Below, in pieces: positions 1 through 64,000 of a DNA stretch of 64,000 nucleotides. The stretch comes from Candidatus Poribacteria bacterium (GTDB lineage: Bacteria; Poribacteria; WGA-4E; WGA-3G). Below the pieces are notes generated by a model that was not told where the DNA came from, ran no database searches, and worked only from the letters and a program-made list of their open reading frames with translations. The stretch lies in the NCBI GenBank assembly GCA_965220325.1, contig OZ244821.1:1179428-1243427 (forward strand), in the 5' to 3' direction. The position numbers were made by a program, and so were the translations under genes. Positions within the stretch are counted from its first letter, which is position 1. Each line of letters starts with the position of its first letter.

Positions 1-267
1 GGCTATCCCACGCAAAAACCGCTCGGAATCCTTAATCGTATTGTCAAAGTGCATTCAGCACCAGGCGATAGCCTTTTAGATTTTTTTGCGGGCAGTGGGA
101 CGCTTGGTGAAGCCGCAGCACTACATGGCCGTTCCTCAATTTTGGTCGATGATAATATCCCCGCAATCAAAATTATTATGGAAAGGTTGGCATCTTATGA
201 CATTCAACTTACTAACACTGACTATGATGCATTGATGGAGGTAACCAATGGAAAATCCTCAGCGTGA
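1..267 (+). CDS. DNA methyltransferase (N4/N6 DNA_methylase family, beta-class), C-terminal fragment; 5' end lies outside the window
   Basis: Frame 1 from base 1 reads GYPTQKPLGILNRIV...DFFAGSGTLGEAA. The PTxKP and DPF/DFFxGSGT motifs are characteristic of the C-terminal half of PF01555 amino-methyltransferases. Confidence 0.7.
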   Translation, partial: GYPTQKPLGILNRIVKVHSAPGDSLLDFFAGSGTLGEAAALHGRSSILVDDNIPAIKIIMERLASYDIQLTNTDYDALMEVTNGKSSA

Positions 268-814
268 CTCGGCTGTGAGGGAAATAATCTCTATTGCTGA
301 AGACCTACGCAACGAATACAAAAATTATAATTCAGACTGGGTAGAAAGCCCATTCGCGTGGATTAAAGATCTACCATCCAGAACAAGAGGAAAAGTTGGC
401 GAACAACTTATAGAGTACTGGTGTACGGGGCAAAATTTTGAGGTCAGACCTTCGCCAGATTCTGAGGCTGACCGTATCATTAGCGGGCTGCGTGTGGAAA
501 TAAAATCTTCGACCCTATGGAAAAGTGGTATTTATAAGTTTCAGCAATTAAGAGATCAGGCTTACGATGTTGTTGTTTGTTTAGGTCTTAGTCCGCACAA
601 TGTCCACTGTTGGGTACTATCCAAAGAGGTGATACTGGAGCAATGGAGATCTGGTGGAATAGGTTCACAACATGGAGGAAGCCAGGGCGTAGATACCGCG
701 TGGTTGGAGGTTAATCCGAATACCCCTCAGACTTGGTTAATACCGCAGAGTGGTAAACCTGCTGATGCCATCAAAATACTTCGCCAATTTGCAGAGGCGA
801 GACATTGTGAATAA
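248..814 (+). CDS. putative type II restriction endonuclease partner (PD-(D/E)XK fold)
   Basis: Overlaps the methyltransferase stop by 20 nt, suggesting coupling. RPSPDSEAD...GLRVEIKSS provides a PD...(E)IK catalytic signature. No other recognisable family. Confidence 0.45.
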   Translation: MENPQRDSAVREIISIAEDLRNEYKNYNSDWVESPFAWIKDLPSRTRGKVGEQLIEYWCTGQNFEVRPSPDSEADRIISGLRVEIKSSTLWKSGIYKFQQLRDQAYDVVVCLGLSPHNVHCWVLSKEVILEQWRSGGIGSQHGGSQGVDTAWLEVNPNTPQTWLIPQSGKPADAIKILRQFAEARHCE

Positions 815-904
815 GTAGGTATTTGATAACGCAAGTTGCCAGGGCGATTTAGTTTTCGGTTTTGGCTTGGGTTTTCGTTTACATAAGTTGATGTTTTCTT
901 ATGA

Positions 905-986
905 AAGATCGCGAGCACAGCTCGCTCCTACAAGGGAGAAATATTTACATAGATAAAGTAAATATGTAAAACTAAGTACCCCTGCG
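905..986 (+). repeat. REP element copy (GATCGCGAGCACAGCTCGCTCCTAC hairpin followed by TTTACATAGATAAAGTAAATATGTAAA hairpin)
   Basis: The same roughly 80 bp unit recurs at about 14415, 21497, 26310 and 61180. It has a GTAG/CTAC tetranucleotide next to an imperfect palindrome, the classic REP architecture. It is preceded by a CAGGGCGATTTAGTTTTCGGTTTT module that is also seen at 6821 and 61113. Confidence 0.6.
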
Positions 987-1004
987 CAAGTTGCCACCTT
1001 TTAT

Positions 1005-1080
1005 TGACATAGCACTCCTACGGAGTGTAAGACGTTGGATATACTGTTTTCTATAGATATATCACCCCTACGGGGTGAGG
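1005..1080. repeat. paired-hairpin repeat (CACTCC-TAC-GGAGTG ... CACCCC-TAC-GGGGTG), core-only copy
   Basis: Homologous to the cores at about 21650-21740 and 23775-23860 (GCCCC-GCT/TAC-GGGGC pairs separated by ...CGTTTCTATAGACATA...). The stem sequence differs here but pairing is preserved. Confidence 0.5.
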
Positions 1081-1490
1081 AAAATACTTGAAACCCTCAT
1101 TGAAGGACGCAGAAATACCCGAGCAAAACACGAAAATCTGTTAGTAGCAACTTGGGTTATTTGATAGCAGGACTTACGCACTTTTGACGATATGATGCTC
1201 CGTTAGCGGGTAAACTCTCAAAAAACAGAGGCGTTCTCAGTGCACAGGAGACCAACGGTTTCCTATGGTACAAAAGACCCACAGGCTAACAGCCTATGGT
1301 ACAAAAGAGCAACTTGGGTTATTTGATAGTATAAAACCTGTCAATACCAATTACGCAGTTTTTCTGAAAGAAACGGGAAGTTACTTTTGGACTATCTTTT
1401 ATCGGGGTAGACGTTTCTAATAGATAAGGGAAAATGGCCCGCTTATTTTTTATGGAACGGTTCGTCAGATAGACAAGGGAGGGATATACA

Positions 1491-2156
1491 ATGAAAGGAA
1501 TTAAAGAAATTTCGGAACAGATTCGAGAAGGGATAACCCGATTTATAGAAGCAGTAGACGACACCGAATCCGCGCTTGATAAAACTATCGTCGATATGAA
1601 GGAGCGGCTCGCCGAGGCAAAAGACCTCGTCGCTACAGCAATCGCAGAGGAACAGAGACTTAAACGCGCCTATCAAGAGGCTATGGATGCCGCTGAAATC
1701 TGCCGTAAAAAAGCACACGCTGCTTCTCAATCGGAGGACCTTGAGTTTGCAAGGGACGCACGCCAACGCCGGCAACAACATCTATTACGCGCAGACGACT
1801 ATAAACGTCAGATAGATACCCAAGCGGCAGTTGTTGACCGTCTCAAAACTGAGATCCACGACTTTTATCACCGGTTCCGAGATGCAGTGAAACGCGCGGA
1901 GACCCTCTGTTATCATCAGAGACAGACAGAAACGCGCGCAAAACTCTATAAATTGCTGTCCGATGAGGTAGACAACGACGTGTCTAAAGCCTTTGAACAA
2001 GCGGAGCAGAAATTAAAAGCGACAGAAGCCGAAGCGGAGGTTTGGGAGCGAAAGCGTCTGCACACTACGACCGAAGCAGAAACGACAGAAGACGCTACTA
2101 ACTTGGACCAAGCACTCACGAAACTTAAAGAAGAGGTCTTGGGCAGTCGTGATTAA
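1491..2156 (+). CDS. pspA: PspA/IM30 (phage shock protein A / Vipp1) family protein
   Basis: 221 aa coiled-coil protein. The N-terminus MKGIKEISEQIREGITRFIEAVDDTESALDKTIVDMKERLAEAKDLVATAIAEEQRLKR is typical of PspA/IM30. Confidence 0.75.
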   Translation: MKGIKEISEQIREGITRFIEAVDDTESALDKTIVDMKERLAEAKDLVATAIAEEQRLKRAYQEAMDAAEICRKKAHAASQSEDLEFARDARQRRQQHLLRADDYKRQIDTQAAVVDRLKTEIHDFYHRFRDAVKRAETLCYHQRQTETRAKLYKLLSDEVDNDVSKAFEQAEQKLKATEAEAEVWERKRLHTTTEAETTEDATNLDQALTKLKEEVLGSRD

Positions 2157-2907
2157 CCTCTTGGCGTTGACAAAATACTTTGGTAAGTTATGTGCCGTTG
2201 ATGCGCTCACGTTGCAAGTAGCGGCAGGTGAGATATTCGGGTTTCTTGGACCCAATGGTGCAGGAAAGACAACAACCATCAATATGCTCACAGGCTTGCT
2301 CCGTCCGACATCTGGCACAGCGACCCTCGCCGGATACGACATTCAGAAACAAGGGCTCCAGGCAAAGGCGATTCTTGGGCTGATGCCGGATACCCCGCAG
2401 CTGTATGAAGCGTTGACGGGTAGGCAGTTTGTCCGTATGATCGCCGATCTATATGAGGTACCACCGAAACAAGCCGAAAATGAGATGGATAGCCTACTTG
2501 CACAACTTGAGCTTAACGATGCCGCGGATGATCAGATTAAAGGATATTCCTACGGTATGCAGAAGAAGATATTGCTTATCTCACTCCTCGTGCATCACCC
2601 GAAGATACTCTTTCTTGATGAACCTACCAGCGGTCTGGACCCGAGAAGTGCGCGTACCGTCCGCGAGATCTTGCGTCAACGTTGTGAACACGGATGCACG
2701 GTCTTCATGACAACACATATCCTCGAAATCGCGGAACGGATATGCGACCGCGTCGGTATCATTAGTAAGGGACGACTTATCGCTGTCGGGACGATAGCGG
2801 ACCTACAGCAGAGAAAGCGCGAAACCCATGCAGACCCTACCAGCGATAACCCGCAGCAGACCGAAACGTTGGAGGATATTTTCCTGGATCTAACGGCGGA
2901 TGCCTAA
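2149..2907 (+). CDS. ABC transporter ATP-binding protein
   Basis: Walker A GPNGAGKTTT, signature-like YSYGMQKK, Walker B ILFLDEPTSGLD. The GTG start overlaps the pspA stop by 8 nt. Confidence 0.85.
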   Translation: MINLLALTKYFGKLCAVDALTLQVAAGEIFGFLGPNGAGKTTTINMLTGLLRPTSGTATLAGYDIQKQGLQAKAILGLMPDTPQLYEALTGRQFVRMIADLYEVPPKQAENEMDSLLAQLELNDAADDQIKGYSYGMQKKILLISLLVHHPKILFLDEPTSGLDPRSARTVREILRQRCEHGCTVFMTTHILEIAERICDRVGIISKGRLIAVGTIADLQQRKRETHADPTSDNPQQTETLEDIFLDLTADA

Positions 2908-2966
2908 AACTCAGCAGTTAACTACGAACCGGTCTTGCTGATAGGCGAAAGCCGACGCCATTTCCC

Positions 2967-4595
2967 ATGTTAAAAAATATCCGGATCCTATTAAAAGCCG
3001 ATTATCAAGGATGGGTGAATAACCTTAAACACAGCGGAGAGACGTGGCGGAAAGGTGCTTTAAAGGGTGTCGCTTATCTCGTTCTCATCATCGCTCTGGC
3101 GGTGTTAGGCAACTCCCTTTTCAGCCATTTGCGTCTCACCGAAGCAGAACCGACGCTTCTATTAGGCGTAATCAATGGGTTCATAGCATTTGGCGTTATT
3201 GTCGTCGCAAAGGAGTTGATGGAAGGTTCCCTGAAGATTCTATATGAGGCACCAGACACCGCACGCTTACACGCTACACCGATGCGTTCGGTGGCGATTT
3301 TCGGATATAAGTTCCTCCACCTCACCATCACACGCTTTCTGAGCATTCTCTGTTTCCTCGGACCCCCGTGGGTGATGTTCGGGGTAATCTTTGAACTGCC
3401 GTGGTATTTTTATATAGGACTATTTCCAACGTGCCTGGGTCTGCTCATCGTCATCGCGAGTTATGTCACCATCAGTATGATGCTCATTGCCCGCTTCTTC
3501 TCATCTGGCGGACTCATTACCACACTCAAGGTGCTCGGTACAGCCGTCAGCGTGATGGTCGGTTTTCTTTTGCCGTTGACACTGTTTACCTCGTTTGATG
3601 CAATACCGGTGAAACAGATTTTGCTCGATTGGGCAGCCCCAGAAACGACAGACGCAGGCACTAAATGGTATCCACACGAATGGATTGGGCAACTCTTATT
3701 AATCTGGACGACTGAATCCACAATACAAGACCGATGGCGATGGGTACTCGGAGGTATCGGCGGAAGTGTTGCCTCTATGGCGGTGGCAATTCTCGTTGCA
3801 CAACTGATCTATCAGCGCGGTTGGGAAAATATCCGTCTGTTGAAAACGAAGCGTAAATCTATACGCCACAACGGTGATTCTAAAGCATCGTCGCTAAAAG
3901 GTATTACCGTGGCACTCGGACGGGGACCAATAAAAGCCATGATGCTAAAAGATTTTCTAATCTATGTCAGGCACAGTGGGCGACTCATTGCGATACTAAT
4001 GCTTACGCTTTTTCTTGCACTTCACATCGGTGTCCTATTTATACACGGCGGTGGGATGAACGCTGCCGAAAGTCTTACGGTACAAATTGTACTTTACAGC
4101 CTTCTGATTACCTTCGGTATTAGTTGTAACGGTTTTCGGGATGAAGGAAAAACGTGGTGGATGCTGAAATCTGCACCTGTCACACCAAGATTGGTATTTA
4201 TCGGAAAATTCCTGACTGCCCTCCTCTGTGCGTTGGTTTATGCTGAATTCTGGTCGTTGGTCGCCGTTTATCTACTTCCGATTCCGAGGCACAATTGGAT
4301 GCCGTTGCTGCTGATGCCTATAATAACGCTGCCAGCGGGATGCGCATTAAATACTGCGATCGGAACGTTGCCGTGGATGGCGGAATTAACACAACAACCC
4401 AAACCCGTTTTACGGGTTATAACCTTCACAGGAATACTCATTGTTGATGTGGGACTTATCATTGTGCCGGTGATAGCTTGGTACACAGAAAGTTTCGTTC
4501 TCTTTACAGGGTTAATGCTCGTCCTCGTCGTTGTGTTTATAGTGTGCTATAGATGGGGCATAAATAACCTTCGCAAGTTGTTAGTCGCACAATGA
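2967..4595 (+). CDS. polytopic membrane protein, probable ABC-2-type permease partner
   Basis: 542 aa with many hydrophobic helices. Lies immediately downstream of the ABC ATPase in the same orientation. Confidence 0.5.
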   Translation: MLKNIRILLKADYQGWVNNLKHSGETWRKGALKGVAYLVLIIALAVLGNSLFSHLRLTEAEPTLLLGVINGFIAFGVIVVAKELMEGSLKILYEAPDTARLHATPMRSVAIFGYKFLHLTITRFLSILCFLGPPWVMFGVIFELPWYFYIGLFPTCLGLLIVIASYVTISMMLIARFFSSGGLITTLKVLGTAVSVMVGFLLPLTLFTSFDAIPVKQILLDWAAPETTDAGTKWYPHEWIGQLLLIWTTESTIQDRWRWVLGGIGGSVASMAVAILVAQLIYQRGWENIRLLKTKRKSIRHNGDSKASSLKGITVALGRGPIKAMMLKDFLIYVRHSGRLIAILMLTLFLALHIGVLFIHGGGMNAAESLTVQIVLYSLLITFGISCNGFRDEGKTWWMLKSAPVTPRLVFIGKFLTALLCALVYAEFWSLVAVYLLPIPRHNWMPLLLMPIITLPAGCALNTAIGTLPWMAELTQQPKPVLRVITFTGILIVDVGLIIVPVIAWYTESFVLFTGLMLVLVVVFIVCYRWGINNLRKLLVAQ

Positions 4596-4650
4596 TCCAG
4601 TCCCTACGACTTGACAAAATATTTACACACCCATGAGAAAGAAGGAAAAA

Positions 4651-5175
4651 ATGTTAATAGAATATGAGGGTATAACACCAAAAATACACGCCTCTGTCTT
4701 CGTCGCACCGGGTGCGATGATTATTGGCGATGTAACCGTTGGTGAAGAATCGAGCATCTGGTTTAACTGTGTGCTCCGCGGGGATTTAGAACCCATCCGC
4801 ATCGGGTGCCGCACGAACGTACAGGACGGTTCCGTTATACACATGGACAAAGAAATCCCATGCCTTATCGGAGATGATGTCACGATCGGACACGGCGCGA
4901 TTCTCCACAGCTGCACCATCGGCAACGAAGCACTGATCGGTATGGGCGCGATCCTCTTAACCGGTTCAGTCATCGGTGAACGTGCTATTGTCGCAGCGGG
5001 GACACTTGTCCGGGAAGGGCAAGAAATCCCCGCAGGAACGCTCGCAATGGGGGTACCCGCAGTTGTGCGCCGTGAGGCTACCGAAGCGGAACTTGAACGC
5101 GTCCAACGCGGCAAGGACGATTATGTCTTACGTGGCAAACTGATGCAAGAAGCAGGTGTTAGCCAGAGCACGTGA
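4651..5175 (+). CDS. gamma-carbonic anhydrase family / hexapeptide-repeat (LbH) protein
   Basis: MLIEYEGITPKIHASVFVAPGAMIIGDVTVGEESSIWFNCVLRGD... is a typical gamma-CA/YrdA family sequence. GAAGGA Shine-Dalgarno lies 6 nt upstream of the ATG at 4651. The track ORF begins at 4633. Confidence 0.8.
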   Translation: MLIEYEGITPKIHASVFVAPGAMIIGDVTVGEESSIWFNCVLRGDLEPIRIGCRTNVQDGSVIHMDKEIPCLIGDDVTIGHGAILHSCTIGNEALIGMGAILLTGSVIGERAIVAAGTLVREGQEIPAGTLAMGVPAVVRREATEAELERVQRGKDDYVLRGKLMQEAGVSQST

Positions 5176-5263
5176 ACCCAAGCATCGCGCCGGGAAACCG
5201 GATATACGGAGAAGGATATTCTTCGCAAAACTAACCTGAACGAACCGCAAGGAAATTAAAAAT

Positions 5264-6307
5264 ATGGCAAAACGAACATGTTTGATGATTGGTGGCAGTG
5301 GTATGGCAGGCGGCTGGATCCACAACTTCACGACTAATTTCAGGGACCGGATTCAGATCATCGGTCTCGCGGACGTGAATACCGATGTTCTCGCAACACA
5401 AGGCGAGGCGTTAGGACTCAGCACCTCACAACTATTCACAGACTTTAACGAGGCGTGTGCAGAGGTCAAAGCAGACTTTTGTGGCGTTGCGACCCCACCC
5501 CAATTTCACAGTCCGGCAGCAATCGCTGCTATGGAAAACGGGATGCCTGTTATCTGCGAAAAACCGATCGCGGATACCTTGGACGCAGCGAAGGCGATGG
5601 TACACACCGCACAGAAAACCGGATTACCGTGTGCAATTATCCAAAACTATCGTTACGCCAATAACAAACAGGAATTAATCCGTATCCGTGATGAAGGCAG
5701 ATTGGGACGACTTCAGCATATCGTGGGCAGATACGCGTGCGACTATCGGCGCTATCTCTCTTGGGGAAAAGAGTGGCGACACGATATGGATTTTTCACTC
5801 CTCTTTGAAGCCTCCGTTCATCATTTAGACATGCTACGGTTCCTATCCGGCGGCGATTGTGAAACGTTGATCGGATTTGGCTGGAACCCCGAATGGTCGA
5901 GCTTCCAGCACTACTCCAGCGGCCTCTATATGATGCGGATGGATAACGGCGTTCATACCGCTTATGAAGGGAATAGCTCCGCGGCCGGTATCATCAACTG
6001 CTGGAACCATGAACACTATCGCGCAGAGTTTGAGCAGGGTGCCGTCGAGATCGCAGGCGGAAACCAGATGACGATCCACCGCGTCGGCGGTGAAAGAGAG
6101 GTCTATGAGGCACCACCGATCCCCTATCACGCACATACCCATCTGTTCGATGAATTCTTGAATTGGCTTGATGGCGGCGAACCGTCTGATACTCGGATTG
6201 AGGACAACATCAAAAGCTTTGTGCTGGTCATCGCCGCAATGGAAACGAGCGTTGATGGGCAACCGAAACACATTGCTGACTATCTCAGCGACTTGAACCT
6301 TAATTAA
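5264..6307 (+). CDS. Gfo/Idh/MocA family NAD(P)-dependent oxidoreductase
   Basis: N-terminal Rossmann fold GGSGMAGGW and the EKP motif (VICEKPIADTLDAAKAM). Confidence 0.8.
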   Translation: MAKRTCLMIGGSGMAGGWIHNFTTNFRDRIQIIGLADVNTDVLATQGEALGLSTSQLFTDFNEACAEVKADFCGVATPPQFHSPAAIAAMENGMPVICEKPIADTLDAAKAMVHTAQKTGLPCAIIQNYRYANNKQELIRIRDEGRLGRLQHIVGRYACDYRRYLSWGKEWRHDMDFSLLFEASVHHLDMLRFLSGGDCETLIGFGWNPEWSSFQHYSSGLYMMRMDNGVHTAYEGNSSAAGIINCWNHEHYRAEFEQGAVEIAGGNQMTIHRVGGEREVYEAPPIPYHAHTHLFDEFLNWLDGGEPSDTRIEDNIKSFVLVIAAMETSVDGQPKHIADYLSDLNLN

Positions 6308-6412
6308 GTAGGACTTACGCATGGTAGAGATATTGATGGACGGAAGGATGGAAGGAACGGAAGGATGGCGGGACACCCCCAATCTTCCAATCTTCCAATC
6401 TTGCGTAAGTCC
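6308..6412. repeat. hairpin microsatellite element: GGACTTACGCA inverted repeats enclosing a (GGAAGGATGG)n / (CCAATCTTCC)n palindromic core
   Basis: AGGACTTACGCATGG at 6311 and CGTAAGTCC at about 6402. The interior is GGAAGG-type repeats followed by their reverse complement. The same family occurs at 33205-33335, with single arms at 25192, 29938 and 38805. Confidence 0.55.
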
Positions 6413-6427
6413 TGTTAAGTGTAAACT

Positions 6428-6736
6428 ATGCTCAATCCAAACGACGAACTGAACAACGAAATACCGACTGTCCTTGAGGATATTCCAGAATCGGAACAGC
6501 GCGCCTTACTTGAAAAAGCAGCGACCTGGATTGTCCGGCGGGGTCTCACCGCGCCGGCAATTATCGCCTTAGAGACTTGCAAGCCTCTCAATTTTTTGGG
6601 CAGTCAATTTCTGATCGCCTTCAGTCCTTTTGTTCAAGCGATTTTCAAAGGCGAAGAATACCACAAATTCGCACTCGTCATAGAAAAAGATGCGAATGTT
6701 GAACTCCTAATTGAATTGATTGAGGCACAATCATAG
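6428..6736 (+). CDS. hypothetical protein (102 aa)
   Basis: ORF bracketed by GGACTTACGCA motifs at 6311 and 6764. No recognisable domain. Confidence 0.35.
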   Translation: MLNPNDELNNEIPTVLEDIPESEQRALLEKAATWIVRRGLTAPAIIALETCKPLNFLGSQFLIAFSPFVQAIFKGEEYHKFALVIEKDANVELLIELIEAQS

Positions 6737-6987
6737 GGTGTGTCAATATTTCGTCAATTGTTTAGGACTTACGCATCCGGAAACCCTTTTGTAGCAAGTG
6801 GTTGTTGGTTGTTGGTAAGACAGGGCGATTTAGTTTTAAGAAATTATTGGGTTTCAGGTCTTTCTTTACAGATCCGGTTCGGTTAGGAAACCGAACCTAC
6901 CGTGCCTGGGTGGACGGTGTATTGTTAATGCGATATAAACTTTTAGAAATGGTATAACCTTACCGAACCGCAAGGAAAATTAAAAAT

Positions 6988-8328
6988 ATGGCAGTAGAAC
7001 TAAAAATGCTTCAGATGGATCAGACCATGACCAAAGGCAAAATCGGGAAATGGCTCGTTAAAGAAGGCGATACCGTCACCGAGGGACAACCCTTATTAGA
7101 GATTGAGACCGATAAGGTCGTCCATGAACAGGAGTCCCCTACCGACGGGATTATTGCCCAGATCCTTGCTGAAGAGGGCACCAATGTTCCCGTCAACGCT
7201 ATACTAGCTGTTATCGGTGCCCAAGGGGAAGAGGTTGCGCGCATTGAAGCGGACACCGCACCAGAGCAAGAGGTACAAGCGAAACCTGAACAACCGACAC
7301 CATCGCCTACCGGTGATGCACCGAAAGCCTCCCCAGCCGCGCGTCAACTTGCAGAGAAACTCGCTATCAACCTCACCGAAGTCAAACCATCCGGACCCGG
7401 TGGCCGTATCCTTGAAAGCGATGTCCAACGGTATATCGACTTGAGGGAACCGGTGCCTTCAGTTGAAACCCCGCGCCTTAAGGCATCTCCGCTCGCAAGG
7501 CGACTCGCGAAAGAGCAGGGTGTTAATCTCACTTCAATTGCCGGTTCTGGCCCCGAGGGTAGAATCGTCCGAGACGATGTGTTACAAGCCGCCAGTGCAG
7601 CCCCTGAAGTGCCTGTTGTAGAGACACCAGCGATTCAACAAGCAGCAGAAGTTATCGCTATGGACGGTATCCGCGGAATTATTGCGGAACGGATGACCCT
7701 CAGCGTTCAGACGAACGCCAGCGTCACGCTCCATACCGAGACTGACGCAACGGCACTTGTTGAATTGCGGGGGATGCTCAATGAGAAACTACAAGCAAGA
7801 GAGGTGAACATCACTTACACGGATCTGCTTGTGAAGGTCGTCGCAAACGCTTTACGGGAACATCCGCGACTCAATGCGACACTCACGGATGAAGGCATCC
7901 ATCTATTACCAGAAATTAACATCGGGGTTGCCGTCGCACTGGCGGATGGACTCGTGGTGCCGGTGGTTCGGAATGCTGATAAGGAGCGGTTATCGGAGAT
8001 TTCAGGACAGGTGAAAAATTTCGCTGAACGGGCACGGCGTAATCAACTAACACCTGGAGAACTTCAAGGTGGGACCTTTACGATTACGAATCTCGGAAAC
8101 TTCGGGATTGATGCGTTCACGCCGATCATCAATCCGCCGGAGAGTGCTATTCTTGGCGTAGGGCGGATTCTGAAGAAGCCAGTCGTCGATAACGATGAGA
8201 TTGTTATCCGAAGCATGTTGACGCTAAGTCTGACATTTGACCATCGTGTTGTAGATGGTGCACCTGCAGCGCAGTTCCTGCAAACAGTTTCTAACTATAT
8301 TCAGGATCCGTATCTGTTGTTGGTGTAG
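6988..8328 (+). CDS. dihydrolipoamide acyltransferase (E2 component of a 2-oxo-acid dehydrogenase complex)
   Basis: Lipoyl domain (LEIETDKV), two peripheral-subunit-binding domains (SPLARRLAKEQGVNLTSIAGSGPEGRI), and catalytic domain DHRVVDG. Confidence 0.85.
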   Translation: MAVELKMLQMDQTMTKGKIGKWLVKEGDTVTEGQPLLEIETDKVVHEQESPTDGIIAQILAEEGTNVPVNAILAVIGAQGEEVARIEADTAPEQEVQAKPEQPTPSPTGDAPKASPAARQLAEKLAINLTEVKPSGPGGRILESDVQRYIDLREPVPSVETPRLKASPLARRLAKEQGVNLTSIAGSGPEGRIVRDDVLQAASAAPEVPVVETPAIQQAAEVIAMDGIRGIIAERMTLSVQTNASVTLHTETDATALVELRGMLNEKLQAREVNITYTDLLVKVVANALREHPRLNATLTDEGIHLLPEINIGVAVALADGLVVPVVRNADKERLSEISGQVKNFAERARRNQLTPGELQGGTFTITNLGNFGIDAFTPIINPPESAILGVGRILKKPVVDNDEIVIRSMLTLSLTFDHRVVDGAPAAQFLQTVSNYIQDPYLLLV

Positions 8329-8331
8329 TGT

Positions 8332-8751
8332 CTACCAACATTCTGTCTGTAGCGATTCGACTTCATCGAAATGTGTGTCTCGTGTGACGAGGATTAAATC
8401 GTGTTGCATAGCAATTGCAGCGATCCAAATATCATTATTCGGGATAGGTCTACCTTTCCTTCGCAGCCGTTCTTTGATGATTCCGTACCACTGTGCCGTT
8501 TCCAAATCACAAGAAAGAAAAATATATTCTTCTACGAATACATTGATTCTGTGAAGATTTTCTGTAACCTTATTCGATTTCTGTGCGCCGTAGTAGAGTT
8601 CACCAACTGTCGGAGAAGCTAAGAACAAGTTATTACCATTTTGCATTTTTTCTTCGATCGCCGTGTCACCGGTAAGCATTCCGATAACGATGTTGGTGTC
8701 CAAAAGATAGTTACCATTCTGATTCATCGACCTGTCCGCAGTCCTCTTCAA
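8332..8751 (-). CDS. vapC: type II toxin-antitoxin system VapC family toxin (PIN domain)
   Basis: N-terminal YLLDTNIVIGML is a PIN signature. Convergent with the E2 gene and overlaps the upstream antitoxin ORF. Confidence 0.7.
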   Translation of the reverse strand: MKRTADRSMNQNGNYLLDTNIVIGMLTGDTAIEEKMQNGNNLFLASPTVGELYYGAQKSNKVTENLHRINVFVEEYIFLSCDLETAQWYGIIKERLRRKGRPIPNNDIWIAAIAMQHDLILVTRDTHFDEVESLQTECW

Positions 8752-8941
8752 TTGCGCGCTTTATTTCTTCAAGATCCTCAGGTGGGAACAATCCGACAAA
8801 TTTAAGCAGTTCCTTACCTGGGATGCCTCTTATGGGTTCGCCTAAAAAAGAGAGGATAGAATTCAAAATCTGTTTCTGTTGCACAGGCGTAAGTTTGTCT
8901 AATCGCTGGACAATCTCTTGGATAGTTGTTGGGTTTTCCAT
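8711..8941 (-). CDS. putative antitoxin (DUF2281-like) of the VapC pair
   Basis: Start placed at MENPTTIQEIVQRLDKL, 9 nt downstream of a perfect AAGGAGGT Shine-Dalgarno. The longer track ORF to 9031 lacks an RBS. Sequence is similar to ORF 10540-10761. Confidence 0.5.
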   Translation of the reverse strand: MENPTTIQEIVQRLDKLTPVQQKQILNSILSFLGEPIRGIPGKELLKFVGLFPPEDLEEIKRAIEEDCGQVDESEW

Positions 8942-9099
8942 CGTTTTACCTCCTTTTTGCGTAAAACCAGAAACGTGATAGTAGGGGTTGGGTAACCCAA
9001 CCTCTCCTATTATACAACGAGAAAATGGCAATTTTCAAGGTTAAAAGGAGATTATATACAAGTTGAAAAACGAAAACGGTTTATGATATAATAAGAATC

Positions 9100-10503
9100 A
9101 TGAAAACACAAACGATGTATGAAAAAATATGGGAGGCGCATCTCGTGCGCGCTTCCGCTGATGAGGTGCCGATTCTTTATATCGACACGCATCTCGTCCA
9201 CGAAGTCACATCCCCGCAAGCGTTTGAGGGGCTGCGACTCAACAACCGAAAGGTACGCCGACCTGATCTGACCTTCGCAACGATGGATCACAACGTGCCG
9301 ACGACAGATAGATCGCTACCGATCACCGACCTGATCGCAGCGAAACAGATGGAGACGCTGGCAGAAAATTGCACTGAGTTTGACATCCCGCTCTACGACA
9401 TTGATAGTCCTGATCAAGGGATCGTCCATGTCATCGGACCGGAACTCGGTATCACACAACCCGGTAAGACCATCGTCTGCGGTGATAGCCATACCTCAAC
9501 GCACGGTGCACTCGGTGCACTCGCCTTCGGGATCGGCACGAGTGAGATTGAACATGTCCTCGCGACGCAGTGCCTCTTGCAACAGAAATCAGAGACATTC
9601 GAGATTCGGATTGATGGCACACTCCCCTACGGCGTGACCGCAAAAGACATTATCCTCTCGATTATCGGGCATATCGGTATCGACGGCGGCAACGGCGCTG
9701 TCGTCGAGTATACCGGTTCTGCGATCCGCGCTCTTAGTATTGAGGAGCGGATGACAGTTTGCAATATGTCGATTGAGGCAGGCGCACGCGCCGGTATGAT
9801 CGCACCCGACGATACGACCTATGAATATATCGCTGGCAAACGTTTCGCACCGAAAGGTGAAGATTTTGAGGCAGCGGTTGAACGTTGGAAGCAGCTACCG
9901 ACTGACGAAGGCGCGACTTATGACCGAACGCTACAACTCGATGCAGCTGACATCGCGCCGCAGGTGACATGGGGGACAAACCCCGGTATGGTCACCGATG
10001 TGACAGGACGTGTCCCGGACCCAGCAGCCATGACGACAACCGACGACAAGCGCGCCGCAGAACACGCTTTAGAATATATGGACCTCCAACCCGGCACCCC
10101 GATAACAGATATTCCTGTCGATAGGGTTTTCATCGGTAGCTGCACGAACTCTCGTATCAGCGATTTACGGGCTGCTGCGGAAGTCGCTAAAGGAAGGAAA
10201 GTCGCAGAGAACGTCAGCGCGATGGTCGTCCCGGGTTCGCAGGCGGTTAAACGTCAAGCGGAGGTGGAAGGGCTTGACAAGGTTTTTCAAGAAGCCGGCT
10301 TTGAATGGCGTGAAGCGGGTTGTAGTATGTGCCTCGGTATGAATCCTGATACCCTGATGCCGGGTCAACGTTGTGCCAGCACATCGAACCGGAATTTTGA
10401 AGGTAGACAGGGCAAAGGTGGACGCACGCATCTCGTCAGTCCACAGATGGCGGCTGCGACGGCGGTTACAGGCCGTTTCGTGGACATCCGAAAGTTTCAA
10501 TAG
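9100..10503 (+). CDS. leuC: 3-isopropylmalate dehydratase large subunit
   Basis: [10 protein letters not shown]...[21 protein letters not shown]...[10 protein letters not shown] closely matches LeuC. Confidence 0.9.
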
Positions 10504-10539
10504 GAAGGCTCAAAGGTTGGAAGATACTGGAAAGGAAAT

Positions 10540-10761
10540 GTGGAGGTAATAATGGAATCTACCATCATTGAAAAAATCAGGGAGCTTCCTCCAGAGCTCC
10601 AAGAAGAAGTCATTAATTTCATTGATTTCTTGCGAACAAAAGAGAGTTCAAAACGAAAAAAGAAGAAACCAAACTTGGAATGGATTGGCGGATTAAAAGC
10701 GTATCGCGACCAGTTTACGGCTCTCGAACTTCAGAAAAAAGCATCAGATTGGAGGGATTAG
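10540..10761 (+). CDS. orphan DUF2281-like antitoxin
   Basis: TIIEKIRELPPELQEEVINFIDFL parallels TIQEIVQRLDKLTPVQQKQILNSILSFL in the antitoxin at 8711-8941. Sits between leuC and leuD. Confidence 0.5.
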   Translation: MEVIMESTIIEKIRELPPELQEEVINFIDFLRTKESSKRKKKKPNLEWIGGLKAYRDQFTALELQKKASDWRD

Positions 10762-10856
10762 TGTACCTCGCGGATACCAATATTTTCCTTGAAGCCTTGT
10801 TGGAACAAGACCAAAACGAAAAGAACCCATTGAGGTGTTATAATGGAAGCGTTTAA
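10761..10856 (+). pseudogene. decayed VapC (PIN) toxin remnant, about 31 codons
   Basis: GTG-initiated [31 protein letters not shown] then a stop, which is only the PIN N-terminal strand. It overlaps the leuD start. Confidence 0.4.
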
Positions 10857-11433
10857 AGAACACGTTGGACGTGTTGTCCCACTTGACCGGATTAATGTTG
10901 ATACAGACCAGATCATCCCGAAGCAATTCTTGAAACGGATTGAACGGACAGGCTTCGGTGAATTTCTTTTTAACGATTGGCGTTACCTTGAAAATGGTGA
11001 TCCGAACCCAGAATTCGTGCTGAACTTCCCGCGCTATGCAGGTGCCAGTATTCTTGTTGCTGGTGCGAATTTCGGTTGCGGTAGCTCGCGTGAGCATGCC
11101 CCGTGGGCACTTCAGCAGTACGGGTTCAAAGCGATCCTCGCGCCATCGTTTGCGGACATTTTCCGCAATAACTGCTATAAGAACGGTATCCTTCCGATAA
11201 CGCTGCCTGCGGACGTTATCGCATCGCTCAGCCAAGAGGTACACGACACTGAGGGCTATCAATTGATGGTAGATTTGGAGGAGCAATCGGTGATCTGCGC
11301 TGACGGCACTGTACACACTTTTGAGATCGGGGATTTTGAGAAGCACTGCTTGCTGAATGGACTCGATGAAATCGGTTGGACTTTGCAATATGAAGCGGAC
11401 ATCGCAGCGTTTGAAAACCGAGGCAGCGCGTAA
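10843..11433 (+). CDS. leuD: 3-isopropylmalate dehydratase small subunit
   Basis: [49 protein letters not shown] closely matches LeuD. Confidence 0.9.
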
Positions 11434-11513
11434 AAAGTTCTGTGGAAACTGCAGATTTCTGAATCGCAGATATGCGTTGAAAAAGAAAAACGGCTTATAG
11501 TATAATAAAAATC

Positions 11514-12590
11514 ATGAACGTTTCAAACATAGATCTCTACCGTTTTTTTCCATCGCCGCTGGCACACTTTCCGGACAGAAGCGCGCGGTGGTTGTTTATA
11601 GACCCAGAGAACGTTAAAGGTTTAGTAGAACTCGTCGCGGGGCGTATCGCTACCCTATTGGATTTTAGCCAACTCACAGCCCTCAACCGGGACTTTCTGT
11701 CCGACACGCTCCGTGAACAGGAAGCCGACCTCGTTTTTAGTGTCCCGTTTCGCGATACCTCAGCAGACCAAGAACTGATCATCCACATCCTCATAGAGCA
11801 TCAATCTGGGGTGGACAAAGAGATGTGGTTTCGGTTTTTAGGATATATGTATAATCTCTGGGTTGCAGAACGTCAACGGTGGACAGCGGAGGAGGTTCCG
11901 AAAGAGGAACGCCGGTTGCTTCCGATTCTCCCGATCCTCTTTTACACCGGCGATCAGTCTTGGAGCCTCCCGCTGGCTCCAACTTCACTGATGGAAATCC
12001 CAGAGATACTTGCGCCGTTTGTTCCGACGTTTAACGTACTTTTGTTGGATGTCAAACAGACTGAACCAATCGAACTGACCAAAACAGGACATCCCCTCGG
12101 GTGGTTGCTTACGGTGCTCCAAAAGGAATTATCTTCAAAAGAAGAACTTACTGAGGCCTTAGTGACAGCACTCGATAGTTTAGATACGGTGCAAACCGAG
12201 CAGCATAGACGTGCGATGATATACTTGGCATCGCTCGTATATCATCGACGCCCCCCTGAAGAACGCGATACTTTGATAAAGGTCATAGACGCGCATTCGC
12301 GTGGAATGGAGGTAAAAACCATGTTTCAATCAATGGCAGAAGTCACATTTCAAAAAGGGATAGAGCAAGGGATAGAGCAAGGGATAGAGCAAGGGATAGA
12401 GCAAGGGGAAGCCCGCGCAAAACAGGTGGCACTCCTGAAACTCTTACACCACCAATTTCAGAGCATTCCCGAAACGTTAACAACATGGATTCAGACCCTC
12501 CACGATCCTGTTCATCTTGATAGGCTCTTTGAGAAGGTTCTGAACGCGGAAAACCTTCAAGATATTGACTGGGAGACCGATGACGCGTAA
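11514..12590 (+). CDS. Rpn family recombination-promoting nuclease / putative transposase (PD-(D/E)XK, YhgA-like)
   Basis: IIHILIEHQSGVDKEMWFRFLGYMYNLW core motif. C-terminal tandem (GIEQ)x4 encoded by 12-bp repeats at 12359-12406. Confidence 0.75.
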   Translation: MNVSNIDLYRFFPSPLAHFPDRSARWLFIDPENVKGLVELVAGRIATLLDFSQLTALNRDFLSDTLREQEADLVFSVPFRDTSADQELIIHILIEHQSGVDKEMWFRFLGYMYNLWVAERQRWTAEEVPKEERRLLPILPILFYTGDQSWSLPLAPTSLMEIPEILAPFVPTFNVLLLDVKQTEPIELTKTGHPLGWLLTVLQKELSSKEELTEALVTALDSLDTVQTEQHRRAMIYLASLVYHRRPPEERDTLIKVIDAHSRGMEVKTMFQSMAEVTFQKGIEQGIEQGIEQGIEQGEARAKQVALLKLLHHQFQSIPETLTTWIQTLHDPVHLDRLFEKVLNAENLQDIDWETDDA

Positions 12591-12749
12591 CAACCTCCGC
12601 CTGGTCCCAGGACCCGAGACGGTTATTGGGTTCATTACAGGCACCGATGATGGATTTCTTTAGCATCGGCGCAGTCGCGGCATTATAGCGATGTAGATTG
12701 TTGGTTCATTTGGTACTTGCAGCTCCTTGAAAATCTGTTTGAACTCAGT

Positions 12750-12872
12750 CCTATAGTCGCTGGAAAATAGGATGTTGTGGTGTGCTAACGCTGGGTGCTT
12801 GGGCTTGCATTTTTTCTGCTGTGCCGATCTCTCTTCCGTTAGGGTCGACGAGTATTACGTGTTCTTGGGTCA
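12750..12872 (-). pseudogene. isopentenyl-diphosphate delta-isomerase (idi) 5' fragment, 40 codons
   Basis: Minus-strand translation MTQEHVILVDPNGREIGTAEKMQAQAPSVSTPQH... resembles the Idi N-terminus ([25 protein letters not shown]...) and then terminates. It lies between the Rpn gene and Uma2 gene amid repeats. Confidence 0.4.
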
Positions 12873-12892
12873 TTTATATTTTTTCCTTCTGG

Positions 12893-13095
12893 CACAGGTT
12901 AAGAGATTATGCTACAAAGTGAACAGGAGACCAACAGACTATTCTACAAAAGAACGAACTGGCGATAATAACAGATTATGCTACAAAGAGAACAGGCTAA
13001 CAGCCTATTCTACAAAGAGAACACACGATAACAGCGAACAGGCTAACAGCCTATTCTACAAAAGAGGGAACTGGAGACCAACAGCCTATTTTACT
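12893..13095. repeat. tandem/dispersed AGGCTAACAGCCT-type palindromic repeats (ACAGGCTAACAGCCTATTCTACAAAAGAG units)
   Basis: Four or more units here. Related copies at 1262-1312 and 20207-20338. Confidence 0.5.
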
Positions 13096-13153
13096 GTTGA
13101 ACGGGTGTCACCGAAATTGGGAAAGCCTGTCTATTCGGATGACCGGAATATCT

Positions 13154-13981
13154 CTATTCTTCTGAAGGGCGTGTTTGGAAGCGTGCAAGTTGTTCTCGGA
13201 GACGTTCGACTTCTGCTTCGGCGTTTTCTGCTCGGTCGTGCTGCTGCTGACGTGCAATCGCTTCCCGCTCTGCTTGGGCTTCGGCTGTTTCTGCTCGGGC
13301 TTCGGCTGTTTCTGCTCGGGCTTCGGCTGTTTCTGCTCGGGCAGCCTGCATCTCCTCCGGCGTTTGCAACCACTTGCCACCCATCGGATCGTAAACCCGC
13401 AAACGCCCCTCTTGTATAACGAAATCTAAACTCAGAACATCTGAATGGATACGTCCATCAGCATCCGGTTCTATCGGCACATACACACCCGCTACAAGCC
13501 GAAAACCCATGAGCGGTGGAGACAGATAAAGTGACTCGGCATCATAGAGCAGATAGTTCGATATGCCGAGTGCAGCGTAGAGTGCTTTCTTGTCGGTGAG
13601 GTCGTTCCGATACGTCGTCTTACTTGAGAATTCCATCACAAAATCTGGAACTTTGCCCTCTTCCCAGACTTTGTATGTGTGTCGCCGTTTTTGACCGATG
13701 TCGAAAGCGACGAGAACATCAGGGGCAACGACATCACGAGGGTTGCCCTCGGTGTAATAAGTGAGAATATCACCGGAGACGTAAGTATCGGGCATAGCGG
13801 CGAAATGTTCCCGCAGTGCTTGTATAAGCCAGATAAGGATTTCCAAGTGGAGGTCGCTTGCTGCCATCGGTTTACCGTCCGTATCAGGGTAGAGGTCTGC
13901 TGTATCTGTGGGTGCGTAAGATATATTGCGTCTATTTGTGTGCGTCCGCATCGGTGTTTCTCCTCTGCCGTGAGGCATCAA
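13154..13981 (-). CDS. Uma2 family (DUF820) endonuclease with C-terminal AETAEAR repeat extension
   Basis: YPDTDGKPMAASDLH...VVAPDVLVAFDIGQKRRHTYKVWEEGKVPDFVMEFSSKTT...YAALGISNYLLYD are Uma2 motifs. The C-terminus carries (AETAEARA)x3 from 24-bp tandem repeats at 13255-13330. The start may be M11 (13951). Confidence 0.75.
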   Translation of the reverse strand: MMPHGRGETPMRTHTNRRNISYAPTDTADLYPDTDGKPMAASDLHLEILIWLIQALREHFAAMPDTYVSGDILTYYTEGNPRDVVAPDVLVAFDIGQKRRHTYKVWEEGKVPDFVMEFSSKTTYRNDLTDKKALYAALGISNYLLYDAESLYLSPPLMGFRLVAGVYVPIEPDADGRIHSDVLSLDFVIQEGRLRVYDPMGGKWLQTPEEMQAARAETAEARAETAEARAETAEAQAEREAIARQQQHDRAENAEAEVERLREQLARFQTRPSEE

Positions 13982-14101
13982 AAACGTATCTTAAGGTTCT
14001 GAAGCGTATTATACCTTTTTCGGTAGCAGGATGTCAATCTTTTTATCACGACTGAATCCGTCGGTTTGCTATGTAGCGTTCGATTACCGCACATGAACCG
14101 C

Positions 14102-14407
14102 CTACACATCAGAACCGTTTTGTGGTACGCCGGGGGGCGGTTCTGTAAATTCCTCACTCCGCGCCGCCGCTTCTTTTCTTCGGCGATCCCATTCCACGAT
14201 TTCTTGATAAACTGCGGCCTTGCCTTCAGCAATGCCCTCGGCCTTGCCTTCAGCAATGCCCTCGGCTTTGGCAGCCTGAATCCGTTTTTCTCGCCTGTCA
14301 AGATACCAATCTGACAATAACATAATTACGTCAATGCCTCCTACTATCATTCCAGGATCATTCAATTCTCGATTTGGATATTGGTTTTGCTTTACGTAAG
14401 TGAACAC
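14102..14407 (-). CDS. hypothetical small protein with (AEGIAEGK) tandem repeats
   Basis: GTG start. C-terminal W..RRKEAA...E.F.EP.P tail is shared with 20812-21351. The N-terminal 16 codons are also found as a remnant at 21440-21497 next to a REP copy. Confidence 0.35.
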   Translation of the reverse strand: MFTYVKQNQYPNRELNDPGMIVGGIDVIMLLSDWYLDRREKRIQAAKAEGIAEGKAEGIAEGKAAVYQEIVEWDRRRKEAAARSEEFTEPPPGVPQNGSDV

Positions 14408-14414
14408 CCTTAGG

Positions 14415-14496
14415 AAAGATCGCGAGCGCAGCTCGCTCCTACAGGGGAGGAGTATTTACATAAACAAAGTGAATATGTAAAATTGAATGGTCCTGC
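14415..14496 (+). repeat. REP element copy
   Basis: AAAGATCGCGAGCGCAGCTCGCTCCTACAGGGGAGG...TTTACATAAACAAAGTGAATATGTAAA. Same family as 905-986. Confidence 0.6.
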
Positions 14497-14647
14497 TATG
14501 ATTCCGACTAAAACGCCACCAATAGGAATAAATGCCGAAATATCTTTTACGACATTCTGAACAGAGGGGTGTCCCTTCCAACCTTCTGCTATTTCATAAT
14601 CCACAGCGATGAAACCGTAGATGCTAACAAAAAACGAAATAAGGAAA

Positions 14648-14775
14648 AGTGCTCGCGATAAATATAACGACTCTTTTGTAGGAGCGAGCTGCGCTCGCGA
14701 TCTTCCTCATGCCATCGCGATCTTCCTCATGCCATCGCGATCTTCCTCATGCCATCGCGATCTTCCTCATTCCAT
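14648..14775 (-). repeat. inverted REP copy (TGTAGGAGCGAGCTGCGCTCGCGATC) plus a x4 tandem 20-mer (CATCGCGATCTTCCTCATGC) flanking the RAYT 3' end
   Basis: Reverse complement of the REP core, oriented opposite to the REP array on the other side of the RAYT gene. Confidence 0.55.
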
Positions 14776-15240
14776 CTCATATTTACATCGCCAAAATGGA
14801 TAATCCCGCGCAGCCTTTACCAATCCTGCTCTCACCGGGTTATGATAACAATATTCGATAATAGCGTTCAACGATTCATCCCGTCGAATACCGTGATCAT
14901 GGTAAGCAGGTTGCCAAATCGAACCGCTACGATCCAAACACGCATTAATCTGTTTCGCTGTGTGGCTTTTGAAGGACTGTATGAGTCTTGATAATGTTTG
15001 TTTACTGCCGAGTTGGATAACGGTGTGGATATGATCTGGCATCACACAGATACAAAACCATCTGAGTCGATCATTGGTTTCGAGCCAATCAAATGACTGA
15101 AAAATGATGTCAGCGATTTTGGGAGTTGCAAGCAGCGGTTTTTTCTTAAGTGTCGTAAGCGTGAGATAATAGTAGGTACCGGGTATGGAGTATCTGCCTT
15201 TACGGAGTTGTCGGTGTCCGCGGGTGGGTGTTCGTTGCAT
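14767..15240 (-). CDS. REP-associated tyrosine transposase (RAYT, IS200/IS605-like HuH transposase)
   Basis: 157 aa. HuH motif VMPDHIHTVIQL, SIWQPAYHDHGIR, and catalytic-Tyr region EYCYHNPVRAGLVKAARDYPFW, collinear with E. coli TnpA_REP. Flanked by inverted REPs. Confidence 0.9.
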   Translation of the reverse strand: MQRTPTRGHRQLRKGRYSIPGTYYYLTLTTLKKKPLLATPKIADIIFQSFDWLETNDRLRWFCICVMPDHIHTVIQLGSKQTLSRLIQSFKSHTAKQINACLDRSGSIWQPAYHDHGIRRDESLNAIIEYCYHNPVRAGLVKAARDYPFWRCKYEME

Positions 15241-15274
15241 TTCATATTCCTATAAGTTAGAGATTGTTTTTAGT

Positions 15275-15608
15275 GCCAAGATCGCGAGCACAGGGTCAAG
15301 ATCGCGAGCATAGTGCCAAGATCGCGAGCGACAAGAAACACCGTTTTTGCTTGGGCGTTTCTTGTAAGCAAAAACACTCGCTCCTACACAAGAGACGTTA
15401 GAATAATCGCGAGCACAGCTCGCTCCTACACAAGAGACGTTAGAATAATCGCGAGCACAGCTCGCTCCTACACAAGAGACGTTAGAATAATCGCGAGCAC
15501 AGCTCGCTCCTACACAAGAGACGTTAGAATAATCGCGAGCACAGCTCGCTCCTACACAAGAGACGTTAGAATAATCGCGAGCACAGCTCGCTCCTACACA
15601 AGAGGTGT
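15275..15608 (+). repeat. REP tandem array (about 7 units; five near-identical 42-bp units AATCGCGAGCACAGCTCGCTCCTACACAAGAGACGTTAGAAT)
   Basis: Direct tandem repeats with no spacers, so not CRISPR. The first units carry a 45-bp insertion in the hairpin loop identical to that in copy 21497. Confidence 0.65.
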
Positions 15609-15743
15609 TGAAGCATGTAAAAATGGTATAAGGCGCGAGTTGTTGGTCGAAACCGAAAGATTTTTTCGGAGAAAAAATCGTACCAACAACCAACAACCAA
15701 CAACCAACAACCAACAACCAATAACCCTTAAAAAAGCAAATAG

Positions 15744-15775
15744 CGGTGGACAGGGGATCCACCGCTATTTTTTCG
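15744..15775 (-). terminator. stem-loop AGCGGTGGACAGGGGATCCACCGCT with flanking T/A runs, probable bidirectional terminator downstream of the LTD-protein gene
   Basis: 9-bp perfect stem. TTTTTT follows on the plus strand and ATTTGCTTTTTT on the minus strand. Confidence 0.45.
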
Positions 15776-15821
15776 GTTAGTTCTTCGGTTATAATTCATC
15801 CCTGAATAACCGAGTTGTTGC

Positions 15822-18800
15822 TTATTGCAACGATTTTAGTTCACCCCATGTCGTTGTCGCTTTACCAGTAGGGGAGACATGACCACGAAGGTGTGTGACC
15901 TTTAGAACCTGGATATCACCATCAATGGAGACATCTTGGATCTGGTAGTAGTAGACGACATTGGGTTTCGCGGTCTTGTCAACGAACTCGTAAGCCGTAC
16001 GTTCGCTCGTTGTACCTTGACCTGCGATTAACTGCGTATTAAGTTTCGTGAATTGACCGTCTCGGGTGTCACTCCGGAGGATGTTGAATCCTGCGTTGTC
16101 CAACTCAGATTCGGTGATCCAACGGATAGCGACAGAACCGTCGTCAAGACGTGTCGGACGGAACGTTGATAGTTCAACAGGAAGGACACCACCAGCGTTA
16201 TGGCCAGGGCTGCCTTGATCACTCGTGTGCCCGTAAGAGGTCGCATCAAGCGTCCGACCTAACTGTTGACTCATATCGAAGAACTTCCAAGCATTCTTGT
16301 CCATTCCGTCAATCGGTCCCATAGTATCCGATACACGAACCAGAGAGATACGGTTGCTATTAGCGCCTATAGTGTTAGGCAGCATCCAACTGATTGGCAC
16401 GAAGGACTGACCGTTTGAACGACGATCATTTTCCGGTGCTGGACCGAGGTTACCAATCGTATCAACAGCGTGATAGACGCTATCCTTTTCCCACGCTTCA
16501 ACCTTTATCTGGAACCCGTAAGTATTCAGTAGCAACTGACTACCTCTCCTATTGACCGAATGGATACGTTCCTTAGGAAGCATGGTATTGTTGCGAGCCG
16601 AACGGGCAACAATCAGATACGACTGTCTCGGTGGGATAACATGATTCGGGAGCCTGAAGGATATAGTCAGATCACCATCGAATGAACCAACGCCACCATC
16701 GGCACTATCCATGTCGTGGTTCGTGACAGTGATTCTCCAACCCTGGACACTGACAGCCTCCGTACGAGATGTATTGAAGAGCTCAATCCACTCTGGCAGA
16801 TTTCGAGGTCCCTGGTCTATCATTATTTCGCTAACGATCACCGAGCTACGTGTGGTCGCATCGAATCTGTTATGTCTGGCATGTGCGCTATGCGGATGTC
16901 CCGGTGTGCCACCGTTCTGTGCATTCGGCTTGGCTTTCCGTTTATAACCAATACCCGACCAACCGTTATCATCATCACGGAAAGCAACCTTATCGCTGTT
17001 GTTGTTATTCTCTTTCGACTTGGTGCCATCAATATCCGCGTGTTGACGACGTTGAACCGTTCCCACTGTCAATTTGTTGTTCTCACGGTTAGGTGCTGGG
17101 AAGTTACTCAAAGGCCAGAGATTCGTGAACCGGGTGCCATCATCAACTTTCAGATTAGGGTGATAACCCGCGATGTCTCGGATGTTGTTATCGCCGGTAG
17201 AACCGTTCCGATCCTGGCGATTTCGCAGGACTAAGACGAAGTTACTATGGTCGTCCGGCAGTTCGTTGAAGGTGTGCGCAACCATATAACGTGCCGAATT
17301 CTCGTTAACACCAGGCACATAGTTGGCTTCACCGGGTTTCGCAACTGTCCACGTATTTCTGACACCGAAATTCCAACCCGCGGCTAACGGATGGTTCGGA
17401 TCGCCTGTCGGATCCTTCTTAACAACGAGCAGAATACCACCCGCAGGGACGTTCCGATCTGCAGTCGTGAAATCAATCAAGTCATCATCCTTATCTAAAC
17501 CGGTTATCATCGTGACTTCATAGTTCTTGAGGTTAACGTTACCACCAGAGACGTTACGCAGTTCAATCCATTCGTAATCTGGATTGTCGTGGTTAGCGAT
17601 CTCATTGAAGATGATTGGACCACGATTGGCGTTGGTTGTTCCGACGAGTTGAACGCCAGCACGTTCTTTTTGACCCGGTGTGCCTCTATGGTTCGTTGCA
17701 TAGAGCTCCGTCGATTTCGTCCAATGACCGGATTGATGTCCTGGTCCACCTCCATTGCTCCGGTACATAGAGATGAACTCTACCATACCAGTGACCATAC
17801 CACTGCCATCAGTGGCACCACTGTTACCGTTCTGACCTTTACCAAGCACCCAGTCATCACCAGCACCAACGACGTTACTGATACGGTCAGTCTCTTCGGC
17901 AAGTGCCGGACGCCTTGCTTGACTACTAATTTTTATAGCAGAAATCGCGAAGTTTTTATCAGATGTACGGTTGTGGAGTTCAATCCACTGTTCACCGAGG
18001 TACGCAGCTCTGTTATCAATCTGACCTTGGTCAACAGCCCACATAACTTCGCTGAAGACGACTTGCAGACGGGTCGCACCCGTAACTTTCACATTGATCG
18101 TACCGCCAATGTCAAACAACTCTTCCAGGTCCGGCATCTCTTCTTCATCTGATACCTCTGACCAACTCACCACATCAGGTGAGAGATTACCGAAAGATGG
18201 CGGACTGTCTTTATCACGGACGACGACGAGGTATTTACCGGCAGCAAGCATCGCTGCTGCTGGTGGTGTTTTTGCTGTGACTGTTTCCTTCATACCGGTT
18301 GCTTTCATTGCTGAAACACTAACTTCTACACTTGTCGCACCAGCAGTAGGCGTAATTTCTACAGTCCACATCGTGTCCATTGTGGCATCTGCCGTAGCTG
18401 GCATAGGTGTGCCAGCGGTACCGCCCATAACCATAATATCAGCCATTGCTAACTCGACTTTTTCAGAAAAGTTCAAGGTGACGGTAAACTTTTTATCAAC
18501 CGTGGCAGTAGAATCTGCCAAGATCGTTACAGTCGGTGGTGACTCGGCTGTGACTTCTAGCTCAGCACCAGTTGCTTCCTTTTCTGCGACATCAACTACT
18601 ACACTTGCCGCATCAAGAACAGGGCTAATTTCTACAGTCCACATCGTGTCCATTGTGGCATCTGCCGTAGCTGGCATAGGTGTGCCAGCTTCACCGCCCG
18701 TAACGATAATATCAGCCTTTTCTAACATAACTGGCTTATTGAATGTCAAGGTAGCAGTAAACTTTTTATCAACCGTGGCATCGGGAGCAGTGATTGTCAC

Positions 18801-19550
18801 TGTCGGTAGGGTTACCGGATCAAACATATCAACGATGGTGAACTTCTCTCTCATTGACGCGGAATTAGCTGTACCGTAGGTGGTCGTTCCATCAACAAGC
18901 CCGGTTGGGACAAACCCTGCCTCCGCATCCACGGTAACCCAGACATCTATCGGAAGATCAGAATCCTCACCAGTCTGATTACCAAAGAGGCTTAGACCTA
19001 CTCTAAATGTAGCGAAGAAAACCTTGCTTTGCACAGATTCGTCAACACCAGTAGTAGCGGTATCATCTGCTACGCCTGTAATCGCAACACTGACTGCACC
19101 GTCACCAGAAGTATCAGCATATAAATCCTTAGAAGGAGCTGATTGTGCTGCGGCAGTAACTGTAAGGTCAATGTCATCAGATTCTATACGAGAACCACCA
19201 CTTACAGCATCATATAGATGATCACTAAATGTGATCTTCGCTGTAAACACCCCAGCAACAGTACCATCCGCCGCAAATGCAATAGGAGTCGCGTCGGGAT
19301 CAACCACAAGCCTCACATTATTACCGTCTACGGTAGAACCCATAATATGATCCACCAATTCAATAGATTCGACGGTTGGTGCAGGCAGGTGCTGTGCATC
19401 GTGCGCAGCTTTAGTGAGCGTAGCACCACCAGTAGCGGCATGTTGAAGTCCAGCAGTCGTGCCATCAAGATCATGCGCCATGGCAGGTATCGCTGCAAGT
19501 GCGAAAATTAAAATTAAACTTGCTAAGGAAAATGTCAATCGATTTGACAT
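15822..19550 (-). CDS. large secreted protein with three lamin-tail (LTD) domains and duplicated Ig-like modules
   Basis: Signal peptide MSNRLTFSLASLILIFALAAIPAMA. LTD motifs (...EWIELRN..., ...EWIELFN..., ...EQWIELHN...). Duplicated roughly 100 aa module TATLTFNKPVMLEKADIIVTGGEAGTPMPATADATMDTMWTVEI. C-terminus is ...GKATTTWGELKSLQ. Confidence 0.75.
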   Translation of the reverse strand: MSNRLTFSLASLILIFALAAIPAMAHDLDGTTAGLQHAATGGATLTKAAHDAQHLPAPTVESIELVDHIMGSTVDGNNVRLVVDPDATPIAFAADGTVAGVFTAKITFSDHLYDAVSGGSRIESDDIDLTVTAAAQSAPSKDLYADTSGDGAVSVAITGVADDTATTGVDESVQSKVFFATFRVGLSLFGNQTGEDSDLPIDVWVTVDAEAGFVPTGLVDGTTTYGTANSASMREKFTIVDMFDPVTLPTVTITAPDATVDKKFTATLTFNKPVMLEKADIIVTGGEAGTPMPATADATMDTMWTVEISPVLDAASVVVDVAEKEATGAELEVTAESPPTVTILADSTATVDKKFTVTLNFSEKVELAMADIMVMGGTAGTPMPATADATMDTMWTVEITPTAGATSVEVSVSAMKATGMKETVTAKTPPAAAMLAAGKYLVVVRDKDSPPSFGNLSPDVVSWSEVSDEEEMPDLEELFDIGGTINVKVTGATRLQVVFSEVMWAVDQGQIDNRAAYLGEQWIELHNRTSDKNFAISAIKISSQARRPALAEETDRISNVVGAGDDWVLGKGQNGNSGATDGSGMVTGMVEFISMYRSNGGGPGHQSGHWTKSTELYATNHRGTPGQKERAGVQLVGTTNANRGPIIFNEIANHDNPDYEWIELRNVSGGNVNLKNYEVTMITGLDKDDDLIDFTTADRNVPAGGILLVVKKDPTGDPNHPLAAGWNFGVRNTWTVAKPGEANYVPGVNENSARYMVAHTFNELPDDHSNFVLVLRNRQDRNGSTGDNNIRDIAGYHPNLKVDDGTRFTNLWPLSNFPAPNRENNKLTVGTVQRRQHADIDGTKSKENNNNSDKVAFRDDDNGWSGIGYKRKAKPNAQNGGTPGHPHSAHARHNRFDATTRSSVIVSEIMIDQGPRNLPEWIELFNTSRTEAVSVQGWRITVTNHDMDSADGGVGSFDGDLTISFRLPNHVIPPRQSYLIVARSARNNTMLPKERIHSVNRRGSQLLLNTYGFQIKVEAWEKDSVYHAVDTIGNLGPAPENDRRSNGQSFVPISWMLPNTIGANSNRISLVRVSDTMGPIDGMDKNAWKFFDMSQQLGRTLDATSYGHTSDQGSPGHNAGGVLPVELSTFRPTRLDDGSVAIRWITESELDNAGFNILRSDTRDGQFTKLNTQLIAGQGTTSERTAYEFVDKTAKPNVVYYYQIQDVSIDGDIQVLKVTHLRGHVSPTGKATTTWGELKSLQ

Positions 19551-19867
19551 AGATTATTTTCCTCCAAAATGTAAAAAGAAAAAACAGTGTTAAGTCTCGC
19601 TTCTTTAAAGTGAGCGAAAACTTCCATTCAACAGTCGAATGGATTCAGGGAAGTAAACCCATTCTGAAACAATAAACTAACCTTTTTGGTGCGTAGGTGC
19701 GTTGTCCGCAACGCTACGCTTTTGTGTCAAATTTTACGGAGGTAATGACGACTCATCCGAGAGACTGTTTTTGGCGAGAGGCTGTTTCAAGCGAATCTCC
19801 CGAATTAAACCTCAAATATACATTAAGACGTTTTATTTTATCGAAAGTTACAACAATTTTGCCTTAA

Positions 19868-20650
19868 TTTACTAATATTATACAAAATTAATTGTATTAA
19901 GTCAAATTTATTTGCGTTTTTTTGAATAAAAAACCATTTTTATCGGCAATTACACAAAATATTATCAATTTAATTAACAGTTAGCCGAAATTTACGAAAC
20001 TATATGCGTAGTAAACCCATTTATATTTTGTTTAATCGTGAATTATGTTTATTTTTTACCAAATACATTAATATTATACGAAATAAATTGTATTAAGTCA
20101 AATTTATTTGTGTTTTTTTTGAATATAATCGGATATTTCTCGGTTTTTTGGGGGCGTTTGGGGGATTTGTATTGCGTTTGGGTGGTATTTTGGAGGTGGT
20201 ACAAATACAAAGACCACAGGCTAACGGTCTCCTATGCTACAAAGATTCGGAATTTTTTATTGTTGTTTAGAGAGATGGTACAAATACAAAGACCACAGGC
20301 TAACGGTCTCCTATGCTACAAAGATAGCGTATCGTAGGTTGGGTTGAACGGATGCGACCAAACCGCTGGGAAGCTATAGGTTTGCACGTAGAAGCCGGTT
20401 CGGTTGGGAAACCGAACCTACCAGGACGGGGTCGGACCAGGACGGGATCGGAAGTGTGGGTAGGTTTTTAACCCGAAACACGCGCTGGATGCACACTCTT
20501 TTCAGGGTTCCCTAGGCCTTGAAACGTGATGCACGGCGCGTGTTGGCGGGTGTTTTTGTTTTCTTTGGAGGAGAATAACATCTTCCTCACACTTTAATTA
20601 TACGCTAAAATTTAAAATTAAGTCAAATTTATTTTGTTTTTTGAAAAGAT
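19868..20650. repeat. three copies of an AT-rich repeat (ATTATACRAAATNAATTGTATTAAGTCAAATTTATTTGYGTTTTTTTGAATA) in a non-coding AT-rich tract
   Basis: Copies at about 19868-19935, 20066-20135 and 20590-20650. No credible ORF in 19560-20800. Confidence 0.5.
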
Positions 20651-20811
20651 CGGCATAGGAATAGGAGATAGGTTTGTAGCATAGAAGACTGTTGGCAGGC
20701 ATTTCCGAAGCCCTGAAAAGCCATGATTCAAACAGTAATTGATAAAGTATCTATCCATTCCACTCAAACCGAGGTAATTGGCGAAGGTATTGGTCTAGTA
20801 TACGCATATAG

Positions 20812-21351
20812 TTAATTCGGCTGCTGCTCAGCAGGAGATGGTTCGTCAAAGGGTTCACCCGCAGCTTCAGCTGCTTCTTTTCGCTTGAACCATTCAATCC
20901 ATGCTTGATTTGCCATCTGGAACCCCTCGGCTTTGCCCTCGGCTTTGCCTTCCGCTTTGCCCTCGGCTTTGCCCTCGGCTTTGCCCTCGGCTATACCTTC
21001 CGCTATACCTTCCGCTTTACCCTCGGCATAAACTCGGTCTCTAAATAACTTTGCATACCCAAACATGATTTCCTCCAGTATATGTGAAAAAATGAAAAAG
21101 AAGCCAACAATCAACGCCATCAGAACAGACGTTCGCGTTAATAACGTTCCACCTAATGCCTCCAACCTCCAACCAAAGAGAACTTCAAGTAATAGATTCA
21201 GTATTACAAGACTTGAAAAAATCCGAGCGAATACATAGAACCATTTTCGCGGGATCCGGACTAACGATACATAGTCCTTATCATTTGATGCCATCAACTG
21301 AAACATCCTTTCAAAATAGGGCGTGATAAAAGGTGCAATACACAGGACCAT
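20812..21351 (-). CDS. small membrane protein with C-terminal (AEGK)n repeat tract
   Basis: Three predicted TM helices, then AEGKAEGIAEGIAEGKAEGKAEGKAEGKAEGKAEG from 12-bp tandem repeats, then a W..KRKEAAEAAGEPFDEP tail paralogous to 14102-14407. Confidence 0.5.
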   Translation of the reverse strand: MVLCIAPFITPYFERMFQLMASNDKDYVSLVRIPRKWFYVFARIFSSLVILNLLLEVLFGWRLEALGGTLLTRTSVLMALIVGFFFIFSHILEEIMFGYAKLFRDRVYAEGKAEGIAEGIAEGKAEGKAEGKAEGKAEGKAEGFQMANQAWIEWFKRKEAAEAAGEPFDEPSPAEQQPN

Positions 21352-21377
21352 CGCTTTACTTTCATGTTGATATGTTA

Positions 21378-21407
21378 ATTATAATTCAGCGTGGATAGAG
21401 ATGTCAA
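21378..21407 (-). promoter_or_regulatory. sigma70-type promoter (TTGACA-N18-TATAAT) for 20812-21351
   Basis: Minus-strand TTGACATCTCTATCCACGCTGAATTATAAT, about 27 nt upstream of the start codon. Confidence 0.45.
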
Positions 21408-21496
21408 GGATTTTTTTATCAAGATTTTGATGCAGGGCCATTCAATTCTCGATTTGGATATTGGTTTTGCTTTACAGAGGTGAACATTCTTACGGA

Positions 21497-21621
21497 AAAT
21501 CGCGAGCGTGAAGAAACACCGTTTTTGCTTGGGCGTTTCTTAAGCAAAAACACTCGCTCCTACCGGGGAATCATATTCACAGATATAAAGTGAATAGGTA
21601 CAATTGAATGGCCCTGATAGT
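21497..21621 (+). repeat. REP copy with 45-bp hairpin-loop insertion
   Basis: CGCGAGCG[TGAAGAAACACCGTTTTTGCTTGGGCGTTTCTTAAGCAAAAACAC]TCGCTCCTAC...TTCACAGATATAAAGTGAATAGGTACA. The insert is itself a hairpin (GTTTTTGCTT/AAGCAAAAAC). Confidence 0.6.
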
Positions 21622-21866
21622 ATATTACTAAACTTTGGACAATTTTAGGTGCGATACACATGTCGCCCCGCTGGGGCTTAGACCTTGGGAGACCTGACGT
21701 TTCTATAAACATACCGCCCCGCTGGGGCTGCTCTTTAGTTCATTCGTGTTTATTTTCTTGTGAGTTGGGTTTGCATGAAAAACTTTTAGAAAAATCGGAA
21801 ATACTTCGGAAATAGGTCATGAACTCAACAGAAATTGTCCAAACTATAGTAGTATATTATCAAAAA
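21618..21866 (+). mobile_element. MITE-like element (about 250 bp) with terminal inverted repeats ACTAAACTTTGGACAATTTT / AAATTGTCCAAACTATAG and a paired-hairpin core
   Basis: Homologous over its whole length to 23735-23972 in the same orientation. The core is GCCCC-GCT-GGGGC x2. Confidence 0.55.
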
Positions 21867-21885
21867 TGTCCGAAAATGACAATGC

Positions 21886-21912
21886 AAAATTCTATATTGT
21901 CAAAATTGCGTA
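21886..21912 (+). promoter_or_regulatory. palindrome TGACAAT-N13-ATTGTCA plus direct repeats AATTCTATATTRTCAAAA upstream of fic, a possible operator
   Basis: Located 40-60 nt upstream of the Fic start in an AT-rich leader. Confidence 0.3.
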
Positions 21913-21948
21913 AAAATGATAATATAGAATTCTATATTATCAAAAACA

Positions 21949-23091
21949 GTGAAAAATAATAATATGAAAAAGTTTATAGCAGGCGAATACAGACAACAGA
22001 GAGAATATAAGAGTTTTACACCGTCCCTCGTAAACCGCTATTTTGTTTGGGAAGACCCACAGATAAATATTCTAATGGCAAGGGCAATGCAGCTCTTAGG
22101 AGAGTTAAATGCTTATGCCGAACTCATACCAGATGTAGATTTCTTCATTCAAATGACAATTACGAAAGAAGCTCGAGATTCAAATCTGCTTGAAGGGACG
22201 AGAACCGAACTTGATGAAGTTGTTCTTCCGCACACGGAAATTCCGCCGACCAGACGCGGTGATAGACAAGAGGTTCAAAATTATATTGAAGCGATGAATT
22301 TCGCAATAGCCGAACTTCCAAAAATTCCGATTTCGATGCGACTTCTCAAGGATGTACATAAAATACTACTTTCCGGTGTTCGCGGAAAACACAAGGCACC
22401 CGGTGAAATTCGCAGAAGTCAAAACTGGATTGGCGGTTCCTCGGTTTCTGATGCTTTTTTCGTTCCACCTTCTCCAGAAGAAGTCCCAGATCTTTTAAGT
22501 GATTTGGAGAAATTTTGGCACAACCGATCCCTGCAAATTCCGGAACTGATTAAAATCGCTATCACACATTATCAGTTTGAGACCATTCACCCCTTCCTTG
22601 ATGGAAACGGTAGGTGCGGGAGACTGTTAATCGTCTTGCAACTCATTGATGCAAAGATACTTGAGAAGCCGGGGCTTTATGTATCTACTTTTTTTCAGAG
22701 ACATAAAGATGCGTACTATGATTCACTTACTACGGTCCGTAAATTGAATAAATTAGATCAATGGATATTGTTTTTCTTAGAAGGAATCGCTGATGCTGCC
22801 AAGGATACAAGAGAAACGTTCAAGTCGATTACTGCGCTTCGTCAAGAATATGATACAGCGATTTTTACCTTGGGTTCTCGGGCAAAGAACGCTCAAAAAT
22901 TACTACTTTTTATGTACTCCCAACCGATTGTTAACGTAAATTGGGTTGCAACGGAATTAAACATAAACTATCCAACCGCGAACCGTCTCCTAAAATGTTT
23001 GACAGAACTTGACATACTAAAGGAAATTACGGGATACTCGCGTAATCGCTTTTTTGTCTTGGAGAAATACCTGAACCTCTTCAGAAGTTAG
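21949..23091 (+). CDS. fic: Fic family protein (class II, intramolecular inhibitory helix), probable AMP-transferase
   Basis: Canonical HPFLDGNGRCGRLL (HPFx[DE]GNGR) motif. The inhibitory motif SNLLEG ([ST]xxxE[GN]) lies N-terminal to the core. C-terminal wHTH-like region. Confidence 0.85.
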   Translation: MKNNNMKKFIAGEYRQQREYKSFTPSLVNRYFVWEDPQINILMARAMQLLGELNAYAELIPDVDFFIQMTITKEARDSNLLEGTRTELDEVVLPHTEIPPTRRGDRQEVQNYIEAMNFAIAELPKIPISMRLLKDVHKILLSGVRGKHKAPGEIRRSQNWIGGSSVSDAFFVPPSPEEVPDLLSDLEKFWHNRSLQIPELIKIAITHYQFETIHPFLDGNGRCGRLLIVLQLIDAKILEKPGLYVSTFFQRHKDAYYDSLTTVRKLNKLDQWILFFLEGIADAAKDTRETFKSITALRQEYDTAIFTLGSRAKNAQKLLLFMYSQPIVNVNWVATELNINYPTANRLLKCLTELDILKEITGYSRNRFFVLEKYLNLFRS

Positions 23092-23233
23092 CGGATTTCA
23101 GGCAAGCACTTTGATATCCTTGTACAGTACAGCCCGTTGATGCGTCGCACGCATTTCCGAAGCCGTGAAAAGCCATGATTCAAACAACAATTGACAAAAT
23201 ATTTACGCCCCGCTATGGATAACAGATATAAAT

Positions 23234-23262
23234 TTGACAAACTTACACATCTTTTGTATAAT
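23234..23262 (+). promoter_or_regulatory. consensus sigma70 promoter TTGACA-N17-TATAAT
   Basis: TTGACAAACTTACACATCTTTTGTATAAT, about 45 nt upstream of ORF 23308. Confidence 0.5.
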
Positions 23263-23307
23263 TACAATACACAAATAATAGATGCTCATAGAAAGGAGTG
23301 TTAAACT

Positions 23308-23508
23308 GTGAATGAAAATTTGGATTTCTCCGAGAAGCAGAAGGAATTTTTAAGAGATTTGCTCGGAGAAACTTTTTTACCTCTCGAAAGAAGGGTGAAT
23401 AGAGCACTCAATCGTTATGACCTTGTATCCGAGCATGTATTAAATCTTGACCGTGTTATCACTGAGGCAATTACAAGACTTGAGAATAACCTTAATGATA
23501 GCCATTGA
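23308..23508 (+). CDS. small hypothetical protein (66 aa, helical), possible Fic-associated partner
   Basis: GTG start 10 nt after GAAAGGAG Shine-Dalgarno, with a perfect upstream promoter. No homology recognised. Confidence 0.35.
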   Translation: MNENLDFSEKQKEFLRDLLGETFLPLERRVNRALNRYDLVSEHVLNLDRVITEAITRLENNLNDSH

Positions 23509-23734
23509 CTACTTCAGTCGATGGCTATTGTCTTTTCTAAACCTCTATACTATCTTTGATAAAGCGAATATGTAAAACTATAACGGATTTCAAAATTAAT
23601 GAGACCCTTTACAAGCGGACGAGGGAACCTCGCCCCTACAAGGGGTGGTCTCGGCAATCACTGAAATGTCTCTTTAATTATTGACTTTACTATAAATGCC
23701 CCTGATGGCCATGCTTTTTTTCGCTTGACTTTAC

Positions 23735-23972
23735 ATTATACTATAGTTTGGACAATTTTTGCGCAATAAACATGCCGCCCCTACGGGGCTTAGATTCGTG
23801 GCGGATGCCGTTTCTATAGACATATCGCCCCTACGGGGCTGCGTATCGGTGCATCGGCATTTATTTTTCTACGAGTTGCGTTTGTATCTGTAACACTCAG
23901 AAAATCCGAGAATGTGGTGGAAACAATGCCTGATCTGGATAGAAACTGTCCAAACTTTAGTACATTATATAT
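23735..23972 (+). mobile_element. second copy of the MITE-like element (TIRs TATAGTTTGGACAATTTTT / AAACTGTCCAAACTTTAG)
   Basis: Direct-orientation homolog of 21618-21866. Hairpins GCCCC-TAC-GGGGC x2. Confidence 0.55.
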
Positions 23973-24093
23973 AAGGCATGATTTATAGTAGGTGTTTTCA
24001 ATTTTGTAGATGCGTTTAAACACATCTATTTCTCCATAATATCATGTCGTTCAAATAGAATCAACGCTCTTTCAAGTTATACCCTTTTGATTT

Positions 24094-25191
24094 ATGAAAA
24101 TTCGAGATATTAAAGTCTATCAAGTGGATCTGCCGCTTTATGAAGGCAGCTACAACTGGTCCGGCGGAAAATCTGTTTCCGTTTTCGACAGTACGATTGT
24201 CTCCGTTGAAACAGACGAAGGTATTACCGGCTACGGTGAAGTCTGTCCGTTGGGACCGTTCTATCTGCCTGCTTACGCCACCGGTGCACGTACCGGTATC
24301 GCTGAACTTGCACAGCACCTCATCGGTGAAGACCCGACGCAACTCCTCCCGCTCAACCGACAGATGGACATCGCACTCAAGGGGCATCCGTACGTGAAAT
24401 CTGCAATCGACATGGCGTGCTGGGATATCCTCGGGAAAGCTTCAAACGCATCTATCTGCACGCTTCTCGGTGGGCGGTATGGCGAGGACTTCATGCTCTA
24501 TCGCGCGATCTCACAGGAATCGCCTGACGAGATGGCGGCGAAGGTTGCAACTTACCGGGCGGAGGGGTACCGTAAATTCCAGTTGAAAGTCGGCGGGGAT
24601 CCAAATACCGATATCGAACGTATCCACGCTGTCGCCGAGTTGATGGAATCGGGAGATGTGCTGATCGCGGATGCAAACACGGGGTGGTTGATGCACCAAG
24701 CTGCTCGCGTCGTCCGAGGTGTGAGCGATGTGGATGTCTATATCGAGCAGCCCTGTCTCTCATACGAAGAGTGCCTCGCCATCCGTCAGCGGACCGACCA
24801 CCCCTTTGTTCTCGATGAGACCATCGACGGCATCCACGCCTTATTACGCGGTCATGCCGACCGGGCGATGGATGTTGTGAATATCAAGATTAGCAAATTC
24901 GGCGGATTGACCAAAGCGAAACTCGCCAGAGACCTCTGCGTTGAACTCGGCGTAGCGATGACGATTGAAGACAGCTGGGGCGGCGATATTACAACCGCCG
25001 CGATTGCGCATCTGGCACACAGCACACCGCCAGAATTCCTTTTCACAGCGACGGATTTCAACAGTTATGTCACTGTCAGCACGGCGGAAGGCGCGCCGCA
25101 ACGGGTTAACGGCAGGATGGCAGCGTCAACGCAACCAGGTTTGGGGATTACACCGAAGATGGGGGTGTTGGGTGAAGAGCGGAAGAGGTGA
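24094..25191 (+). CDS. mandelate racemase/muconate lactonizing enzyme family (enolase superfamily) protein
   Basis: MR/MLE N-terminal capping domain plus barrel with metal-ligand region. 365 aa. Confidence 0.8.
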
Positions 25192-25270
25192 AGAGGGAAG
25201 GATGGAAGGCGGAAAGATGGAAGAGGGGAGGATGGAAGACCGGAGGATGGAAGAGGGGAGGCGGGAAGTT

Positions 25271-26236
25271 ATGTCTATTCGGATTCTCTCTGCGTCTGAT
25301 GTCCGGGCGGCATTACCGATGCCGAAAGCAGTTGATGCGATGCGGTACGCCTACGGTCAACTGTCGGCAGGTAAGGCGATCGCACCGCCCCGGCAACATA
25401 TCTCCACCGATAAAGGCGTTACGCTCATCATGCCTGCCTATCTCCCCGAACAGAACGAGTTTGGCATCAAAGTCGTCTCCGTTTACGACGATAACCCGAA
25501 CCTCGACCTACCGCGTATCACCGCGACAGTCTTAGTGCTTGACCCGACGACAGGGGCACCAAAAGCGTTCATTGACGGCGGCAGTCTGACGGCTATCCGT
25601 ACAGGTGCTGGTGGCGGTGTAGCGGCGGACCTGCTCGCGCGGCAGGACGCGAAAACGGTCGGACTCTTCGGCGCGGGTGTACAAGCGAGATCACAGTTAC
25701 AGGCGGTGATGGCAGTCAGAGACATCACGCGCGTGAACCTGATCAGTCGGACGGAAGCCTCTGCCGAACGACTGTCCGCTGAGATTTCGGCGTGGCGGAA
25801 TGCACCGCGGGTCCATCTTGCCCGTCATCCGAAAGCGGTCGTCACCGACGCTGACATCGTTATCTGCGCGACGACATCGGCAACCCCGCTTTTTGATGGA
25901 AACGCCTTACAACCTGGGACGCATATCACAGCCGTCGGTACGTTCGTACCTGAGAAACGGGAGGTCGATACCACAACAATAAGACGGGCAGACCGGATTG
26001 TTGTTGACTCGCGTGAAGCCTGTTTAGAGGAAGCCGGGGATTTGATTATCCCAAATGCCAAAATTGACGCAGAAATCGGTGAGATCGTCAACGGCGATAA
26101 ACAGGGTCGCGAGTCGGACGCGGAAATCACGTTTTTCAAATCGGTCGGTGTAGCGGTGCAAGATGCGGTCGCCGGTGCAGCCGTGCTTGCAGCAGCAGAA
26201 GCAGCAGGGTTAGGCACCGTCATTGAAATGGATTGA
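25271..26236 (+). CDS. ornithine cyclodeaminase / mu-crystallin family protein
   Basis: MSIRILSASDVRAALPM...GSLTAIRTGAGGGVAADLLARQDAKTVGLFGAGVQARSQ is typical OCD. The track ORF from 24965 starts in GGAAGG repeats that lack coding character, so the start is placed at the ATG at 25271, preceded by GGAGG. Confidence 0.8.
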   Translation: MSIRILSASDVRAALPMPKAVDAMRYAYGQLSAGKAIAPPRQHISTDKGVTLIMPAYLPEQNEFGIKVVSVYDDNPNLDLPRITATVLVLDPTTGAPKAFIDGGSLTAIRTGAGGGVAADLLARQDAKTVGLFGAGVQARSQLQAVMAVRDITRVNLISRTEASAERLSAEISAWRNAPRVHLARHPKAVVTDADIVICATTSATPLFDGNALQPGTHITAVGTFVPEKREVDTTTIRRADRIVVDSREACLEEAGDLIIPNAKIDAEIGEIVNGDKQGRESDAEITFFKSVGVAVQDAVAGAAVLAAAEAAGLGTVIEMD

Positions 26237-26309
26237 TTAGGACTTACGCATGCGGCTCTTTCGTACCACAAACTTTATGAAGATTAAATAAATATTTGGG
26301 TAATCGTTA

Positions 26310-26388
26310 AAGATCGCGAGCGCAGCTCGCTCCTACAGGGAAGAAGTATTTACATAGATAAAGTGAATATGTAAACTAAATACCCCTA
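26310..26388 (+). repeat. REP element copy
   Basis: AAAGATCGCGAGCGCAGCTCGCTCCTACAGGGAAGAAGTATTTACATAGATAAAGTGAATATGTAAA, immediately 3' of the LamG-protein gene. Confidence 0.6.
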
Positions 26389-26390
26389 GT

Positions 26391-27251
26391 CTATTCTGCT
26401 GATTTGAGTTTACCCCAGGTGGTAGCTGTTTTTCCTGCGGCATCAACTGCTAAAACACCTTCAATGCCACTGCCGAGTGCCTTAATTTCATCTGCGGAGA
26501 GCGGCACATTAAAGATGACAATTTCATCAATGATTCCGCTCCAATGACACCTTCCCTTACCGTTATTACAGCCTTCATCCGCGCCGATGTAGACGGCTTC
26601 AAAAGAATCCCAAGGTTGTCCGACTGCGTCTGCACTGTTCTGTAGTTCACCATCAACGTAGATATGGATTTTCGTTCCGTCCCACACGCCGACAAGGTGA
26701 ACCCACTCATTTACGGGAAGCGGGTCTCCGAGTGCTTCAAATCTTTCGGGTGCACTGTTGATACGATAATGGAACGAAGCTTGGTTAATTCTGCCGCCGA
26801 CGTTTTCATGGGCACCCGTGCCGAGTAGATACTGTGACCAACTCGAACAGCCTTGCCCTTTCCATATAACACATTTTCCGTTGGGCGGTGCCGTTGCCAA
26901 TACCCATGCGTGGATCGAGAACCCATTGGAGTCCTTGAAATTCAAGGCTGCCAAACTATCGGTATCCCTTTGCGTTCCGATACGCACATGGTTTTGTGCC
27001 GCAACGCCGCTGAACTCTATGCCGCCGCCGAATTTGGCTTTCGTCCATTTGACATCGCCAACAAACACACCGTCGCTACCGTTTCCAGAAAGATCTGTAA
27101 CGGTTTCACCTTTGCCTTCCTCAAATGTCCACATACCTTGAATCGTATTTTGAGCAATTTTTGCGTCACTTGTCGCTATCATTGCGAAACCGAGCACGGT
27201 AATAGTGCTAAGCGTGAGCATATAATTCAGATACCGTTTTGCGAAAAACAT
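26391..27251 (-). CDS. secreted LamG / concanavalin A-like lectin domain protein
   Basis: Signal peptide. LamG-like jelly-roll (WVHLVGVWDGTKIHIYVDGEL). C-terminal ...AAGKTATTWGKLKSAE matches the tail of the LTD protein. Confidence 0.6.
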   Translation of the reverse strand: MFFAKRYLNYMLTLSTITVLGFAMIATSDAKIAQNTIQGMWTFEEGKGETVTDLSGNGSDGVFVGDVKWTKAKFGGGIEFSGVAAQNHVRIGTQRDTDSLAALNFKDSNGFSIHAWVLATAPPNGKCVIWKGQGCSSWSQYLLGTGAHENVGGRINQASFHYRINSAPERFEALGDPLPVNEWVHLVGVWDGTKIHIYVDGELQNSADAVGQPWDSFEAVYIGADEGCNNGKGRCHWSGIIDEIVIFNVPLSADEIKALGSGIEGVLAVDAAGKTATTWGKLKSAE

Positions 27252-27961
27252 AATTTACCCTCCTGTATACTACTAAACTTTAATTTCACCCCAAACTCTC
27301 TGGCGACTTCTTCAAGTGTAACCATTTCCGCTTCTCCTGCCTCGTGATCGGCTACACGTTGCTCCAACTCTTCAGCAAACTCTGGGCGGAATTCTAACCC
27401 TTCGTCGGGATCGTAGTGGTAGTCCTCAAAGGCGACCTCCAAAAGCTCATAAGCGACGTAAAGTTCTCGAAACGCTAGATCTAACGCCCGATCTGTTGGG
27501 TTCTGCTTAAGCAGCGCGACGAGCCGCTCACGTACGGGGAAGAGCTCTTGAGCAACGAGGGAACGGAGCAGCGTCCGGTATTCGTCCGGTGGCAATTCGG
27601 TGATTTTTTTTTCTGGCATTGGATCGCTGTTTAAGTAAAGTCCCATCCTTCTGAAGTTCCGCTCTTTGAGCGTTGTTTTCCGGTTAGCGAGAACATATTC
27701 GCGTTGCCGTTTTAGTTTCTTGGTGAGCGGTGTATCCGGTGTGAGTCCATCAAGTGGGTCTTCCTCGTAACTCTCCAGCCAAAAGGCGAAATCCACATAG
27801 TCGCCGTGAAAATGAAAGAACTCCGCTTCCAATGCCTCTTGAGGACTATTTTTTCTTAGCAACGCCGCAAGCCGTTCCCGTGATTTAAACAGCTCCTCGT
27901 TGGCGAGGGTGTGAAGCAACTCTCGGAATTCAGTAGCGTTCATCTGTGTAATGTTTGGCAT
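27227..27961 (-). CDS. hypothetical protein with internal duplication (two ELF..RERL.ALL+.N modules)
   Basis: Start at MPNITQ with AGGGAG Shine-Dalgarno 7 nt upstream. The track ORF extends to 28105 without an RBS. Confidence 0.45.
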   Translation of the reverse strand: MPNITQMNATEFRELLHTLANEELFKSRERLAALLRKNSPQEALEAEFFHFHGDYVDFAFWLESYEEDPLDGLTPDTPLTKKLKRQREYVLANRKTTLKERNFRRMGLYLNSDPMPEKKITELPPDEYRTLLRSLVAQELFPVRERLVALLKQNPTDRALDLAFRELYVAYELLEVAFEDYHYDPDEGLEFRPEFAEELEQRVADHEAGEAEMVTLEEVAREFGVKLKFSSIQEGKLCFSQNGI

Positions 27962-28046
27962 GATTTTCTCCCTATGTTTTACAACCCTGGCGTTAAGTAT
28001 AACATAAAACCGAATGGATGTCCAATACCGGTGTATAACTATTTTG

Positions 28047-29144
28047 TCAATTGTCTTTTCGCAGCAGCATTGGAGACGTGAGGTCCCATAGGCGGACGGT
28101 GCCATCTTTACTGCCGCTCGCGAGCGTTACGCCATCCGGACTGAAAGCGACACTCTTAACAGGTGCCGTGTGCCCTGCAAGGGTCGCAATGTGCTTGCCG
28201 GCGGCAATATTCCAGAGTCGGATTGTCTTGTCCTCGCCACCACTTGCCAGCGTTAATCCATCCGGACTGAAGGCAACACTCCACACAACGGATGTATGCC
28301 CTATAAAGATTTTCAGTTGCTGCCCTGTGGTCGTATCCCAAAGTCGGATTGTCTTGTCCCAACTCCCACTCGCGAGTGTCCGTCCATCTGGACTGAAAGC
28401 GACACTAAAGACCCAATTCGTGTGCCCAATAAGCGTTTTCAATTTCTCACCGGTATCAATATCCCACAAACAGACGCTGTTTCCTGCATCGCCACTCGCT
28501 AACGTTTTGCCGTCGCTACTGAATGCGACGCTGAAGATGTTCTCGGTATCCTCAATCAGTGCTTTCAACCGTTTACCTGTTTCTACGTCCCATAGATAGA
28601 GATTCCCATCCTCGCTGCCACTTGCGAGTATCTTGCTATCCGTGCTGAATGCGACAGTATTGACCCAATGCAAACCATTCGGGGCATTTTCTTTCATTGA
28701 CCTGAGCAGCTCGCCGGTAGCAGCGTCCCAGAGGCAAATTACCTCACTTTCATCAATGCCACCTGCGATCATCTGTCCATCCGGACTAAAAGCGACGCTG
28801 TTAATATTCGCAGTGAAGTTCCGTTGAAAAGCCACCCAGAAATTTGCCGCCAATTTGATCTCTTCTCCCGTGACAGCATCCGAGAGTCGGACGGTGTTCT
28901 CCTTGTCACTGGCAACTATTGAACCATCCGGGCTAAACACAACGCTGTGGATGCCTCTCTTGACGGCTAAATCAATCGTGATATGAGACAGATCGGGCAC
29001 GAAAGTTGGTTCCATAGTGGATTTCTCCTTTTGGGTTGCGTCTTCAGATTCCACGGGTGCCACCCCAGTCAATATCAAAAATGTTATGATCATCGTAAAG
29101 ATGATGCCCCAAAAATTAGCTCTGCTGATAGTTGTATAAATCAT
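28047..29144 (-). CDS. WD40-repeat protein with N-terminal signal/TM segment
   Basis: At least 7 WD repeats (LASGSWDKTIRLWD, LASGGEDKTIRLWN, LASGSKDGTVRLWD). ATGA start/stop overlap with anmK. Confidence 0.75.
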   Translation of the reverse strand: MIYTTISRANFWGIIFTMIITFLILTGVAPVESEDATQKEKSTMEPTFVPDLSHITIDLAVKRGIHSVVFSPDGSIVASDKENTVRLSDAVTGEEIKLAANFWVAFQRNFTANINSVAFSPDGQMIAGGIDESEVICLWDAATGELLRSMKENAPNGLHWVNTVAFSTDSKILASGSEDGNLYLWDVETGKRLKALIEDTENIFSVAFSSDGKTLASGDAGNSVCLWDIDTGEKLKTLIGHTNWVFSVAFSPDGRTLASGSWDKTIRLWDTTTGQQLKIFIGHTSVVWSVAFSPDGLTLASGGEDKTIRLWNIAAGKHIATLAGHTAPVKSVAFSPDGVTLASGSKDGTVRLWDLTSPMLLRKDN

Positions 29145-30511
29145 GGCAGTACAAACTTTCCGAGGATTTTCCGAACAGATGCCCCTGTCGCTGAAGGCAG
29201 GTTCCCCGCATTTCCGTGGAGCGTCTCATTCGCCAGAATCGCGAACGCGATCGCCTCCTTCGCATCCGCTGAGATACCAGAGGTGTTCACAGGTTCAACT
29301 GTCGTGTTTTCCAATACTTCGCTCAACCGTTGCATGAGGGTCTGATTGTGGACACCGCCGCCACTCACATAAAGCACGTCTATCGGATTTTGTCCCGCTA
29401 TAAATTGTGCGATGTAGCCGGTAATCGTTTGGACCGTCAACTCGGTCAGTGTCGCGATGCAGTCGTTATCTGAAAGTGTGCGCTTCCGGCAAGCTGTGAG
29501 ACATTCCATCGCATAATTGCGTCCAAACATCTCACGTCCAGTCGTTTTTGGCGGTGGCAGATGGAAAAACGGGTGCTTCAACCATTCGTCAATGATCGGT
29601 TGGTGCGGCGTACCCTGCGCGGCACGCTGCCCCGCTGCGTCATACCGTTCTGTCCCTTCCGTGATCTCTGTTATGACAGCGTCAATACACATATTGCCGG
29701 GCCCCGTATCCGCGGCACAGACAGTATCGAATGCGCCATTTGCCGGAAGCACCGTGAGATTCGCAATCCCGCCGATATTCAAGAGTCCGACTGTTTCAGT
29801 GCTGTTGTGGAACAGCAGATAATCTGGGTATGATACCAACGGTGCACCTTGTCCGCCTGCTGCCATATCCGCGACGCGGAAATCCGCTATCGTTGGAATC
29901 CCTGTTTCGTGTGCAATGACTGCAGGCTCCCCAATCTGCAATGTCGATGACAGGGTGGAAGGGTGGAAGGGTGGAAGGGTGGAAGGGATTGGAAGGGATT
30001 GGAAGGATGGAAGGGCGGAAGGATGGGGGGGATTGGAAGGGTGGATGGGTGGAAGGGTGGAAGGGATTGGAAGGGATTGGAAGGATGGAAGGGCGGAAGG
30101 ATGGAGGGGATTGGAAGGATGGAAGGGTGGAAGGGTGGAAGGGATGTTTGGGTCTTTCGGGAGGTGATGGATCGTTTGGCCGTGTGAACCGATGAGGTCA
30201 ATATCGCTGGTAGACATTTCGCTTTTTTGTAGGATGTGTTTAACTGCCTCAGCGAAGAGGTATCCGATATAGAAATTCATTTCACAGATGTCGTCAACAC
30301 GACCCGTATCGGGTTGACAGAGCGCAAGGATACGTTGTGGCACGCCAGATGGAAACGGAACAGTCTCAAAAGCGATCAGGTCTACTTTAGTTTCCAAACC
30401 GTGTCCGACAATTTCGACAATAGCAGCATCAATGCCGTCAACTGAGGTACCGGACATTAACCCGATAACCAATTTTTTATCTTTCTTGAGAAGTTCAAAA
30501 AAATGTTTCAT
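29141..30511 (-). CDS. anmK: anhydro-N-acetylmuramic acid kinase with an in-frame roughly 65 aa Pro-rich repeat insertion
   Basis: GLMSGTSVDGIDAAIVEI..., GSHGQTIHH..., TLQIGEPAVIAHETGIPTIADFRVADMAAGGQGAPLV are collinear with E. coli AnmK. The insert TLPPFHPSNPLHPSALPSFQSLPIPS... is encoded by CCTTCC repeats. Confidence 0.85.
   Translation of the reverse strand: MKHFFELLKKDKKLVIGLMSGTSVDGIDAAIVEIVGHGLETKVDLIAFETVPFPSGVPQRILALCQPDTGRVDDICEMNFYIGYLFAEAVKHILQKSEMSTSDIDLIGSHGQTIHHLPKDPNIPSTLPPFHPSNPLHPSALPSFQSLPIPSTLPPIHPSNPPHPSALPSFQSLPIPSTLPPFHPSTLSSTLQIGEPAVIAHETGIPTIADFRVADMAAGGQGAPLVSYPDYLLFHNSTETVGLLNIGGIANLTVLPANGAFDTVCAADTGPGNMCIDAVITEITEGTERYDAAGQRAAQGTPHQPIIDEWLKHPFFHLPPPKTTGREMFGRNYAMECLTACRKRTLSDNDCIATLTELTVQTITGYIAQFIAGQNPIDVLYVSGGGVHNQTLMQRLSEVLENTTVEPVNTSGISADAKEAIAFAILANETLHGNAGNLPSATGASVRKILGKFVLP
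29938..30172. repeat. (GGAAGG[GA]TGG)n microsatellite block lying inside the anmK reading frame
   Basis: GGGTGGAAGGGTGGAAGGGTGGAAGGGATTGGAAGG... on the plus strand. Same repeat family as 6337-6400, 25192-25268, 33215-33300 and 38805-38850. Confidence 0.6.
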
Positions 30512-30765
30512 CTGCTAAAAGTTGTCAGTTGTCAGTACGATTTTTTTCTGCGAAAAAAATCTTTCAGTTGTCAGTAGTTTTCAGTTTTCAGTACGGTTTT
30601 TCTGCGAAAAACCTTTCAGTCGTCAGAAAGAGACTTGTGGAACTATCACAACCCTCTTTTAACTGATAACCGATAACCGAAAGGAATCGTACCCGATTCC
30701 GTACTGATAACCATTCCCTCTGATAACTGACAACTGATAACTGACAACTATTTCCTCTGATAACT
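30510..30765. repeat. CAGTTGTCAGT / CTGATAACTGACAA simple repeats in the anmK-namZ intergenic region
   Basis: Multiple direct and inverted copies. A similar tract is at 39296-39340. Confidence 0.4.
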
Positions 30766-30769
30766 ATTT

Positions 30770-31969
30770 TTACTGGTAAACGTGATACTGTGTTGCGCGG
30801 TCTTGCCACTTTTGAAGGTCTGGCATCCACTGTCCCTGAATGGAATCCACTGAATTCCGGTTTGATAGTGCTTCTCGGAGCCACGTGTTGCCTGCCAATC
30901 TATCGAAATGTGATGCTTTGAACGCGAACTGGTCGCTGTATTCGGTGGTTAGGGTAGATAGCATCTGAACGGCTGTCTCTATCGGACGGAAACGTTCTCT
31001 GTCGGTAATATGGATTGCGACACCGTGGCAGGTCTGTTTCGCGTATTTTGTGGTCTCGGACACAGGGGCGGGTGTAAAGACAACGGAACGAAAGCGAACC
31101 CCCGGCAGTCGGCAGTCGTTGAGGTGTCCTGCCCATTTTTCGCCGTTGCACCAAGGCGCGCCGATATATTCAAACGGCTTTGTCGTGCCGCGTCCTTCGC
31201 TCATATTCGTCCCTTCAAATAGACATAAACCGGGATAGAGTGTCGCGGTCGTCAGCGTCGGCATATTCGGTGAGGGCGGCACCCACGGCAAGCCGGTATC
31301 ATCGAACCCCATCGCCCGCTTGTACCCGTGCATCCACGCAACTTTTAACTGACAAGACGGCACGCGCTCCGCTTTTAATAGCCTCGCCAATTCGCCGATT
31401 GTCAACCCGTAACGGATCGGTATCTGGTGTATTCCAACAAATGATTCAGACCCACTTTCCAATACCGGTCCCTCTACAGCATTACACGCAATCGGATTCG
31501 GTCGGTCGGCAACGATGAACGCAATCCCACAGTCCGCGGCGGCTTCCATCGCATACAGCATCGTCGAAATATAGGTGTAATAACGCGCCCCGACATCTTG
31601 CATATCGTAGACCAATACGTCTATGCCTTCAAGTTGATTCGCTGTCGGACGCATCGATTGCCCATATAGACTCAAAACCGGCACATTTATTGAATTTTTG
31701 TCATTGACACCGATACCGTTCGGATTTTTGTTGATAGCAATGCCATCTTGTACTGCACCCCAGAGTCCATGCTCTGGCGTGAAAATCGCGGAGAGTCGGC
31801 ACCCCGGCACTTCTGCGAAAAGCCGATAGTTGTTTTGTAAGGTGGCATCGACACCGGTGTGATTTGTAATAAGTCCGATGGATTTCCCGTGAATCCAGTC
31901 GCGTTTCTCAGTGCGTAGGACGCTTAACCCTAATTCGACGAGTGTTTGAGAATGTGTTGTAGTAGACAT
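30770..31969 (-). CDS. DUF1343 family exo-beta-N-acetylmuramidase (NamZ-like)
   Basis: IGLITNHTGVDATLQNNYRLF...LSAIFTPEHGLWGAVQDG is typical DUF1343/YbbC. Confidence 0.7.
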   Translation of the reverse strand: MSTTTHSQTLVELGLSVLRTEKRDWIHGKSIGLITNHTGVDATLQNNYRLFAEVPGCRLSAIFTPEHGLWGAVQDGIAINKNPNGIGVNDKNSINVPVLSLYGQSMRPTANQLEGIDVLVYDMQDVGARYYTYISTMLYAMEAAADCGIAFIVADRPNPIACNAVEGPVLESGSESFVGIHQIPIRYGLTIGELARLLKAERVPSCQLKVAWMHGYKRAMGFDDTGLPWVPPSPNMPTLTTATLYPGLCLFEGTNMSEGRGTTKPFEYIGAPWCNGEKWAGHLNDCRLPGVRFRSVVFTPAPVSETTKYAKQTCHGVAIHITDRERFRPIETAVQMLSTLTTEYSDQFAFKASHFDRLAGNTWLREALSNRNSVDSIQGQWMPDLQKWQDRATQYHVYQ

Positions 31970-31971
31970 AT

Positions 31972-33264
31972 CTATATAGTGTACACGATGTTGTGGAACA
32001 TCCTCCGAAAGTCGATGATACCGCGCCGGTCAGCATCAGGGTGCACCCGATTTGTCAGCAGGATAGCCGCGAGTTTCCTTTTCAGGCATATCCGTATTGA
32101 GGTACCGGTGAATCCTGTATGATAGAGACACCCATCGTCTGTTACGATCCAACCGATACAACGGCGTTCTCCTTCCGCTGAAACGACTTGACGCATCGTG
32201 TTAAGACTCTCCGGCCGCAATAAACCGTTTCCGCCGCTATCCATCAACGCTTTACAAAACTTTCCGAGGTCTGTTGACGTAGAAAAGAGACCTGCGTTTC
32301 CTGAAATCCCGCCGAGGAAATGTGCGTTTTCGTCGTGTACCTGTCCGATAATCACGCCTTCGCGCCAGTCGTAGCGTTCGTAGTTGACCATCCGACGTTC
32401 AAAACTGTTTGAATCCTCAGTCGCTGCACAATTCTTATGCCATTCCTGCGGTGGATTGAACCGCGTCCACTCCATACCGAGCGGCGCGAAAATCCGCTCT
32501 TCTGATAGTTCGTCAAGCGACTGTCCTGTTACCCTTTCAAGCAATTTACCGAGTACGATATACCCTAAGCAGCTATACACCGTCTTTTCTCCGGGTTGAG
32601 ATGCCAAAGCGATCTGACCGAGGTAAGAGACAACCCGCTCACGAGATTCCGCCCGTAGATAGAGCGGTATCCATGCCGGGAGTCCAGAGGTATGCGCCAG
32701 CAGGTGTGTGAGCGTTACGCCCTTCTGTCGGAATTCCGGCAGATATTCCTGCACCGGTCTACGCAGTGAAAGTTCACCGCTTTCAACGAGTTGCATGCAA
32801 AGTGTTCCGACAACAATAGGTTTTGTCAGCGATGCTAAGTCAAAGAGTGTCCTGCGAAGCATCGGGAGGCGTTTCGGTTTTACGCATCGGAAGCCGAACG
32901 CTTCATGGTAAATCACTCGCTCGCTAGTGAGAATGTATGCAACAGCTCCGGGGAACACCTTTTCCGAAATGCTATTTTGAATAAGTGTCGAAATCGTATT
33001 TTTAATTATTGGCCTCCGTACATCGTTCCACTTCGTTTCACGATGGTTTCTGATCAAGGACGCAACACAAGTAGAAACAAACACATCGGAAATAACCAAA
33101 AACCTGCTCGAAATGTAATGGAGAGCAGAAAAAGTACCTCTAATTATTGGCCTCCGTACATCGTTCCACTTCGTTTCACGGCAGAAAAAGAGCCAATATC
33201 TTAAATAGGACTTAGGCAAAAGTGGAAGAGTGGAAGAGTGGAAGAGTGGAAGGTGTCCTTCCAT
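31972..33264 (-). CDS. beta-lactamase-fold serine hydrolase (AmiE/YbbE-like, probable MurNAc-peptide amidase); start uncertain
   Basis: SxxK motif LASLTKP. N-terminal FPGAVAYILTSERVIYHEAFG. Coupled to namZ with a 2 nt gap. The first 90 or so codons of the track ORF are repeat-derived (GGAAGG block plus a 40-bp direct repeat). Confidence 0.55.
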   Translation of the reverse strand: MEGHLPLFHSSTLPLLPKSYLRYWLFFCRETKWNDVRRPIIRGTFSALHYISSRFLVISDVFVSTCVASLIRNHRETKWNDVRRPIIKNTISTLIQNSISEKVFPGAVAYILTSERVIYHEAFGFRCVKPKRLPMLRRTLFDLASLTKPIVVGTLCMQLVESGELSLRRPVQEYLPEFRQKGVTLTHLLAHTSGLPAWIPLYLRAESRERVVSYLGQIALASQPGEKTVYSCLGYIVLGKLLERVTGQSLDELSEERIFAPLGMEWTRFNPPQEWHKNCAATEDSNSFERRMVNYERYDWREGVIIGQVHDENAHFLGGISGNAGLFSTSTDLGKFCKALMDSGGNGLLRPESLNTMRQVVSAEGERRCIGWIVTDDGCLYHTGFTGTSIRICLKRKLAAILLTNRVHPDADRRGIIDFRRMFHNIVYTI

Positions 33265-33335
33265 CCTTCCGTTCCTTCCATCCTTCCGTTCCTTCCATCC
33301 TTCCGTCCATCAATATCTCTACCATGCGTAAGCCC
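33205..33335. repeat. hairpin microsatellite element (GTGGAAGA)n-(TTCCATCCTTCCG)n bounded by AGGACTTAGGCA / TGCGTAAGCCCT
   Basis: Reverse-complement arrangement of the 6308-6412 element, including TAGAGATATTGATGGACGGAAGG. Confidence 0.55.
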
Positions 33336-33438
33336 TGTTAAAATTAGTTGACTGAGATACTACCTATATGATACACTATTTCTCGTATTTTTGTCAGCAA
33401 CTTTTGATACATGCAAGCCGCCGCCCAGGGAATCAATC

Positions 33439-33804
33439 ATGCAATCACTACCAAAAGAACTTCAAGAAATAACAACAACCGAAAAACCGTGGGGGCACTT
33501 TATACAGTATGTGTTGAATCAACCGGTTACGGTCAAAATTTTAGAAATTCGGGCAGGCGAGCAAGTCAGTTATCAGTATCACCACCACCGAAGCGAATTA
33601 TGGATCCCACTCGATGAGGGTGCCTGTTTGAAACTTGACGGCACCATTCAACGTCCTGAACCGATGGAACCTGTGTTTATCCCCCAAGGTGCAAAACATC
33701 AACTTATCGGTGAATCGAAAGACTACCGGATACTCGAAATTGCGTTTGGACACTTTGACGAAGCAGATATCGTCCGGCTTTCAGACAAATATGGAAGAGT
33801 CTAA
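33439..33804 (+). CDS. cupin domain protein (phosphomannose-isomerase-type cupin)
   Basis: VKILEIRAGEQVSYQYHHHRSELWIPLDEGACLKLDG is a cupin two-His motif. Confidence 0.55.
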   Translation: MQSLPKELQEITTTEKPWGHFIQYVLNQPVTVKILEIRAGEQVSYQYHHHRSELWIPLDEGACLKLDGTIQRPEPMEPVFIPQGAKHQLIGESKDYRILEIAFGHFDEADIVRLSDKYGRV

Positions 33805-35272
33805 AAAAGAGGAGGATTTTTTGGATAGGGAACTTAAGCTATGGATTGATGGCCAGACAATTGAGAGTCAGACACCAGATTCAGCCCCGGCGTCTGCATC
33901 CGTTACTGCGGAGGCGCAAGCGGTACAACAGAGCGTTGATGCCGATTTGCAAGCGATTCACGGACGTTTTCAGGCGGAGCGATCGGTATCCCCTGCTGAA
34001 TTGGCGGCTACACTGCGTGCTTGGACCCGTAGCCATCTCCAAAACGAGGATATTGCTCAGGTCGGAATGTTAGCCGCGCGGGCACGTGCGGAATTTTCGG
34101 TGCTGGTCACCATCGGTATAGGCGGCTCTGATCTCAGTGCTCGCGTCTTTCACGATTCCTTTAATCACCCGTACCATAATTTAGTATCGCCTGAAGAGCG
34201 CGGCGACGCGCCGGAAGTCTATTTCACCGGCGATACTTTCGATCCCCGTAAACTCACCGGCTTAATTGAGATGCTCAAAGCACGGAACCGCCTTCAGAAG
34301 ACACTTTTCAACGTTATCAGCAAATCCGGTACCACAACTGAGACGATGGCAACGCTGATGGTTATCCGTGAAGTGCTTGGTGACGCGAATTGGCAGCGGC
34401 AGGTACTTGTGACGACCGGTCTAACCGATGAGAGTGTGCTGTTCCGCATGCATGCCGAATGCCCATTTTATGGTGAGACACTACTTCCTGTTCCAGAGGG
34501 TGTCGGTGGACGCTTCTCAGCTTTTTCTCCGGTGGGGCTATTCTTTCTGGCGATGACAGCCGGAAAAGATGAAACGCCAGAGACGCGCATCCGCAGTGCA
34601 GTGGAAGGTGTACAGCAGGCACACGAAGATTTTTTCTCTGAGCGTGAATATCAGGACAAGATCGCTTATCAACTCGCTCGATGGATTCATCTTGCTGGAG
34701 AAGTCAAAGGTCGTAAACCGCCAAGCAAAAACACTATTGTCTTCTATAACTATGCCGACAACAGCTGCCTCGGTGAGTGGTTCGTTCAACTCTGTACGGA
34801 GTCTATTCAAGAGCGCGGTACCGGTCCTAACGTCATAAATGCAAAGGGACCTACCAGTAACCACTCAATACTCAACGGTATCATCGCTGGCCCGAGAGAT
34901 AAAATTGTACTTTTTATCCATTGGGAAGACCTTAGTCCCGATTTAGTCCTGCCGACGGACACTGGAATGGATGAGAAATTGGTGGATATTGAAGGACTCT
35001 CCATGACGCACATGCAGACGGCTTCCTATCGCGGCACCGCCTTAGATTTTTCTCAAAACAGTGTTCCTAACGCAACGCTGGTACTCCCGAAACGTGATGT
35101 TCAGTCTGTTTGTCGATTGATGCGGACGTTAATGGATACTATCGCCGTGAAAGGCAGGCTCCAAGGGTTACATCTTGACAACAAGGGCAGAAATGAGTTA
35201 ACATATCTCCAAGATGGCGTTGAAGGTTATAAACAGAATTTCCGATCTTTTGCCAAGGTGTGCCGAGAATGA
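33791..35272 (+). CDS. pgi: glucose-6-phosphate isomerase
   Basis: ISKSGTTTETMA and PEGVGGRFSAFSPVGL are PGI signature motifs. Start at ATG 33791 (MEESKKEED), overlapping the cupin gene end. Confidence 0.75.
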   Translation: MEESKKEEDFLDRELKLWIDGQTIESQTPDSAPASASVTAEAQAVQQSVDADLQAIHGRFQAERSVSPAELAATLRAWTRSHLQNEDIAQVGMLAARARAEFSVLVTIGIGGSDLSARVFHDSFNHPYHNLVSPEERGDAPEVYFTGDTFDPRKLTGLIEMLKARNRLQKTLFNVISKSGTTTETMATLMVIREVLGDANWQRQVLVTTGLTDESVLFRMHAECPFYGETLLPVPEGVGGRFSAFSPVGLFFLAMTAGKDETPETRIRSAVEGVQQAHEDFFSEREYQDKIAYQLARWIHLAGEVKGRKPPSKNTIVFYNYADNSCLGEWFVQLCTESIQERGTGPNVINAKGPTSNHSILNGIIAGPRDKIVLFIHWEDLSPDLVLPTDTGMDEKLVDIEGLSMTHMQTASYRGTALDFSQNSVPNATLVLPKRDVQSVCRLMRTLMDTIAVKGRLQGLHLDNKGRNELTYLQDGVEGYKQNFRSFAKVCRE

Positions 35273-37341
35273 GGAATAGACTCTCTGCTCTCCATTTTCA
35301 GGATAAAATATTTATCGCTTACGGTTTTGTGTTCCTCGTTATGTTTGGTGCTGTTTTTGGGAGCACCCGTTTTTTGATCCATCTCGCTTTTAAAAGGGAA
35401 ATTGACGACTATGTCGAGACGCGACAAGCTCGGATTTCAAACAATTACCAAGCCTTCCTTAACCAGGTTCAGAAGGATGTTCACGCCGCAGCTGCTGATG
35501 AAAGGTTACACAGCGCCATTGAGATAAAACAGTCCTACCCTTATCAGCCGACATCAGAGTTCGATCTATTCGAGTATGGCACTCCAGACGGAAAGCTTCT
35601 ATATCCGGATCCGCAGCTGCGAAGAAACGCGCCTGTATACCGTTCTTTAGACAACAGAGAAGCACATATAGAGTTCAGGCGTATTCCACAACGGAGCGAT
35701 CTCGGTCAACAGTTTGTCGTTCAAGGAACGGCAGCCGGTGAATGGGGGTTTGTTACAGGCGGCTATAACTTACAGACATGGCTTGAGGAGAAAGAGACGA
35801 TTATCCAGTCGGATGAGCATCCGGTTTTCCTGGTCAGGAAACCACCGATCCCTGAACCGCCGGTCTTTGATGCCGAATTGAGCGAGATGACAGCAGAGGA
35901 TTGGCTACCGTTGAACAATGCAGCCCGAGGCGTGCCTTTTGACGGTTGGCTTCAATCGTTCTCTGGTACACAACCCCAACAAAAGGTCGTTATACCTGGA
36001 TCCGAAGAGACCGATGGGAGCCCTTTTACGGCTTCCCTGATAAATCCGTTCCACTCAGCTTTCGCGACGCCCCGCGGGGCAGCACCGGTCGGACTGATTG
36101 TCGCCTATTCACACGCGCGCCAGATCCAGTGGCAGCGGCAGTTGACACTCACACTCCTTTTAAGTGGGGTCGGCGGATTGGTGTTGGTTTACCTCATTAG
36201 TTACATCGTCAGTCGGAGCATTGCGCGTCCGATCGCAGTGCTACGCGAAGGCGTCAATCATATTGCTGCTGGCGATCTTAATCATCGTGTTAACATCCGA
36301 TCCGGCAACGAGATGCGCCAACTCGCGGAAGGGTTCAACCAGATGGCGCGGGACCTCAAGCGGAGTTTAGATGCGCGCATGGCAGCAGAACGGGCAGCGA
36401 CATGGCGGGACGTCGCACGGCAGGTGGCACATGAAATCAAAAACCCGCTTTTTCCGATTCGGTTGTCTGTTGAAAACTTGCAACAGGCGAAATCTAAACC
36501 TGAAGTCTTTGAGAAAATATTTAGTGAATGTACCGACACCGTCATCGAAGAAGTCGATCGTATCGGGAAACTCATAGATGAATTCCATCAATTCGCACGG
36601 ATGCCGAGCGCTCAGCGGAAACCGAACCATTTAAATGATATTGTCAAGTCTGTTCTGACGTTATATACCGGTGGACGGGTGCCGGATTCCGGTCAAGCCG
36701 ATGGCGCCACAGCAGTCGGTTCGGAACACAAGGACTTAATACCCAAGGATTCTATCGAAGGTATCTGGCTCGAAAATATTTCTAAGGTGAAAGTCGAAAC
36801 CGAGTTAGGAGAGACACCGAAACTGTTGCTGGATCCTGAGCAGATCGCACAAGCACTCGGCAATCTTCTAAAGAATGCGATTGAAGCGATGCCGGACGGC
36901 GGCACCCTTAAGGTGACAACCTATTTCACACCAAGCACACCATACGGAAATTCTGAAGACCTACAAAACGGCGACAACAAAGCGCAAGAAAATAGAGACA
37001 CGGACCCCAACGGCATCGTTTCACTCGAAATCCAAGATACCGGTTGTGGTATGTCCGATGAAACGATGGCGAATCTCTTTGTCCCTTACTACACCACCAA
37101 GTCTGATACGGACGGGACAGGGCTCGGTATACCGATTGTTAAAAGAATTGTTGAGGAACACGGCGCCGAGATCGAATTTGAGAGTACCGAAGCTGTCGGC
37201 ACAACAGTCCGCATCTATTTTTCGTACAACCGAAATGAACGCGCCGAAGAATTAGCCCTCGGACCGGAAGGATTAATACCGCTCACAGGTTTGACACCGA
37301 AATTAGAGATAAAAGATCGGTCAGTAGACTCGACAGATTAA
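35260..37341 (+). CDS. sensor histidine kinase (TM-HAMP-HisKA-HATPase)
   Basis: HAMP region. H-box HEIKNPLFPIRLSVENL. G-boxes DTGCGM and GTGLGIPIVKRIVEEHG. Confidence 0.8.
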   Translation: MPRMRNRLSALHFQDKIFIAYGFVFLVMFGAVFGSTRFLIHLAFKREIDDYVETRQARISNNYQAFLNQVQKDVHAAAADERLHSAIEIKQSYPYQPTSEFDLFEYGTPDGKLLYPDPQLRRNAPVYRSLDNREAHIEFRRIPQRSDLGQQFVVQGTAAGEWGFVTGGYNLQTWLEEKETIIQSDEHPVFLVRKPPIPEPPVFDAELSEMTAEDWLPLNNAARGVPFDGWLQSFSGTQPQQKVVIPGSEETDGSPFTASLINPFHSAFATPRGAAPVGLIVAYSHARQIQWQRQLTLTLLLSGVGGLVLVYLISYIVSRSIARPIAVLREGVNHIAAGDLNHRVNIRSGNEMRQLAEGFNQMARDLKRSLDARMAAERAATWRDVARQVAHEIKNPLFPIRLSVENLQQAKSKPEVFEKIFSECTDTVIEEVDRIGKLIDEFHQFARMPSAQRKPNHLNDIVKSVLTLYTGGRVPDSGQADGATAVGSEHKDLIPKDSIEGIWLENISKVKVETELGETPKLLLDPEQIAQALGNLLKNAIEAMPDGGTLKVTTYFTPSTPYGNSEDLQNGDNKAQENRDTDPNGIVSLEIQDTGCGMSDETMANLFVPYYTTKSDTDGTGLGIPIVKRIVEEHGAEIEFESTEAVGTTVRIYFSYNRNERAEELALGPEGLIPLTGLTPKLEIKDRSVDSTD

Positions 37342-37372
37342 AACCGAAACACACTGCGATAGGACAAACGAA

Positions 37373-38803
37373 ATGGAAACTTTTTTGATTGTAGACGACG
37401 AAAAAAATATACTTAAGATGTTATCCCTAGGGCTCGAAATGCGGGGGTATCAAACCTTGACAGCTGCGAGCGGTGAGGAAGCTTTGCAGCAAGCGATGAA
37501 ATCTGATGTTGACCTCGTTCTGTTGGATATCCGTATGGAGGATGGTATGGACGGCGTCCAGACGCTCGTCAAACTCCGTGAACGTTATCCTGAATTGAAC
37601 GTCGTGATGATGTCCGCGCAGCAAGATATTGAAATCGCTGTTAAAACGATGGAACTCGGCGCGAAACGGTACATCACGAAGCCGATCGATATTGATAAGA
37701 TTTTGTCGAGTGTCCAACCGTTTTTGGAGATATCGCGCTTATCGCAAGAGAATGAGATCCTGAAGTCTCAAATTGTCCGTATTGATGAGATGGTCGGAGA
37801 AAGTACGGCTATCAAGCACCTCCGTTCACAGATTAATCGGGTCGCTGGTAGTAGGCTCGGTGTCCTTATCTCTGGCGAGAACGGTACCGGCAAGCAGCTT
37901 GTCGCCAATGCTATCCATGAAAAAAGCGAACGTGCAGCGAAAACCTTTATTCCGCTCAATTGTGCTGCTTTGCCAGATGAACTCATTGAGAGCGAACTCT
38001 TCGGACATGAGCGCGGCGCATTCACAGGGGCGGATTCCCGTAGGCAGGGACGTTTTGAACTCGCGGACGGTGGCACCCTTTTTCTTGATGAGATCGGCGA
38101 TATGAGTTTAAAGGCACAAGCGAAGGTCCTTCGCGTGATTGAAACCGGTGAAGTCGAACGTCTCGGCGGCAATCAGATTCGCACTGTAGATGTACGGATT
38201 ATCGCTGCGACGAACAAAAATCTGCCGGAAGAGATTGAGAACGGACGGTTCCGACGGGACCTCTTCTATCGGTTGAATGTTGTCCCTATTGCGGTGCCGC
38301 CGCTTCGCGAACGCACGGAGGATGTTCCATCATTAGTCAAGTACTTCGCCGAGCGCCTGCAGCTCAATATGGCATCTACGCCGAAGGCTATTGATCCGGG
38401 TGCTTACGCCGTGTTTCAAAGTTACCATTGGCCCGGGAACATCCGAGAGTTAAAGAACATCGTTGAACGCCTCCTTATTATGGTGAACCGAGATGTTGTG
38501 ATGGCACCCGATGTTGCAGAGGCTTTGTCTCTGGTGCCGCAAGTGCCTTCTTCACCGAATTTTGACGGTGATACGACGGAGTATCACGGTTCGCAGGCTC
38601 TACCGAACTCGGTACTTTACAAACCCGGAACCCCGTTGAGTCAGATGATGGATACCGCCGAGGCGCAGTGTATTCTCACGGCTTTGGAAGAATTTAACTG
38701 GAATATCCGACGGACAGCGGAAGCATTAGAGGTTGAACGGAGCAACTTGTACAAAAAAATGAACAAGTACGGTATCTCCCGACCAAATTCCGAGGAAGGA
38801 TAG
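37373..38803 (+). CDS. sigma-54-dependent Fis-family response regulator (NtrC-like)
   Basis: Receiver domain (LLDIRMEDGMDG). AAA+ region GENGTGKQLVA, GAFTGA-type ERGAFTGADSRRQGRFELADGGTLFLDEIGDM. C-terminal HTH. Confidence 0.85.
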   Translation: METFLIVDDEKNILKMLSLGLEMRGYQTLTAASGEEALQQAMKSDVDLVLLDIRMEDGMDGVQTLVKLRERYPELNVVMMSAQQDIEIAVKTMELGAKRYITKPIDIDKILSSVQPFLEISRLSQENEILKSQIVRIDEMVGESTAIKHLRSQINRVAGSRLGVLISGENGTGKQLVANAIHEKSERAAKTFIPLNCAALPDELIESELFGHERGAFTGADSRRQGRFELADGGTLFLDEIGDMSLKAQAKVLRVIETGEVERLGGNQIRTVDVRIIAATNKNLPEEIENGRFRRDLFYRLNVVPIAVPPLRERTEDVPSLVKYFAERLQLNMASTPKAIDPGAYAVFQSYHWPGNIRELKNIVERLLIMVNRDVVMAPDVAEALSLVPQVPSSPNFDGDTTEYHGSQALPNSVLYKPGTPLSQMMDTAEAQCILTALEEFNWNIRRTAEALEVERSNLYKKMNKYGISRPNSEEG

Positions 38804-38862
38804 AGATTGGAAGATTGGAAGATTGGAAGGGTGGAAGAGGGGAAGAAAGGTAGATCGGAACG

Positions 38863-39297
38863 ATGCTAAGGAAGCACATTAGTGAAAATGGTGGGATGAC
38901 TCGCCTTCAATTGCTTATTCTGGTTGTTTTAACAGCTGTGATTGGTGGGCTCTCGTTTCCACCATGGCTAGAGTATCGTAAGGTCGGGACAGCGGATGTC
39001 GATGTGGAAACGATTGCCGTTGCTATCAAGAAATACCATAGGCATACCGGCAGTTATCCGACGCGTCTGGACGCACTCGTGACGGACCCCGGCCTCGAAG
39101 GATGGCGTGGGAATTATCTCGAATCTATCCCTGAAACACCGTGGGGTGGCAGCTACGTCCTGTTTCAAGACAGGTATAAAGTCGGGATAGCGAAAGATCA
39201 CCGGCGTGTCCCCGAAAAATATCGAGTCGGCGGCGTTGCGGAGATCAGTCGAGTCTATCATGTCGACGCGCCCCTCGGTGAGAAATATTGGTGGTAA
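38863..39297 (+). CDS. type II secretion pseudopilin GspG-like protein
   Basis: Short leader ending ...ENGG, then hydrophobic MTRLQLLILVVLTAVIGG. GspG-like core (YPTRLDALVTDP...TPWGGSY). Position +5 is Q rather than E. Confidence 0.55.
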   Translation: MLRKHISENGGMTRLQLLILVVLTAVIGGLSFPPWLEYRKVGTADVDVETIAVAIKKYHRHTGSYPTRLDALVTDPGLEGWRGNYLESIPETPWGGSYVLFQDRYKVGIAKDHRRVPEKYRVGGVAEISRVYHVDAPLGEKYWW

Positions 39298-39429
39298 TTA
39301 GTTATTAGTTGTCAGTACGTTACGTTTTCAGTACTCAGTTAAAGAGGTATCTTGTGGTAGTAGCCTGAAAGTAACCGCCACAATGTGCTAACTGAAAACG
39401 GCACTGACACCTGAAAACCGAAAAAAAAT

Positions 39430-40236
39430 ATGTGGGTCTTTATTTTTCTCCTCGGTTTAGCAATCGGTAGTTTCCTTAATGTCTGTATCTACCGTATCTC
39501 TTACCGTATCCTTCATCCTGATTCAAACGTGTCCATCCATTCTCCGCGTCGCTCTTTTTGTCCGGCATGCAACGCAACAATAAGTATTTATGACAACATC
39601 CCGGTTTTGAGTTATCTGCTTTTACGTGGCAAATGTCGGCATTGCAGCGCGTCGATTTCCGTACTTTATCCGTTGGTTGAGCTTGCCACGGCGGGGTTGT
39701 TCCTCGTGATGTACTATCGCTTTGGACTCACCCTCGAATTTCTGCTTGCACTTGTTTTCGTTGCGGTATTAGTACCAATTTTTGTCATCGATGCACAGCA
39801 CTATATCATTCCAAATGTCCTCATTGTCACTGGACTGATTCTCGGTTTCGGCATTGTCTGTGCAATCGCGTATCAACGCAGCGATGTCTGGTATCTGCTT
39901 ATCCGTCTCATCGGTGCTGTTGCGGGTGGGTCGGCGTTGTGGTTGGTCGCTGTTATCGGGAGCGCGGTCTTACGCAAAAAAGCGATGGGGGGCGGCGACA
40001 TCAAGTTGATGGCACTCATCGGATTGTTCCTCGGTGCCTGGCCCGAACTCGCGATGGTGATAGGTTTTTCTGCCTTCAGTGGCGCGATTGTCGGGACGAC
40101 ACTCATCGTCTCAGGCGTGAAAAGCCGTGAGAGTCCTATCCCTTACGGTCCGTTTCTTGCCGGTGCTGCGGTGCTTGTCCTCTTGTGGGGAGATAGCCTC
40201 TGGCGTTTGTACTTGCAATCTGTGGGGTGGCATTAA
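39430..40236 (+). CDS. prepilin peptidase (A24 family, PilD/GspO-like)
   Basis: GSFLNVCIYRI...SFCPACNATISIYDNIPVLSYLLLRGKCRHCS zinc motif plus multiple TM helices. Confidence 0.8.
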   Translation: MWVFIFLLGLAIGSFLNVCIYRISYRILHPDSNVSIHSPRRSFCPACNATISIYDNIPVLSYLLLRGKCRHCSASISVLYPLVELATAGLFLVMYYRFGLTLEFLLALVFVAVLVPIFVIDAQHYIIPNVLIVTGLILGFGIVCAIAYQRSDVWYLLIRLIGAVAGGSALWLVAVIGSAVLRKKAMGGGDIKLMALIGLFLGAWPELAMVIGFSAFSGAIVGTTLIVSGVKSRESPIPYGPFLAGAAVLVLLWGDSLWRLYLQSVGWH

Positions 40237-40312
40237 TCGTAGGCGGGATTTGTAATCCCGATCAGGCACATTCTGTGTGCTGTTAGCCATCATCTAATGC
40301 AATGGAGGAACT

Positions 40313-41656
40313 ATGAAAACCTTTTGCCTAATCATCTGCCTTTTGATGTTAGCCTTGAGCCAACAGGTTGCGTCCGCACAGCAGCAGCAAATTAAGGAAG
40401 AATCTGCTGAGGACTTTGTTAAATTAGGAATACCGCTCGAAGAAGCACTCACCAAAGCTACGTTTGTCGTTGAGTGGTTAAGCGGAGACGGAAGTACTGA
40501 AGTAAATTTTCAAGGTGAGAACGTAATCCGCACCCCTGATTACATAGAGCTCCGCTCTGATGAAGATGAACGGGGCAGGTCCAGTTATTATAGGGTCCTA
40601 CCTCAGCATACTGTTGAAGGAAATCGGTATATTTTTGTGCCGTTAGCCCAAAGTGGTGGCGGTTCTGGGGTCCTTTGGAATCTCCATATAGTAGATAAAA
40701 AAACGCTCCGAACTGTTGATACAGCCGGTCTCGGAGATCGCGCGAGGATTGAAAAGGTTGGCTTGGCTGTTCCTAATAGTGATACTGTCTCTATCACCTA
40801 TATTAAGCGGGAGGTTATTAAAGGTAAAGCCGTACATGACCTGAAAAAAGCAATAACGAAACACTTTCGGATGATACAAGGAACCCTTCAGGAGGTGGAA
40901 ACCCCTATGGGGAGCAACGCCGAGGCAATTACACCGAAAATATCCGAGGAGCCCGACGTTATTTTTCAATTGGTTGAGCGTCTACAATTCGCTGATGGCA
41001 CGGCAGTAAAATCCATCGCTAAAGACGATATTGACGCACTTCGGGACCGACCTATTCGCCTTGGTCCGAACGATCATATTGACGGTGTAACGCTAACAAA
41101 CGAGAAAGGCGAAGATATCCAAGTGCGAACGTGTAGAGAATATGACGATGCGCTTAAGCGTGGTTACTATGCCAACACGAATTTTGATGCACAAATGTCT
41201 ATGTGGTTTATGCATCAGTGTGGATTGTTGAACGCGTTAGAGGGGGCAGCTGCTCCTCGGCAAAGTTATATCTCAAATCCTAAAGTGGGAATAACGAATT
41301 TAGAGTTGATGCCTTTTTCCGTTTTTCCTTACGCGTCGGACGAGGAGATAAAATCAGGAGCGACATTTCAGACAAAGATCAAGAATGGGGAACTCAGAGT
41401 TGTAGAAAAAAATCAAAACACTCTGACGACTGAGGAAATCGATACGGGACAATTTTTACAGGAAGTGGTACGTGCTGACTTTAACGATGACGGTATTGAA
41501 GATATTTTTCTATTTGAGTATCATTATTCAATACGAGGCACATTCGGCTCTGGTGGAATTATTGTCTTGACCCGTAAATCGGTGGATGGGAAGTTTGAAG
41601 TTGTGCGTCCCTCCAACCCAGCCCAATCTTCCGGACATCCATATTGGTTTGATTGA
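40313..41656 (+). CDS. secreted hypothetical protein (447 aa)
   Basis: Signal peptide MKTFCLIICLLMLALSQQVASAQQ. GGAGG RBS. No recognisable domain. Confidence 0.5.
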   Translation: MKTFCLIICLLMLALSQQVASAQQQQIKEESAEDFVKLGIPLEEALTKATFVVEWLSGDGSTEVNFQGENVIRTPDYIELRSDEDERGRSSYYRVLPQHTVEGNRYIFVPLAQSGGGSGVLWNLHIVDKKTLRTVDTAGLGDRARIEKVGLAVPNSDTVSITYIKREVIKGKAVHDLKKAITKHFRMIQGTLQEVETPMGSNAEAITPKISEEPDVIFQLVERLQFADGTAVKSIAKDDIDALRDRPIRLGPNDHIDGVTLTNEKGEDIQVRTCREYDDALKRGYYANTNFDAQMSMWFMHQCGLLNALEGAAAPRQSYISNPKVGITNLELMPFSVFPYASDEEIKSGATFQTKIKNGELRVVEKNQNTLTTEEIDTGQFLQEVVRADFNDDGIEDIFLFEYHYSIRGTFGSGGIIVLTRKSVDGKFEVVRPSNPAQSSGHPYWFD

Positions 41657-41879
41657 AAACTTGTATTATAGGGAATCCTAAAAATAAATAGACATCTTTG
41701 TAGCATAACCTGTTAGGTTGTGCCAGTCTGATTGCCTGTTATAGGCATTCAGACTGTTTGAGTGTGCCCAATTAATTATAGATTTTACTATAATCTGAAC
41801 GAAAACATCTATTTTTTTTGAACTCACATTATGTTATCATTTCCACATTAATGGACAATCCGTGTTTTGGAGAAAATCA

Positions 41880-43706
41880 ATGAGAACAGTACCATATCCA
41901 CGGGATCATATTTTCTATAATAATCGCGGTATTGATTACGGTGAAAAGGGTGAGCATGATCTTGCCATCAAAGATTTTACCAAAGCAATTGAACTTAATC
42001 CGGACTATGCGATCGCCTATAACAATCGCGGTGCTGTCTATCGTGATAAAGGTGAGCACGACCAAGCCATTGAAGACTGCAGCAAAGCCATACAACTGCA
42101 ACCCAATTATGCCGAACCCTATAACAATCGCGGTGCTGCTTATGGCAACAAAGGCGATTATGACCTTGCGATTAAAGACTATAACATAGCGATAAAACTG
42201 CAGCCGGATTTTGTTCAGGCTTATTACAACCGTGGTCTTGCCTACCACGAGAAACGTGAATTTGATCGCGCTATTAAGGATTATAGCAAAGCGACAAAAC
42301 TGAATCCGAAACTTTTTCATCCGTATTACAATCGTGGCAATGTTTACCTCCAAAAAGGTAATTTTGATAGAGCTATTGAAGACTATAGTAAGGCAATAGA
42401 ATTGAATCCAACACTTGGTCCTGCATATTGCAATCGCGGTGAAGTTTGGTTACATTTAAAAGAATGGGATAAGGCAAAAGCCGATTTGACCACTGCCAAA
42501 GATAAAGGGGTTGATATCATCGCTGCGTTTCATAACTCTTATAGAGACGTTGCGACTTTTGAGCGGAGAAATAGTGTTAAACTGCCGAAAGACATCGTGG
42601 CAATGTTGAGGCAATATCCAGTCAACAATTTTACAACAACGCAAAGAACCTTGACTGCTGATGGCGAAACACAAGAATCTTATGCGGTGTTAGAACTGTT
42701 GGAGAAATTTCGCAATACTGGCAAGCCACTGAGCGAATATCTCCACGGGCAACCCTCTCGTGGTATTACGACAGGGTGCAACGAAGTATTTATAGTAAAG
42801 CGTGAAACGTATGATGCCCTCATTGCGGAACACCCGTCGTCTGCTGATATTTTAAAACCGTTTCTGATGGCGCGCGACATCCAACGTTGGCGGGTGAAGC
42901 CAACAGACGAGTCGCGGAGAGAACTACAAGACAAATGGCTGATCTTTACGCATCAAGGCATAGACATTGATGCATATCCGGCAATCGAGAAACACTTAGG
43001 AAAACACCGTGATGCGCTGGAAAAACGATCAGGGAAACAGGAGTGGTACGAACTGCAAACGGCTCCAACGGATACGACGCGGTTTACGCAACCGAAGTGT
43101 ATCTATGCAGATATGGCAAGTGAAACTGCGTTTGCTTTTGATGATGAAGGCTACTATGTAGGCAGCCCCGCATCTCTGTTGCCTACAAGTGAACTGTGGC
43201 TTCTCGGTGTGTTGAACACCAGAGCGGTTTCCTGGTTTTATGCGCGGACAGCTCCACAGGTTCGAGGTCCGTTTTTAAAATTCGTGCCTCAGTATGTCTC
43301 ACAAATCCCAATCCCTGATATGGAACCGGAGCAGAAGGCACTCATCCACAAACTCGTTGAATATATCCTTTATCTCAAGAAACAGTCCACGGTAAAAAGT
43401 AGAGATTTAAAATACGCCCGTGCCCGCGTGATGGTTGGATATTTTAATCAAATTATTGATGGTCTGGTTTATGAATTATATTTGCCGGACGAGCTTCATA
43501 AAAGCCGCAAACACCTTTTTCAACCGTTGTTCGATGAACAGTTGCCACCCCTTGAGGAGATTCAAGGTGATAAAATGTCCGCGTGCCGAGACATTTTTGA
43601 GCGGTTATATGAAAAAACGCATCCGGTTGCGGTCAATCTATTCTTTTTGGATAGTGTCAAACCTATCTGTATCGTTGAGAGTAAGGCGTCAATAACCCCC
43701 CGCTAA
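41880..43706 (+). CDS. TPR-repeat protein fused to a type IIG / TaqI-like C-terminal target-recognition domain, with no methyltransferase catalytic domain
   Basis: N-terminal roughly 220 aa is 6-7 TPRs (AIELNPDYAIAYNNRGAVY...). The C-terminal roughly 380 aa has GITTGCNEVFIV, FLMARDIQRW, LWLLGVLNTRAVSWFYART...SQIPIP, IDGLVYELYLPDEL, matching the TRD and C-terminal helical region of Eco57I/MmeI/PglX-type enzymes. No (D/N/S)PP(Y/F/W) motif. Confidence 0.6.
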   Translation: MRTVPYPRDHIFYNNRGIDYGEKGEHDLAIKDFTKAIELNPDYAIAYNNRGAVYRDKGEHDQAIEDCSKAIQLQPNYAEPYNNRGAAYGNKGDYDLAIKDYNIAIKLQPDFVQAYYNRGLAYHEKREFDRAIKDYSKATKLNPKLFHPYYNRGNVYLQKGNFDRAIEDYSKAIELNPTLGPAYCNRGEVWLHLKEWDKAKADLTTAKDKGVDIIAAFHNSYRDVATFERRNSVKLPKDIVAMLRQYPVNNFTTTQRTLTADGETQESYAVLELLEKFRNTGKPLSEYLHGQPSRGITTGCNEVFIVKRETYDALIAEHPSSADILKPFLMARDIQRWRVKPTDESRRELQDKWLIFTHQGIDIDAYPAIEKHLGKHRDALEKRSGKQEWYELQTAPTDTTRFTQPKCIYADMASETAFAFDDEGYYVGSPASLLPTSELWLLGVLNTRAVSWFYARTAPQVRGPFLKFVPQYVSQIPIPDMEPEQKALIHKLVEYILYLKKQSTVKSRDLKYARARVMVGYFNQIIDGLVYELYLPDELHKSRKHLFQPLFDEQLPPLEEIQGDKMSACRDIFERLYEKTHPVAVNLFFLDSVKPICIVESKASITPR

Positions 43707-44118
43707 AGCATGGGGCTTGTGCGAAGCGTAGCCAGCGTTCACTCCACAAGTTAAACTATTGACTACAGTAAAATATCACGGTATCGTGGCATGGCAGTCA
43801 CAAAGTCTGTCTTAAAACGATATGTTGAACTGGTAGTAGGCATATCTAAGGATGCTCCCCAAGTCTGACGTAAAGGCTGATACCTGTGATCTGGATGGGG
43901 CAACATACAACCCGAAAGGGATTTTACCTGTTTTCTCAAAGATACCGTGTCAGGTCGGATTGGAGATGGTGACAGCACTTCCAAAAAGAAGCAGCACAGT
44001 CAGAGAGAAACGGAGACCCCGAAACCGTGCCGAAAAAAACGGAACGCTTATATTCTAAACTAAAAATTGTATCTTCTATTCAACTTACACTGATACTCGA
44101 GACTACGTTGGTGCAACT

Positions 44119-44406
44119 GTGGATACTATAGCGCAAGTGCTTCAACAGCACGTGCCAAATACAGGAACACACGGGATAATAGTTGTAATTGATGGACTGG
44201 ATAAGCAAGAAAAACAACAGATCGCCAAACGATTAAAGCGGGCAGGGGTGATGTATAAAAAGGTACGTGGAGCCAAAGATGAAGGGAGCGCGTGGATAAG
44301 ATTAGCCGATGCCATTGCGGGATTTAGTTGGGATGTTTACAAAAACAAACCATATACGCAAAGCCTACATGCTGACATGCCATCGGGACCTTTTATTCAA
44401 ATATAA
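44119..44406 (+). CDS. hypothetical small protein, possibly a gene remnant
   Basis: GTG-initiated 95 aa ORF in a 1.2 kb low-coding tract. A weak NYN/LabA-like pattern (GIIVVIDGLD) is unconfirmed. Confidence 0.2.
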   Translation: MDTIAQVLQQHVPNTGTHGIIVVIDGLDKQEKQQIAKRLKRAGVMYKKVRGAKDEGSAWIRLADAIAGFSWDVYKNKPYTQSLHADMPSGPFIQI

Positions 44407-44854
44407 AAAAAAGCTAGAGTGTCTGGCTCTAGCAACCCAACATAGACATACCACAGCGGCAGAGGTCACGGTTGGCTGGCCCTAGTTTTCCCGGGGAAAA
44501 CACCGTCCATACGGCACGTATTCGGGCAAAGTACACATTCGACATATATTATAACGAAAAAAAAACAGATTGTCAAGTTTTTTGTCTAATTTTCAATTAT
44601 GGTAAAATCTATCGTTATTCAGGCACCGTGGTAGGCGCGGTTTTGCGGCGTATTCGCCCAAATGCGACCGGCATTCAAACTGCGCCTACTAGGAAATTGT
44701 GTAAGTCCCACTTCATACAGTTTGCGTGATGGTTATCTGTCAACATTTCTAATCCTGCAAATCCTGATTCGGGTAATTAACGCGTTCCGCTTCCATCCTT
44801 CCGATCCAAATTTTTGATGGAATATGGATACGTGCCCCAAAACATAATCCTTTG

Positions 44855-44883
44855 CAATTAACACCCTTATACGCTATAATTCA
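44855..44883 (+). promoter_or_regulatory. sigma70-type promoter TTGCAA-N17-TATAAT for the nitroreductase gene
   Basis: TTGCAATTAACACCCTTATACGCTATAAT, followed by AAGGAGGA RBS and ATG 44908. Confidence 0.45.
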
Positions 44884-44907
44884 ATTTCATAAGGAGGATG
44901 CAACATA

Positions 44908-45477
44908 ATGGATGTTAAAGACGCGATTCTTACACGACGTACGATTTTTAAATTCAAACAGGAACCCGTGCCAAACGATGTCATCGAACAGGTTTTCAGT
45001 TACGGGATATGGGCACCGAATCACCATGTCACGGAGCCTTGGCGTTTTACTGTGATTGGCAAGGAGACAAAGCTAATCCTGGCAGACCGCTACCGCGAAA
45101 TCAAGATGGAGGATACACCCGACCACGTTGATGCCGAAAATCTCGCCAAAATCGGTGAACTCGCTTACGATAAATTCATGTCCAAGCCGACGATTATTGC
45201 CGTTTCGTGCTTACAGGAAGGCGATGAACAACGTCGACGTGAAGACTACGCCGCTGCGTGTTGTGCAATGCAAAACGTCCAACTCGCTGCATGGGATGCG
45301 GGGGTCGGTATGCAATGGAGCACCGGCAGGATCACGATGGAAGAACAGACGTATCAGTTGTTAGGGATTGATTCGTCACAGGAGTATATCATCGGTTTCT
45401 TCTATACCGGTTACCCCGCCGACATCGGGCAACCGAAAAGGCAACCTGCAGGTGAGTTTATTCGGTGGGTAGCGTAA
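44908..45477 (+). CDS. nitroreductase family protein
   Basis: AILTRRTIFKFKQEPVPNDVIEQVFSYGIWAPNHHVTEPWRFTVI is a typical NADH/FMN nitroreductase fold signature. Confidence 0.8.
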   Translation: MDVKDAILTRRTIFKFKQEPVPNDVIEQVFSYGIWAPNHHVTEPWRFTVIGKETKLILADRYREIKMEDTPDHVDAENLAKIGELAYDKFMSKPTIIAVSCLQEGDEQRRREDYAAACCAMQNVQLAAWDAGVGMQWSTGRITMEEQTYQLLGIDSSQEYIIGFFYTGYPADIGQPKRQPAGEFIRWVA

Positions 45478-45614
45478 AAGCCGTCAGCAATCAGCCATCG
45501 GCTTTCAGCAAAGAGTTGTTTGTAGCAGGCGAGAATTAACTTAACACATGCTCTACTAATGGTTGAAAGCCGACTGCTGACAGTGAGCGTAGCGAATGCC
45601 CTGACTGCTGACAA

Positions 45615-46448
45615 CTATTGAAGTTTGTACGCTGCCTTGGCGTTCTGCCAGAAAAACTTCGCCTTGACGGCATCGCCTTTCGCGCTGAAATAGCCGTCCA
45701 CGATCTGTTGCACGACTTTGTACGGTGCGAAACGTTCCGACACGGGCCAGTTGCTCCCGTAGATAAGCCGATCCTCGCCAAACGCATCCCATAGGACATC
45801 AATCGTTGGCGTGTAATAGGCGACATCCGTCGGTGCAGGCGTTTGCCCGGTGTGTTCTGCCAATCCGGAAACCTTACAATAGATATTCGGATAGCGTGCC
45901 ACTTCATTGATAGCAGAAACCCACGCCGGATCCGGCGGATCTTCTGATATGCGCGCACCGGCAATATGATTGATAACGATACGCATCTCCGGTGTATGTT
46001 CAACCAGTGTCGGTAGAATCGATAACGCGTCAGGGTTAATCAGGAGGTCTAAGGTGAGTTCTTTCGCCGCCAGTCTTTCGATATTTGCCATGAAGGTCGT
46101 GTTGCCGATGGCGCGTAGATGTCCGCTGCCGAGGCGTATCCCGCAGAAGAGTGGATTCGCGGCGAAACGGTTCAGGTGCTTTCCAAAATCCACGTCGTCG
46201 GGTTCTAAATGTCCAACGAACCCGACAATAAACGGTTCGTCTGCGGCGAGGTCGAGAATCCACTGGTTATCTTCAAGCCACTTGCTCGCTTCAACGACGA
46301 CAGTACCCGTCGCGCCTTCAGGGACCGCGAGAGCCTTGTAGTCATCCGGCATAACCCGTCGATAGAGCACCTCATCATTAGGGTTCGGCCACGGAACACC
46401 TTCCGGGCGCGTGGGATCGTAGAAATGCGTATGTGTATCAATAATCAT
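45615..46448 (-). CDS. amidohydrolase-2 family metal-dependent hydrolase (TIM barrel)
   Basis: MIIDTHTHFYDP... N-terminal metal-binding HxH and conserved C-terminal Asp region. Confidence 0.75.
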   Translation of the reverse strand: MIIDTHTHFYDPTRPEGVPWPNPNDEVLYRRVMPDDYKALAVPEGATGTVVVEASKWLEDNQWILDLAADEPFIVGFVGHLEPDDVDFGKHLNRFAANPLFCGIRLGSGHLRAIGNTTFMANIERLAAKELTLDLLINPDALSILPTLVEHTPEMRIVINHIAGARISEDPPDPAWVSAINEVARYPNIYCKVSGLAEHTGQTPAPTDVAYYTPTIDVLWDAFGEDRLIYGSNWPVSERFAPYKVVQQIVDGYFSAKGDAVKAKFFWQNAKAAYKLQ

Positions 46449-46521
46449 TTTTCTCTATGCCTCTTGCTATGCTCAGCATGTTGTGCTGAGCATCGGTTTC
46501 TGATTAAGTTGGAATGTATCC

Positions 46522-47367
46522 ATGAATAAGTACGTTCTCTCTCTTTTTAAATTCAGGCATTTTACCATAATGCTAACAGTGCTTTTAGCAAGCAGTCTGT
46601 TTGGATGTCCGTCTCCTGACTCGGTACAGCAGGAGAAGCGTGAGCTGCAACGTGATGCGTTAAAACTGAGGATGGGACAGGCACTCAACCCGACGGATGC
46701 GGAAGGACATCTTCAACTCGGAAAAACCTATCGCGAATTAGGTGAACATGAGAAAGCGATAGAATCTTTTCAACATGCCCTCGCACTTGATGCCGAAAAT
46801 GCGCATGTCTATAACAATTTCGGTCTCGTTTACATGGATACCCGTCTGTTTATCCTCGCGATTGAAATGTTCCAAGCTGCGTTGGAGTTGTCCCCCGAAA
46901 ATCCTGCGTTCCTGAACAATCTCGGTTATGCGTACAATATGACCGACCGGTTTGAAGAAGCACTCACTGCTTACCGCAGCGCCATTGCGTCGGATCCGAC
47001 TTTCATTGACGCCTATTACAACCTCGCCGATACCTACCTCAACCGCGAGATGTATCCAGAGGCTGTTCAGTATTATGAGGCAGCCCTCGAGATGGAAGAA
47101 GGCGATGCCGACGCTGATGTCTATTTTAACGCCGGACTCGCTTATGAGAAAAACGGACAGTTCCTGCCCGCCATCCAATCCTACGAAAAAGGGGTATCAA
47201 TTGATGATGGCGATGCGGAGGCGTATTACCGTCTCGCCCAGACGTACAAGAAAAACGGCGATCCGCTTATGATGCGTCGCTATCTGGAGACGTTTTTAGA
47301 TCGGGCGCGGGGAGCTCCGCATCTTGAAAAAGAGATCCACGAGGCGGAGCAGCTGTTCGACAAATAG
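46522..47367 (+). CDS. TPR-repeat lipoprotein
   Basis: Lipobox LFGC after the signal peptide. At least 6 TPRs (AHVYNNFGLVY, PAFLNNLGYAY, IDAYYNLADTY...). Confidence 0.65.
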   Translation: MNKYVLSLFKFRHFTIMLTVLLASSLFGCPSPDSVQQEKRELQRDALKLRMGQALNPTDAEGHLQLGKTYRELGEHEKAIESFQHALALDAENAHVYNNFGLVYMDTRLFILAIEMFQAALELSPENPAFLNNLGYAYNMTDRFEEALTAYRSAIASDPTFIDAYYNLADTYLNREMYPEAVQYYEAALEMEEGDADADVYFNAGLAYEKNGQFLPAIQSYEKGVSIDDGDAEAYYRLAQTYKKNGDPLMMRRYLETFLDRARGAPHLEKEIHEAEQLFDK

Positions 47368-47385
47368 CGTGCTATTGTCACTGGC

Positions 47386-48696
47386 TCAAGGCTGTCTTAA
47401 GATCAGCAGAAATTCTGATTTCATCCCGTCCGGATTCTTATTCCTCCGAGCACCGAATAGTTTCCTTGTTTTAATCCTATCCTCATAGACTTTTTCAAAC
47501 GTCCATCCGCGTTCCGTGAAATACTCCGCCAGTATCCGCCACAATTCGACCGTTATACCGTCAATTCGAGGGTTACCAACGAAGATACACGCTGCAGCGT
47601 TCGGTTTCAGTTGCTTCATTGCGTTCTCAAGTGCGTTGACCGTATGACAAAAATAGGAATCGAGCCGTTTTCGGAGGTCGTCTCGGGTGAGCATCTCTCG
47701 GACGTTAGCCAACGTTTGGGTCTGAACGATCCGATCTGTCTTCCGATACGGGATTTCAAGCCGTGATAGTTCTCGGATCTCTTCCTCCGTGTGTCCTAAC
47801 CAGAACAGTTCCATTTTCGTTGAACGGATATACTCCTGCGCTTGGAGGTATGGTGGTGATGTTATGAGCGCGTCGCATTCTCTCGGCACCGTAATATAAG
47901 ACGAATCCACACCCCCTTGCCACTGTATTTCAGGCGTCCGATCGTTGTGATGCGCCTGTGTGTACACAACGAAATCGTTAAGACTTCTTAACGTCTTGAG
48001 CGAGAGCGTGTCAACCATCTCATCTAACTGCGCTCTCCAATTCTCCTTAAGCAGTTCCGCTATGGCACTCAACTTCCGTTTCGATCTCGCAAGTTTAGGG
48101 GTCCTATCTTCTGTGTTAGAGAAACGTTTGCTTGCCTTCAACAGTGCAGCCTTAATAATGGAAGAAAAGACATCGTCGTCCGCCTGATGGATAAATCCCC
48201 AGTAGTATGATAAGACCTCTAACATTTCCGGTGCGTACCAATAATCAACGTTTGACCAATCGGGTATGAACCGGTGTTTACTCGCTCGCATGCCCTCCAA
48301 AAGTTTATGCAAATCTGCTTCGTGCAGTCTCCCTTTACCGCGGTAAACCTTGAGCGGCATAATGTGATTCAGGAGAAGGTTAAGATCAAGTAACACAGCA
48401 TTGCGTTTGCACAAATACGCCTCAACACCAACCGTTCCTGAACCTGCAAACGGATCTATAATCCAATCCCGTTCCTTTGTGTAGGTATTAATCGCGTAGC
48501 GGACGATTTGTGGGATGAATTTCGCAGGATAGGCATAGATAGCGTGTGTCAAGTAGCCAGTATCGTCGATTTCAGGAACGAGATCGCGAAAGGAGACCCA
48601 TTCGACCCCATCAGATGCCGTTTTCTCTGCCGGTGTTTCAAACTCGGTGTCTATCGAAAAAAGCGTGAACTGTTCTTCCAGATTTCGGTTTTGCAT
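47386..48696 (-). CDS. DNA N6-adenine/N4-cytosine methyltransferase, motif order I then IV (alpha-class), apparently orphan
   Basis: YPAKFIPQIVRYAI...WIIDPFAGSGTVGVEAY (AdoMet motif I) at about residue 90, and ALITSPPYLQ (catalytic motif IV) at about residue 275. No adjacent nuclease gene. Confidence 0.65.
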   Translation of the reverse strand: MQNRNLEEQFTLFSIDTEFETPAEKTASDGVEWVSFRDLVPEIDDTGYLTHAIYAYPAKFIPQIVRYAINTYTKERDWIIDPFAGSGTVGVEAYLCKRNAVLLDLNLLLNHIMPLKVYRGKGRLHEADLHKLLEGMRASKHRFIPDWSNVDYWYAPEMLEVLSYYWGFIHQADDDVFSSIIKAALLKASKRFSNTEDRTPKLARSKRKLSAIAELLKENWRAQLDEMVDTLSLKTLRSLNDFVVYTQAHHNDRTPEIQWQGGVDSSYITVPRECDALITSPPYLQAQEYIRSTKMELFWLGHTEEEIRELSRLEIPYRKTDRIVQTQTLANVREMLTRDDLRKRLDSYFCHTVNALENAMKQLKPNAAACIFVGNPRIDGITVELWRILAEYFTERGWTFEKVYEDRIKTRKLFGARRNKNPDGMKSEFLLILRQP

Positions 48697-48735
48697 AGAT
48701 CTCTACGAGGTTTGTAGAGCAAGTTTGACCAAAGG

Positions 48736-49944
48736 TTATTGTTGTTCCTCTTCAACTTCTACTGCGTTTTCTATCTCTTCCTCTGTGAGTTGGAAGTCAA
48801 ACACCGCTTCTCCTTCATCGACCTGTTCTGTTTCCGGTGTAGCAGCCCCTTGGCGTTGCTCTGTGGGTTGTGTAGTCTCCTGTACGGCGACATCTGTCGT
48901 TTCAAGTTTCTTTGAAGTGCCACCGAGGATCGTCAAAGCCACAATCCCGACGACGCAGACACTCGTGACCGTCAGCGCGATAGGACGTTTCCAGAGGACA
49001 GTGCGTTCGCTTCTGTCTAAGAACGGGAGGAAGAGGAGTAGCAACATGCCAACCGTCGGAATCACAAACGTCCCGAGGATTTCAAAGGGACCTTGGAAAT
49101 ATTTCAGCAGCTGGAACAGGAACAGGAAATACCATTCCGGGCGCGGATCGTAGTCGGCGTTCGTCGGATCGGCGACATCTTCGAGCGGGACAGGAACGAA
49201 CAGTGCAACCGCAGCGAGGGCAACGAACAGGATGAGCATACCGACGACATCTTCAAATACCTGATCCGGATAGAACGGTTTGCCGGTTTTCATCTCCTCT
49301 GGTGTGTTCTGTGGTTTACCTGAAGACCCGTAATATCGGACGAAGAAGAGGTGCACACCGACCAGTCCGAAGGCTAACCACGGCAACCAGATGGTGTGGA
49401 GCGCATAAAACCGCGACAGCGTCACCGCACCGATCTCTGTACCGCCGCGCATCACCTTCGCCACGAAGTCGCCTAATCCGGGCGCGGTGCTGGCGATTTC
49501 TACACCGACAACCGTTGCCCAATACGCCTTCTCATCCCACGGAAGCAGATAGCCTGTAAACCCGAAACCCAGGACAACCAATAGGAGAAGAACGCCGAAT
49601 ATCCACGTCAGTTCCCGCGGTGCTTTGTATGAGCTGTAGAGGACGACGCGCAGCAGATGCAGGACAACGATGATGACCATCGCACTCGCACCCCAGTGGT
49701 GTAAACCGCGCACAAACGCACCGAACGGGACCTCTGTGCTAATGTAGGTTACCGCGTTATGCGCGTGTTCTGGGGAAGGCGAATAGTAGAATGCCAGAAA
49801 CGCACCTGTTACGGCTTGTAATATAAGCAGAAACATCGCTAAGCTGCCGAGTGAGAAAAGCAAGTTGATGTGTTTCGGCAGTGGTTTGCGTAAATGCGCG
49901 GAAAACTCCGTTAATGGGAGACGTTCGTTGAGAAATTGTCGCAT
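48736..49944 (-). CDS. cytochrome b subunit of a cytochrome bc-type complex
   Basis: HHWGASAMVIIVVLHLLRV...YKAPRELTWIFGV...GYLLPWDEKAYWATVV is a cytochrome b heme-ligand pattern. Confidence 0.8.
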   Translation of the reverse strand: MRQFLNERLPLTEFSAHLRKPLPKHINLLFSLGSLAMFLLILQAVTGAFLAFYYSPSPEHAHNAVTYISTEVPFGAFVRGLHHWGASAMVIIVVLHLLRVVLYSSYKAPRELTWIFGVLLLLVVLGFGFTGYLLPWDEKAYWATVVGVEIASTAPGLGDFVAKVMRGGTEIGAVTLSRFYALHTIWLPWLAFGLVGVHLFFVRYYGSSGKPQNTPEEMKTGKPFYPDQVFEDVVGMLILFVALAAVALFVPVPLEDVADPTNADYDPRPEWYFLFLFQLLKYFQGPFEILGTFVIPTVGMLLLLFLPFLDRSERTVLWKRPIALTVTSVCVVGIVALTILGGTSKKLETTDVAVQETTQPTEQRQGAATPETEQVDEGEAVFDFQLTEEEIENAVEVEEEQQ

Positions 49945-50412
49945 CTACGTCTCCTTTACGTATAGGATACCTGCTTCGACTTTAGTTTCCAGTTTCTGCA
50001 AGGGTTCCGGCGGTGGACCGGCAATAACGGCACCCGTCTTATCGAATATCGCACCGTGGCACGGGCAGAGGAACGATTCCTGTTTTTCATCCCACCGGAC
50101 GAGGCAGCCGAGGTGTGAACATATCCGAGAAAAGACACTCCATTCCCCGTTACCGACATCGGTTACGTAAACGGAACGTTTTTTTCTCGCCTGAACCCAA
50201 CCGTCTTTAGCGGTGAAGGTATAATCCACTTTTTTAAATCGACTGTTTTTAAGCCGGTCTGCAAGCCCCAAATCGACCCATTTCGATTCCGCTTTTTTGA
50301 AGGCGGGTGAAATTGCGAAGCCGATCAGCGGAATACCGGCAGCGAGACTTATAATCCCACCAATAAACGCCGTTATAATTTCCAAAAATGAGCGTCTACC
50401 CCTCTTTTCCAT
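49945..50412 (-). CDS. Rieske [2Fe-2S] protein
   Basis: CSHLGCLV...CPCHGAIF Rieske boxes. N-terminal TM anchor. Abuts the cytochrome b gene. Confidence 0.8.
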   Translation of the reverse strand: MEKRGRRSFLEIITAFIGGIISLAAGIPLIGFAISPAFKKAESKWVDLGLADRLKNSRFKKVDYTFTAKDGWVQARKKRSVYVTDVGNGEWSVFSRICSHLGCLVRWDEKQESFLCPCHGAIFDKTGAVIAGPPPEPLQKLETKVEAGILYVKET

Positions 50413-50429
50413 CCGTTCCCTCCTTTAAA

Positions 50430-51494
50430 TCATCTCTTCCGTGTCTGCCCTTCAAAGGGTGTGCGGAGGTCGTAACGTCCCTCTTCCAGAACCGGTAGCG
50501 TGCCGTCATTGACCATGAGTTCGAGCGGCAATTCTTTGGTTTCCATCGGCATCGTGACGACGTTCTTGATCCGCAGAGACTCATAGATAGCCAGCATAAT
50601 TTCGAGGGTGTAGCGGGCTTGAACGCCACTGCCGCGGTGATCGGAGATGTCGCCTTCAATCCACTCGATTAACTCTTGGAATTGGTTCTTCGGCTCTGGT
50701 GGCGGTGTGATGGTTTGCCATCCCTGCGCGTCTCCGTTTTGAAGGAGAAGTGTTCCATCGGGTCCGTTGCGAATTTGCCCTTCTGTGCCAGCGATTTTCG
50801 GCATTGAGACGGGTGGTTCGGGGAGATCACCTTCGTAGATGCCGCGGGCGCCACCTTCAAAGCAGACTAACCCCATACAGAGGTCTTCACAGATCGTGCG
50901 GCGCTCCCAGCGGTCAGTCGTACGCGATGTCTGTCCAATCACCCACAAAGTTTCCGGATCAGACAACGTGAAACGCCATCCGTCAATTGCGTGTGTGCCT
51001 GTATTCAACAGTCCAGCGTGCTGTTTTGCTCTGTGGTGGAGCGTTGTCGGTTCCCCGATCGCTCCTGCAGCGACGAGTCTACGTGCCTCTATATTTGCCG
51101 CGGAATACCTACCTTGGTGACCGATGATAAGTTTGACATCGTTCGCTTCGCAAGCCTCAAGCATAGCGTCGGCTTGTCCGAGTGAGGCAGCCATCGGTTT
51201 CTCACCGATAATCCCTTTCACACCTGCCTTCGCCGCTGCGACGGTGGCTTCCGCCCGCGGTCCCTGCCATGTTGTGATACTGACGATGTCCAAATCCTCT
51301 TTTGCCAACATGTCTTCAACATCGGTGTAGGTAGCGGGGACATCGTACTCGTCCGAGACCCGTTTCGCCGCTTCTTCGTAGATGTCCATCGCTGCGACGA
51401 CTTCTGCCCTGGCGTTATTTCCCCACGCTCTGGAGTGGGACCTACCCATCCCACCGCAACCGATGATCCCGACGCGATATGTCTGATTTGCCAT
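50430..51494 (-). CDS. Gfo/Idh/MocA family oxidoreductase
   Basis: GIIGCGGMGRSH Rossmann fold and GEKPMAASLGQADAML motif. Confidence 0.8.
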   Translation of the reverse strand: MANQTYRVGIIGCGGMGRSHSRAWGNNARAEVVAAMDIYEEAAKRVSDEYDVPATYTDVEDMLAKEDLDIVSITTWQGPRAEATVAAAKAGVKGIIGEKPMAASLGQADAMLEACEANDVKLIIGHQGRYSAANIEARRLVAAGAIGEPTTLHHRAKQHAGLLNTGTHAIDGWRFTLSDPETLWVIGQTSRTTDRWERRTICEDLCMGLVCFEGGARGIYEGDLPEPPVSMPKIAGTEGQIRNGPDGTLLLQNGDAQGWQTITPPPEPKNQFQELIEWIEGDISDHRGSGVQARYTLEIMLAIYESLRIKNVVTMPMETKELPLELMVNDGTLPVLEEGRYDLRTPFEGQTRKR

Positions 51495-51685
51495 CTGTGT
51501 GCCTCCTTATTTTTGCATCCAAGAAACTCCTAAAACCGTGTTGACCATTTTATCATCTCACCGTATTTTTGTCAAATTTTCTCGCAATGCTTTATATCGT
51601 TTTCCTTGACAAACCTTCAAAAACATTGCAAACTATAGAAAGCAGTATAAACTTGTAGACTACATCAAAAGAGAGGCATTTTAAG

Positions 51686-52783
51686 ATGGCTGGTTATGAA
51701 GATAAAGGTTCACAGATTCGGGTAACAAACCTTGAGGCTTACCCGATGGGTGTGAAGGCGTACGTCAAAATTGAAACGAACATGGACGTTACGGGTTGGG
51801 GCGAGATCAACAATATGGAGACCACTGTCACCTGTGCGTTGGCGCGTTCCTTATCCGAGATGATCATCGGAGAAAACCCGACACGGATTGAGCATCACTG
51901 GCAGCGACTGTTCCGGGCACATCGCAATATCCGAGGCGGCGGATTGATGGTGCATACCATCTCCGCAATTGATATGGCACTCTGGGATATTACGGGGAAA
52001 CTCTGGGGTGTACCGGTGTACCGGCTCCTCGGGGGTCCTTGTCGCGATAAAATCTGGAAATATCCGAGTCCAAAGGCGATAAAAACGGGACCCGGCGGTT
52101 CTAAACCGTTTGCGGGTACCCCTGATGAGATCGCTGACATGGTTAAACGTGTGCATGATGCGCGAGAGAAGGTCGGTTCCGATGGTGCCGTGATGTTTGA
52201 TGCACATAGTTGTTTACCACCGCCTATCGTCAAACAATTTGCGAGTTACTTGAAGCCTGATGATTTACTTTTCCTTGAGGAGGCGTGGGTGCCGGGCAAT
52301 ATTGAGGTGATGCGGAAAATCCGAGAATCCGTCCCTGTCCCGCTGGCGACAGGAGAACGCGATCGTACAATATGGGAAGTCCGCGAAATCCTTGAGGCGC
52401 AGGTAATTGACATCCTGCAACCCGATGTTGGACACGGTGGCGGTATTACACAGGTCAAGAAAGTCGCAGCACTCGCGGAAGCGCATCACGTCCCGATCGC
52501 ACCGCACTGTACGATGTCCTACCTCGGTCTCACTGCGAGTTTTCATTTATCGGCTGCCGTGCCGTTTTTCCTTATCCATGAGGGCTATGAGAACGTCCTT
52601 CCGGCAGGTGTTGCCCGCAAGGCGTGGGAGATGGACGAAGAAGGGTACGTTTCACTACCTGAGGGACCCGGTTTAGGTGTTGAGGTGGATGAGGCAAAAG
52701 TTATTGAAGTTGGACAGGATGAGCGGAGACGCTTCACCTGGCCGAATAGCCGATTGGTAGACGGTTCTATTGCTGATTATTAG
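51686..52783 (+). CDS. enolase-superfamily MR/MLE sugar-acid dehydratase (D-galactonate/L-fuconate dehydratase-like)
   Basis: MR/MLE N-terminal domain. DILQPDVGHGGGITQVKKVAALAEAHHVPIAPHC at the C-terminus. Divergent from the Gfo gene. Confidence 0.8.
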   Translation: MAGYEDKGSQIRVTNLEAYPMGVKAYVKIETNMDVTGWGEINNMETTVTCALARSLSEMIIGENPTRIEHHWQRLFRAHRNIRGGGLMVHTISAIDMALWDITGKLWGVPVYRLLGGPCRDKIWKYPSPKAIKTGPGGSKPFAGTPDEIADMVKRVHDAREKVGSDGAVMFDAHSCLPPPIVKQFASYLKPDDLLFLEEAWVPGNIEVMRKIRESVPVPLATGERDRTIWEVREILEAQVIDILQPDVGHGGGITQVKKVAALAEAHHVPIAPHCTMSYLGLTASFHLSAAVPFFLIHEGYENVLPAGVARKAWEMDEEGYVSLPEGPGLGVEVDEAKVIEVGQDERRRFTWPNSRLVDGSIADY

Positions 52784-52954
52784 TCCAACACATCAGTATG
52801 AGCATTATATAGGCGCGCCTTAGCAGCGCGCCTAAATCTGAAGTTAGACTGGATCTCGTTAGCAGCACTGTAATAAGGCACTAACGATTTCTTCTTTCTC
52901 AGATACAGTGATTTTCACAGTATGTCCCACCAATGCTGCTGATCCTGTGCGTCA

Positions 52955-54166
52955 CTAAAGTGATTCAAGGAAGGCAATAACGGCTTGTTGTTTCTCTACA
53001 GACAGGTTGAAGAACTTTTCCTTAGCATTCTGTGCCTCGCCACCGTGGGCTCGAATCGCACCTTCAAGTGTTGTTGCGCGACCGTCATGAAGGAAAAACG
53101 GTGTACCCCCGAGAAATTCCGCAACCAAACGTGTGCCCCAAAGTGGAGCAGTCCGCCATTCTGTTCCTGTCGCTTCACCATCAGGACGGTTATCTGCTAA
53201 TTCTTCACCCATATCATGCAAAAGGAAATCGGAGTAAACGTGGACATCTACCCTGTTCAAAGCATCAATAGGAGACGGTCCCGTCTGCATCGTCGGGACG
53301 TGGCAGGAGGCACACCCAATCCGGTTGAAAATCGCATCGCCCCTTTTGACTTCCCCCGTTATCTCACCACGTGGCGGCGGAGAAAGCAACCGCATGAAAA
53401 CGACGATATCCATAACCGTTGATCTTTCAATCTCTGGGTCAGGAACAGTGTCCCCAGTATTGGAAGGTTCCTCTTGTAGAAAACTGCTGGTAACACCCAT
53501 ATCTTGTTGGAATGCCATTGCGGTCTGTTGTACCAACGATGAAACGGATGCCTTGCGTCCAAACCTTCCAAGCTGCTCACCCGGTCCGCCGCCAATCTCC
53601 GTAGTTGGTACAAAATCGGCGGCAGCGACCCAGTGCGGTCTGCCAGAAATACCGTCGCCATCGGCATCGTCTTCATCGGCGTAGGATAATATGGTTTCAA
53701 CCGATATATTTTCGATAAGTCCCATTCCGAAAACGGGGGGCGGGAGTCGTGTGGATTTATCCACACCCACCGGAAGTGTCTCGTAAGACACACCTGGGAT
53801 GACTTTGTCTTGAAGCTGGGGACCTCCCATATCAAGCATCAGATTATGTCCCATACTAAATCGGATGAGCGATAGGTCCGGCATACCACGCCCATTTCCA
53901 GGGTGGCAACTTACACACGCCGCCTGATTAAAAATGGGACCTAAACCTTCTTCTACTGTGAAGACTTTCATGAATGCTTCCTCACCTCGTGTGAATGTGG
54001 CACTCAGGTCAGAAGGCAACATTTCAAAAGGGGTCTCAAAATTACCAAGCGCAGGTTCAACATTATCGGCTTTGGGTATTATTAATTTAGTCCTGCCGTC
54101 ACAACCATTCATAGATACGAGAACAATCAAAACAATAAAAAAAATGCAAGATATTTCCAATTTCAA
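52955..54166 (-). CDS. di-heme c-type cytochrome, DUF1111 family (putative thiol oxidoreductase/peroxidase)
   Basis: Two CxxCH motifs (AACVSCH, GCASCH). C-terminal FLHDGRATTLEGAIRAHGGEA is typical of DUF1111. Confidence 0.6.
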   Translation of the reverse strand: MKLEISCIFFIVLIVLVSMNGCDGRTKLIIPKADNVEPALGNFETPFEMLPSDLSATFTRGEEAFMKVFTVEEGLGPIFNQAACVSCHPGNGRGMPDLSLIRFSMGHNLMLDMGGPQLQDKVIPGVSYETLPVGVDKSTRLPPPVFGMGLIENISVETILSYADEDDADGDGISGRPHWVAAADFVPTTEIGGGPGEQLGRFGRKASVSSLVQQTAMAFQQDMGVTSSFLQEEPSNTGDTVPDPEIERSTVMDIVVFMRLLSPPPRGEITGEVKRGDAIFNRIGCASCHVPTMQTGPSPIDALNRVDVHVYSDFLLHDMGEELADNRPDGEATGTEWRTAPLWGTRLVAEFLGGTPFFLHDGRATTLEGAIRAHGGEAQNAKEKFFNLSVEKQQAVIAFLESL

Positions 54167-54504
54167 CTCCTTGTAGATGCAGTTAGATCAATATATCGTA
54201 GATTTTAGAATGATTTAGACACTCTCAACGCACAAGCAACCGCCTAAACCCTCACCCTATATCTTCCATTACCTAAGGAGTAGCGAATTAACCCCTAAAT
54301 CCGCCACTCCTTATCCCCAACGTCCCATCCCCTATCACGGGTTAGGCGACTTTGGAGGCTTCACGAAGAGACAGAACGACCCGGAAGGAACTGCTTAATG
54401 TAATTCACCATATTTGATACTGAAGATCGCCTACAGAAAACAAGTCTATTGAGAAAGCGACCCTCCGAGTGTCTAATTTCTACAATAAATCTAAAATTTT
54501 GGGG

Positions 54505-55842
54505 TCATTTGTCATTGACATTCAGCGGTATCGGCTCCGTTTGTTTCATCGGTTTTGATAGCAGATGTGCCGGTGGCGATTCGCCCGTCAAAGTCTTGAG
54601 AAATTCGACCAAATCGTTTTGCTCCGCTTCACTGAGATTCAGCGGTGCTATCGGCAACGCAGCCATCCTAGGAAACGCCACAGTAGAACCTCCAGCATTC
54701 TTGAACGCAATCACAGACAAAAGCGTCGGAAACTCTCCCGTATGAAAATACGGTGCCGTCACGGCAACGTTGCGGAGGGGCGGTGTCCGGAACGCACCCT
54801 GGTCTTCAGACTTCGCTGCCATAACACCTAACATCTCTTCGGACCCCGACCGCCAATCGCTATAGATACCCGCACTGTTAAACATATTATTGAGAAGTTT
54901 CGGAATACCTTGGAAACGCCCCTTATCCTCTACAGGCCCCGATGGCACGCCGATATTATGGAAACCGTTGTCCGTAAACCTCGGTGTATTGTGGCAATCA
55001 ACGCATCCACCTTTGCCAATGAATAGCTTTAAGCCCCGCTTGGCTTCCGGGGAAATCGCAGACGCATCGCCTGCGACATACCTGTCAAACGGCGCATCCC
55101 GACTAATCAGAAGCCGTTGGTAGGCTTCAAAGGCTTTACCGATATTCGAGAAGATGGTGTTTATAGCAATCTGGTCTGCTTCGGACATGCCATCAAATGC
55201 CGGATCTCCGGGTTTGCCGTCATCGGGGAAGCGGGCTGTATCTTCGAGTTCAGGGAGCGGAGCAAAAACTGCTTCATATTCCGTTTTATAGTGTTGATGG
55301 ATAACATAGGCATACTGTGCACGGGTTCCCGCCATTTCATCTTCACCTTCAAGCGCAAATAACGCTTGGGCCCACATCGTTTCTGCCCTGCCGTCCCAAA
55401 GCTGCCATTCGTTATACGCAGCATTGAGCACAGTCGGTGTGTTTCTTGTCCCTCGTCCGGTCGCTAATGACGTTGATTCTATATCCGCAAAGGCATAAAA
55501 CGGCGAGTGGCAGGTCGAACATGCTATTGTGCTATGTTTGGAGAATCGAAAATCAAAGAAAAACGCCTGTCCCAACAGTGCCGCAGCTGGGTCATCAGCA
55601 AGACGATTCGTCGGATTTGCCGGCGGGACGGCAGGTAAAGGTGATAACCCCATGATAATGTCCCACTCAGCTTCGCTAAAGAAGTCGGGCGTTTCTGTCG
55701 GATGTTCAAGCGTAGTAAGTGTTTCCCCGACGCGTTCCCTATCACATCCTATGAAAAATAGGACAACATTACATAGAAAAAACATGAAAACCATTGAAAA
55801 TCTGTTGAAATCAGATACCATATATTTATTTCCTCCGCTCAC
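54505..55842 (-). CDS. di-heme cytochrome c peroxidase (CCP/MauG family)
   Basis: CSTCHSP and CVDCHNTPRFTDNGFHNIGVP heme motifs. RTPPLRNVAVTAPYFHTGEFPTL conserved CCP region. Confidence 0.8.
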   Translation of the reverse strand: MSGGNKYMVSDFNRFSMVFMFFLCNVVLFFIGCDRERVGETLTTLEHPTETPDFFSEAEWDIIMGLSPLPAVPPANPTNRLADDPAAALLGQAFFFDFRFSKHSTIACSTCHSPFYAFADIESTSLATGRGTRNTPTVLNAAYNEWQLWDGRAETMWAQALFALEGEDEMAGTRAQYAYVIHQHYKTEYEAVFAPLPELEDTARFPDDGKPGDPAFDGMSEADQIAINTIFSNIGKAFEAYQRLLISRDAPFDRYVAGDASAISPEAKRGLKLFIGKGGCVDCHNTPRFTDNGFHNIGVPSGPVEDKGRFQGIPKLLNNMFNSAGIYSDWRSGSEEMLGVMAAKSEDQGAFRTPPLRNVAVTAPYFHTGEFPTLLSVIAFKNAGGSTVAFPRMAALPIAPLNLSEAEQNDLVEFLKTLTGESPPAHLLSKPMKQTEPIPLNVNDK

Positions 55843-56139
55843 ATAATTTATTATTGAGCACTGTGTATCGTTGCCTTTAAGGTAACTGTAACAGATAACG
55901 GTAACTGTAACAGATAACGTGAATTTGATAAATACTTAGGGCAGCCGCATTTGCGCTTAAAGTCCTCCTGATAAGGGGATTTAGGGGGTGTTTTTGCTGG
56001 GGTGTTTCTTAAATCACTAAAACTGCCCTTCTTTTGCCCAATTTGCGCCTGTTCTGAATTCTAAGTTCGCGTTAACAGGTAAATGGGTTTTATGATGATA
56101 GAAGGTTTCCATCACAGCAAAAACACAATTCAGTTAATA

Positions 56140-56262
56140 TAATGATGTTAGGACAATTTTAAAAATTTATGTATTTTACAATAAATTGTCCCAACATCAG
56201 TAAATTATACTCTGCTTCAATTGATAAGTCAAATTAAATTTTCAGAAAATTACTTAACTTGT
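56140..56262 (-). promoter_or_regulatory. duplicated promoter-operator module: consensus sigma70 promoter (TTGACT-N17-TATAAT, minus strand) immediately followed by a 55-bp palindrome GATGTTGGGACAAT-N-ATTGTCCTAACATC
   Basis: Minus-strand reading TTGACTTATCAATTGAAGCAGAGTATAAT, with -10 at about 56204-56209 and -35 at about 56227-56232. About 90% identical to 60893-61022. Upstream of the CCP gene. Confidence 0.55.
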
Positions 56263-56283
56263 TAGGCTGTGAGCTTGGAAAGC

Positions 56284-59200
56284 CTATTTCCGTATCAACA
56301 GTTTCCGGGTCGCAAAATAATTGCCCGCTTTGAGGGTGTAGAAATACACGCCTGTCGCAACCTTTTCACCGAGCTGATTCCGTCCATCCCAATGCGCCGC
56401 CTTGCTCCGACTTTGGTAGATACCCGCAGGCTGGTGCCCCAATCGCAACTTCCGCACGATCCGCCCCCGCACATCGTAGATCGTTAGCGTAACTTCTGCC
56501 GGTTTGGCGAGCTGATACGGTATCCACGTTTCAGGGTTGAACGGGTTCGGGAAGTTAGTCAAGAGTGCAGTATTATCAGGAATCACAAGAGATGTTTCAA
56601 GGGATGGCGCAGCACCTACGACATCCGTGACATTGATGGTAACGGTAATACTATCAGTCCCACCCTTCCCATCAGAGACAGCGACTTTGACCGTATAAGT
56701 GCTCTTCGTTTCAGCATCAAGTTCAGCGTTAGTTTGGAGTTGACCGGATGATTTAACAATACGAAACGAATCCGCATCCGTGCCACCGAGATGATAAGTG
56801 AGTGTATCCCCGGTATCCTCATCTGTGGCAGCGACCACACTGCCGATGTTTGTACCGGAAGCGGTGTTTTCTGCTACAGAACGGGTTGTGCTATCACCAT
56901 CGCTAAACACAGGGGCGTTATTATTTGCTACTGCAGGAATTGTAATATCTAAGGTTAAACCTGGATGACCTTCAATTACCTCAATTGCTGCCTTGAGTCG
57001 ACGGAGGGGACCATAATCCAAAATCTGATTCCCCGACAGACCAAGTTCTGTGAGTGCGGTCAAGTTTTCAAGCGCAGAAACATCGCTTATGGAATTGTTA
57101 TTCAGAGCGAGTTCTGTGAGTGCGGTCAAGTTTTCAAGGGCGGATATATCACTGATCCAATTGTTAGACAGAATGAGTCGTTTCAGTGAAGTCAAGTTTT
57201 CAAGGGCGGATATATCGCTTATGGGATTCCAATGCAGATTGAGGTCTGTGAGTGCGGTCAAGTTTTTAAGGGCGGATATATCGCTTATGGAATTCCAATC
57301 CATCTTGAGGTTTGTGAGTGCGGTCAAGTTTTTAAGGGCGGATATACTGCTTATGGAATTACGAGACAGATCGATCCAATTCAGTGCGGTCAAGTTTTTA
57401 AGGGCGGATATATCGCTTATGGAATTGTAACTCAGAAAGAGCTGTTTCAGTGAAGTCAAGTTTTTAAGTGTGGATATATCGCTTATGGAATTATTATGCA
57501 GATATAACCATTCCAGTGCGGTCAAGTTTTTAAGGGCGGATATATCGCTTATGGGATTGAAACCCAGAAAGAGCCATTTCAGTGAAGTCAAGTTTTTAAG
57601 GGCGGATATATCGCTTATGGAATTGTGTTTCAGAACGAGGTTTGTCAGTGAAGTAAATCCATCAAAATCACCAACCTTTAGTGCCGTTATTCTTCTGTAG
57701 TCAATGCTAAGGGAAGTTATTGCAGCAAGATGGGCTGCAGTCACATCGGCGGCATTATTAACATTCGGTACCGCAGCAACAATTGCATCTCGCACCTGTC
57801 GTGTGCGTTCATTGACCGGAGTAAATTCGGATACATCCGTCACATTTATGGTAACGGCGATGCTATCACTCCCGCCGCTGCCATCAGAGACAGACACTGA
57901 CACGGAATAAGACGACTTGCTTTCATAATCCAAGGCGGCACTCGTCTGCAGTTGCCCAGAGGTCGAAACAATACGAAACGAACTTGCATCCGTGCCCCCC
58001 AAAGTATACGTGAGTGTATCGCCGCTATCCGTATCTGTCGCAGCAATAGCACTGCCGATGTTTCTGCCGGAGGGAGTGTTCTCTGCGATGGAGCGCGTCG
58101 TCTCGGTGCCATCGTTGAAGACAGGTGCGTTGTTAGGAGCCGCACTCACTTGAATTGAGAACGTCAGCGTGGCTGAAAGTGTTCCATCACTCGCCGTATA
58201 GGTATAGGTCGCTGAAGCTGTCTCAGTTGTAGGTGTTCCAGAAAGCGTGCGCGTTGAAGCCGTAAAGGTCAACCCGGCAGGGAGTGCTGGTGTCACCGTG
58301 TATGTGATCGTATTGCCAGCATCAACATCGGTTGCTTCAGGCAAGGCCACCGACGTGATTGCTGTTCCTGCGGTGGCAGAAATATTACTGATGCTTGCTC
58401 CCGCACTGAACGCTGGTGCCTCGTTGACGTTCGTGACATTAATCGTGACGGCGATGCTATCACTCCCGCCGTTTTTATCAGAAACAGATACTGACACAGA
58501 ATAAGACGACTTGCTTTCGTAGTTTAGGGCAGCACTAGTTCGGAGTTGCCCGGATGTGCCGACAATACTGAACAAGGAGGCATCTGCGCCACCTAAAGTA
58601 TAGGTGAGTGTGTCGCTGGTATCCGCATCTGTCGCAGCAACGGGACTTCCGATGTTTGTACCTGAACGGGTGTTCTCAGCAACAGACCGAGTAGTGCTGG
58701 TGCCATCGTTGAATGCGGGGGCGCGGTTCTCATTCACATCTGTAATATTGATGGTGACGAGGACGCTATTGACAAGACCCCCGCTATCCGTCGCGCGGAC
58801 AGCCAGATTGTTGTAAGTGCGCTTCGTTTCATAGTCAAGAGCCGCGCGGGTTTGCAGCTGCCCTGTCCTTGCGTCAATACGAAATACGTTTTTATCGCCC
58901 CGCTGAAGCGAATAGGTCAGTGTATCGCCACTATCGGGGTCTGTGGCCTGGAAGGGCCTGCCGATGTTTCTGCCGGAAGCCGTGTTCTCTGGGACGGAGA
59001 GTGTGACCCTTCCAAAAGTGCTGAAACTCGGTTTCTCATTGACATCTGTAACACTGATCGTGACGGCGATGCTATCTGTGCCGCCATTGCCGTCGGAGAC
59101 AGAAACCGTGACAGCGTAGGAGTTGTCTGCTTCATGGTTCAGGGCAACATTGGTTTGCAGCTGCCCGGAGGTGGAAACAATGCGAAACGAGGACGCATCC

Positions 59201-60672
59201 GTGCCACCAAGCGTATACGTTAGTGTGTCGCCGGTATCCACATCTGTCGCAGCAATAGCACTCCCTATGTTTGTACCTAAAGCGGTGTTCTCAGCAACAG
59301 ACCGCGTCGTGCTAGTGCCTTCACTGAATGCGGGAGCACGATTCTCATTGACATCTGCAACGTTGACGGTGACGGCGATACTATCACTCCCACCATTACC
59401 ATCAGAAACAGACACCGTCACGGAATAAGATGATTTCGTTTCATAATCTAACGCAGCACTCGTCTGCAGCTGTCCTGATGTAGAAACAATGCTAAATGAA
59501 GACGCATCCGTACCACCAAGCGTATACGTTAGTGTGTCGCCGGTATCCGCATCTGTCGCAGCAATAGCACTCCCGATGTTTGTGCCAGATGCCGCGTTCT
59601 CCGCAACAGACCGCGTCGTGCTGGTGCCGCTTGTGAACACGGGTGCGCGGTTCTCACTGACATCCGTGACCTTGATGGTGACGAGGACGCTATTGACAAG
59701 ACCCCCGCTATCCGTCGCGCGGACGGCCAGATTGTTGTAAGTGCGCTTCGTTTCATAGTCAAGTGCCGCGTGGGTTCGCAGCTGCCCTGTATTTGCGTCA
59801 ATACGAAACGCTTTCTTATCGCCCCGCTGCAGCGAATAGGTCAGTGTATCCCCGCTATCGGGGTCTGTTGCTTGGAAGGGAGCACCGATATTTGTGCCGG
59901 AAGCCGTGTCCTCTTCGACGGAGAGTGTGACCCTACCCGAAATGTTGAAACTCGGTTTCTCATTGACATCTGTAACATTGATCGTGACGGCGATGCTATC
60001 TGTGGCGCCATTACTATCGGAGACAGAAATCGATACCGAGTAGGACGACTTGCTTTCATAGTTTAGGGCAGCACTGGTTCGGAGTTGGCCCGATGTGCTG
60101 ACAATACTGAACGATGCCGCATCCGTGCCACCCAAAGTATAGGTGAGTGTGTCGCCGGTATCCGCATCTGTTGCAGCAATAGGATTCCCGATGTTTCTGC
60201 CAGAAGCCGTGTTCTCAGCAACAGATCGCGTGGCACTGTCGCCATCGGTGAAGGTCGGAGCGTTGTTTCCAGCCGTTTCATCAACATCCGTGACATTGAT
60301 TGTGACGCTAATGACACGTCTACCCCCATTGCCATCGTCGACAAAAATGGCAAACGAGTAGACGCTCTTCGTTTCATAGTCCAAGGGTGCTTTGGTGCGG
60401 ATTTGACCGGTATTGCTGTCGAGAGTAAATGCTGTTCCATCCAGCCACCCCTTAGTATAGGTGAGTGTATCGTTATCTGCATCCGTTGCAGCGACCGGTG
60501 CGCCGATGTTTACCCCGGCCGGTGTGTTCTCTGCAATAGAGCGTATTGTGCGGTTACCGTCTATGAATACAGGTGCACTGTTCTCATCGGCATAACCTAA
60601 TATATGTGTGCAAAAAATTATAAAAGCGGTTAGGAAAATTGATACGATATACTTTTTGTTTTTAAATAGCAA
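56284..60672 (-). CDS. giant secreted adhesin: about 12 cadherin-like repeats, a central leucine-rich-repeat block, and a T9SS-type C-terminal sorting domain
   Basis: Signal peptide. Repeated APVF.DG..TTRSVAEN...NIG..IAATD.D.GDTLTY.LGG.D...F.I....GQL.T..ALDYE modules. LRRs (LTSLK.LFL..N.ISDISALKNLTAL...). The C-terminus NFPNPFNPETWIPYQLAKPAEVTLTIYDVRGRIVRKL...WDGRNQLGEKVATGVYFYTLKAGNYFATRKLLIRK matches the Por/T9SS CTD. Confidence 0.8.
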   Translation of the reverse strand: MLFKNKKYIVSIFLTAFIIFCTHILGYADENSAPVFIDGNRTIRSIAENTPAGVNIGAPVAATDADNDTLTYTKGWLDGTAFTLDSNTGQIRTKAPLDYETKSVYSFAIFVDDGNGGRRVISVTINVTDVDETAGNNAPTFTDGDSATRSVAENTASGRNIGNPIAATDADTGDTLTYTLGGTDAASFSIVSTSGQLRTSAALNYESKSSYSVSISVSDSNGATDSIAVTINVTDVNEKPSFNISGRVTLSVEEDTASGTNIGAPFQATDPDSGDTLTYSLQRGDKKAFRIDANTGQLRTHAALDYETKRTYNNLAVRATDSGGLVNSVLVTIKVTDVSENRAPVFTSGTSTTRSVAENAASGTNIGSAIAATDADTGDTLTYTLGGTDASSFSIVSTSGQLQTSAALDYETKSSYSVTVSVSDGNGGSDSIAVTVNVADVNENRAPAFSEGTSTTRSVAENTALGTNIGSAIAATDVDTGDTLTYTLGGTDASSFRIVSTSGQLQTNVALNHEADNSYAVTVSVSDGNGGTDSIAVTISVTDVNEKPSFSTFGRVTLSVPENTASGRNIGRPFQATDPDSGDTLTYSLQRGDKNVFRIDARTGQLQTRAALDYETKRTYNNLAVRATDSGGLVNSVLVTINITDVNENRAPAFNDGTSTTRSVAENTRSGTNIGSPVAATDADTSDTLTYTLGGADASLFSIVGTSGQLRTSAALNYESKSSYSVSVSVSDKNGGSDSIAVTINVTNVNEAPAFSAGASISNISATAGTAITSVALPEATDVDAGNTITYTVTPALPAGLTFTASTRTLSGTPTTETASATYTYTASDGTLSATLTFSIQVSAAPNNAPVFNDGTETTRSIAENTPSGRNIGSAIAATDTDSGDTLTYTLGGTDASSFRIVSTSGQLQTSAALDYESKSSYSVSVSVSDGSGGSDSIAVTINVTDVSEFTPVNERTRQVRDAIVAAVPNVNNAADVTAAHLAAITSLSIDYRRITALKVGDFDGFTSLTNLVLKHNSISDISALKNLTSLKWLFLGFNPISDISALKNLTALEWLYLHNNSISDISTLKNLTSLKQLFLSYNSISDISALKNLTALNWIDLSRNSISSISALKNLTALTNLKMDWNSISDISALKNLTALTDLNLHWNPISDISALENLTSLKRLILSNNWISDISALENLTALTELALNNNSISDVSALENLTALTELGLSGNQILDYGPLRRLKAAIEVIEGHPGLTLDITIPAVANNNAPVFSDGDSTTRSVAENTASGTNIGSVVAATDEDTGDTLTYHLGGTDADSFRIVKSSGQLQTNAELDAETKSTYTVKVAVSDGKGGTDSITVTINVTDVVGAAPSLETSLVIPDNTALLTNFPNPFNPETWIPYQLAKPAEVTLTIYDVRGRIVRKLRLGHQPAGIYQSRSKAAHWDGRNQLGEKVATGVYFYTLKAGNYFATRKLLIRK

Positions 60673-60892
60673 TATCTAAGCTCCTTTATCGGTATTCAAT
60701 GAAGGTTAGCAATCCCAGTCCTTATCTGCTTTCAAGAGCGGTTAAATTGACATTCAGCGGTATCCGATCCGGTTGTTTTGATTGAAATCAGATACTATAG
60801 ATATACTTATATCCTTTTTTAGATAAAAATGAATATAGTACTTTATGATGCGATAAATAGAGGATATCTATCACAGGAAAAGGACACAACTT

Positions 60893-61022
60893 AGTTAACG
60901 TAAATGATGTTGGGACAGTTTCAAAAATTTATGTATTTTACAACAAATTGACCCAACATCAGTAAATTATACTTTGCTTCAATTGATAAGTCAAATTAAA
61001 TTTTTAGAAAACTACCTAATTC
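60893..61022 (-). promoter_or_regulatory. second copy of the promoter-operator module, upstream of the giant adhesin gene
   Basis: Minus-strand TTGACTTATCAATTGAAGCAAAGTATAAT, then GATGTTGGGTCAAT...ACTGTCCCAACATC. The predicted TSS is about 285 nt upstream of the start codon. Confidence 0.55.
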
Positions 61023-61179
61023 GCCTAAGAAACGTCTAGTAAATTCAGAACGTCATATCAGACTTCACAACAAAAAATTTCTACCAAAATAGGTATACGT
61101 CTCTATCTTTTCTCAGGACAATTTAGTTTTCGGTTTCGATCTTGGTTTTGGTTGACAGATGTTAACGTTTAGATGCCAG

Positions 61180-61326
61180 GTCGCGAGCGTGAAGAAATCC
61201 GCAGAAATACCCAGGCAATACGCAGAAATACCCAAGCAAATACACCCCAAGCAAATACACTCGCTCCTACCGGGGAAGCGTATTCACATAGATAAAGTGA
61301 ATATGTAAAACTAAACACCCCTGCTA
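61180..61326 (+). repeat. REP copy with a 70-bp loop insertion made of CAGAAATACCCARGCAAATAC repeats
   Basis: GTCGCGAGCG[insert]CACTCGCTCCTACCGGGGAAGCGTATTCACATAGATAAAGTGAATATGTAAAACTAAACACCCCTG. Confidence 0.6.
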
Positions 61327-61446
61327 TCTTTTCTCTGAAAACCTTGAATTAGAGAGAGATTTTTGATATAATAATAAATTAACAGTAGTCGTGTTCGTTC
61401 GTATAAGAATAGATTCTACAATCCAGTTTAGGAGGCTCCGAATAGC

Positions 61447-64000
61447 AATGAATTCTCTGAAAGACCTTATTCAACGCTGTCATGAACGGCATGAAAAGCC
61501 TCTTCGACAACGCAAGACAGTGTCAACACCTGCGATGTATATAAAGGATCGCCCACGCCAGTACGCGGTTTACTGTGCACACCGCTTCCCTGTCATGCTT
61601 CATGATTTAGAACAAGCGGATATCTCTCTCATGCCTATGGGACGCGCACCTTGGCATGATCGGGGGCCCGGGGATTTTAGGGGCAAGCGGTTCTTGAAAC
61701 GCCAAGGCATAACGGATTGGAGCGCTAAACGATGGGATGCTTCGTGGGGTATTCAATTGTATACTGGTATCCCTTCGGAACGTAATGGTGCGAGATGGCA
61801 CGATCTACACTTCAAGTATGAGGCGATCTGTGCTGCACCAGAGGCAGTTGTCGCTTGTATTGAGGCACTTGTTAATATTGTTAATAACCCGCTTTTAACA
61901 TTAGGGAAGTCCGGCGGCATCCGCTTCTCCTGTAGAGTCCAAGATTATCTCCATCCCAATACCGAAGCAGCGAAATTATATATCTATAAAGACACCCTGA
62001 TACCGGAAAATGTGTATCAACGCGATGTATATCTCGAAATATTTGGTCAAGAAGGGCACACACGCTGGGATGCCCGCTATGAGATACTCATCGGGAATCT
62101 GTTAACGCCACCGGTCATCGCCAAAGAAGTCCTTTTCGCGCCTATTGACGCCCTCCGTGTGAAACTCCATGAACCTGCGCCTGATAGCACAGAAGCGAAG
62201 CAGATTGTCACCCCTGTACCGCTATCGCTCGGTTCAGAGAGCCTTGATCTCGCAAGAGAGGCGTTCTTGCAACGTGGATTCTCTTATGTCAGACAAGAGG
62301 ACGGCCTTTACTACTGGACGCTCCCTGAAGGCACTATTGGCAGCGAAGATGTCCTACTCTCGGAAAGCGATGGGGTGGTGTGGGTCAGCGCAGCTACGCC
62401 TGACATGGGGCTGCCAACGCAATCCACGCCAATCACAGAGGTTTGGGATGATACAGGTATTCTGTCCCCACTATCTGCAACAAGTACCTCTACACCTGTG
62501 AAAGTGAAACAGGTACGAAAAGATGAACTCAGCCCGTTGGCGATAAAACGTCCACCACCGGTATTAGGACAACACGGTAACACCGAAGAGGATGAAATAC
62601 TCCAAAGGGATGTGTTTCGGATAGAAAGCATCTTTGACGGAGGCGTACGTATTCTTGGGGTTATTACAGGGATAGGTCCTTGGGATAAAGAGTCAGAAGA
62701 CTCATATTTCCTTAGTGGCGGTGTAATTTCCGTAAATACGCCGGAAATCAAATTCGCTGAAAGCACTGAAAAATACTTTCGAGAGCAGAATATACCATCG
62801 GTGGCTTACTGGAAGCCTCGAACACACCGATGGGAACACGTGAAAGACATACCCACTAATGTCCGGATGAAAACACCTTTTCAACATGGAAATGTCTGTG
62901 AAGACTCAGAACGATGTTCAGCACTTGAGGAAAAAGGTGGAAATCCGAATGAAAGTATCTGTCCACAGTGCTCCGTCTATTCAGAGTGTCAGCAGCGTGG
63001 ATACTTATCCCAATTTGCCGCATTTCGACAGGCAAAAGTCCAAATGTTGACGATTCCGCAACTGTTTTTTGATCCCCAATATACTGAATTGGTGGAACAG
63101 ATCCTCGAAAGAGACGATGAAACCGAACGACTTTGTGTGCTCAACCAACAGCGCACACATAAACTATTCCTCGAATGTAAACTCTCAAAAAACATTATGG
63201 AGGAATGGGCTGCGAACTGGCAGAACTGTGCCTTAGGAAACTTCGCAAAAACATTGCTGAGTGCTTTGGAAATTGAAGGCAAATCTTACGACGATGCCGT
63301 CAAAGGCGTACGCGCAGTGATGCAGACTTTTGAATGGCAAGAGGACACACTTATCCAGCAGATGTGTCAAGTTAGAGTGCGGGGTAGGACGGTGGCGAGC
63401 GAGATCGTTGACACTGATACCGGAAAGACGTTGGCACGCTTTAGCATCAAATTTGAAGGTGGTGCCTCCGCTTACATCCCCTTAAACAAAAACGCAGCGG
63501 ATAAACTCAACGCAAAAGGACTTCCTGTCTTTCTGCAATCCGTTCCGCTTAATGAAGACATAAAAGTTGTAATGTCGATGGCGCAAGCGATTTCATTAGG
63601 GATATTGGATACAAAATCAGTTGAAAGCATTCAAGCGTTTCCAACCGTCTGTCGCGAGCAAAGTTGGACATTTTGGCATCAACTTAAGCGTTTCTTTGCA
63701 CATTACACGCGAGACTCAGACGCACCTATTCGATGGGATGGTGAAGTCCTGCAGTTTTGGGTGCCCCCTGTGCTCCATACAAGCGTCAAACGCCTTTTGT
63801 TGGTATCGTCAGTATTCTCAGAGCAACATCTCCACAGAGTGTTTCCCAATGAAAACCTTGAGACCTACTGGACCGAACCCATACCGTGGAGTCAGGGAAA
63901 CCGCGTCTTTCAGGTTCGCACAGGGGTCTATCCATCAGAAGCCATTCTCGACTACTACAACTGGAGTAATGTAAGTGTCTCTGAAACAGGTCAACGTTTT
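61447..64000 (+). CDS. large uncharacterised protein (>850 aa, 3' end outside the window) with a Cys-cluster zinc-ribbon-like motif
   Basis: ATG 61447, preceded by AGGAGG. Open to the window end. Contains C-x6-C...C-x2-C-x5-C (CEDSERCSALEEKGGNPNESICPQCSVYSEC). The N-terminal 170 aa has a weak primase-polymerase-like pattern (GIQLYTGIPSE...HDLHFKYE...LGKSGGIRFSCRV) lacking catalytic DxD/H. No Walker motifs. Confidence 0.5.

What the first reader, a model, noticed from the sequence alone, without database searches (positions are those of the whole stretch)
56140..61022. Shared promoter-operator module, related to the MITE termini, duplicated upstream of a cytochrome c peroxidase and a giant T9SS adhesin
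- **Duplicated module.** A roughly 120 bp sequence at 56140-56262 is about 90% identical to 60893-61022. Each copy lies 220-350 bp upstream of a minus-strand gene, CCP 54505-55842 and adhesin 56284-60672.
- **Promoter and palindrome.** Read on the minus strand, each copy has a perfect-spacing sigma70 promoter, TTGACT-N17-TATAAT. It is followed directly by a 55-bp palindrome, GATGTTGGGACAAT-(AT-rich 27)-ATTGTCCCAACATC, sitting at or just after the predicted TSS.
- **Relation to the MITE.** The palindrome arms share the GGACAATTTT/AAATTGTCC core with the terminal inverted repeats of the MITE-like element that flanks fic.
- **Interpretation.** This looks like a miniature member of the same mobile family that has delivered an outward-reading promoter plus a potential repressor operator to two unrelated genes. 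That would place a peroxide-detoxifying enzyme and a surface adhesin under one regulator.
Basis: partly seen in the sequence, partly recalled or inferred. Interest (0 to 1): 0.7.

Follow-up and report, generated by a model that had tools for sequence, protein, structure and literature searches.

The report
Duplicated peroxidase promoter-leader now heading an adhesin
The two repeats are copies of the native promoter and hairpin-containing leader of a Poribacteria cytochrome c peroxidase gene, and the upstream copy now drives a giant adhesin because its own peroxidase gene has shrunk to a stub, which is gene duplication and decay rather than a mobile promoter element.

Summary
The repeat is real. 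Window 56089-56262 and 60842-61024 match at 85% over 178 nt (E 5e-52), with an ungapped core of 92% over 117 nt. Each copy, read on the minus strand, has TTGACT-N17-TATAAT followed at once by a 17-bp stem-loop.

It is not a dispersed mobile cassette. The same module sits at the same syntenic place, upstream of the peroxidase (CCP) orthologue, in at least six related Candidatus Poribacteria assemblies. In one of them it runs straight into the CCP ribosome-binding site. It is therefore the native CCP promoter plus 5' leader.

Copy B keeps the ancestral upstream flank. It is followed by a CCP ghost: the ribosome-binding site and first codons, fused to the last ~33 nt of the gene and part of its 3' flank. 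The adhesin gene comes next. The adhesin has therefore inherited the promoter of a decayed CCP paralogue. A second genome carries the same B-type module in front of the orthologous adhesin.

The stem keeps pairing through G-C to A-U changes. Its mismatches in CCP-linked copies are G.U on the sense strand, which favours an RNA 5'-terminal hairpin over a DNA operator.

The resemblance to MITE termini is real but statistically marginal. The finding is ordinary in kind and of modest interest.

The parts
56089..56262 (-). Module copy A: promoter plus the first ~110 nt of the leader of the intact CCP gene
   Evidence: blastn and nhmmer against copy B and against orthologous loci; 94.5% identical to the CCP-upstream module of L020
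56227..56232 (-). -35 hexamer TTGACT of copy A, preceded by AT-rich AAAATTTAAT
   Evidence: invariant in the six close module-bearing sequences
56204..56209 (-). -10 hexamer TATAAT of copy A, 17-nt spacer; predicted transcription start at about 56196-56198
   Evidence: the start site is inferred from spacing and is not mapped
56143..56199 (-). Hairpin 1 of copy A: 17-bp stem with one G.U and an AT-rich ~23-25-nt loop, starting at the predicted 5' end of the transcript
   Evidence: fold -22.2 kcal/mol sense vs -18.3 antisense; whole leader z = -5.4; pair counts
56094..56117 (-). Hairpin 2 of copy A (CTGTGATGGAAACCTTCTATCATC)
   Evidence: conserved block CTGTGATAGAnnCCCTCTAT in winB, L026, L028, L029, L030, L035; 100% of cells paired; folds in every sequence
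55822..56088 (-). Remainder of the CCP leader in copy A, with lineage-specific insertions and a 19-bp tandem duplication, ending in the conserved block AAAGGCAACGATACACAGTGCTCAATAATAAATTATGTGAGCGGAGGAAATAAATAT before ATG
   Evidence: comparison with L020, L028, L029
54505..55821 (-). Intact di-haem cytochrome c peroxidase gene with a lipoprotein-type signal
   Evidence: Pfam CCP_MauG E 3e-37; orthologues of 438 aa at 82-95% identity, some named from Candidatus Poribacteria
60842..61024 (-). Module copy B: the same promoter and leader, adhesin-type variant
   Evidence: 91.5% identical to the module upstream of the orthologous adhesin in L035, sharing three derived substitutions
60989..60994 (-). 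-35 hexamer TTGACT of copy B
60966..60971 (-). -10 hexamer TATAAT of copy B; predicted transcription start at about 60958-60960
60905..60961 (-). Hairpin 1 of copy B, weakened by a U.U and an A.C mismatch that L035 also carries
   Evidence: (-18.1 kcal/mol)
60852..60876 (-). Hairpin 2 of copy B
60782..60818 (-). CCP ghost, 5' part: ribosome-binding site and first codons (AAAGGATATAAGTATATctatAGTATCTGATTTCAA), ATG destroyed
   Evidence: 14-nt exact match GTATCTGATTTCAA to the CCP start of the window, L020 and L026 (E 5e-4 in the directed search); 81% over 37 nt to L029
60746..60779 (-). CCP ghost, 3' part: last ~33 nt of the CCP coding sequence (..ATACCGCTGAATGTCAAT)
   Evidence: 91% over 33 nt to window 54514-54546, E 4e-7, and to the CCP 3' ends of L020 and L031
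60713..60729 (-). Probable remnant of the CCP 3' flank (GCAGATAAGGACTGGGA vs GAAGTTAAGCACTCGGA in L020)
   Evidence: alignment A4; weak, read by eye
56284..60672 (-). Cadherin/LRR adhesin gene with a FlgD_ig / T9SS-like C-terminal domain; TTG start preceded by AAAGGAG
   Evidence: 100% match P0123 on a 6.11-Mb contig; its 3' 1.8 kb is 91.5% identical to the L035 adhesin
61025..61113 (-). Ancestral upstream flank (U) shared with the CCP loci of L020 and L028; it continues at 61324-61447 beyond a MITE insertion
   Evidence: alignment A3; blastn 84% over 214 nt to L020
61448..64000 (+). Divergent gene of about 1080 aa with no Pfam domain; it runs off the window and is the syntenic neighbour of the CCP module in relatives
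   Evidence: 92-94% nt identity to L028 and L020; gene tables

Best explanation
**What it is.** The ~170-bp module is the native sigma-70-type promoter and the structured first ~110 nt of the 5' leader of the di-haem cytochrome c peroxidase (CCP) gene of a clade of Candidatus Poribacteria.

**Why there are two copies.** A whole CCP gene unit (promoter, leader, gene, 3' flank) exists twice in this genome, on either side of a giant cadherin/LRR adhesin gene.
- The downstream unit (copy A) is intact.
- In the upstream unit (copy B) nearly all of the CCP coding sequence has been deleted, leaving its first ~20 nt fused to its last ~33 nt.
- The promoter and leader of copy B therefore now read directly into the adhesin gene. 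This is promoter capture by duplication and decay.

**How it works (inferred).**
- RNA polymerase starts 6-8 nt after TATAAT, which is at the first base of a 17-bp stem-loop.
- Both mRNAs therefore begin with a base-paired 5' end, followed by a second short hairpin.
- A base-paired 5' end of this kind is known to slow 5'-end-dependent decay. It could also serve as an RNase III or protein-binding site.
- Both genes thus receive the same transcriptional signal and the same leader.
- No terminator separates the adhesin from copy A, so CCP may also be reached by read-through.

**Shown:** the homology, synteny, ghost remnants, promoter consensus and conserved pairing.

**Inferred:** the start site, transcription, and the effect of the hairpin.
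For: **The module is the CCP promoter-leader.**
- It is found upstream of the CCP orthologue in L020, L026, L028, L029, L030 (cut by the contig end) and L036 (cut). Diverged versions occur in L025 and L022.
- All of these share the divergent ~1080-aa neighbour gene.
- In L029 hairpin 2 abuts the ribosome-binding site and ATG of CCP, so no other promoter space exists there.

**Copy B heads a decayed CCP unit.**
- It carries the ancestral upstream flank.
- It is followed by the CCP ribosome-binding site and first codons, then the CCP 3' end (33 nt, 91%, E 4e-7).
- Copy A's homology starts only ~30 nt upstream of its -35 hexamer, 22 nt after the adhesin stop codon.

**The unit is older than this genome.**
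- L035, a different genome, has a B-type module with the same three derived substitutions. It lies upstream of an adhesin whose 3' 1.8 kb is 91.5% identical.

**Promoter.** 11 of 12 consensus positions with a 17-nt spacer. This promoter type is 200-fold enriched in the window.

**Hairpin.**
- 97.3% of cells are paired, and RNAalifold predicts the same stem.
- G-C becomes A-U at one pair in L026 and L029.
- The sense strand folds 4-6 kcal/mol better than the antisense strand in four of six copies.
- z-scores range from -2.7 to -6.2.
- L022 keeps a perfect hairpin of different sequence after the same promoter.

**No terminator-like site** lies between the adhesin stop and copy A.

**Background on 5' stem-loops.** Emory, Bouvet and Belasco 1992, as cited in PMC3997798.
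Against: - No transcription start or expression data exist for any of these uncultured organisms.
- Covariation is weak. Only 2 pairs change on both sides, the shuffle controls are not significant (27/500 and 44/500), and the RNAalifold covariation term is -0.04.
- The G.U excess rests on about 7-9 events that I inferred by eye, not on a phylogenetic test. Over all cells of hairpin 1 in seven close copies the count is 6 G.U to 4 A.C, which is not significant.
- The order of events (duplication, adhesin insertion, deletion) cannot be resolved. The locus is mosaic: window vs L028 is 92% identical in the neighbour gene but 82% in CCP.
- Between the window and L035, homology ends sharply at the module edges. 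That pattern also fits a cassette that moves or converts.
- Only about 320 kb of related DNA could be searched, not whole genomes.
Confidence: 0.75

Rival explanations
1. First reader's reading. The module, or its 55-85-bp palindrome, is a miniature member of the MITE family seen at 21615-21862. It transposed in front of both genes and brought a promoter with it.
For: - GGACAATTT is enriched 8-fold and lies in MITE termini and the module arms.
- MITE-2 termini read TATAwT, then 11 nt, then TGGACAATTT. The module has the same spacing: TATAAT-TTACTGATGTT-GGGACAATTT, with 22 of 27 positions identical to one terminus (by eye).
- The inverted repeat of copy A reaches into the -10 hexamer.
- The module halves are the best non-MITE full-length hits of a terminus model.
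- Homology between the window and L035 ends sharply at the module edges.
- MITEs are demonstrably active in these leaders.
- Correia elements in Neisseria show that such elements can create promoters and RNase III sites (PMC2649163).
Against: - The terminus model scores the module at E = 0.66, no better than chance hits in the same search.
- The module is fixed at one syntenic site in all relatives that share the neighbour gene. No empty site was seen.
- Both window copies, and L035 through its 21-nt U fragment, carry CCP-locus flanks.
- There is no target-site duplication.
- There is no copy in any non-CCP-derived context.
- Collection scans found only one further locus, which is also of the CCP type.
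Confidence: 0.1
2. The palindrome is a DNA operator. A dimeric or tetrameric repressor, for example a peroxide- or oxygen-responsive one, binds across the start site and co-regulates CCP and the adhesin.
For: - Dyad symmetry overlaps the -10 hexamer and the +1 position.
- The arm sequence is conserved across the clade, and symmetric changes in both arms are also expected for an operator.
- The loop length is fixed at 25 nt in the aligned close copies, with a partly conserved AAAATACATAAATT.
- CCP genes in other bacteria are regulated by redox-sensing factors (general knowledge).
Against: - The half-sites are about 40 bp apart centre to centre, which is unusual for one operator.
- In CCP-linked copies the single-sided changes give G.U on the sense strand, not A.C. 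DNA binding does not predict this.
- L022 has a different palindrome at the same place.
- No DNA-binding gene is linked to the module in any locus. The only nearby factor is an ECF-sigma fusion two genes away.
Confidence: 0.12
3. The palindrome and second hairpin have no function of their own. They are inherited baggage, perhaps an old MITE scar, between a real promoter and the genes.
For: - Covariation is not significant.
- Module identity (79-82% for L026 and L029 in the -35 to hairpin-1 stretch) is close to the gene-level identity of those genomes (82-85%).
- Leaders tolerate MITE insertions, and L020 has lost hairpin 2.
- The adhesin-type copy keeps two stem mismatches.
Against: - The hairpin is retained in every CCP-linked copy, while the flanks are riddled with insertions.
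- It sits exactly at the predicted 5' end.
- A different hairpin is kept at the same place in L022.
- The sense-strand folding is favoured over the antisense.
Confidence: 0.15

Closest known systems
5'-terminal stabilising stem-loops of bacterial mRNAs (E. coli ompA and papA leaders)
   Same: A stem-loop begins at or within a base or two of the predicted transcript 5' end, directly after a strong sigma-70 promoter and far upstream of the ribosome-binding site. A leader module of this kind can be moved to another gene.
   Different: The start site and half-life are not measured here. The stem is longer (17 bp), the loop is large, AT-rich and partly conserved, and a second conserved hairpin follows. 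There is no sequence relationship.
Correia repeat enclosed elements (CREE) of Neisseria
   Same: A short inverted-repeat element whose ends contain promoter hexamers. When transcribed it forms a hairpin in the 5' leader that can be cut or protected by RNase III (PMC2649163). The arms here resemble the termini of a resident MITE family, and the repeat reaches into the -10 hexamer.
   Different: CREE are present in hundreds of dispersed copies with TA duplications and presence/absence polymorphism. This module is fixed at one locus and spread only with CCP-unit flanks. Its -10 hexamer reads into the palindrome, not outward.
Promoter capture after gene duplication and pseudogenisation
   Same: A duplicated gene unit decays, and its promoter and leader become the expression signals of the next gene downstream.
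   Different: Nothing unusual. The case is notable only for the clean 5'+3' ghost and for the unrelated functions of the two genes, in an uncultured sponge-associated phylum.
Bacterial di-haem cytochrome c peroxidase regulation (for example E. coli ccp under FNR and OxyR; general knowledge)
   Same: A periplasmic peroxidase gene with a dedicated upstream control region.
   Different: No FNR-type (TTGAT-N4-ATCAA) or other recognisable box is present. TTGACTTATCAA at the -35 hexamer has the wrong spacing, and I assessed it only by eye.

Membership tests
Sigma-70-type promoter | -35 and -10 hexamers close to consensus with a 16-18-nt spacer | tested here: met
   TTGACT-17-TATAAT, 11 of 12 positions, in both copies. 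The hexamers are invariant in six related loci.
Sigma-70-type promoter | Transcription start 6-8 nt downstream of the -10 hexamer, shown experimentally | not testable with these tools
   No transcript data are available.
5'-terminal stabilising stem-loop | The stem begins within about 0-2 nt of the transcript 5' end | tested here: inconclusive
   The stem starts 5-6 nt after TATAAT, which is at the predicted +1. The start site is not mapped.
5'-terminal stabilising stem-loop | Pairing maintained in evolution on the RNA-sense strand | tested here: met
   97.3% of cells are paired and two pairs show double changes. The sense fold is better than the antisense fold in 4 of 6 copies. Significance is weak.
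5'-terminal stabilising stem-loop | Removing the stem shortens mRNA half-life | not testable with these tools
   This needs an experiment.
MITE (the family at 21615-21862 and 23733-23975) | Significant sequence homology to the family | tested here: inconclusive
   The nhmmer terminus model scores the module at E 0.66 with full-length alignment. blastn gives 79% over 29 nt at E 1.9. The shared 9-mer is enriched.
MITE (the family at 21615-21862 and 23733-23975) | Discrete ends with terminal inverted repeats and a target-site duplication | tested here: not met
   The homology of the copies has different ends and includes CCP-locus flanks. No duplication flanks the palindrome. By contrast, the MITE at 61114-61323 has an 11-bp duplication and an empty site in relatives.
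MITE (the family at 21615-21862 and 23733-23975) | Dispersed copies at unrelated sites, with presence/absence polymorphism | tested here: not met
   All copies are at CCP loci or at a CCP-derived adhesin unit. Whole genomes could not be scanned.
Palindromic repressor operator | Closely spaced dyad half-sites overlapping the promoter | tested here: inconclusive
   The palindrome overlaps the -10 hexamer and +1, but the arms are separated by 23-25 nt.
Palindromic repressor operator | A cognate DNA-binding regulator, and further operators elsewhere (a regulon) | tested here: not met
   No regulator is linked to the module in any locus. No further arm-pair match was found in the window, the loci or JGI metagenomes.
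Known cis-regulatory RNA or sRNA family (Rfam 15) | A match at or near a family's gathering score | tested here: not met
   There are no gathering-level hits in the window. The only sub-threshold hits are to eukaryotic miRNA hairpins.
Leaderless small-peptide gene (MLGQFIVKYINF) | Start, frame and stop conserved among copies | tested here: not met
   ATG is ATA in L026 and L029, and L028 has a premature stop.

The most novel reading that the evidence does not exclude
Hairpin 1, together with the -10 hexamer, is a domesticated, internally deleted copy of the resident MITE family (TATAwT-N11-TGGACAATTT termini). If so, a transposon end supplies both the -10 box and a 5'-terminal RNA hairpin. This MITE-derived promoter-leader has been reused to couple a peroxide-detoxifying enzyme and a host-adhesion protein in a sponge-symbiont lineage. 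That would be a Correia-like system in Poribacteria.
Probability: 0.2. Interest if true: 0.5.

Novelty: new member of a known kind. Interest (0 to 1): 0.3.

Why it matters
- **Candidate cis-element.** It gives a concrete promoter and 5'-leader element for an uncultured phylum in which no promoter has been mapped to my knowledge. Consensus sigma-70 promoters are clearly used there.
- **Rewiring by ordinary means.** A giant surface adhesin has come under the expression signals of a peroxidase gene through duplication and decay. This predicts co-expression of oxidative-stress defence and adhesion, which metatranscriptomes could test.
- **A caution for repeat-based scans.** A short repeat upstream of two genes need not be a mobile element. 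Orthologous loci settled the question here.

Tried and rejected
- **Leaderless 12-aa ORF** (MLGQF[I/V]VKYINF, starting 7 nt after the -10 hexamer). The three A/B substitutions looked like coding ones, but ATG is lost in L026 and L029 and L028 has an early stop. Rejected.
- **Known RNA families.** No Rfam hits at gathering level, and only miRNA-hairpin noise at E <= 1.
- **Genome-contig scan** with a 19-mer from the -35 region. It gave 19 single chance hits in unrelated taxa, so the source genome is not among the species representatives. That scan is now spent.
- **Metagenome-contig scans.** The A-type arm-pair pattern gave 0 hits. The promoter pattern gave 1 hit, L036, another CCP-type locus cut by the contig end.
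- **Viral-contig scan.** 0 hits.
- **Exact-protein look-ups** of window proteins (MR_MLE, and adhesin P0123) failed, so the source contig itself could not be extended.
- **nhmmer profile of the module** against the window plus all Poribacteria loci. No additional copies, including upstream of the second adhesin in L035 and other secreted proteins.
- **MITE-terminus HMM.** The module is the best non-MITE full-length hit, but at E 0.66. Homology is left open.
- **Reconstructing the order of events.** I tried Campbell-type integration against tandem duplication plus deletion. This was abandoned because the locus is mosaic among relatives.
- **FNR-like reading of TTGACTTATCAA.** The spacing is wrong and the downstream CAATTG is not conserved. 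This was assessed by eye only.
Full report
**1.

- The two stretches align at 84.8% over 178 nt (56089-56257 vs 60842-61019, E 5e-52). An ungapped core is 92% identical (56141-56257 vs 60903-61019). There is no third copy in the window.
- On the minus strand each copy has TTGACT, 17 nt, TATAAT (56232-56204 and 60994-60966). These are the two best promoter-like sites in the region. TTGAC-N18-TATAAT occurs six times in the window against 0.03 expected, so this promoter type is really used by this organism.
- An inverted repeat starts 5-6 nt after the -10 hexamer, with arms 56183-56199 / 56143-56159 and 60945-60961 / 60905-60921. It is imperfect in both copies.
  - The first is a CCP_MauG di-haem peroxidase. 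Its true start is probably ATG 55821.
  - The second is a 1462-aa cadherin/LRR protein with a FlgD_ig / weak Por_Secre_tail C-terminus.

**2. Organism and relatives.**

- CCP homologues at 62-95% identity include proteins that NCBI names as Candidatus Poribacteria.
- The adhesin has a 100% match on a 6.11-Mb contig, but that record could not be retrieved.
- I fetched the loci of nine CCP orthologues.

**3. The module is the native CCP promoter and leader.**

- In L020 (CCP 95% aa), L026, L028 and L029 the same module lies upstream of CCP, with nhmmer E-values of 1e-38 to 1e-53. L030 and L036 carry it too, but are cut by contig ends.
- All of these loci share the divergent ~1080-aa neighbour gene. 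In the window that gene starts at 61448 and runs off the end.
- In L029 the module runs directly into AAGGAAAAGGAAATAAGTCTATG, the CCP ribosome-binding site and start codon. There the module is therefore the whole control region.
- In other genomes MITEs and other insertions have landed between the module and the start codon.
- L025 and L022 have the same AATTTGACT-N17-TATAAT promoter with a diverged (L025) or different (L022) hairpin after it.
- Two orthologues in a different genomic context (L031, L033) lack the module.

**4. Why there are two copies here.**

- *Copy B keeps the ancestral upstream flank.* It is 84% identical over 214 nt to L020. The flank is interrupted only by a 210-bp MITE at 61114-61323, which has an 11-bp target duplication and an empty site in L020 and L028.
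- *Copy B is followed by a CCP ghost.*
  - After hairpin 2 comes AAAGGATATAAGTATATctatAGTATCTGATTTCAA. This is the CCP ribosome-binding site and first codons with the ATG destroyed, and it includes a 14-nt exact match to the CCP start.
  - Next come 33 nt that are 91% identical to the last codons of CCP (E 4e-7).
  - A probable piece of the CCP 3' flank follows.
  - Copy B therefore heads a CCP gene from which nearly the whole coding sequence has been deleted. The adhesin gene follows about 75 nt later.
- *Copy A starts abruptly.* Its homology begins only ~30 nt upstream of its -35 hexamer, 22 nt after the adhesin stop codon. It continues into a long leader and 3' flank like those of L020.
- *The resulting structure.* It reads: flank, [promoter-leader-CCP ghost], adhesin, [promoter-leader-CCP]. 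The adhesin has inherited the signals of the decayed unit.
- *The order of events is unresolved.* The locus is mosaic among relatives. For example, window vs L028 is 92% identical in the neighbour gene but 82% in CCP.

**5. The arrangement is older than this genome.**

- The closest adhesin homologue, P0184, lies in another genome, L035. Its 3' 1.8 kb is 91.5% identical to the window gene, so the two genes are orthologous.
- Upstream of it is a module 91.5% identical to copy B (130 of 142 positions). It shares B's three derived substitutions, GGGTCAAT and AAACTGTCCC.
- L035 also keeps a 21-nt piece of the far-upstream CCP flank, ATGTATTATTATATCAAAAAT. Otherwise its surroundings differ: TatA, CMD and TPR genes, and no CCP.
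- Outside the module the two leaders are no more alike than shuffled sequence. At 8.5% background divergence this means rearrangement, not saturation.
- This sharp edge is the best remaining argument for a cassette-like behaviour.

**6. What the palindrome is.**

- *Structure.* As RNA, the sense strand folds into a 17-bp stem that starts at the predicted +1, followed by a second hairpin (CTGTGATAGAnnCCCTCTAT). Whole-leader z-scores range from -2.7 to -6.2.
- *Conservation of pairing.*
  - Across seven sequences, 97.3% of cells form standard pairs.
  - One pair switches from G-C to A-U in two lineages.
  - RNAalifold finds the same stem.
- *Strand asymmetry.*
  - In CCP-linked copies the single-sided changes give G.U or U.G on the sense strand. 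These fall at pairs 5-57, 6-56, 9-53, 11-51, 13-49, 14-48, 15-47, 93-109 and 96-106.
  - The antisense strand would have A.C at those positions.
  - Accordingly the sense strand folds 4-6 kcal/mol better in four of six copies.
  - This favours an RNA element over a DNA-only palindrome.
- *Limits of this evidence.*
  - The covariation term is negligible.
  - The shuffle controls are not significant.
  - A cell count over hairpin 1 in the seven close copies is 6 G.U to 4 A.C.
  - The adhesin-type copies carry a U.U and an A.C mismatch.
- *Alternatives I tested and rejected.*
  - A 12-codon leaderless ORF that looked conserved between A, B and L020 is broken in L026, L028 and L029.
  - No Rfam family matches.
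- *Most likely role.* I take it to be a 5'-terminal stem-loop of the kind that protects mRNAs from 5'-end-dependent decay (Emory et al. 1992, cited in PMC3997798). An RNase III site, as in Correia elements (PMC2649163), is an alternative. An operator is possible but disfavoured.

**7. Relation to MITEs.**

- GGACAATTT is enriched (8 occurrences vs 0.93 expected).
- The eight termini of the MITE-2 family read TATAwT, then an 11-nt stretch (kTACTAwAGyTT), then TGGACAATTT. This is the same layout as TATAAT-TTACTGATGTT-GGGACAATTT in the module.
- The inverted repeat of copy A extends into the -10 hexamer.
- A profile of the termini aligns end to end with the module, but only at E 0.66, which is no better than chance hits in that search.
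- An ancient MITE origin of the hairpin and the -10 hexamer is therefore possible but unproven.
- Present-day mobility is contradicted by synteny, by the flanks the copies carry, and by the lack of a target duplication or of unrelated insertion sites.

**8. Verdict.**

The two genes do share a promoter-leader, and the MITE-like arms are real. Delivery by a mobile element and a repressor operator are not supported.
- The thing is a duplicated native promoter-leader, with promoter capture by an adhesin after decay of a CCP paralogue.
- It is a new example of known processes. The leader hairpins are an uncatalogued, candidate cis-element of a Poribacteria clade.
- Interest is modest.

Noticed in passing
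window 44400-44576 (-): A perfect TTGACA-N17-TATAAT promoter (44576-44548) is followed by about 140 nt of GC-richer sequence with no ORF. It ends in CTAGAG-CCAGACA-CTCTAG plus T8, a terminator-like site. This is a candidate small RNA gene. It has no Rfam match even at E <= 1, and its fold z-score is only -1.56.
   Followed up: partly
window 19877-19905 and 20073-20101 (-): Two near-identical copies of AAAAAAACrCAAATAAATTTGACTTAATACAATTwATTTyGTATAAT lie 196 bp apart, both upstream of the 1242-aa ORF 15822-19550. This is a second tandem promoter duplication in the same window.
   Followed up: no
window 61114-61323: A 210-bp MITE (termini CAGGACAATTTAGTTTT / AAAACTAAACACCCCTG) is flanked by an 11-bp direct repeat CTATCTTTTCT (61103-61113, 61324-61334). 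The site is empty in L020 and L028. Other copies lie at about 840-987, 14353-14498 and 21433-21619. Related short elements are inserted in the CCP leaders of L026 and L028.
   Followed up: partly
window 21615-21862 and 23733-23975; L025 ~3830-4495 and ~9380-9900: A second MITE family has 31-nt terminal inverted repeats that contain a TATAAT-like hexamer 11 nt outside a TGGACAATTT core. Internally it has the repeats ATATCGCCCCTACGGGGC. One copy sits inside the CCP leader of L025.
   Followed up: partly
window 55881-55918: The 19-bp unit GGTAACTGTAACAGATAAC (plus strand) is tandemly duplicated in the CCP leader. It is single in L020, and a related GTTATCTGTTACAG occurs in L028 and L030.
   Followed up: no
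window ~55938-56029: A 92-bp stretch in the copy-A leader is bounded by the inverted AGGGCAG / CTGCCCT. It is absent from the L020, L028 and L029 leaders and is probably another small palindromic insertion.
   Followed up: no
window 52955-54166 (-): A second di-haem protein (Pfam DHOR, E 9e-61) lies between CCP and the MR_MLE gene. None of the syntenic relatives has a gene there, so it is another lineage-specific insertion at this locus.
   Followed up: no
window vs L020, L025, L026, L028, L029: The locus is mosaic. Window vs L028 is 91.6% nt identical in the ~1080-aa neighbour gene but 81.8% in CCP. L025 is 87.4% in CCP but 66.6% in the neighbour gene. This implies recombination or exchange of CCP alleles among Poribacteria lineages.
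   Followed up: partly
L035 3722-3753: A 14-15-nt tandem duplication covers the -35 region (ATTTGATTTATCAA / ATTTGACTTATCAA) in the adhesin-linked module of the second genome. L036 has a similar 10-nt duplication (TTTACTGATA twice) just after the -10 hexamer.
   Followed up: no
L030 2090-3301: An IS605-type OrfB / Cas12f-like TnpB gene lies immediately downstream of the CCP orthologue in one relative.
   Followed up: no

What the first reader, a model, noticed from the sequence alone, without database searches (positions are those of the whole stretch)
61180..61326. REP hairpin loop is an insertion hotspot: three REP copies carry different 45-70 bp inserts exactly in the loop
- **Canonical REPs.** Those at 905, 14415 and 26310 have a 3-nt loop, GCGAGC-ACA/GCA-GCTCGC.
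- **Loop-insert copies.** At 15300 and 21497 the loop is replaced by an identical 45-bp insert that is itself a hairpin, GTTTTTGCTT...AAGCAAAAAC. At 61190 the loop holds a different 70-bp insert of CAGAAATACCCARGCAAATAC repeats. The stem halves (CGCGAGCG / CACTCGCTC) stay intact around the inserts.
- **Interpretation.** This suggests secondary elements target the REP hairpin, or nested REP-like evolution.
- **Composite unit.** At two loci (830-905 and 61113-61180) the REPs sit inside a larger composite, a CAGGGCGATTTAGTTTTCGGTTTT module followed by the REP and a TTTACATA...TATGTAAA hairpin. A third CAGGGCGATTTAGTTTT module at about 6821 has no REP.
Basis: seen in the sequence. Interest (0 to 1): 0.5.

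Follow-up and report, generated by a model that had tools for sequence, protein, structure and literature searches.

The report
Mini-cassette nested inside REP hairpin loops
In this sponge-symbiont (Candidatus Poribacteria) genome, a 22-base CA-rich cassette sits, always in one orientation, in the tip of small repeated hairpins (REPs) that ride inside miniature transposons; near-identical strains differ in whether they have it, so the reported loop insertion is real, but the three inserts are one family rather than different elements.

Summary
The hairpin is a true GTAG-tagged REP. Its tyrosine transposase (RAYT) lies in the window at 14767-15240, flanked by REP arrays.

Two of its four copies (B and D) have empty sites in related strains.

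The three loop inserts are one family. All are built from a 22-nt unit, U = AAGAAACACCCMAGCAAAAACA.
- **61189-61259:** U subunits expanded in tandem.
- **21508-21552 and 15330-15376:** U split by an inverted copy of itself.

Across Poribacteria, 12 of 51 REPs carry U-type loops, always in the same orientation. They are scattered over the MITE tree.

U also sits in the loops of three unrelated hairpins. Two orthologous hairpins differ by U between strains that are 95-98% identical.

My best reading is that a tiny cassette is copied into single-stranded hairpin loops, by REP-arm-guided strand exchange or template switching, possibly with RAYT. MITE transposition then amplifies it. The copying enzyme is unknown.

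This is a new variant of a known kind: REPs as insertion targets, and cyanobacterial SDR-like tiny repeats.

The parts
61114..61323 (+). MITE copy D (210 bp). Terminal inverted repeats are CAGGACAATTTAGTTTT and AAAACTAAACACCCCTG. It lies between two divergent genes: cadherin/LRR 56284-60672 (-) and an ORF starting at 61448 (+).
   Evidence: The site is empty in the related strains L044 and L045. L047 has the same element. The ORF from 61448 is open to the window end.
61103..61113 (.). Left target-site duplication of MITE D, CTATCTTTTCT. The right copy is at 61324-61334.
   Evidence: The empty site in L044/L045 reads CTCTACCTTTCCTCTGAAAA with a single copy.
61183..61270 (+). REP1 hairpin of MITE D. 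Left arm GCGAGC is at 61183-61188. Right arm plus tag CTCGCTCCTAC is at 61260-61270 (GTAG on the minus strand).
61189..61259 (+). 71-nt loop cassette. It is U-family, built of a-type (C/A)AGAAAYNCS and b-type (C)MAGCAAAWAC(A) subunits in tandem.
   Evidence: With this loop the REP stem is not in the predicted minimum-energy fold (z +1.5).
21433..21616 (+). MITE copy C (184 bp, TTCAATTC terminal-repeat subfamily). Its REP1 is at 21502-21563. The 45-nt loop (21508-21552) is the U 5' half, then reverse-complement U, then the U 3' half.
   Evidence: It folds with a 13-bp inner hairpin at -13.2 kcal/mol. The whole region is absent or replaced in L041.
15324..15387 (+). RAYT-proximal REP1 with a 47-nt loop (15330-15376) of the same nested U/inverted-U form.
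   Evidence: The orthologous REP in L041 has the short ACAG loop, and the RAYT-proximal REPs in L038, L039 and L040 are also short, so this is a recent gain.
14767..15240 (-). RAYT gene (REP-associated tyrosine transposase, 157 aa). HUH motif is PDHIHTV. The Tyr motif is YCYHNPVRAGL.
   Evidence: Pfam Y1_Tnp. NCBIfam NF047646 at 136.8 bits against a cutoff of 80. PDB 4er8 TnpA_REP at E 3e-8. Translation.
15279..15609 (+). REP array upstream of RAYT: two 20-bp half-REP repeats, the long-loop REP, then five short-loop REPs with a 42-bp period.
   Evidence: L041 has only two REP units here.
14650..14770 (-). REP array downstream of RAYT: one short-loop REP1 (GTAGGAGCGAGCTGCGCTCGCGATC, 14678-14702) plus four 20-bp half-REP repeats, inverted relative to the upstream array.
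840..984 (+). MITE copy A (145 bp) with short-loop REP1 (907-931). The 10-bp target duplication CGCAAGTTGC is at 830-839 and 985-994.
14353..14495 (+). MITE copy B (143 bp) with short-loop REP1. The 9-bp target duplication is CTATCATTC / CTATGATTC.
   Evidence: The site is empty in L041.
26230..26388 (+). Chimeric element. The left half comes from a second MITE family (terminal repeat TTAGGACTTACGCA). The right half comes from the CAGG(G) MITE. They are joined exactly at a short-loop REP1 (26312-26336).
20397..20421 (+). REP3 hairpin GGTTCGGTT-GGGA-AACCGAACC-TAC with a short loop. The orthologous hairpin in L041 carries a U unit in the loop.
55990..56009 (-). U copy outside any REP (AGAAACACCCCAGCAAAAAC). 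It lies inside a ~205-nt segment that is absent from L044 and L045.
1111..1130 (+). Degenerate U-like copy outside any REP (AGAAATACCCGAGCAAAACA).

Best explanation
**What it is.** The region holds three nested layers of small repeats in a Candidatus Poribacteria genome.
1. A ~145-bp MITE, moved by a DDE-type transposase (terminal inverted repeats, 9-11-bp target duplications).
2. At the MITE centre, a GTAG-tagged REP hairpin that belongs to the RAYT encoded at 14767-15240.
3. In the apical loop of some REPs, a CA-rich cassette built from a 22-nt unit, U = AAGAAACACCCMAGCAAAAACA.

**How it most likely works (inferred).**
- U is copied, strand-specifically, into the single-stranded loops of extruded hairpins.
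- Between REP1 copies, the whole loop including its junction signature is copied from one REP to another. The conserved arms (GATCGCGAGC / CTCGCTCCTAC) act as guides. The copying could be template switching at a stalled fork or RAYT-type single-strand cleavage and rejoining.
- In other hairpins, U enters at short microhomologies.
- Once resident, the cassette changes by gain or loss of its 10-11-nt subunits and by inverted self-copying.
- MITE transposition then spreads it passively.

**Shown versus inferred.** The anatomy, family distribution, orientation bias, polyphyly and strain-level presence/absence are shown. The copying mechanism and any role of RAYT are inferred.
For: **REP and RAYT identity**
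- NCBIfam equivalog, PDB TnpA_REP match, HUH and Tyr motifs.
- RAYT is flanked by inverted REP arrays here and in L038-L041.

**MITE identity**
- About 20 of 32 copies show a recognisable ~10-bp duplication of the flanking sequence.
- Empty sites exist for copy B in L041 and copy D in L044/L045.

**One cassette family**
- All 12 long loops among 51 REP1 copies contain U forward. Short loops are ACAG in 31 copies and GCAG in 5.
- The GTAG-proximal junction ends in the U 3' terminus (AAAAACA, AAATACA or AAAAATA) directly before CTCGC, without the G. The other junction carries a variable 1-3-nt filler.
- MITE lengths are bimodal at 141-145 and 164-166 nt, with a tail to 230 nt.

**Recurrent gain or loss**
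- Long-loop copies sit at six or more places in the MITE tree, each beside a short-loop sister. For example, L026 (58 nt) and L027 (4 nt) are in one genome.
- Tandem REP arrays mix units with and without U (L049, L072).

**Orthologous polymorphisms between strains 95-98% identical**
- The RAYT-proximal REP1 is long in the window and short in L041. Outgroups L038-L040 are short, so this is a gain.
- The REP3 loop is short in the window and carries U in L041.

**Preference for loops**
- Of 31 exact U copies in metagenome contigs, 20 are in REP1 loops, 3 (L059, L064, L068) in the GTAGGGG...CCCCTAC hairpin, 1 in REP3 and 2 in a 13-bp palindrome.
- Short-loop forms of REP1, REP3 and GTAGGGG...CCCCTAC hairpins exist without U.

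**The REP as an exchange point**
- The element at 26230-26388 is a chimera of two MITE families joined at REP1.
- The nested U/inverted-U form is shared by two REPs with unrelated flanks in this genome only.
Against: - No enzyme or intermediate is demonstrated.
- U has no terminal repeats, no hairpin of its own and no clear target duplication, only ambiguous 3-nt repeats (ACA, ACC).
- RAYT cleavage specificity for this REP is unknown.
- Arm homology of 10-11 nt is short for RecA-type conversion.
- Several U copies have no recognisable stem around them (L050, L051/L057/L075, L076, window 55990), so loops are preferred but not obligatory.
- The direction of the REP3 change (gain or loss) has no outgroup.
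- The 71-nt loop at 61189-61259 is stable between two strains with one substitution, so it is not hypervariable at that timescale.
- The REP census loci were fetched through a pattern in the MITE right half, so solo REPs are under-sampled.
Confidence: 0.55

Rival explanations
1. U is a true, very small non-autonomous transposon. An enzyme encoded elsewhere would excise or copy it and insert it on its own into single-stranded loops, as proposed for the 21-27-nt SDR elements of Nostoc. REP arms would play no guiding role.
For: - U has a sharp 22-nt unit with a constant 3' end in very different contexts.
- It occurs in the loops of four unrelated stems and also outside stems.
- Its orientation in GTAG-tagged hairpins is strictly one-way.
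- The REP3 site is polymorphic and the flanks show only 3-nt microhomology.
Against: - U has no terminal inverted repeats, no subterminal hairpins and no consistent target duplication.
- The left junction is ragged, with a variable 1-3-nt filler.
- All REP1 occurrences share the same missing G. This is expected if one founder allele was copied from REP to REP, and not if U inserted de novo each time.
- At the orthologous REP1 the change is a replacement, not a clean insertion.
- No candidate enzyme was identified.
Confidence: 0.2
2. U is a functional motif kept by selection, either a protein-binding site or an RNA loop displayed on a stem. Phased A-tracts every 10-11 nt would suit a nucleoid protein, as the IHF-binding L motif does in E. 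coli BIMEs. On this view the variety of stems reflects selection for loop presentation rather than mobility.
For: - The 22-nt sequence is conserved across many Poribacteria species-level genomes.
- Subunit periods are 10, 15 and 21 nt.
- The same loop sits on different stems.
- Copies lie in intergenic regions near promoter-like sites.
Against: - Most copies of each stem family lack U.
- U comes and goes between strains 95-98% identical.
- The 71-nt version abolishes the predicted REP hairpin.
- No Rfam family matches.
- Function and mobility are not mutually exclusive, so this reading does not explain how U reaches new loops.
Confidence: 0.15
3. The long loops are purely local products, arising from replication slippage, hairpin extension or random divergence of individual REPs. 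No sequence would be shared or transferred between loci.
For: - The 71-nt loop is internally repetitive.
- Subunit numbers vary between copies from 1 to about 8.
- The nested inverted copy looks like a fold-back template switch.
Against: - The same 22-nt sequence occurs 31 times exactly in metagenome contigs and in over 10 genomes.
- It occurs in unrelated hairpins and outside hairpins.
- Chance expectation is 0 in shuffles.
- Slippage explains the expansion of U but not its arrival.
Confidence: 0.03
4. The long-loop form is ancestral. REP1 would originally have been two arms around U, and short-loop REPs would be deletion derivatives.
For: - Long-loop REPs are widespread across Poribacteria and flank RAYT genes in some strains (window 15324-15387; L048).
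- Loss by conversion from abundant short copies is mechanistically as easy as gain.
Against: - Short loops make up 76% of copies and dominate in every MITE clade.
- RAYT-flanking REPs are short in L038, L039, L040 and L041.
- The near-identical REP of Pseudomonas has a 3-nt loop.
- U also sits in hairpins unrelated to REP1.
Confidence: 0.07

Closest known systems
REP / RAYT systems (REPtrons, REPINs), as described for Pseudomonas and Enterobacteria and surveyed as GTAG-tagged REPs (PMC3116915, PMC3733652)
   Same: - A short GC-rich palindrome ends in GTAG, and many copies are extragenic.
- A RAYT with HUH and Tyr motifs is flanked by inverted REPs.
- The stem and tag (GCGAGC ... CTCGCTCCTAC) are the same as in a Pseudomonas REP (L008, L013, L016, L020); the Pseudomonas loop is AAG or AGG rather than ACAG/GCAG.
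- Loop variants of up to 27 nt within one REP family are already reported (PMC3733652).
   Different: - The REPs here are singletons at MITE centres, or direct tandem arrays, rather than inverted REPIN doublets.
- The long loops are not self-complementary GC-rich extensions. They are a CA-rich cassette that also exists outside REPs.
- The phylum is Poribacteria, for which I found no REP or RAYT report.
Bacterial MITEs with empty and filled sites (for example Nezha in Anabaena/Nostoc and Chunjie in Geobacter; PMC3184786)
   Same: - The element is 130-230 bp and non-coding.
- It has 17-20-bp terminal inverted repeats and 9-11-bp direct target repeats.
- Sites are filled or empty between close relatives.
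   Different: - It carries a RAYT-type REP at its centre, and that REP in turn carries a further cassette.
- The parent insertion sequence was not identified.
Insertion sequences that target REPs (ISPpu9, ISPpu10, ISPsy8, ISPa11, ISRm22 in PMC1525189; IS1397 inserting in the loop of E. coli palindromic units, from my own knowledge)
   Same: REP hairpins serve as specific insertion hot spots, and for IS1397 the loop itself is the target.
   Different: Those elements are 1-2-kb insertion sequences with their own transposase, terminal repeats and target duplications. Here the occupant is 22-114 nt, non-coding, and has neither terminal repeats nor a clear duplication.
Small dispersed repeats (SDR1-8) of Nostoc punctiforme, 'very small mobile repeated elements' (Elhai et al. 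2008, Genome Res 18:1484). This paper is not held in the library, so the comparison rests on my memory of it.
   Same: - Units are 21-27 nt, too small to encode anything, and dispersed.
- They are found nested inside MITEs, hairpins and tandem short repeats.
- They were recognised through presence or absence in otherwise conserved sequences.
   Different: - The sequence is unrelated and the phylum is different.
- U has no predicted secondary structure of its own, whereas SDR4-6 were reported to share one.
- U is tied to GTAG-tagged REP loops and to a RAYT-bearing genome.
BIMEs of E. coli (mosaics of palindromic units with short extra motifs, one of which binds IHF; from my own knowledge) and the minisatellite-bearing MITE of Porphyromonas gingivalis (PMC4596501)
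   Same: - REPs are combined with other short motifs into mosaics.
- A variable tandem repeat sits inside a MITE.
   Different: - In BIMEs the extra motifs lie between palindromic units, not inside the hairpin loop.
- The P. gingivalis repeat has no link to a REP or RAYT.

Membership tests
REP / RAYT (REPtron) | A short imperfect palindrome (20-40 bp) with a terminal GTAG tag. | tested here: met
   GTAG-GAGCGAGC-TGY-GCTCGCGATC on the minus strand. The DNA fold is -6.7 kcal/mol with z -3.0.
REP / RAYT (REPtron) | Many dispersed, mostly extragenic copies. | tested here: met
   12 full copies in the 64-kb window and 51 in 33 Poribacteria loci plus the window.
REP / RAYT (REPtron) | A cognate Y1 (HUH) transposase of the RAYT type. 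| tested here: met
   NCBIfam NF047646 at 136.8 bits against a cutoff of 80, Pfam PF01797, and PDB 4er8 at E 3e-8. The HIH and YxxHxNP motifs are present.
REP / RAYT (REPtron) | The RAYT gene is flanked by its REPs in inverted orientation. | tested here: met
   Window 14678-14702 (-) and 15324-15609 (+). L038-L041 have the same layout.
REPIN | Two REPs in inverted orientation form one long hairpin as the mobile unit. | tested here: not met
   Dispersed copies are single REPs at MITE centres. Arrays are direct tandem repeats.
REP / RAYT (REPtron) | RAYT binds and cleaves the REP single strand. | not testable with these tools
   This needs biochemistry.
MITE | Terminal inverted repeats. | tested here: met
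   CAGGRNNATTYARTT(Y)T at both ends of four window copies and of 32 aligned copies in total. The pattern gives 13 matches against 2.0 expected.
MITE | Target-site duplication. | tested here: met
   9-11-bp direct repeats flank copies A, B and D, and about 20 of the 32 aligned copies show one. Copy C has none.
MITE | Small and non-coding. | tested here: met
   129-230 bp. Only spurious 49-aa ORFs cross copy D.
MITE | Evidence of movement, meaning filled versus empty orthologous sites. | tested here: met
   Copy B is absent from L041 and copy D is absent from L044/L045. Each empty site holds a single copy of the target.
MITE | A parent insertion sequence with matching terminal repeats. | tested here: inconclusive
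   No terminal-repeat pair 0.4-4 kb apart that encloses a transposase was found in about 630 kb held. Ends of CAGGG with 8-10-bp repeats recall the ISAs1 family, from my memory only.
REP-targeting insertion sequences (IS1397, ISPpu9/10 type) | The occupant of the REP encodes a transposase and has its own inverted repeats and target duplication. | tested here: not met
   The inserts are 24-114 nt, CA-rich, and have no ORF, terminal repeats or consistent duplication.
SDR-like very small mobile repeats (Elhai 2008) | A discrete dispersed unit of about 21-27 nt. | tested here: met
   The 22-nt unit occurs exactly 31 times in metagenome contigs. 13 near-copies were counted (23 listed per locus) in 350 kb against 0 expected.
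SDR-like very small mobile repeats (Elhai 2008) | Presence or absence inside otherwise conserved sequences, including MITEs. | tested here: met
   L026 versus L027, window REP1 versus L041, and window REP3 versus L041.
SDR-like very small mobile repeats (Elhai 2008) | A shared secondary structure of the unit itself (reported for SDR4-6, as I recall). | tested here: not met
   U is CA-rich with no self-complementarity. The 71-nt array folds worse than shuffles.

The most novel reading that the evidence does not exclude
Poribacteria may harbour an undescribed class of about 22-nt 'loop-seeking' mobile cassettes. These would insert strand-specifically into the single-stranded apical loops of GTAG-tagged REP hairpins and other palindromes. 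The REP-associated tyrosine transposase would mobilise them in trans by cleavage at the arm/loop boundary. The result would be a three- to four-level hierarchy in which each layer sits at the apex of the previous one: MITE centre, REP, U, inverted U. If true, this would be the first evidence that a RAYT moves something other than REPs or REPINs. It would also offer a mechanism for 'too small to be a transposon' repeats such as the cyanobacterial SDRs.
Probability: 0.2. Interest if true: 0.75.

Novelty: new variant of a known kind. Interest (0 to 1): 0.55.

Why it matters
How REPs and other very small repeats spread is still largely inferred, and RAYT activity in vivo has never been tied to a concrete product.

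This locus offers a natural marker, a recognisable 22-nt cassette inside the hairpin loop, and it does several useful things:
- It moves between hairpins on the timescale of strain divergence.
- It is strictly oriented relative to the GTAG tag.
- It has one sharp junction and one ragged junction.

That makes specific models testable with long-read strain collections or with a purified RAYT. The models are single-strand cleavage at the arm/loop boundary, and template switching at stalled hairpins.

The finding also documents REP/RAYT and MITE systems in an uncultivated sponge-symbiont phylum. In addition, it shows REPs acting as joints between different MITE families.

For practical work, the cassette and the MITE insertions are strain-level markers for Poribacteria. 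They are also a likely cause of assembly breaks.

Tried and rejected
- **Cyanobacterial origin.** I first suspected Nostoc-type MITEs or SDRs because of GATCGC motifs and heptamer repeats. I rejected this: T9SS, cadherin, LRR, Fic and WD40 genes are present, and all related loci are Candidatus Poribacteria.
- **Exact look-ups of window proteins.** The aconitase ORF, the RAYT and P0001 were not on record. I had to go through homologues and cluster members instead.
- **Known RNA family.** Rfam gave no match at gathering thresholds over the whole window.
- **Parent insertion sequence of the MITE.** None was found in the sequence held.
- **Orthologue of MITE C.** In L041 the region is replaced by unrelated repeats, so the comparison is uninformative.
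- **Hypervariability of the 71-nt loop.** It differs by only one substitution in L047.
- **Target-site duplication for U.** I found only ambiguous 3-nt repeats (ACA in REP1, ACC in REP3). I do not treat these as a duplication.
- **Replication-strand bias.** GC skew in the window is too weak to assign leading and lagging strands.
- **Papers not held.** Elhai et al. 2008 and the IS1397 paper could not be read, so those comparisons rest on memory.
- **A long ORF downstream of MITE D.** It seemed absent only because it runs off the window end. It starts at 61448.
Full report
**1. What is at the coordinates**

The stretch 61114-61323 is a 210-bp element bounded by inverted repeats, CAGGACAATTTAGTTTT and AAAACTAAACACCCCTG. 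An 11-bp direct repeat, CTATCTTTTCT, flanks it at 61103-61113 and 61324-61334.

The left arm GCGAGC is at 61183-61188. The right arm plus tag, CTCGCTCCTAC, is at 61260-61270. A 71-nt CA-rich loop at 61189-61259 separates them.

Tandem Repeats Finder reports periods of 10, 21 and 15 nt inside the loop.

The element sits between two divergently oriented genes. One is a 1462-aa cadherin/LRR protein at 56284-60672 on the minus strand. The other is an ORF that starts at 61448 and stays open to the window end. Sigma-70-like sites lie on either side of the element.

**2. The hairpin is a genuine REP, and its transposase is in the window**

The short form, GATCGCGAGC-RCA-GCTCGCTCCTAC, occurs 12 times in the window. 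On the other strand it reads GTAG-GAGCGAGC-TGY-GCTCGCGATC. That is the GTAG-tagged format surveyed in PMC3733652.

ORF 14767-15240 (minus strand, 157 aa) is a REP-associated tyrosine transposase (RAYT).
- It hits Pfam Y1_Tnp.
- It matches the NCBIfam equivalog NF047646 at 136.8 bits against a cutoff of 80.
- It matches the E. coli TnpA_REP structure 4er8 at E 3e-8.
- It has an HIH motif and a YCYHNPVRAGL motif.

REP arrays flank the gene in inverted orientation with the GTAG ends distal. Relatives L038 to L041 show the same layout. The REP does not form inverted REPIN doublets.

**3. The 'composite unit' is a MITE**

The pattern CAGGRNNATTYARTTYTCG gives 13 matches in the window against 2.0 expected. 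These define four complete copies:

| Copy | Coordinates | Length | Target duplication |
|---|---|---|---|
| A | 840-984 | 145 bp | CGCAAGTTGC |
| B | 14353-14495 | 143 bp | CTATCATTC / CTATGATTC |
| C | 21433-21616 | 184 bp | none seen |
| D | 61114-61323 | 210 bp | CTATCTTTTCT |

A scan of one genome per species returned 37 loci. Thirty-three are Candidatus Poribacteria or uncultured sponge-associated MAGs. Four are Pseudomonas, whose REP has the same stem and tag and differs only in the loop.

About 20 of the 32 aligned MITE copies have a recognisable ~10-bp duplication of the flanking sequence.

Two copies have empty sites in close relatives.
- Copy B is absent from L041, which is 95-98% identical, and a single CTATCATTC remains there.
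- Copy D is absent from L044 and L045, which are 91-94% identical.

The carrier is therefore moved by a DDE-type transposase, not by the RAYT. The parent insertion sequence was not found.

**4. The three inserts are one family**

The sequence between GCGAGC and CTCGC in each long-loop copy is as follows.

| Position | Loop sequence |
|---|---|
| 15330-15376 | GAC AAGAAACACC [GTTTTTGCTTGGGCGTTTCTTGT] AAGCAAAAACA |
| 21508-21552 | GTG AAGAAACACC [GTTTTTGCTTGGGCGTTTCTT] AAGCAAAAACA |
| 61189-61259 | GTG AAGAAATCCG CAGAAATACCC AGGCAATACG CAGAAATACCC AAGCAAATACACCCC AAGCAAATACA |

The simplest form appears in other genomes, for example GAC AAGAAACACCCAAGCAAAAACA in L003. This defines a 22-nt unit, U = AAGAAACACCCMAGCAAAAACA.

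The bracketed segments are the reverse complement of U, placed in the middle of U. The 71-nt loop is U with its two 10-11-nt halves multiplied.

In the locus set gathered without regard to the loop, 51 REP1 copies split into 39 short loops and 12 long loops.
- Short loops are ACAG in 31 copies and GCAG in 5.
- Long loops measure 24 to 114 nt.
- All 12 long loops contain U in the same orientation.
- In every long copy the U 3' terminus (AAAAACA, or AAATACA / AAAAATA in variants) directly abuts CTCGC, and the G of GCTCGC is missing.
- The other junction carries a variable 1-3-nt filler: GAC, ATG, GTG, GCG, ATT, AT, CT or GA.

MITE lengths cluster at 141-145 and 164-166 nt, with a tail to 230 nt.

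**5. The cassette comes and goes**

In a neighbour-joining tree of 32 MITE copies with the loop removed, long-loop copies fall in at least six places. Each has a short-loop neighbour.

L026 (58-nt loop) and L027 (4-nt loop) come from the same 6-Mb contig. They are nearly identical outside the loop.

Tandem REP arrays contain units with and without U, as in L049 and L072.

Two orthologous comparisons with L041 are the most direct evidence.
- **RAYT-proximal REP1.** It has the 47-nt loop in the window but ACAG in L041. The equivalent REPs in L038, L039 and L040 are also short, so the window allele is a recent gain. The change replaces ACAG with the long loop and removes the G. It is not a clean insertion.
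- **REP3 hairpin.** This different GTAG-tagged hairpin, GGTTCGGTT-GGGA-AACCGAACC-TAC at 20397-20421, is short in the window. In L041 it carries GGAAACCCCCCAGCAAAAAC in its loop.

By contrast, the 71-nt loop of copy D is the same in L047 apart from one substitution. It is real, and stable at that scale.

**6. The cassette prefers hairpin loops but is not confined to REP1**

An exact search for U in metagenome contigs gave 31 copies on 29 contigs. Most come from one assembly (MKWU01).

| Context | Copies |
|---|---|
| REP1 loops (including the REP on the 3' side of a RAYT gene in L048) | 20 |
| Loop of a GTAGGGG...CCCCTAC hairpin (L059, L064, L068) | 3 |
| Followed by CCCCTAC but with no GTAGGGG arm upstream (L065) | 1 |
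| REP3 loop, nested inside another module (L056) | 1 |
| Loop of the 13-bp palindrome TTAACCATCAACT / AGTTGATGGTTAA (one locus) | 2 |
| No evident stem | the rest |

Short-loop versions of REP1, REP3 and GTAGGGG...CCCCTAC hairpins exist without U. The stems therefore pre-exist and U is the addition.

In the window, U-like copies outside REPs lie at 55990-56009 and 1111-1130.

**7. Structure**

| Version | Predicted ssDNA fold |
|---|---|
| Short REP | -6.7 kcal/mol, z -3.0 |
| 71-nt loop (copy D) | REP stem absent from the minimum-energy fold, z +1.5 |
| Nested U/inverted-U (copy C) | 13-bp inner hairpin, -13.2 kcal/mol |

Plain U arrays therefore weaken the REP hairpin, and the inverted self-copy restores pairing.

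**8. Mechanism**

The following points are shown:
- a discrete unit;
- strict orientation relative to the GTAG tag;
- one sharp junction and one ragged junction;
- a polyphyletic distribution;
- strain-level gain;
- a preference for loops;
- REPs acting as joints, since 26230-26388 is a chimera of two MITE families fused at REP1.

From these I infer that U is copied into single-stranded hairpin loops.

The constant missing G, and fillers shared within a genome, suggest that among REP1 copies whole loops are copied from REP to REP. The 10-11-nt arms would guide the copying, either through template switching at stalled hairpins or through RAYT-type cleavage and rejoining.

Entry into other stems uses only microhomology, such as ACC at REP3. 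MITE transposition then multiplies whichever allele a MITE carries.

I put about 0.55 on this package. The rivals are as follows.

| Rival | Confidence |
|---|---|
| Independent tiny transposon | 0.2 |
| Selected binding or presentation motif (not exclusive of the best explanation) | 0.15 |
| Ancestral long form with deletions | 0.07 |
| Purely local slippage | 0.03 |

**9. Comparison with what is known**

- REPs as insertion hot spots are established for full-size insertion sequences (PMC1525189).
- REP families with several loop formats, and REPs sitting inside longer palindromes, are described (PMC3733652).
- MITEs with filled and empty sites are standard (PMC3184786).
- The nearest conceptual precedent is the 21-27-nt SDR elements of Nostoc (Elhai et al. 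2008). I could not read that paper here and cite it from memory.
- I found no paper linking Poribacteria with REP, RAYT, REPIN or MITE, and no Rfam family matched.

I therefore rate this a new variant of a known kind. The layers are individually familiar. What is not familiar is a 22-nt oriented cassette that occupies REP loops and turns over between strains.

Noticed in passing
window 15279-15609 versus L041 2150-2290; L039 versus L040: REP copy number changes between close strains. The 42-bp REP array upstream of RAYT has six REPs in the window and two in L041. In L040 the REP inside a MITE is tandemly duplicated relative to L039, and the downstream array has three copies against two.
   Followed up: partly
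window 56258-61113, with direct repeats at 56130-56257 and 60905-61030: The whole 1462-aa cadherin/LRR/T9SS-tail gene, plus a second copy of a ~130-bp promoter-like segment, is absent from the related strains L044 and L045. It is present in L047. This is a gene-sized insertion or deletion bounded by a direct repeat.
   Followed up: partly
window 26230-26388; also TAGGACTTACGCA at 6309, 6763 and 26238: A second MITE family has terminal repeats TTAGGACTTACGCA and also carries REP1 at its centre (L002, L062). The window copy is a chimera: its left half comes from this family and its right half from the CAGG(G) MITE, joined at the REP.
   Followed up: partly
window 6821-6900: A CAGGGCGATTTAGTTTT end is followed by different internal sequence and a REP3 hairpin (GGTTCGGTT-AGGA-AACCGAACC-TAC). 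No right end is recognisable. Other elements with the same ends but other interiors occur in L007, L017 and L018, and contain TTTCGCAGCA tandem repeats.
   Followed up: partly
L008, L013, L016, L020 (Pseudomonas karstica, Pseudomonas sp. GM49): The Pseudomonas REP, TCGCGAGC-AAG-CTCGCTCCTAC (AGG in one copy), has the same stem and GTAG tag as the Poribacteria REP1 and differs only in the loop. This could reflect shared RAYT specificity, horizontal transfer or convergence. The RAYT relationship was not examined.
   Followed up: no
window 55906-56112: A ~205-nt segment that holds a free U copy is absent from L044 and L045. It has GGGCAG...CTGCCC inverted repeats and ends in ...CAGCAAAAACACAATT, a U-like subunit at its edge.
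   Followed up: no
window 1010-1080, 21650-21730, 23611-23640: Further small hairpin repeat families are present: CACTCC-TAC-GGAGTG and CACCCC-TAC-GGGGTG; GCCCC-GCT-GGGGC; and a second GTAG-tagged REP, GGACGAGG-GAA-CCTCGCCCCTAC. The genome is unusually rich in nested small repeats.
   Followed up: no
L012 5551-5670; L056 3287-3380; L002 2135 and 6392: Hairpin loops also hold other modules. One is a GGATTTAGTCTGGGGTTAGACTAAATCC hairpin plus TTCCTTGTATTACATTGCAAAAACACC inside a REP1 loop (L012); the TTCCTTGTATTACATTGCAAAAACACC part (with a diverged version of the hairpin) also occurs outside REPs in L003. Another is a 37-nt module, TGGAATGCAGATCGCATTTGGGTGAGTACACCGCAAA, in REP3 loops, which in L056 itself contains U and another hairpin.
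   Followed up: partly
L072 about 1560-1620: One REP unit within a tandem array has both arms changed in a compensatory way: GTGAGC...GCTCAC instead of GCGAGC...GCTCGC. This suggests pairing is maintained, or that the palindrome is corrected arm against arm.
   Followed up: no
window 840-984, 14353-14495, 21433-21616, 26312-26388, 61114-61323: All MITE copies, and 11 of 12 REP1 copies, in the 64-kb window point the same way. The exception is the one downstream of RAYT. This may be a replication-strand bias, but GC skew is too weak to tell.
   Followed up: partly
window 859-878 (- strand), inside MITE A left arm: The GT-rich left subterminal arm of MITE A, GGTTTTGGCTTGGGTTTTCGT, resembles the reverse complement of U, GTTTTTGCTTGGGTGTTTCTT. 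U in the loop could therefore pair with the MITE arm. Whether this reflects common origin or shared low complexity is unclear.
   Followed up: no
window 15688-15730, 6800-6818, 25166-25266, 29948-30197, 20904-21043, 13269-13342: Several short tandem repeats are present: CAACAAC heptamers next to the REP array, GGAAGG-type 8-15-nt repeats, and 12- and 21-nt repeats inside ORFs.
   Followed up: no

What the first reader, a model, noticed from the sequence alone, without database searches (positions are those of the whole stretch)
61447..64000. Large (>850 aa) orphan protein with Cys-cluster and primase-polymerase-like N-terminal pattern, downstream of a REP copy
- **ORF.** A strong RBS and ATG at 61447 open an uninterrupted ORF that runs past the window end. 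It has no recognisable catalytic motifs and no Walker A.
- **Motifs.** The protein contains a C-x6-C...C-x2-C-x5-C cluster typical of zinc ribbons. Its N-terminal segment loosely resembles an archaeo-eukaryotic primase fold (GIQLYTGIPSE ... HDLHFKYE ... SGGIRF). The acidic DxD and the sGxxH histidine are both substituted. That makes it at best an inactive or divergent AEP-like domain.
- **Context.** Large, lineage-restricted, multi-domain proteins of this kind next to mobile DNA are frequent components of novel defence or conflict systems.
Basis: inference. Interest (0 to 1): 0.55.

Follow-up and report, generated by a model that had tools for sequence, protein, structure and literature searches.

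The report
Catalytically dead primase-helicase, domesticated in Poribacteria
The "orphan" ORF is the first 851 residues of a ~1,130-residue Candidatus Poribacteria protein descended from a mobile-element replication enzyme (primase-polymerase + iron-sulfur-type helicase + DNA-binding tail). It has lost the catalytic residues of both enzymes yet is conserved, duplicated into many chromosomal paralogues and under purifying selection, so it most likely acts as a non-enzymatic DNA-binding protein.

Summary
The ORF is real. The ATG is at 61448 (not 61447), preceded by AGGAGG, and 851 codons run to the window end. Orthologues show a full length of about 1,130 aa.

It is not an orphan: more than 1,300 homologues exist, and 332 genomic loci were confirmed. 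The 80 best loci are all Candidatus Poribacteria, with several paralogues per chromosome.

Fold searches settle the domains:
- The "zinc-ribbon" cysteines (C484, C505-x2-C508-x5-C514) sit where XPD/DinG carry their 4Fe-4S domain.
- HTH/wHTH domains follow beyond the window.

Distant relatives in phage- or plasmid-like contexts keep the catalytic motifs: AEP motif I D-x-E, a primase zinc finger, Walker A and B, and motif VI. The Poribacteria clade, including this gene, has lost them (HFK; ITGIGPWDKE; NQQ; AELDRL). It keeps the cysteines invariant, shows Ka/Ks of about 0.15-0.2, and each paralogue group has its own conserved synteny.

Verdict: a domesticated, catalytically dead replicase derivative, most likely a non-enzymatic DNA binder. 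The defence-system reading has no support.

Side finding: one paralogue group carries a conserved in-frame TGA at an invariant Trp codon.

The parts
61448..64000 (+). ORF (5' 851 codons; truncated by the window end) of a ~1,130-aa PrimPol / XPD-DinG-like helicase / wHTH protein. About 279 codons lie beyond the window, including helicase domain 2, the motif VI remnant and the two HTH/wHTH domains.
   Evidence: full length from the 96%-identical orthologue P0001/L001
61430..61435 (+). Shine-Dalgarno AGGAGG, 12 nt before the ATG. In orthologues an extra in-frame ATG lies 6 nt upstream (MAMNSL...); in the window it is ATA.
61344..61372 (+). Promoter-like site TTGAAT-17-TATAAT (TG-extended), inside the proximal block (~61330-61447) that is conserved among orthologous loci
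61448..62182 (+). PrimPol-clade AEP domain (residues 1-~245)
61808..61816 (+). AEP motif I position: H121-F-K123, where active relatives have an invariant D-F-E. Both metal-ligand acids are replaced.
61910..61927 (+). AEP motif II strand SGGIRF. Arg159 takes the place of the canonical His; this is the case across the whole subfamily.
   Evidence: weak hhalign pairing with the BT4734-type motif II strand
62030..62044 (+). Candidate AEP motif III YLEIF. Glu197 is retained (Glu in 106 of 115 close homologues, invariant in active relatives).
62243..62416 (+). Small alpha/beta domain at the position of the primase zinc finger of active relatives (YPCxVTKH...AFCHNC). All Cys/His ligands are absent here.
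62525..62551 (+). Conserved linker motif ELSPLAIKR, shared with active relatives, immediately before the helicase core
62663..62698 (+). Degenerate Walker A (P-loop) remnant ITGIGPWDKESE. Active relatives have TGxGK[NTDS]; P0157 has GGPGEGKT.
62888..63013 (+). Cys cluster C484, (C490), C505-x2-C508-x5-C514, then GYLSQ. It lies between the Walker A and Walker B remnants, the position of the XPD/DinG 4Fe-4S domain. Four Cys are invariant across the whole superfamily.
63131..63151 (+). Degenerate Walker B: LCVLNQQ, where active relatives have hhhDE / hhhDD
63794..63823 (+). Motif III remnant LLLVSSVFSE (active relatives: MSATL)
61259..61330 (+). REP-like interspersed repeat copy. It lies inside a window-specific insert (~61108-61329) that also holds short tandem repeats (61196-61260). 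It is not part of the gene.

Best explanation
What it is (shown): the gene encodes a three-module protein that descends from the replication initiator of a phage- or plasmid-like element.

- Module 1 is a PrimPol-type AEP domain plus a former primase zinc-finger domain.
- Module 2 is an XPD/DinG-like SF2 helicase core with a four-cysteine cluster, probably 4Fe-4S, inserted in RecA domain 1.
- Module 3, beyond the window end, is a tandem HTH/winged-helix DNA-binding tail.

Loss of catalysis (shown by alignment): in a monophyletic clade found so far only in Candidatus Poribacteria, the catalytic machinery of both enzymes is lost. In this gene AEP motif I D-x-E is H-x-K, the zinc-finger ligands are gone, Walker A is unrecognisable, Walker B DE is NQ, motif III SAT is SSV, and motif VI QxxGRxR is QAELDRL in the orthologue. 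The Cys cluster, the fold-determining residues and the wHTH tail stay conserved.

Evolutionary status (shown): the clade has expanded to at least nine paralogue groups. Each sits in its own conserved chromosomal neighbourhood and is under purifying selection.

How it most likely works (inferred): it is a non-catalytic nucleic-acid-binding protein. The wHTH tail would give sequence-specific dsDNA recognition. The dead helicase and PrimPol folds would keep ssDNA or fork binding without NTP hydrolysis or primer synthesis. It would therefore act as a DNA-bound regulator or scaffold, or as an origin-occupying inhibitor of related mobile elements. Which of these biological roles applies is not determined.
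For: Domains:
- AbiEi_4 and HTH_23 match at the C-terminus.

Mobile-element ancestry:
- Relatives sharing the helicase core carry BT4734-like_N + PriCT_2, or a PrimPol_Db-like N-terminus.
- Relatives sharing the same N-domain sit in phage-like (RuvC, exonuclease, Dam, DUF5131) and plasmid/ICE-like (integrases, ParA, RHH) contexts.
- A viral UL9-like origin-binding helicase is among the best BFVD hits.

Loss of catalysis:
- The invariant residues of 44 active relatives are exactly the Walker A Lys, four Cys, the Walker B Asp, and the motif VI Gln and Arg.
- In 115 close homologues none has the motif I Glu and none has a Walker A in the tabulated variants, while five Cys are invariant or nearly so.

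Functional constraint:
- Ka/Ks is 0.15-0.21.
- The close alignment has more than 150 invariant columns.

Chromosomal and expanded:
- 332 loci were confirmed; the 80 best are all Poribacteria, with up to four or more per chromosome among those 80.
- Synteny is specific to each group.
- The dead clade is monophyletic and sister to the active clade.
- It is absent from IMG/VR viral contigs.
Against: - No biochemical data exist, so loss of activity is inferred from motifs only.
- A His at motif I could in principle still bind metal.
- A subclade of the family (L059, L070, L079, P0125) keeps Walker A, and P0125 also keeps Walker B (Walker B was not checked in the three loci), so ATP binding may persist in some paralogues.
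- The full-length AF2 model is only moderate (pLDDT 64.7), and the Cys-cluster segment itself is below 50, so cluster geometry was not checked.
- hhalign of the N-domain against the BT4734-type AEP profile was not significant.
- The biological role (regulator or anti-element decoy) has no direct evidence.
- DNA binding by the tail is inferred from marginal Pfam scores (25.9 bits against a cut-off of 25).
Confidence: 0.6

Rival explanations
1. One reading: a component of a novel anti-phage defence or conflict system, for example a single-gene sensor/effector or decoy that targets invading elements.
For: - It derives from a mobile-element replicase.
- It is a lineage-specific expansion into many divergent paralogues.
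- Its wHTH is of the AbiEi type.
- Active relatives coexist in Poribacteria (P0271), so origin-binding interference is conceivable. This overlaps with one branch of the best explanation.
Against: - PADLOC gives nothing for the helicase core. The only hit for the window protein is Cas7_IIIg at E 0.003 over the Cys cluster, which is likely noise.
- No neighbour gene is conserved across paralogue groups.
- No AbiEii-type partner was seen in the three loci that carry Pfam-annotated gene calls.
- Each paralogue group sits in stable, conserved synteny among ordinary metabolic genes rather than in variable defence islands.
- Ka/Ks of 0.15-0.2 shows no sign of arms-race evolution.
- No effector domain (nuclease, NADase, pore and so on) was detected.
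Confidence: 0.15
2. It is still an active enzyme (helicase/translocase and/or primase) that uses non-canonical catalytic residues.
For: - The fold is conserved and under strong purifying selection.
- The motif I first Asp (D119), the motif III Glu and a His at the second motif I position could still bind a metal.
- Some paralogues keep Walker A (and P0125 also Walker B).
Against: - The positions that are invariant in 44 active relatives (Walker A Lys, Walker B Asp, motif VI Gln/Arg, motif I Asp/Glu) are not merely changed. They vary freely between paralogue groups: TGIGPWDK / TETDTGDH / AETGTQNN; NQQ / GRI / TEA / NNL; H/N/D/I/Y at motif I. That is the signature of relaxed constraint at those sites.
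- The primase zinc-finger ligands are all gone.
Confidence: 0.08
3. A decaying remnant of an integrated mobile element (pseudogene or selfish relic) with no host function.
For: - Its ancestry lies in mobile-element replicases.
- A REP-like repeat and small tandem repeats lie just upstream.
- The catalytic motifs are lost.
Against: - Intact reading frames of about 1,130 codons are seen in more than 100 homologues.
- Ka/Ks is 0.15-0.21.
- Orthologues sit in conserved synteny across genera.
- No integrase, transposase or other element genes are adjacent in the window or in L001-L003.
Confidence: 0.03
4. Sub-claim rival: the cysteine cluster binds zinc (a structural zinc ribbon) rather than a 4Fe-4S cluster.
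For: - Four or five Cys in CxxC-like spacing can bind Zn.
- Some XPD/DinG relatives have vestigial or metal-free FeS domains (the abstract of PMC10450177 describes a vestigial FeS domain in CasDinG).
- The AF2 confidence in this segment is low.
Against: - Its position between Walker A and Walker B in an XPD/DinG-like fold is that of the FeS domain.
- From my own knowledge, the spacing C-x(n)-C-x2-C-x5-C is the one used by 4Fe-4S sites in AddB, Dna2, Cas4 and WhiB-type proteins. A weak WhiB hit (E 0.53) lies over this segment.
Confidence: 0.3

Closest known systems
pRN1 ORF904-type replication proteins (PrimPol + helicase + winged-helix) of archaeal and bacterial plasmids
   Same: - Motif I is of the D-x-E type in the active relatives.
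- The overall logic is the same: primase-polymerase, then helicase, then a winged-helix DNA-binding domain in one polypeptide encoded by mobile elements.
   Different: - The helicase here is SF2 XPD/DinG-like with a Cys cluster, not an SF3 P-loop helicase.
- Motif II His is Arg.
- In the window protein all catalytic residues are lost, and the gene is a chromosomal, multi-paralogue host gene.
XPD/Rad3/DinG/CasDinG family of SF2 5'-3' helicases with a 4Fe-4S domain
   Same: - There are two RecA-like domains.
- A Cys cluster is inserted between Walker A and Walker B.
- There is a large insertion after Walker B, at an arch-like position.
   Different: - There is no significant sequence similarity.
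- The Cys spacing differs.
- The protein is fused to a PrimPol and wHTH domains.
- ATPase motifs I, II, III and VI are degenerate in the Poribacteria clade.
AEP-SF2-helicase fusions and UL9-like origin-binding helicases of viruses and plasmids (all3500 family and pVOG9714, as described in PMC5862659)
   Same: - AEP fused to a divergent SF2 helicase with a C-terminal DNA-binding region, encoded by mobile elements.
- A viral 'replication origin binding protein' is among the top BFVD fold hits.
   Different: - Membership in those specific groups was not tested.
- No match was found in GenBank phage or PLSDB plasmid records.
- The family studied here is known only from metagenomes and MAGs.
BT4734-like (VirE_N) primase + PriCT-2 proteins
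   Same: Some distant relatives of the helicase core carry exactly this primase module in place of our N-domain (P0183, P0211).
   Different: The window protein's N-domain is a different AEP subfamily. hhalign against the BT4734-type profile was not significant, and no PriCT-2 domain was detected.
AbiEi antitoxin (PF13338 wHTH)
   Same: The C-terminal winged helix of the orthologue scores just above the Pfam cut-off (25.9 against 25 bits).
   Different: Only the ~25-residue wing/recognition part matches. There is no AbiEii toxin neighbour, and the protein is five times longer. It is not an AbiE system.

Membership tests
Archaeo-eukaryotic primase (AEP) superfamily, PrimPol clade | AEP catalytic fold | tested here: met
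   [not shown]
Archaeo-eukaryotic primase (AEP) superfamily, PrimPol clade | Motif I hhhDhD/E (metal ligands), as defined in PMC5862659 | tested here: not met
   The window has H121-F-K123 where active relatives have an invariant D-F-E. In 115 close homologues the Glu is never present.
Archaeo-eukaryotic primase (AEP) superfamily, PrimPol clade | Motif II sxH (nucleotide-binding His) | tested here: not met
   The sequence is SGGIRF. Arg replaces His in the whole subfamily, including active-looking members.
Archaeo-eukaryotic primase (AEP) superfamily, PrimPol clade | Motif III hD/E | tested here: inconclusive
   The Glu197 of YLEIF is conserved and is the best candidate. No residue-level structural superposition was available.
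Archaeo-eukaryotic primase (AEP) superfamily, PrimPol clade | Primase or polymerase activity | not testable with these tools
   This needs biochemistry. The prediction is that activity is absent.
XPD/DinG-like SF2 helicases | Two RecA-like domains with XPD-like topology | tested here: met
   [not shown]
XPD/DinG-like SF2 helicases | Four-Cys cluster between Walker A and Walker B | tested here: met
   C484, C505, C508 and C514 lie between residues 406-417 and 562-568. They are invariant in 115 close homologues and in 44 distant relatives.
XPD/DinG-like SF2 helicases | The cluster actually binds 4Fe-4S | not testable with these tools
   This needs spectroscopy and metal analysis.
XPD/DinG-like SF2 helicases | Walker A GxxxxGK[ST] | tested here: not met
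   The window has ITGIGPWDKESE. The segment varies among paralogue groups, whereas active relatives have TGxGK[NTDS].
XPD/DinG-like SF2 helicases | Walker B DE(A/x)H | tested here: not met
   The window has VLNQQR, whereas active relatives have DE or DD.
XPD/DinG-like SF2 helicases | Motif VI QxxGRxxR | tested here: not met
   This lies outside the window. The 96%-identical orthologue P0001 has VQAELDRL, whereas active relatives have QAxGRARL.
XPD/DinG-like SF2 helicases | Significant sequence similarity to the family | tested here: not met
   Profile searches against PDB give XPD at E 0.39 and only generic SF2 hits at E 0.003-0.03. Pfam gives only weak ResIII/DEAD hits in one relative.
AbiE toxin-antitoxin system (AbiEi antitoxin) | AbiEi_4 wHTH domain | tested here: met
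   PF13338 matches P0001 residues 1101-1126 at 25.9 bits against a cut-off of 25. It is below the cut-off in P0065. The region lies outside the window.
AbiE toxin-antitoxin system (AbiEi antitoxin) | Adjacent AbiEii nucleotidyltransferase toxin | tested here: not met
   None is present among the Pfam-annotated neighbours of L001, L002 or L003, and no gene family recurs next to the gene across paralogue groups.
Known anti-phage defence systems (PADLOC-DB v2) | A match to any defence protein model, plus partner genes | tested here: not met
   The only hit is Cas7_IIIg at E 0.0033 over the Cys cluster. The helicase cores of active relatives give nothing. No partner is conserved.
REP/MITE-like interspersed repeats (upstream element) | Multiple dispersed copies of a short, hairpin-containing intergenic element | tested here: met
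   Five same-strand copies of ~65 nt are in the window, with 42 invariant columns. The element is not part of the gene, and no such copy lies in the upstream region of the orthologous locus L001 (one search finds L001 matches to the insert only near 7629-7777 and 17447-17501).

The most novel reading that the evidence does not exclude
Poribacteria have domesticated a mobile-element replicase (PrimPol + FeS helicase + origin-binding wHTH) into a large family of catalytically dead paralogues that retain the Cys cluster. These would work as sequence-specific, possibly redox-sensitive DNA-bound factors. One option is origin-occupying inhibitors of related phages and plasmids, a new 'dead replicase decoy' mode of immunity. 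Another is a new class of giant transcription or chromosome regulators. In addition, one paralogue group may be expressed through programmed UGA read-through, or UGA-to-Trp recoding, at an invariant Trp codon.
Probability: 0.25. Interest if true: 0.75.

Novelty: new variant of a known kind. Interest (0 to 1): 0.55.

Why it matters
Primase-helicase fusions are standard replication proteins of mobile elements. Here there is a whole clade of them: at least nine paralogue groups, more than 1,300 sequences, and several copies per chromosome in a candidate phylum of sponge-associated and marine bacteria. This clade has been kept for a long time after losing every catalytic motif of both enzymes, while preserving the cysteine cluster and the DNA-binding tail.

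That makes it a clean natural example of pseudo-enzyme exaptation of a replicase. It is also a candidate for a new kind of DNA-bound regulator or anti-element factor in an uncultured lineage.

In practice, the result replaces 'hypothetical protein' with a domain-level annotation for thousands of metagenomic proteins. It defines an uncharacterised, active PrimPol + FeS-type SF2 helicase + wHTH replicase family that is absent from sequenced phage and plasmid collections. It also flags a possible stop-codon recoding event that proteomics could test.

Tried and rejected
- Direct Pfam, NCBIfam, PHROGs, PADLOC and PDB sequence searches of the window protein and orthologues gave nothing beyond the C-terminal HTH/wHTH and one weak PADLOC hit.
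- The first AF2 run, with 46 close homologues, left the N-terminal 260 residues unfolded (pLDDT below 50). This was solved only after adding divergent N-domain relatives.
- hhalign of our N-domain profile against a BT4734-type AEP profile was not significant (Prob 0.2).
- The profile of 44 active relatives against PDB sequences gave only weak generic SF2 hits.
- tblastn of active relatives against GenBank phages and PLSDB plasmids found no match.
- IMG/VR scans with the family alignment and with P0142 found nothing.
- The afdb50 fold library was unavailable.
- Rfam and tRNA scans of the region found nothing significant.
- I considered that the long conserved upstream non-coding block (60847-61107) was a leader or riboregulator of this gene and rejected it. 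It contains a near-consensus promoter on the opposite strand plus a hairpin, and it has a second copy downstream of the neighbouring cadherin/LRR gene.
- I considered that the gene is a recently mobile multi-copy element and rejected it. Paralogues are 54-60% identical, and each group sits in its own conserved synteny.
Full report
**1. Observation**

The sequence shows AGGAGG at 61430-61435 and an ATG at 61448-61450. The finding's coordinate 61447 is one base early, and translating from it gives a frame full of stops. From 61448 there are 851 sense codons up to the window end.

The first spacing is C-x5-C rather than C-x6-C: C484, C490, then C505-x2-C508-x5-C514. No canonical Walker A is present.

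A ~65-nt repeat just upstream (~61259-61330) has four further same-strand copies in the window. So "downstream of a REP copy" holds as a description.

**2. Not an orphan**

A search of 5.8 billion proteins gave more than 1,332 homologues. The full length is 1,125-1,135 aa, and the best hit (P0001) is 96% identical. A profile search of 1.84 billion cluster representatives gave 595 clusters at E <= 1e-3.

A scan of one genome per GTDB species confirmed 332 loci. The 80 best are all Candidatus Poribacteria MAGs or complete chromosomes, with up to four or more loci on one chromosome.

The orthologous locus L001 shows that the gene continues about 279 codons beyond the window. In L001 it is followed by ECF-sigma / M61-peptidase genes.

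**3. Domain anatomy**

Sequence-profile libraries see only a C-terminal HTH and an AbiEi_4-type winged helix, both outside the window. Structure prediction resolved the rest.

The "zinc ribbon" lies between the remnants of Walker A (residues 406-417) and Walker B (562-568) of an XPD/DinG-like core. That is the place where this helicase family carries its 4Fe-4S domain. The comparison of positions with XPD is from established knowledge of that family.

**4. Relatives that still look active, and where they live**

Distant relatives share the 350-1050 core.

- Some have BT4734-like_N + PriCT_2, or a PrimPol_Db-like primase module, in place of our N-domain.
- Others share our N-domain.

Alignment of 44 such proteins leaves as invariant columns exactly these residues:

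- the Walker A lysine;
- four cysteines (C-x20-C-x2-C-x5-C);
- the Walker B aspartate;
- the motif VI Gln and Arg.

Those with our N-domain have an invariant D-F-E at motif I (the D-x-E type, as in PrimPols). They also have SGGxR[FY] at motif II, a conserved LE(I/V) as candidate motif III, and a Cys/His zinc-finger motif (YPCxVTKH...AFCHNC) after the PrimPol domain.

Their gene neighbourhoods are typical of mobile elements:

- a phage-like replication module with RuvC, an exonuclease, Dam and DUF5131;
- an integrase/ParA/RHH/methyltransferase element;
- regions of small unannotated genes with transposases, an AAA_25 ATPase, ParA and a DnaE-like polymerase.

A viral UL9-like origin-binding helicase is among the few significant BFVD fold hits. 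AEP-SF2 helicase fusions on mobile elements have been noted before (PMC5862659). This particular family has no match in GenBank phages or PLSDB plasmids.

**5. The window protein is the catalytically dead version**

| Site | Active relatives | Window protein / close clade |
|---|---|---|
| AEP motif I | D-F-E | H121-F-K123; in 115 close homologues the Glu is never present, and the Asp is H, N or another residue in about three quarters |
| Primase zinc finger | Cys/His ligands present | all ligands absent |
| Walker A | TGxGK[NTDS] | ITGIGPWDKESE, different in every paralogue group |
| Walker B | DE or DD | NQ |
| Motif III | SAT | SSV |
| Motif VI | QAxGRARL | QAELDRL (in the orthologue) |

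By contrast, the cysteines are retained in the 115 close homologues: four invariant, the fifth present in 114 of 115. The close alignment has more than 150 invariant columns. Ka/Ks against orthologues is 0.15-0.21.

A neighbour-joining tree of the helicase core puts all the degenerate proteins in one clade, sister to the active ones. A subclade still keeps Walker A, so decay was stepwise. The Arg at motif II is a feature of the whole subfamily and is not itself a sign of inactivation.

**6. Genomic status**

The 83 loci fall into at least nine paralogue groups. Different groups co-occur on the same chromosome, and each group has its own conserved neighbours:

- The window's group has MR_MLE, GFO/IDH and Rieske/cytochrome b upstream, and ECF-sigma/M61 downstream.
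- Another group always has a convergent SNF2 helicase and a VWA gene.

No neighbour is shared across groups in a way that suggests an operon partner. There is no AbiEii-type gene among the Pfam-annotated neighbours, no integrase or transposase next to the gene, no PADLOC support, and no copy in IMG/VR viral contigs.

The REP-like copy and short tandem repeats upstream lie in a window-specific insert, which is absent at that place in the orthologous locus. The gene is thus a stable host gene, not part of a mobile or defence island.

**7. Mechanism**

*Shown:* the fold identities, the loss of catalytic motifs, the retention of the Cys cluster and the wHTH, purifying selection, and chromosomal expansion from a mobile-element ancestor.

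*Inferred:* the protein binds nucleic acid without catalysis. The wHTH would recognise specific dsDNA, and the dead helicase and PrimPol folds would bind ssDNA or fork structures. The protein would act as a regulator or scaffold, or as an inhibitor that occupies the origins of related elements. I put about 0.6 on the overall statement. The domain and evolutionary part is about 0.85, and the non-catalytic DNA-binder part about 0.55.

*Rivals:* a defence component (0.15, partly overlapping with the decoy idea), a still-active non-canonical enzyme (0.08), and a decaying relic (0.03). Whether the cysteines hold Fe-S or Zn is open (about 0.7 to 0.3).

**8. Comparison and novelty**

It works like, and descends from, PrimPol-helicase-wHTH replication initiators (pRN1 ORF904-type logic), but with an XPD/DinG-like SF2 core. 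It fails the catalytic-motif criteria of both enzyme families, so it should be filed as an AEP-fold and XPD/DinG-fold pseudo-enzyme and not as a primase or helicase.

I found no description of this Poribacteria family in the searchable literature. I rate it a new variant of a known kind, with interest 0.55.

**9. Side observations**

- One paralogue group carries a single in-frame TGA exactly at the invariant Trp codon (W455 of the window protein). This was verified in 10 loci from different MAGs and complete chromosomes, and an 11th (L049) is implied by the same 671-aa ORF piece.
  - Ka/Ks is 0.06-0.19 on both sides of it in all but one very close pair, at Ks up to about 1.6.
  - There are 22-24 ordinary TGG codons per gene.
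  - There is no universally conserved restart codon.
  - Synonymous variation is locally reduced.
  - A small hairpin lies 12 nt downstream.
  - This is a candidate programmed read-through or recoding site.
- The distal conserved upstream block is a 109-nt element, consisting of a hairpin with compensatory changes plus a near-consensus promoter on the minus strand. A second copy lies on the other side of the neighbouring cadherin/LRR gene.

Noticed in passing
Related loci L023, L025, L026, L028, L029, L038, L039, L054, L057, L075 (about position 7350-7370 in the loci with a 6-kb flank), and probably L049. The homologous codon in the window is TGG at 62810-62812.: One paralogue group has a single in-frame TGA exactly at the invariant Trp codon, in the context CGC TGA AAA CC, within an otherwise open ~1,125-codon frame. 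Ka/Ks is 0.06-0.19 both upstream and downstream of it in all but one very close pair, at Ks up to ~1.6. TGG is used 22-24 times elsewhere in each gene, and one of the genes ends in TGA. No restart codon is conserved in all loci. Synonymous variation is locally reduced, and a hairpin UACCUG-UGGGAG-CAGGUR lies 12 nt downstream. This is a candidate programmed UGA read-through as Trp, or else a split gene.
   Followed up: partly
window 60903-61011 and 56141-56249: Two direct copies (93.6% identical) of a 109-nt element flank the 1,462-aa cadherin/LRR/T9SS gene (56284-60672, minus strand). Each copy has a 10-bp-stem hairpin or palindrome plus a near-consensus minus-strand promoter (TTGACT-17-TATAAT, 60994 to 60966). 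The element is conserved upstream of the orthologues of the target gene, with GC<->AU compensatory changes at two stem pairs in 9 of 15 sequences. Rfam gives only sub-threshold miRNA-like hits on the second copy.
   Followed up: partly
window ~942-985, 14432-14482, 21542-21596, 26326-26387, 61259-61330: A REP/MITE-like ~65-nt interspersed repeat (GCTCGCTCCTACMGGGGA...TTTACATAGATAAAGTGAATATGTAAAACTAAAT) with two short hairpins. All five copies are on the same strand.
   Followed up: partly
window 61196-61260: Short tandem duplications (2 x 21 nt and 2 x 15 nt, 'AATMCGCAGAAATACCCARGC' and 'CCCAAGCAAATACAC') lie inside the window-specific insert upstream of the gene.
   Followed up: no
window 52955-60672, compared with L001 8964-10001: The window carries about 7.7 kb between the MR_MLE gene and the target gene that the 96%-identical orthologous locus L001 lacks. 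It holds two di-haem cytochrome c peroxidase-like genes and the 1,462-aa cadherin/LRR T9SS-sorted protein. A more distant locus (L002) does have a CCP_MauG gene directly upstream, so L001 probably has a deletion.
   Followed up: partly
window 61442-61450, compared with L001 ~10001-10009: Orthologues start two codons earlier (ATG GCG ATG = MAM...). In the window the first ATG is ATA, so translation must start at 61448, 12 nt from the SD instead of 6.
   Followed up: no
Loci of paralogue group G2 (e.g. L002 13429-16200): All 17 loci of a second paralogue group have a convergent SNF2-family helicase immediately downstream, and 16 of them also a VWA-domain gene. This may be plain synteny or a functional link.
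   Followed up: no
Proteins P0284-P0296 (e.g. P0290, 244 aa, seen on 11 contigs): The PrimPol-like N-domain also occurs as short proteins of 170-390 aa, with or without the zinc finger. Some are probably fragments and others may be genuine stand-alone genes.
   Followed up: no
Loci L059, L070, L079 and protein P0125: A subclade of the Poribacteria family still has a Walker A GxGK motif but a degenerate motif VI; P0125 also keeps Walker B (IVDEA), which was not checked in the three loci. Loss of ATPase motifs was therefore stepwise, and some paralogues may still bind ATP.
   Followed up: partly
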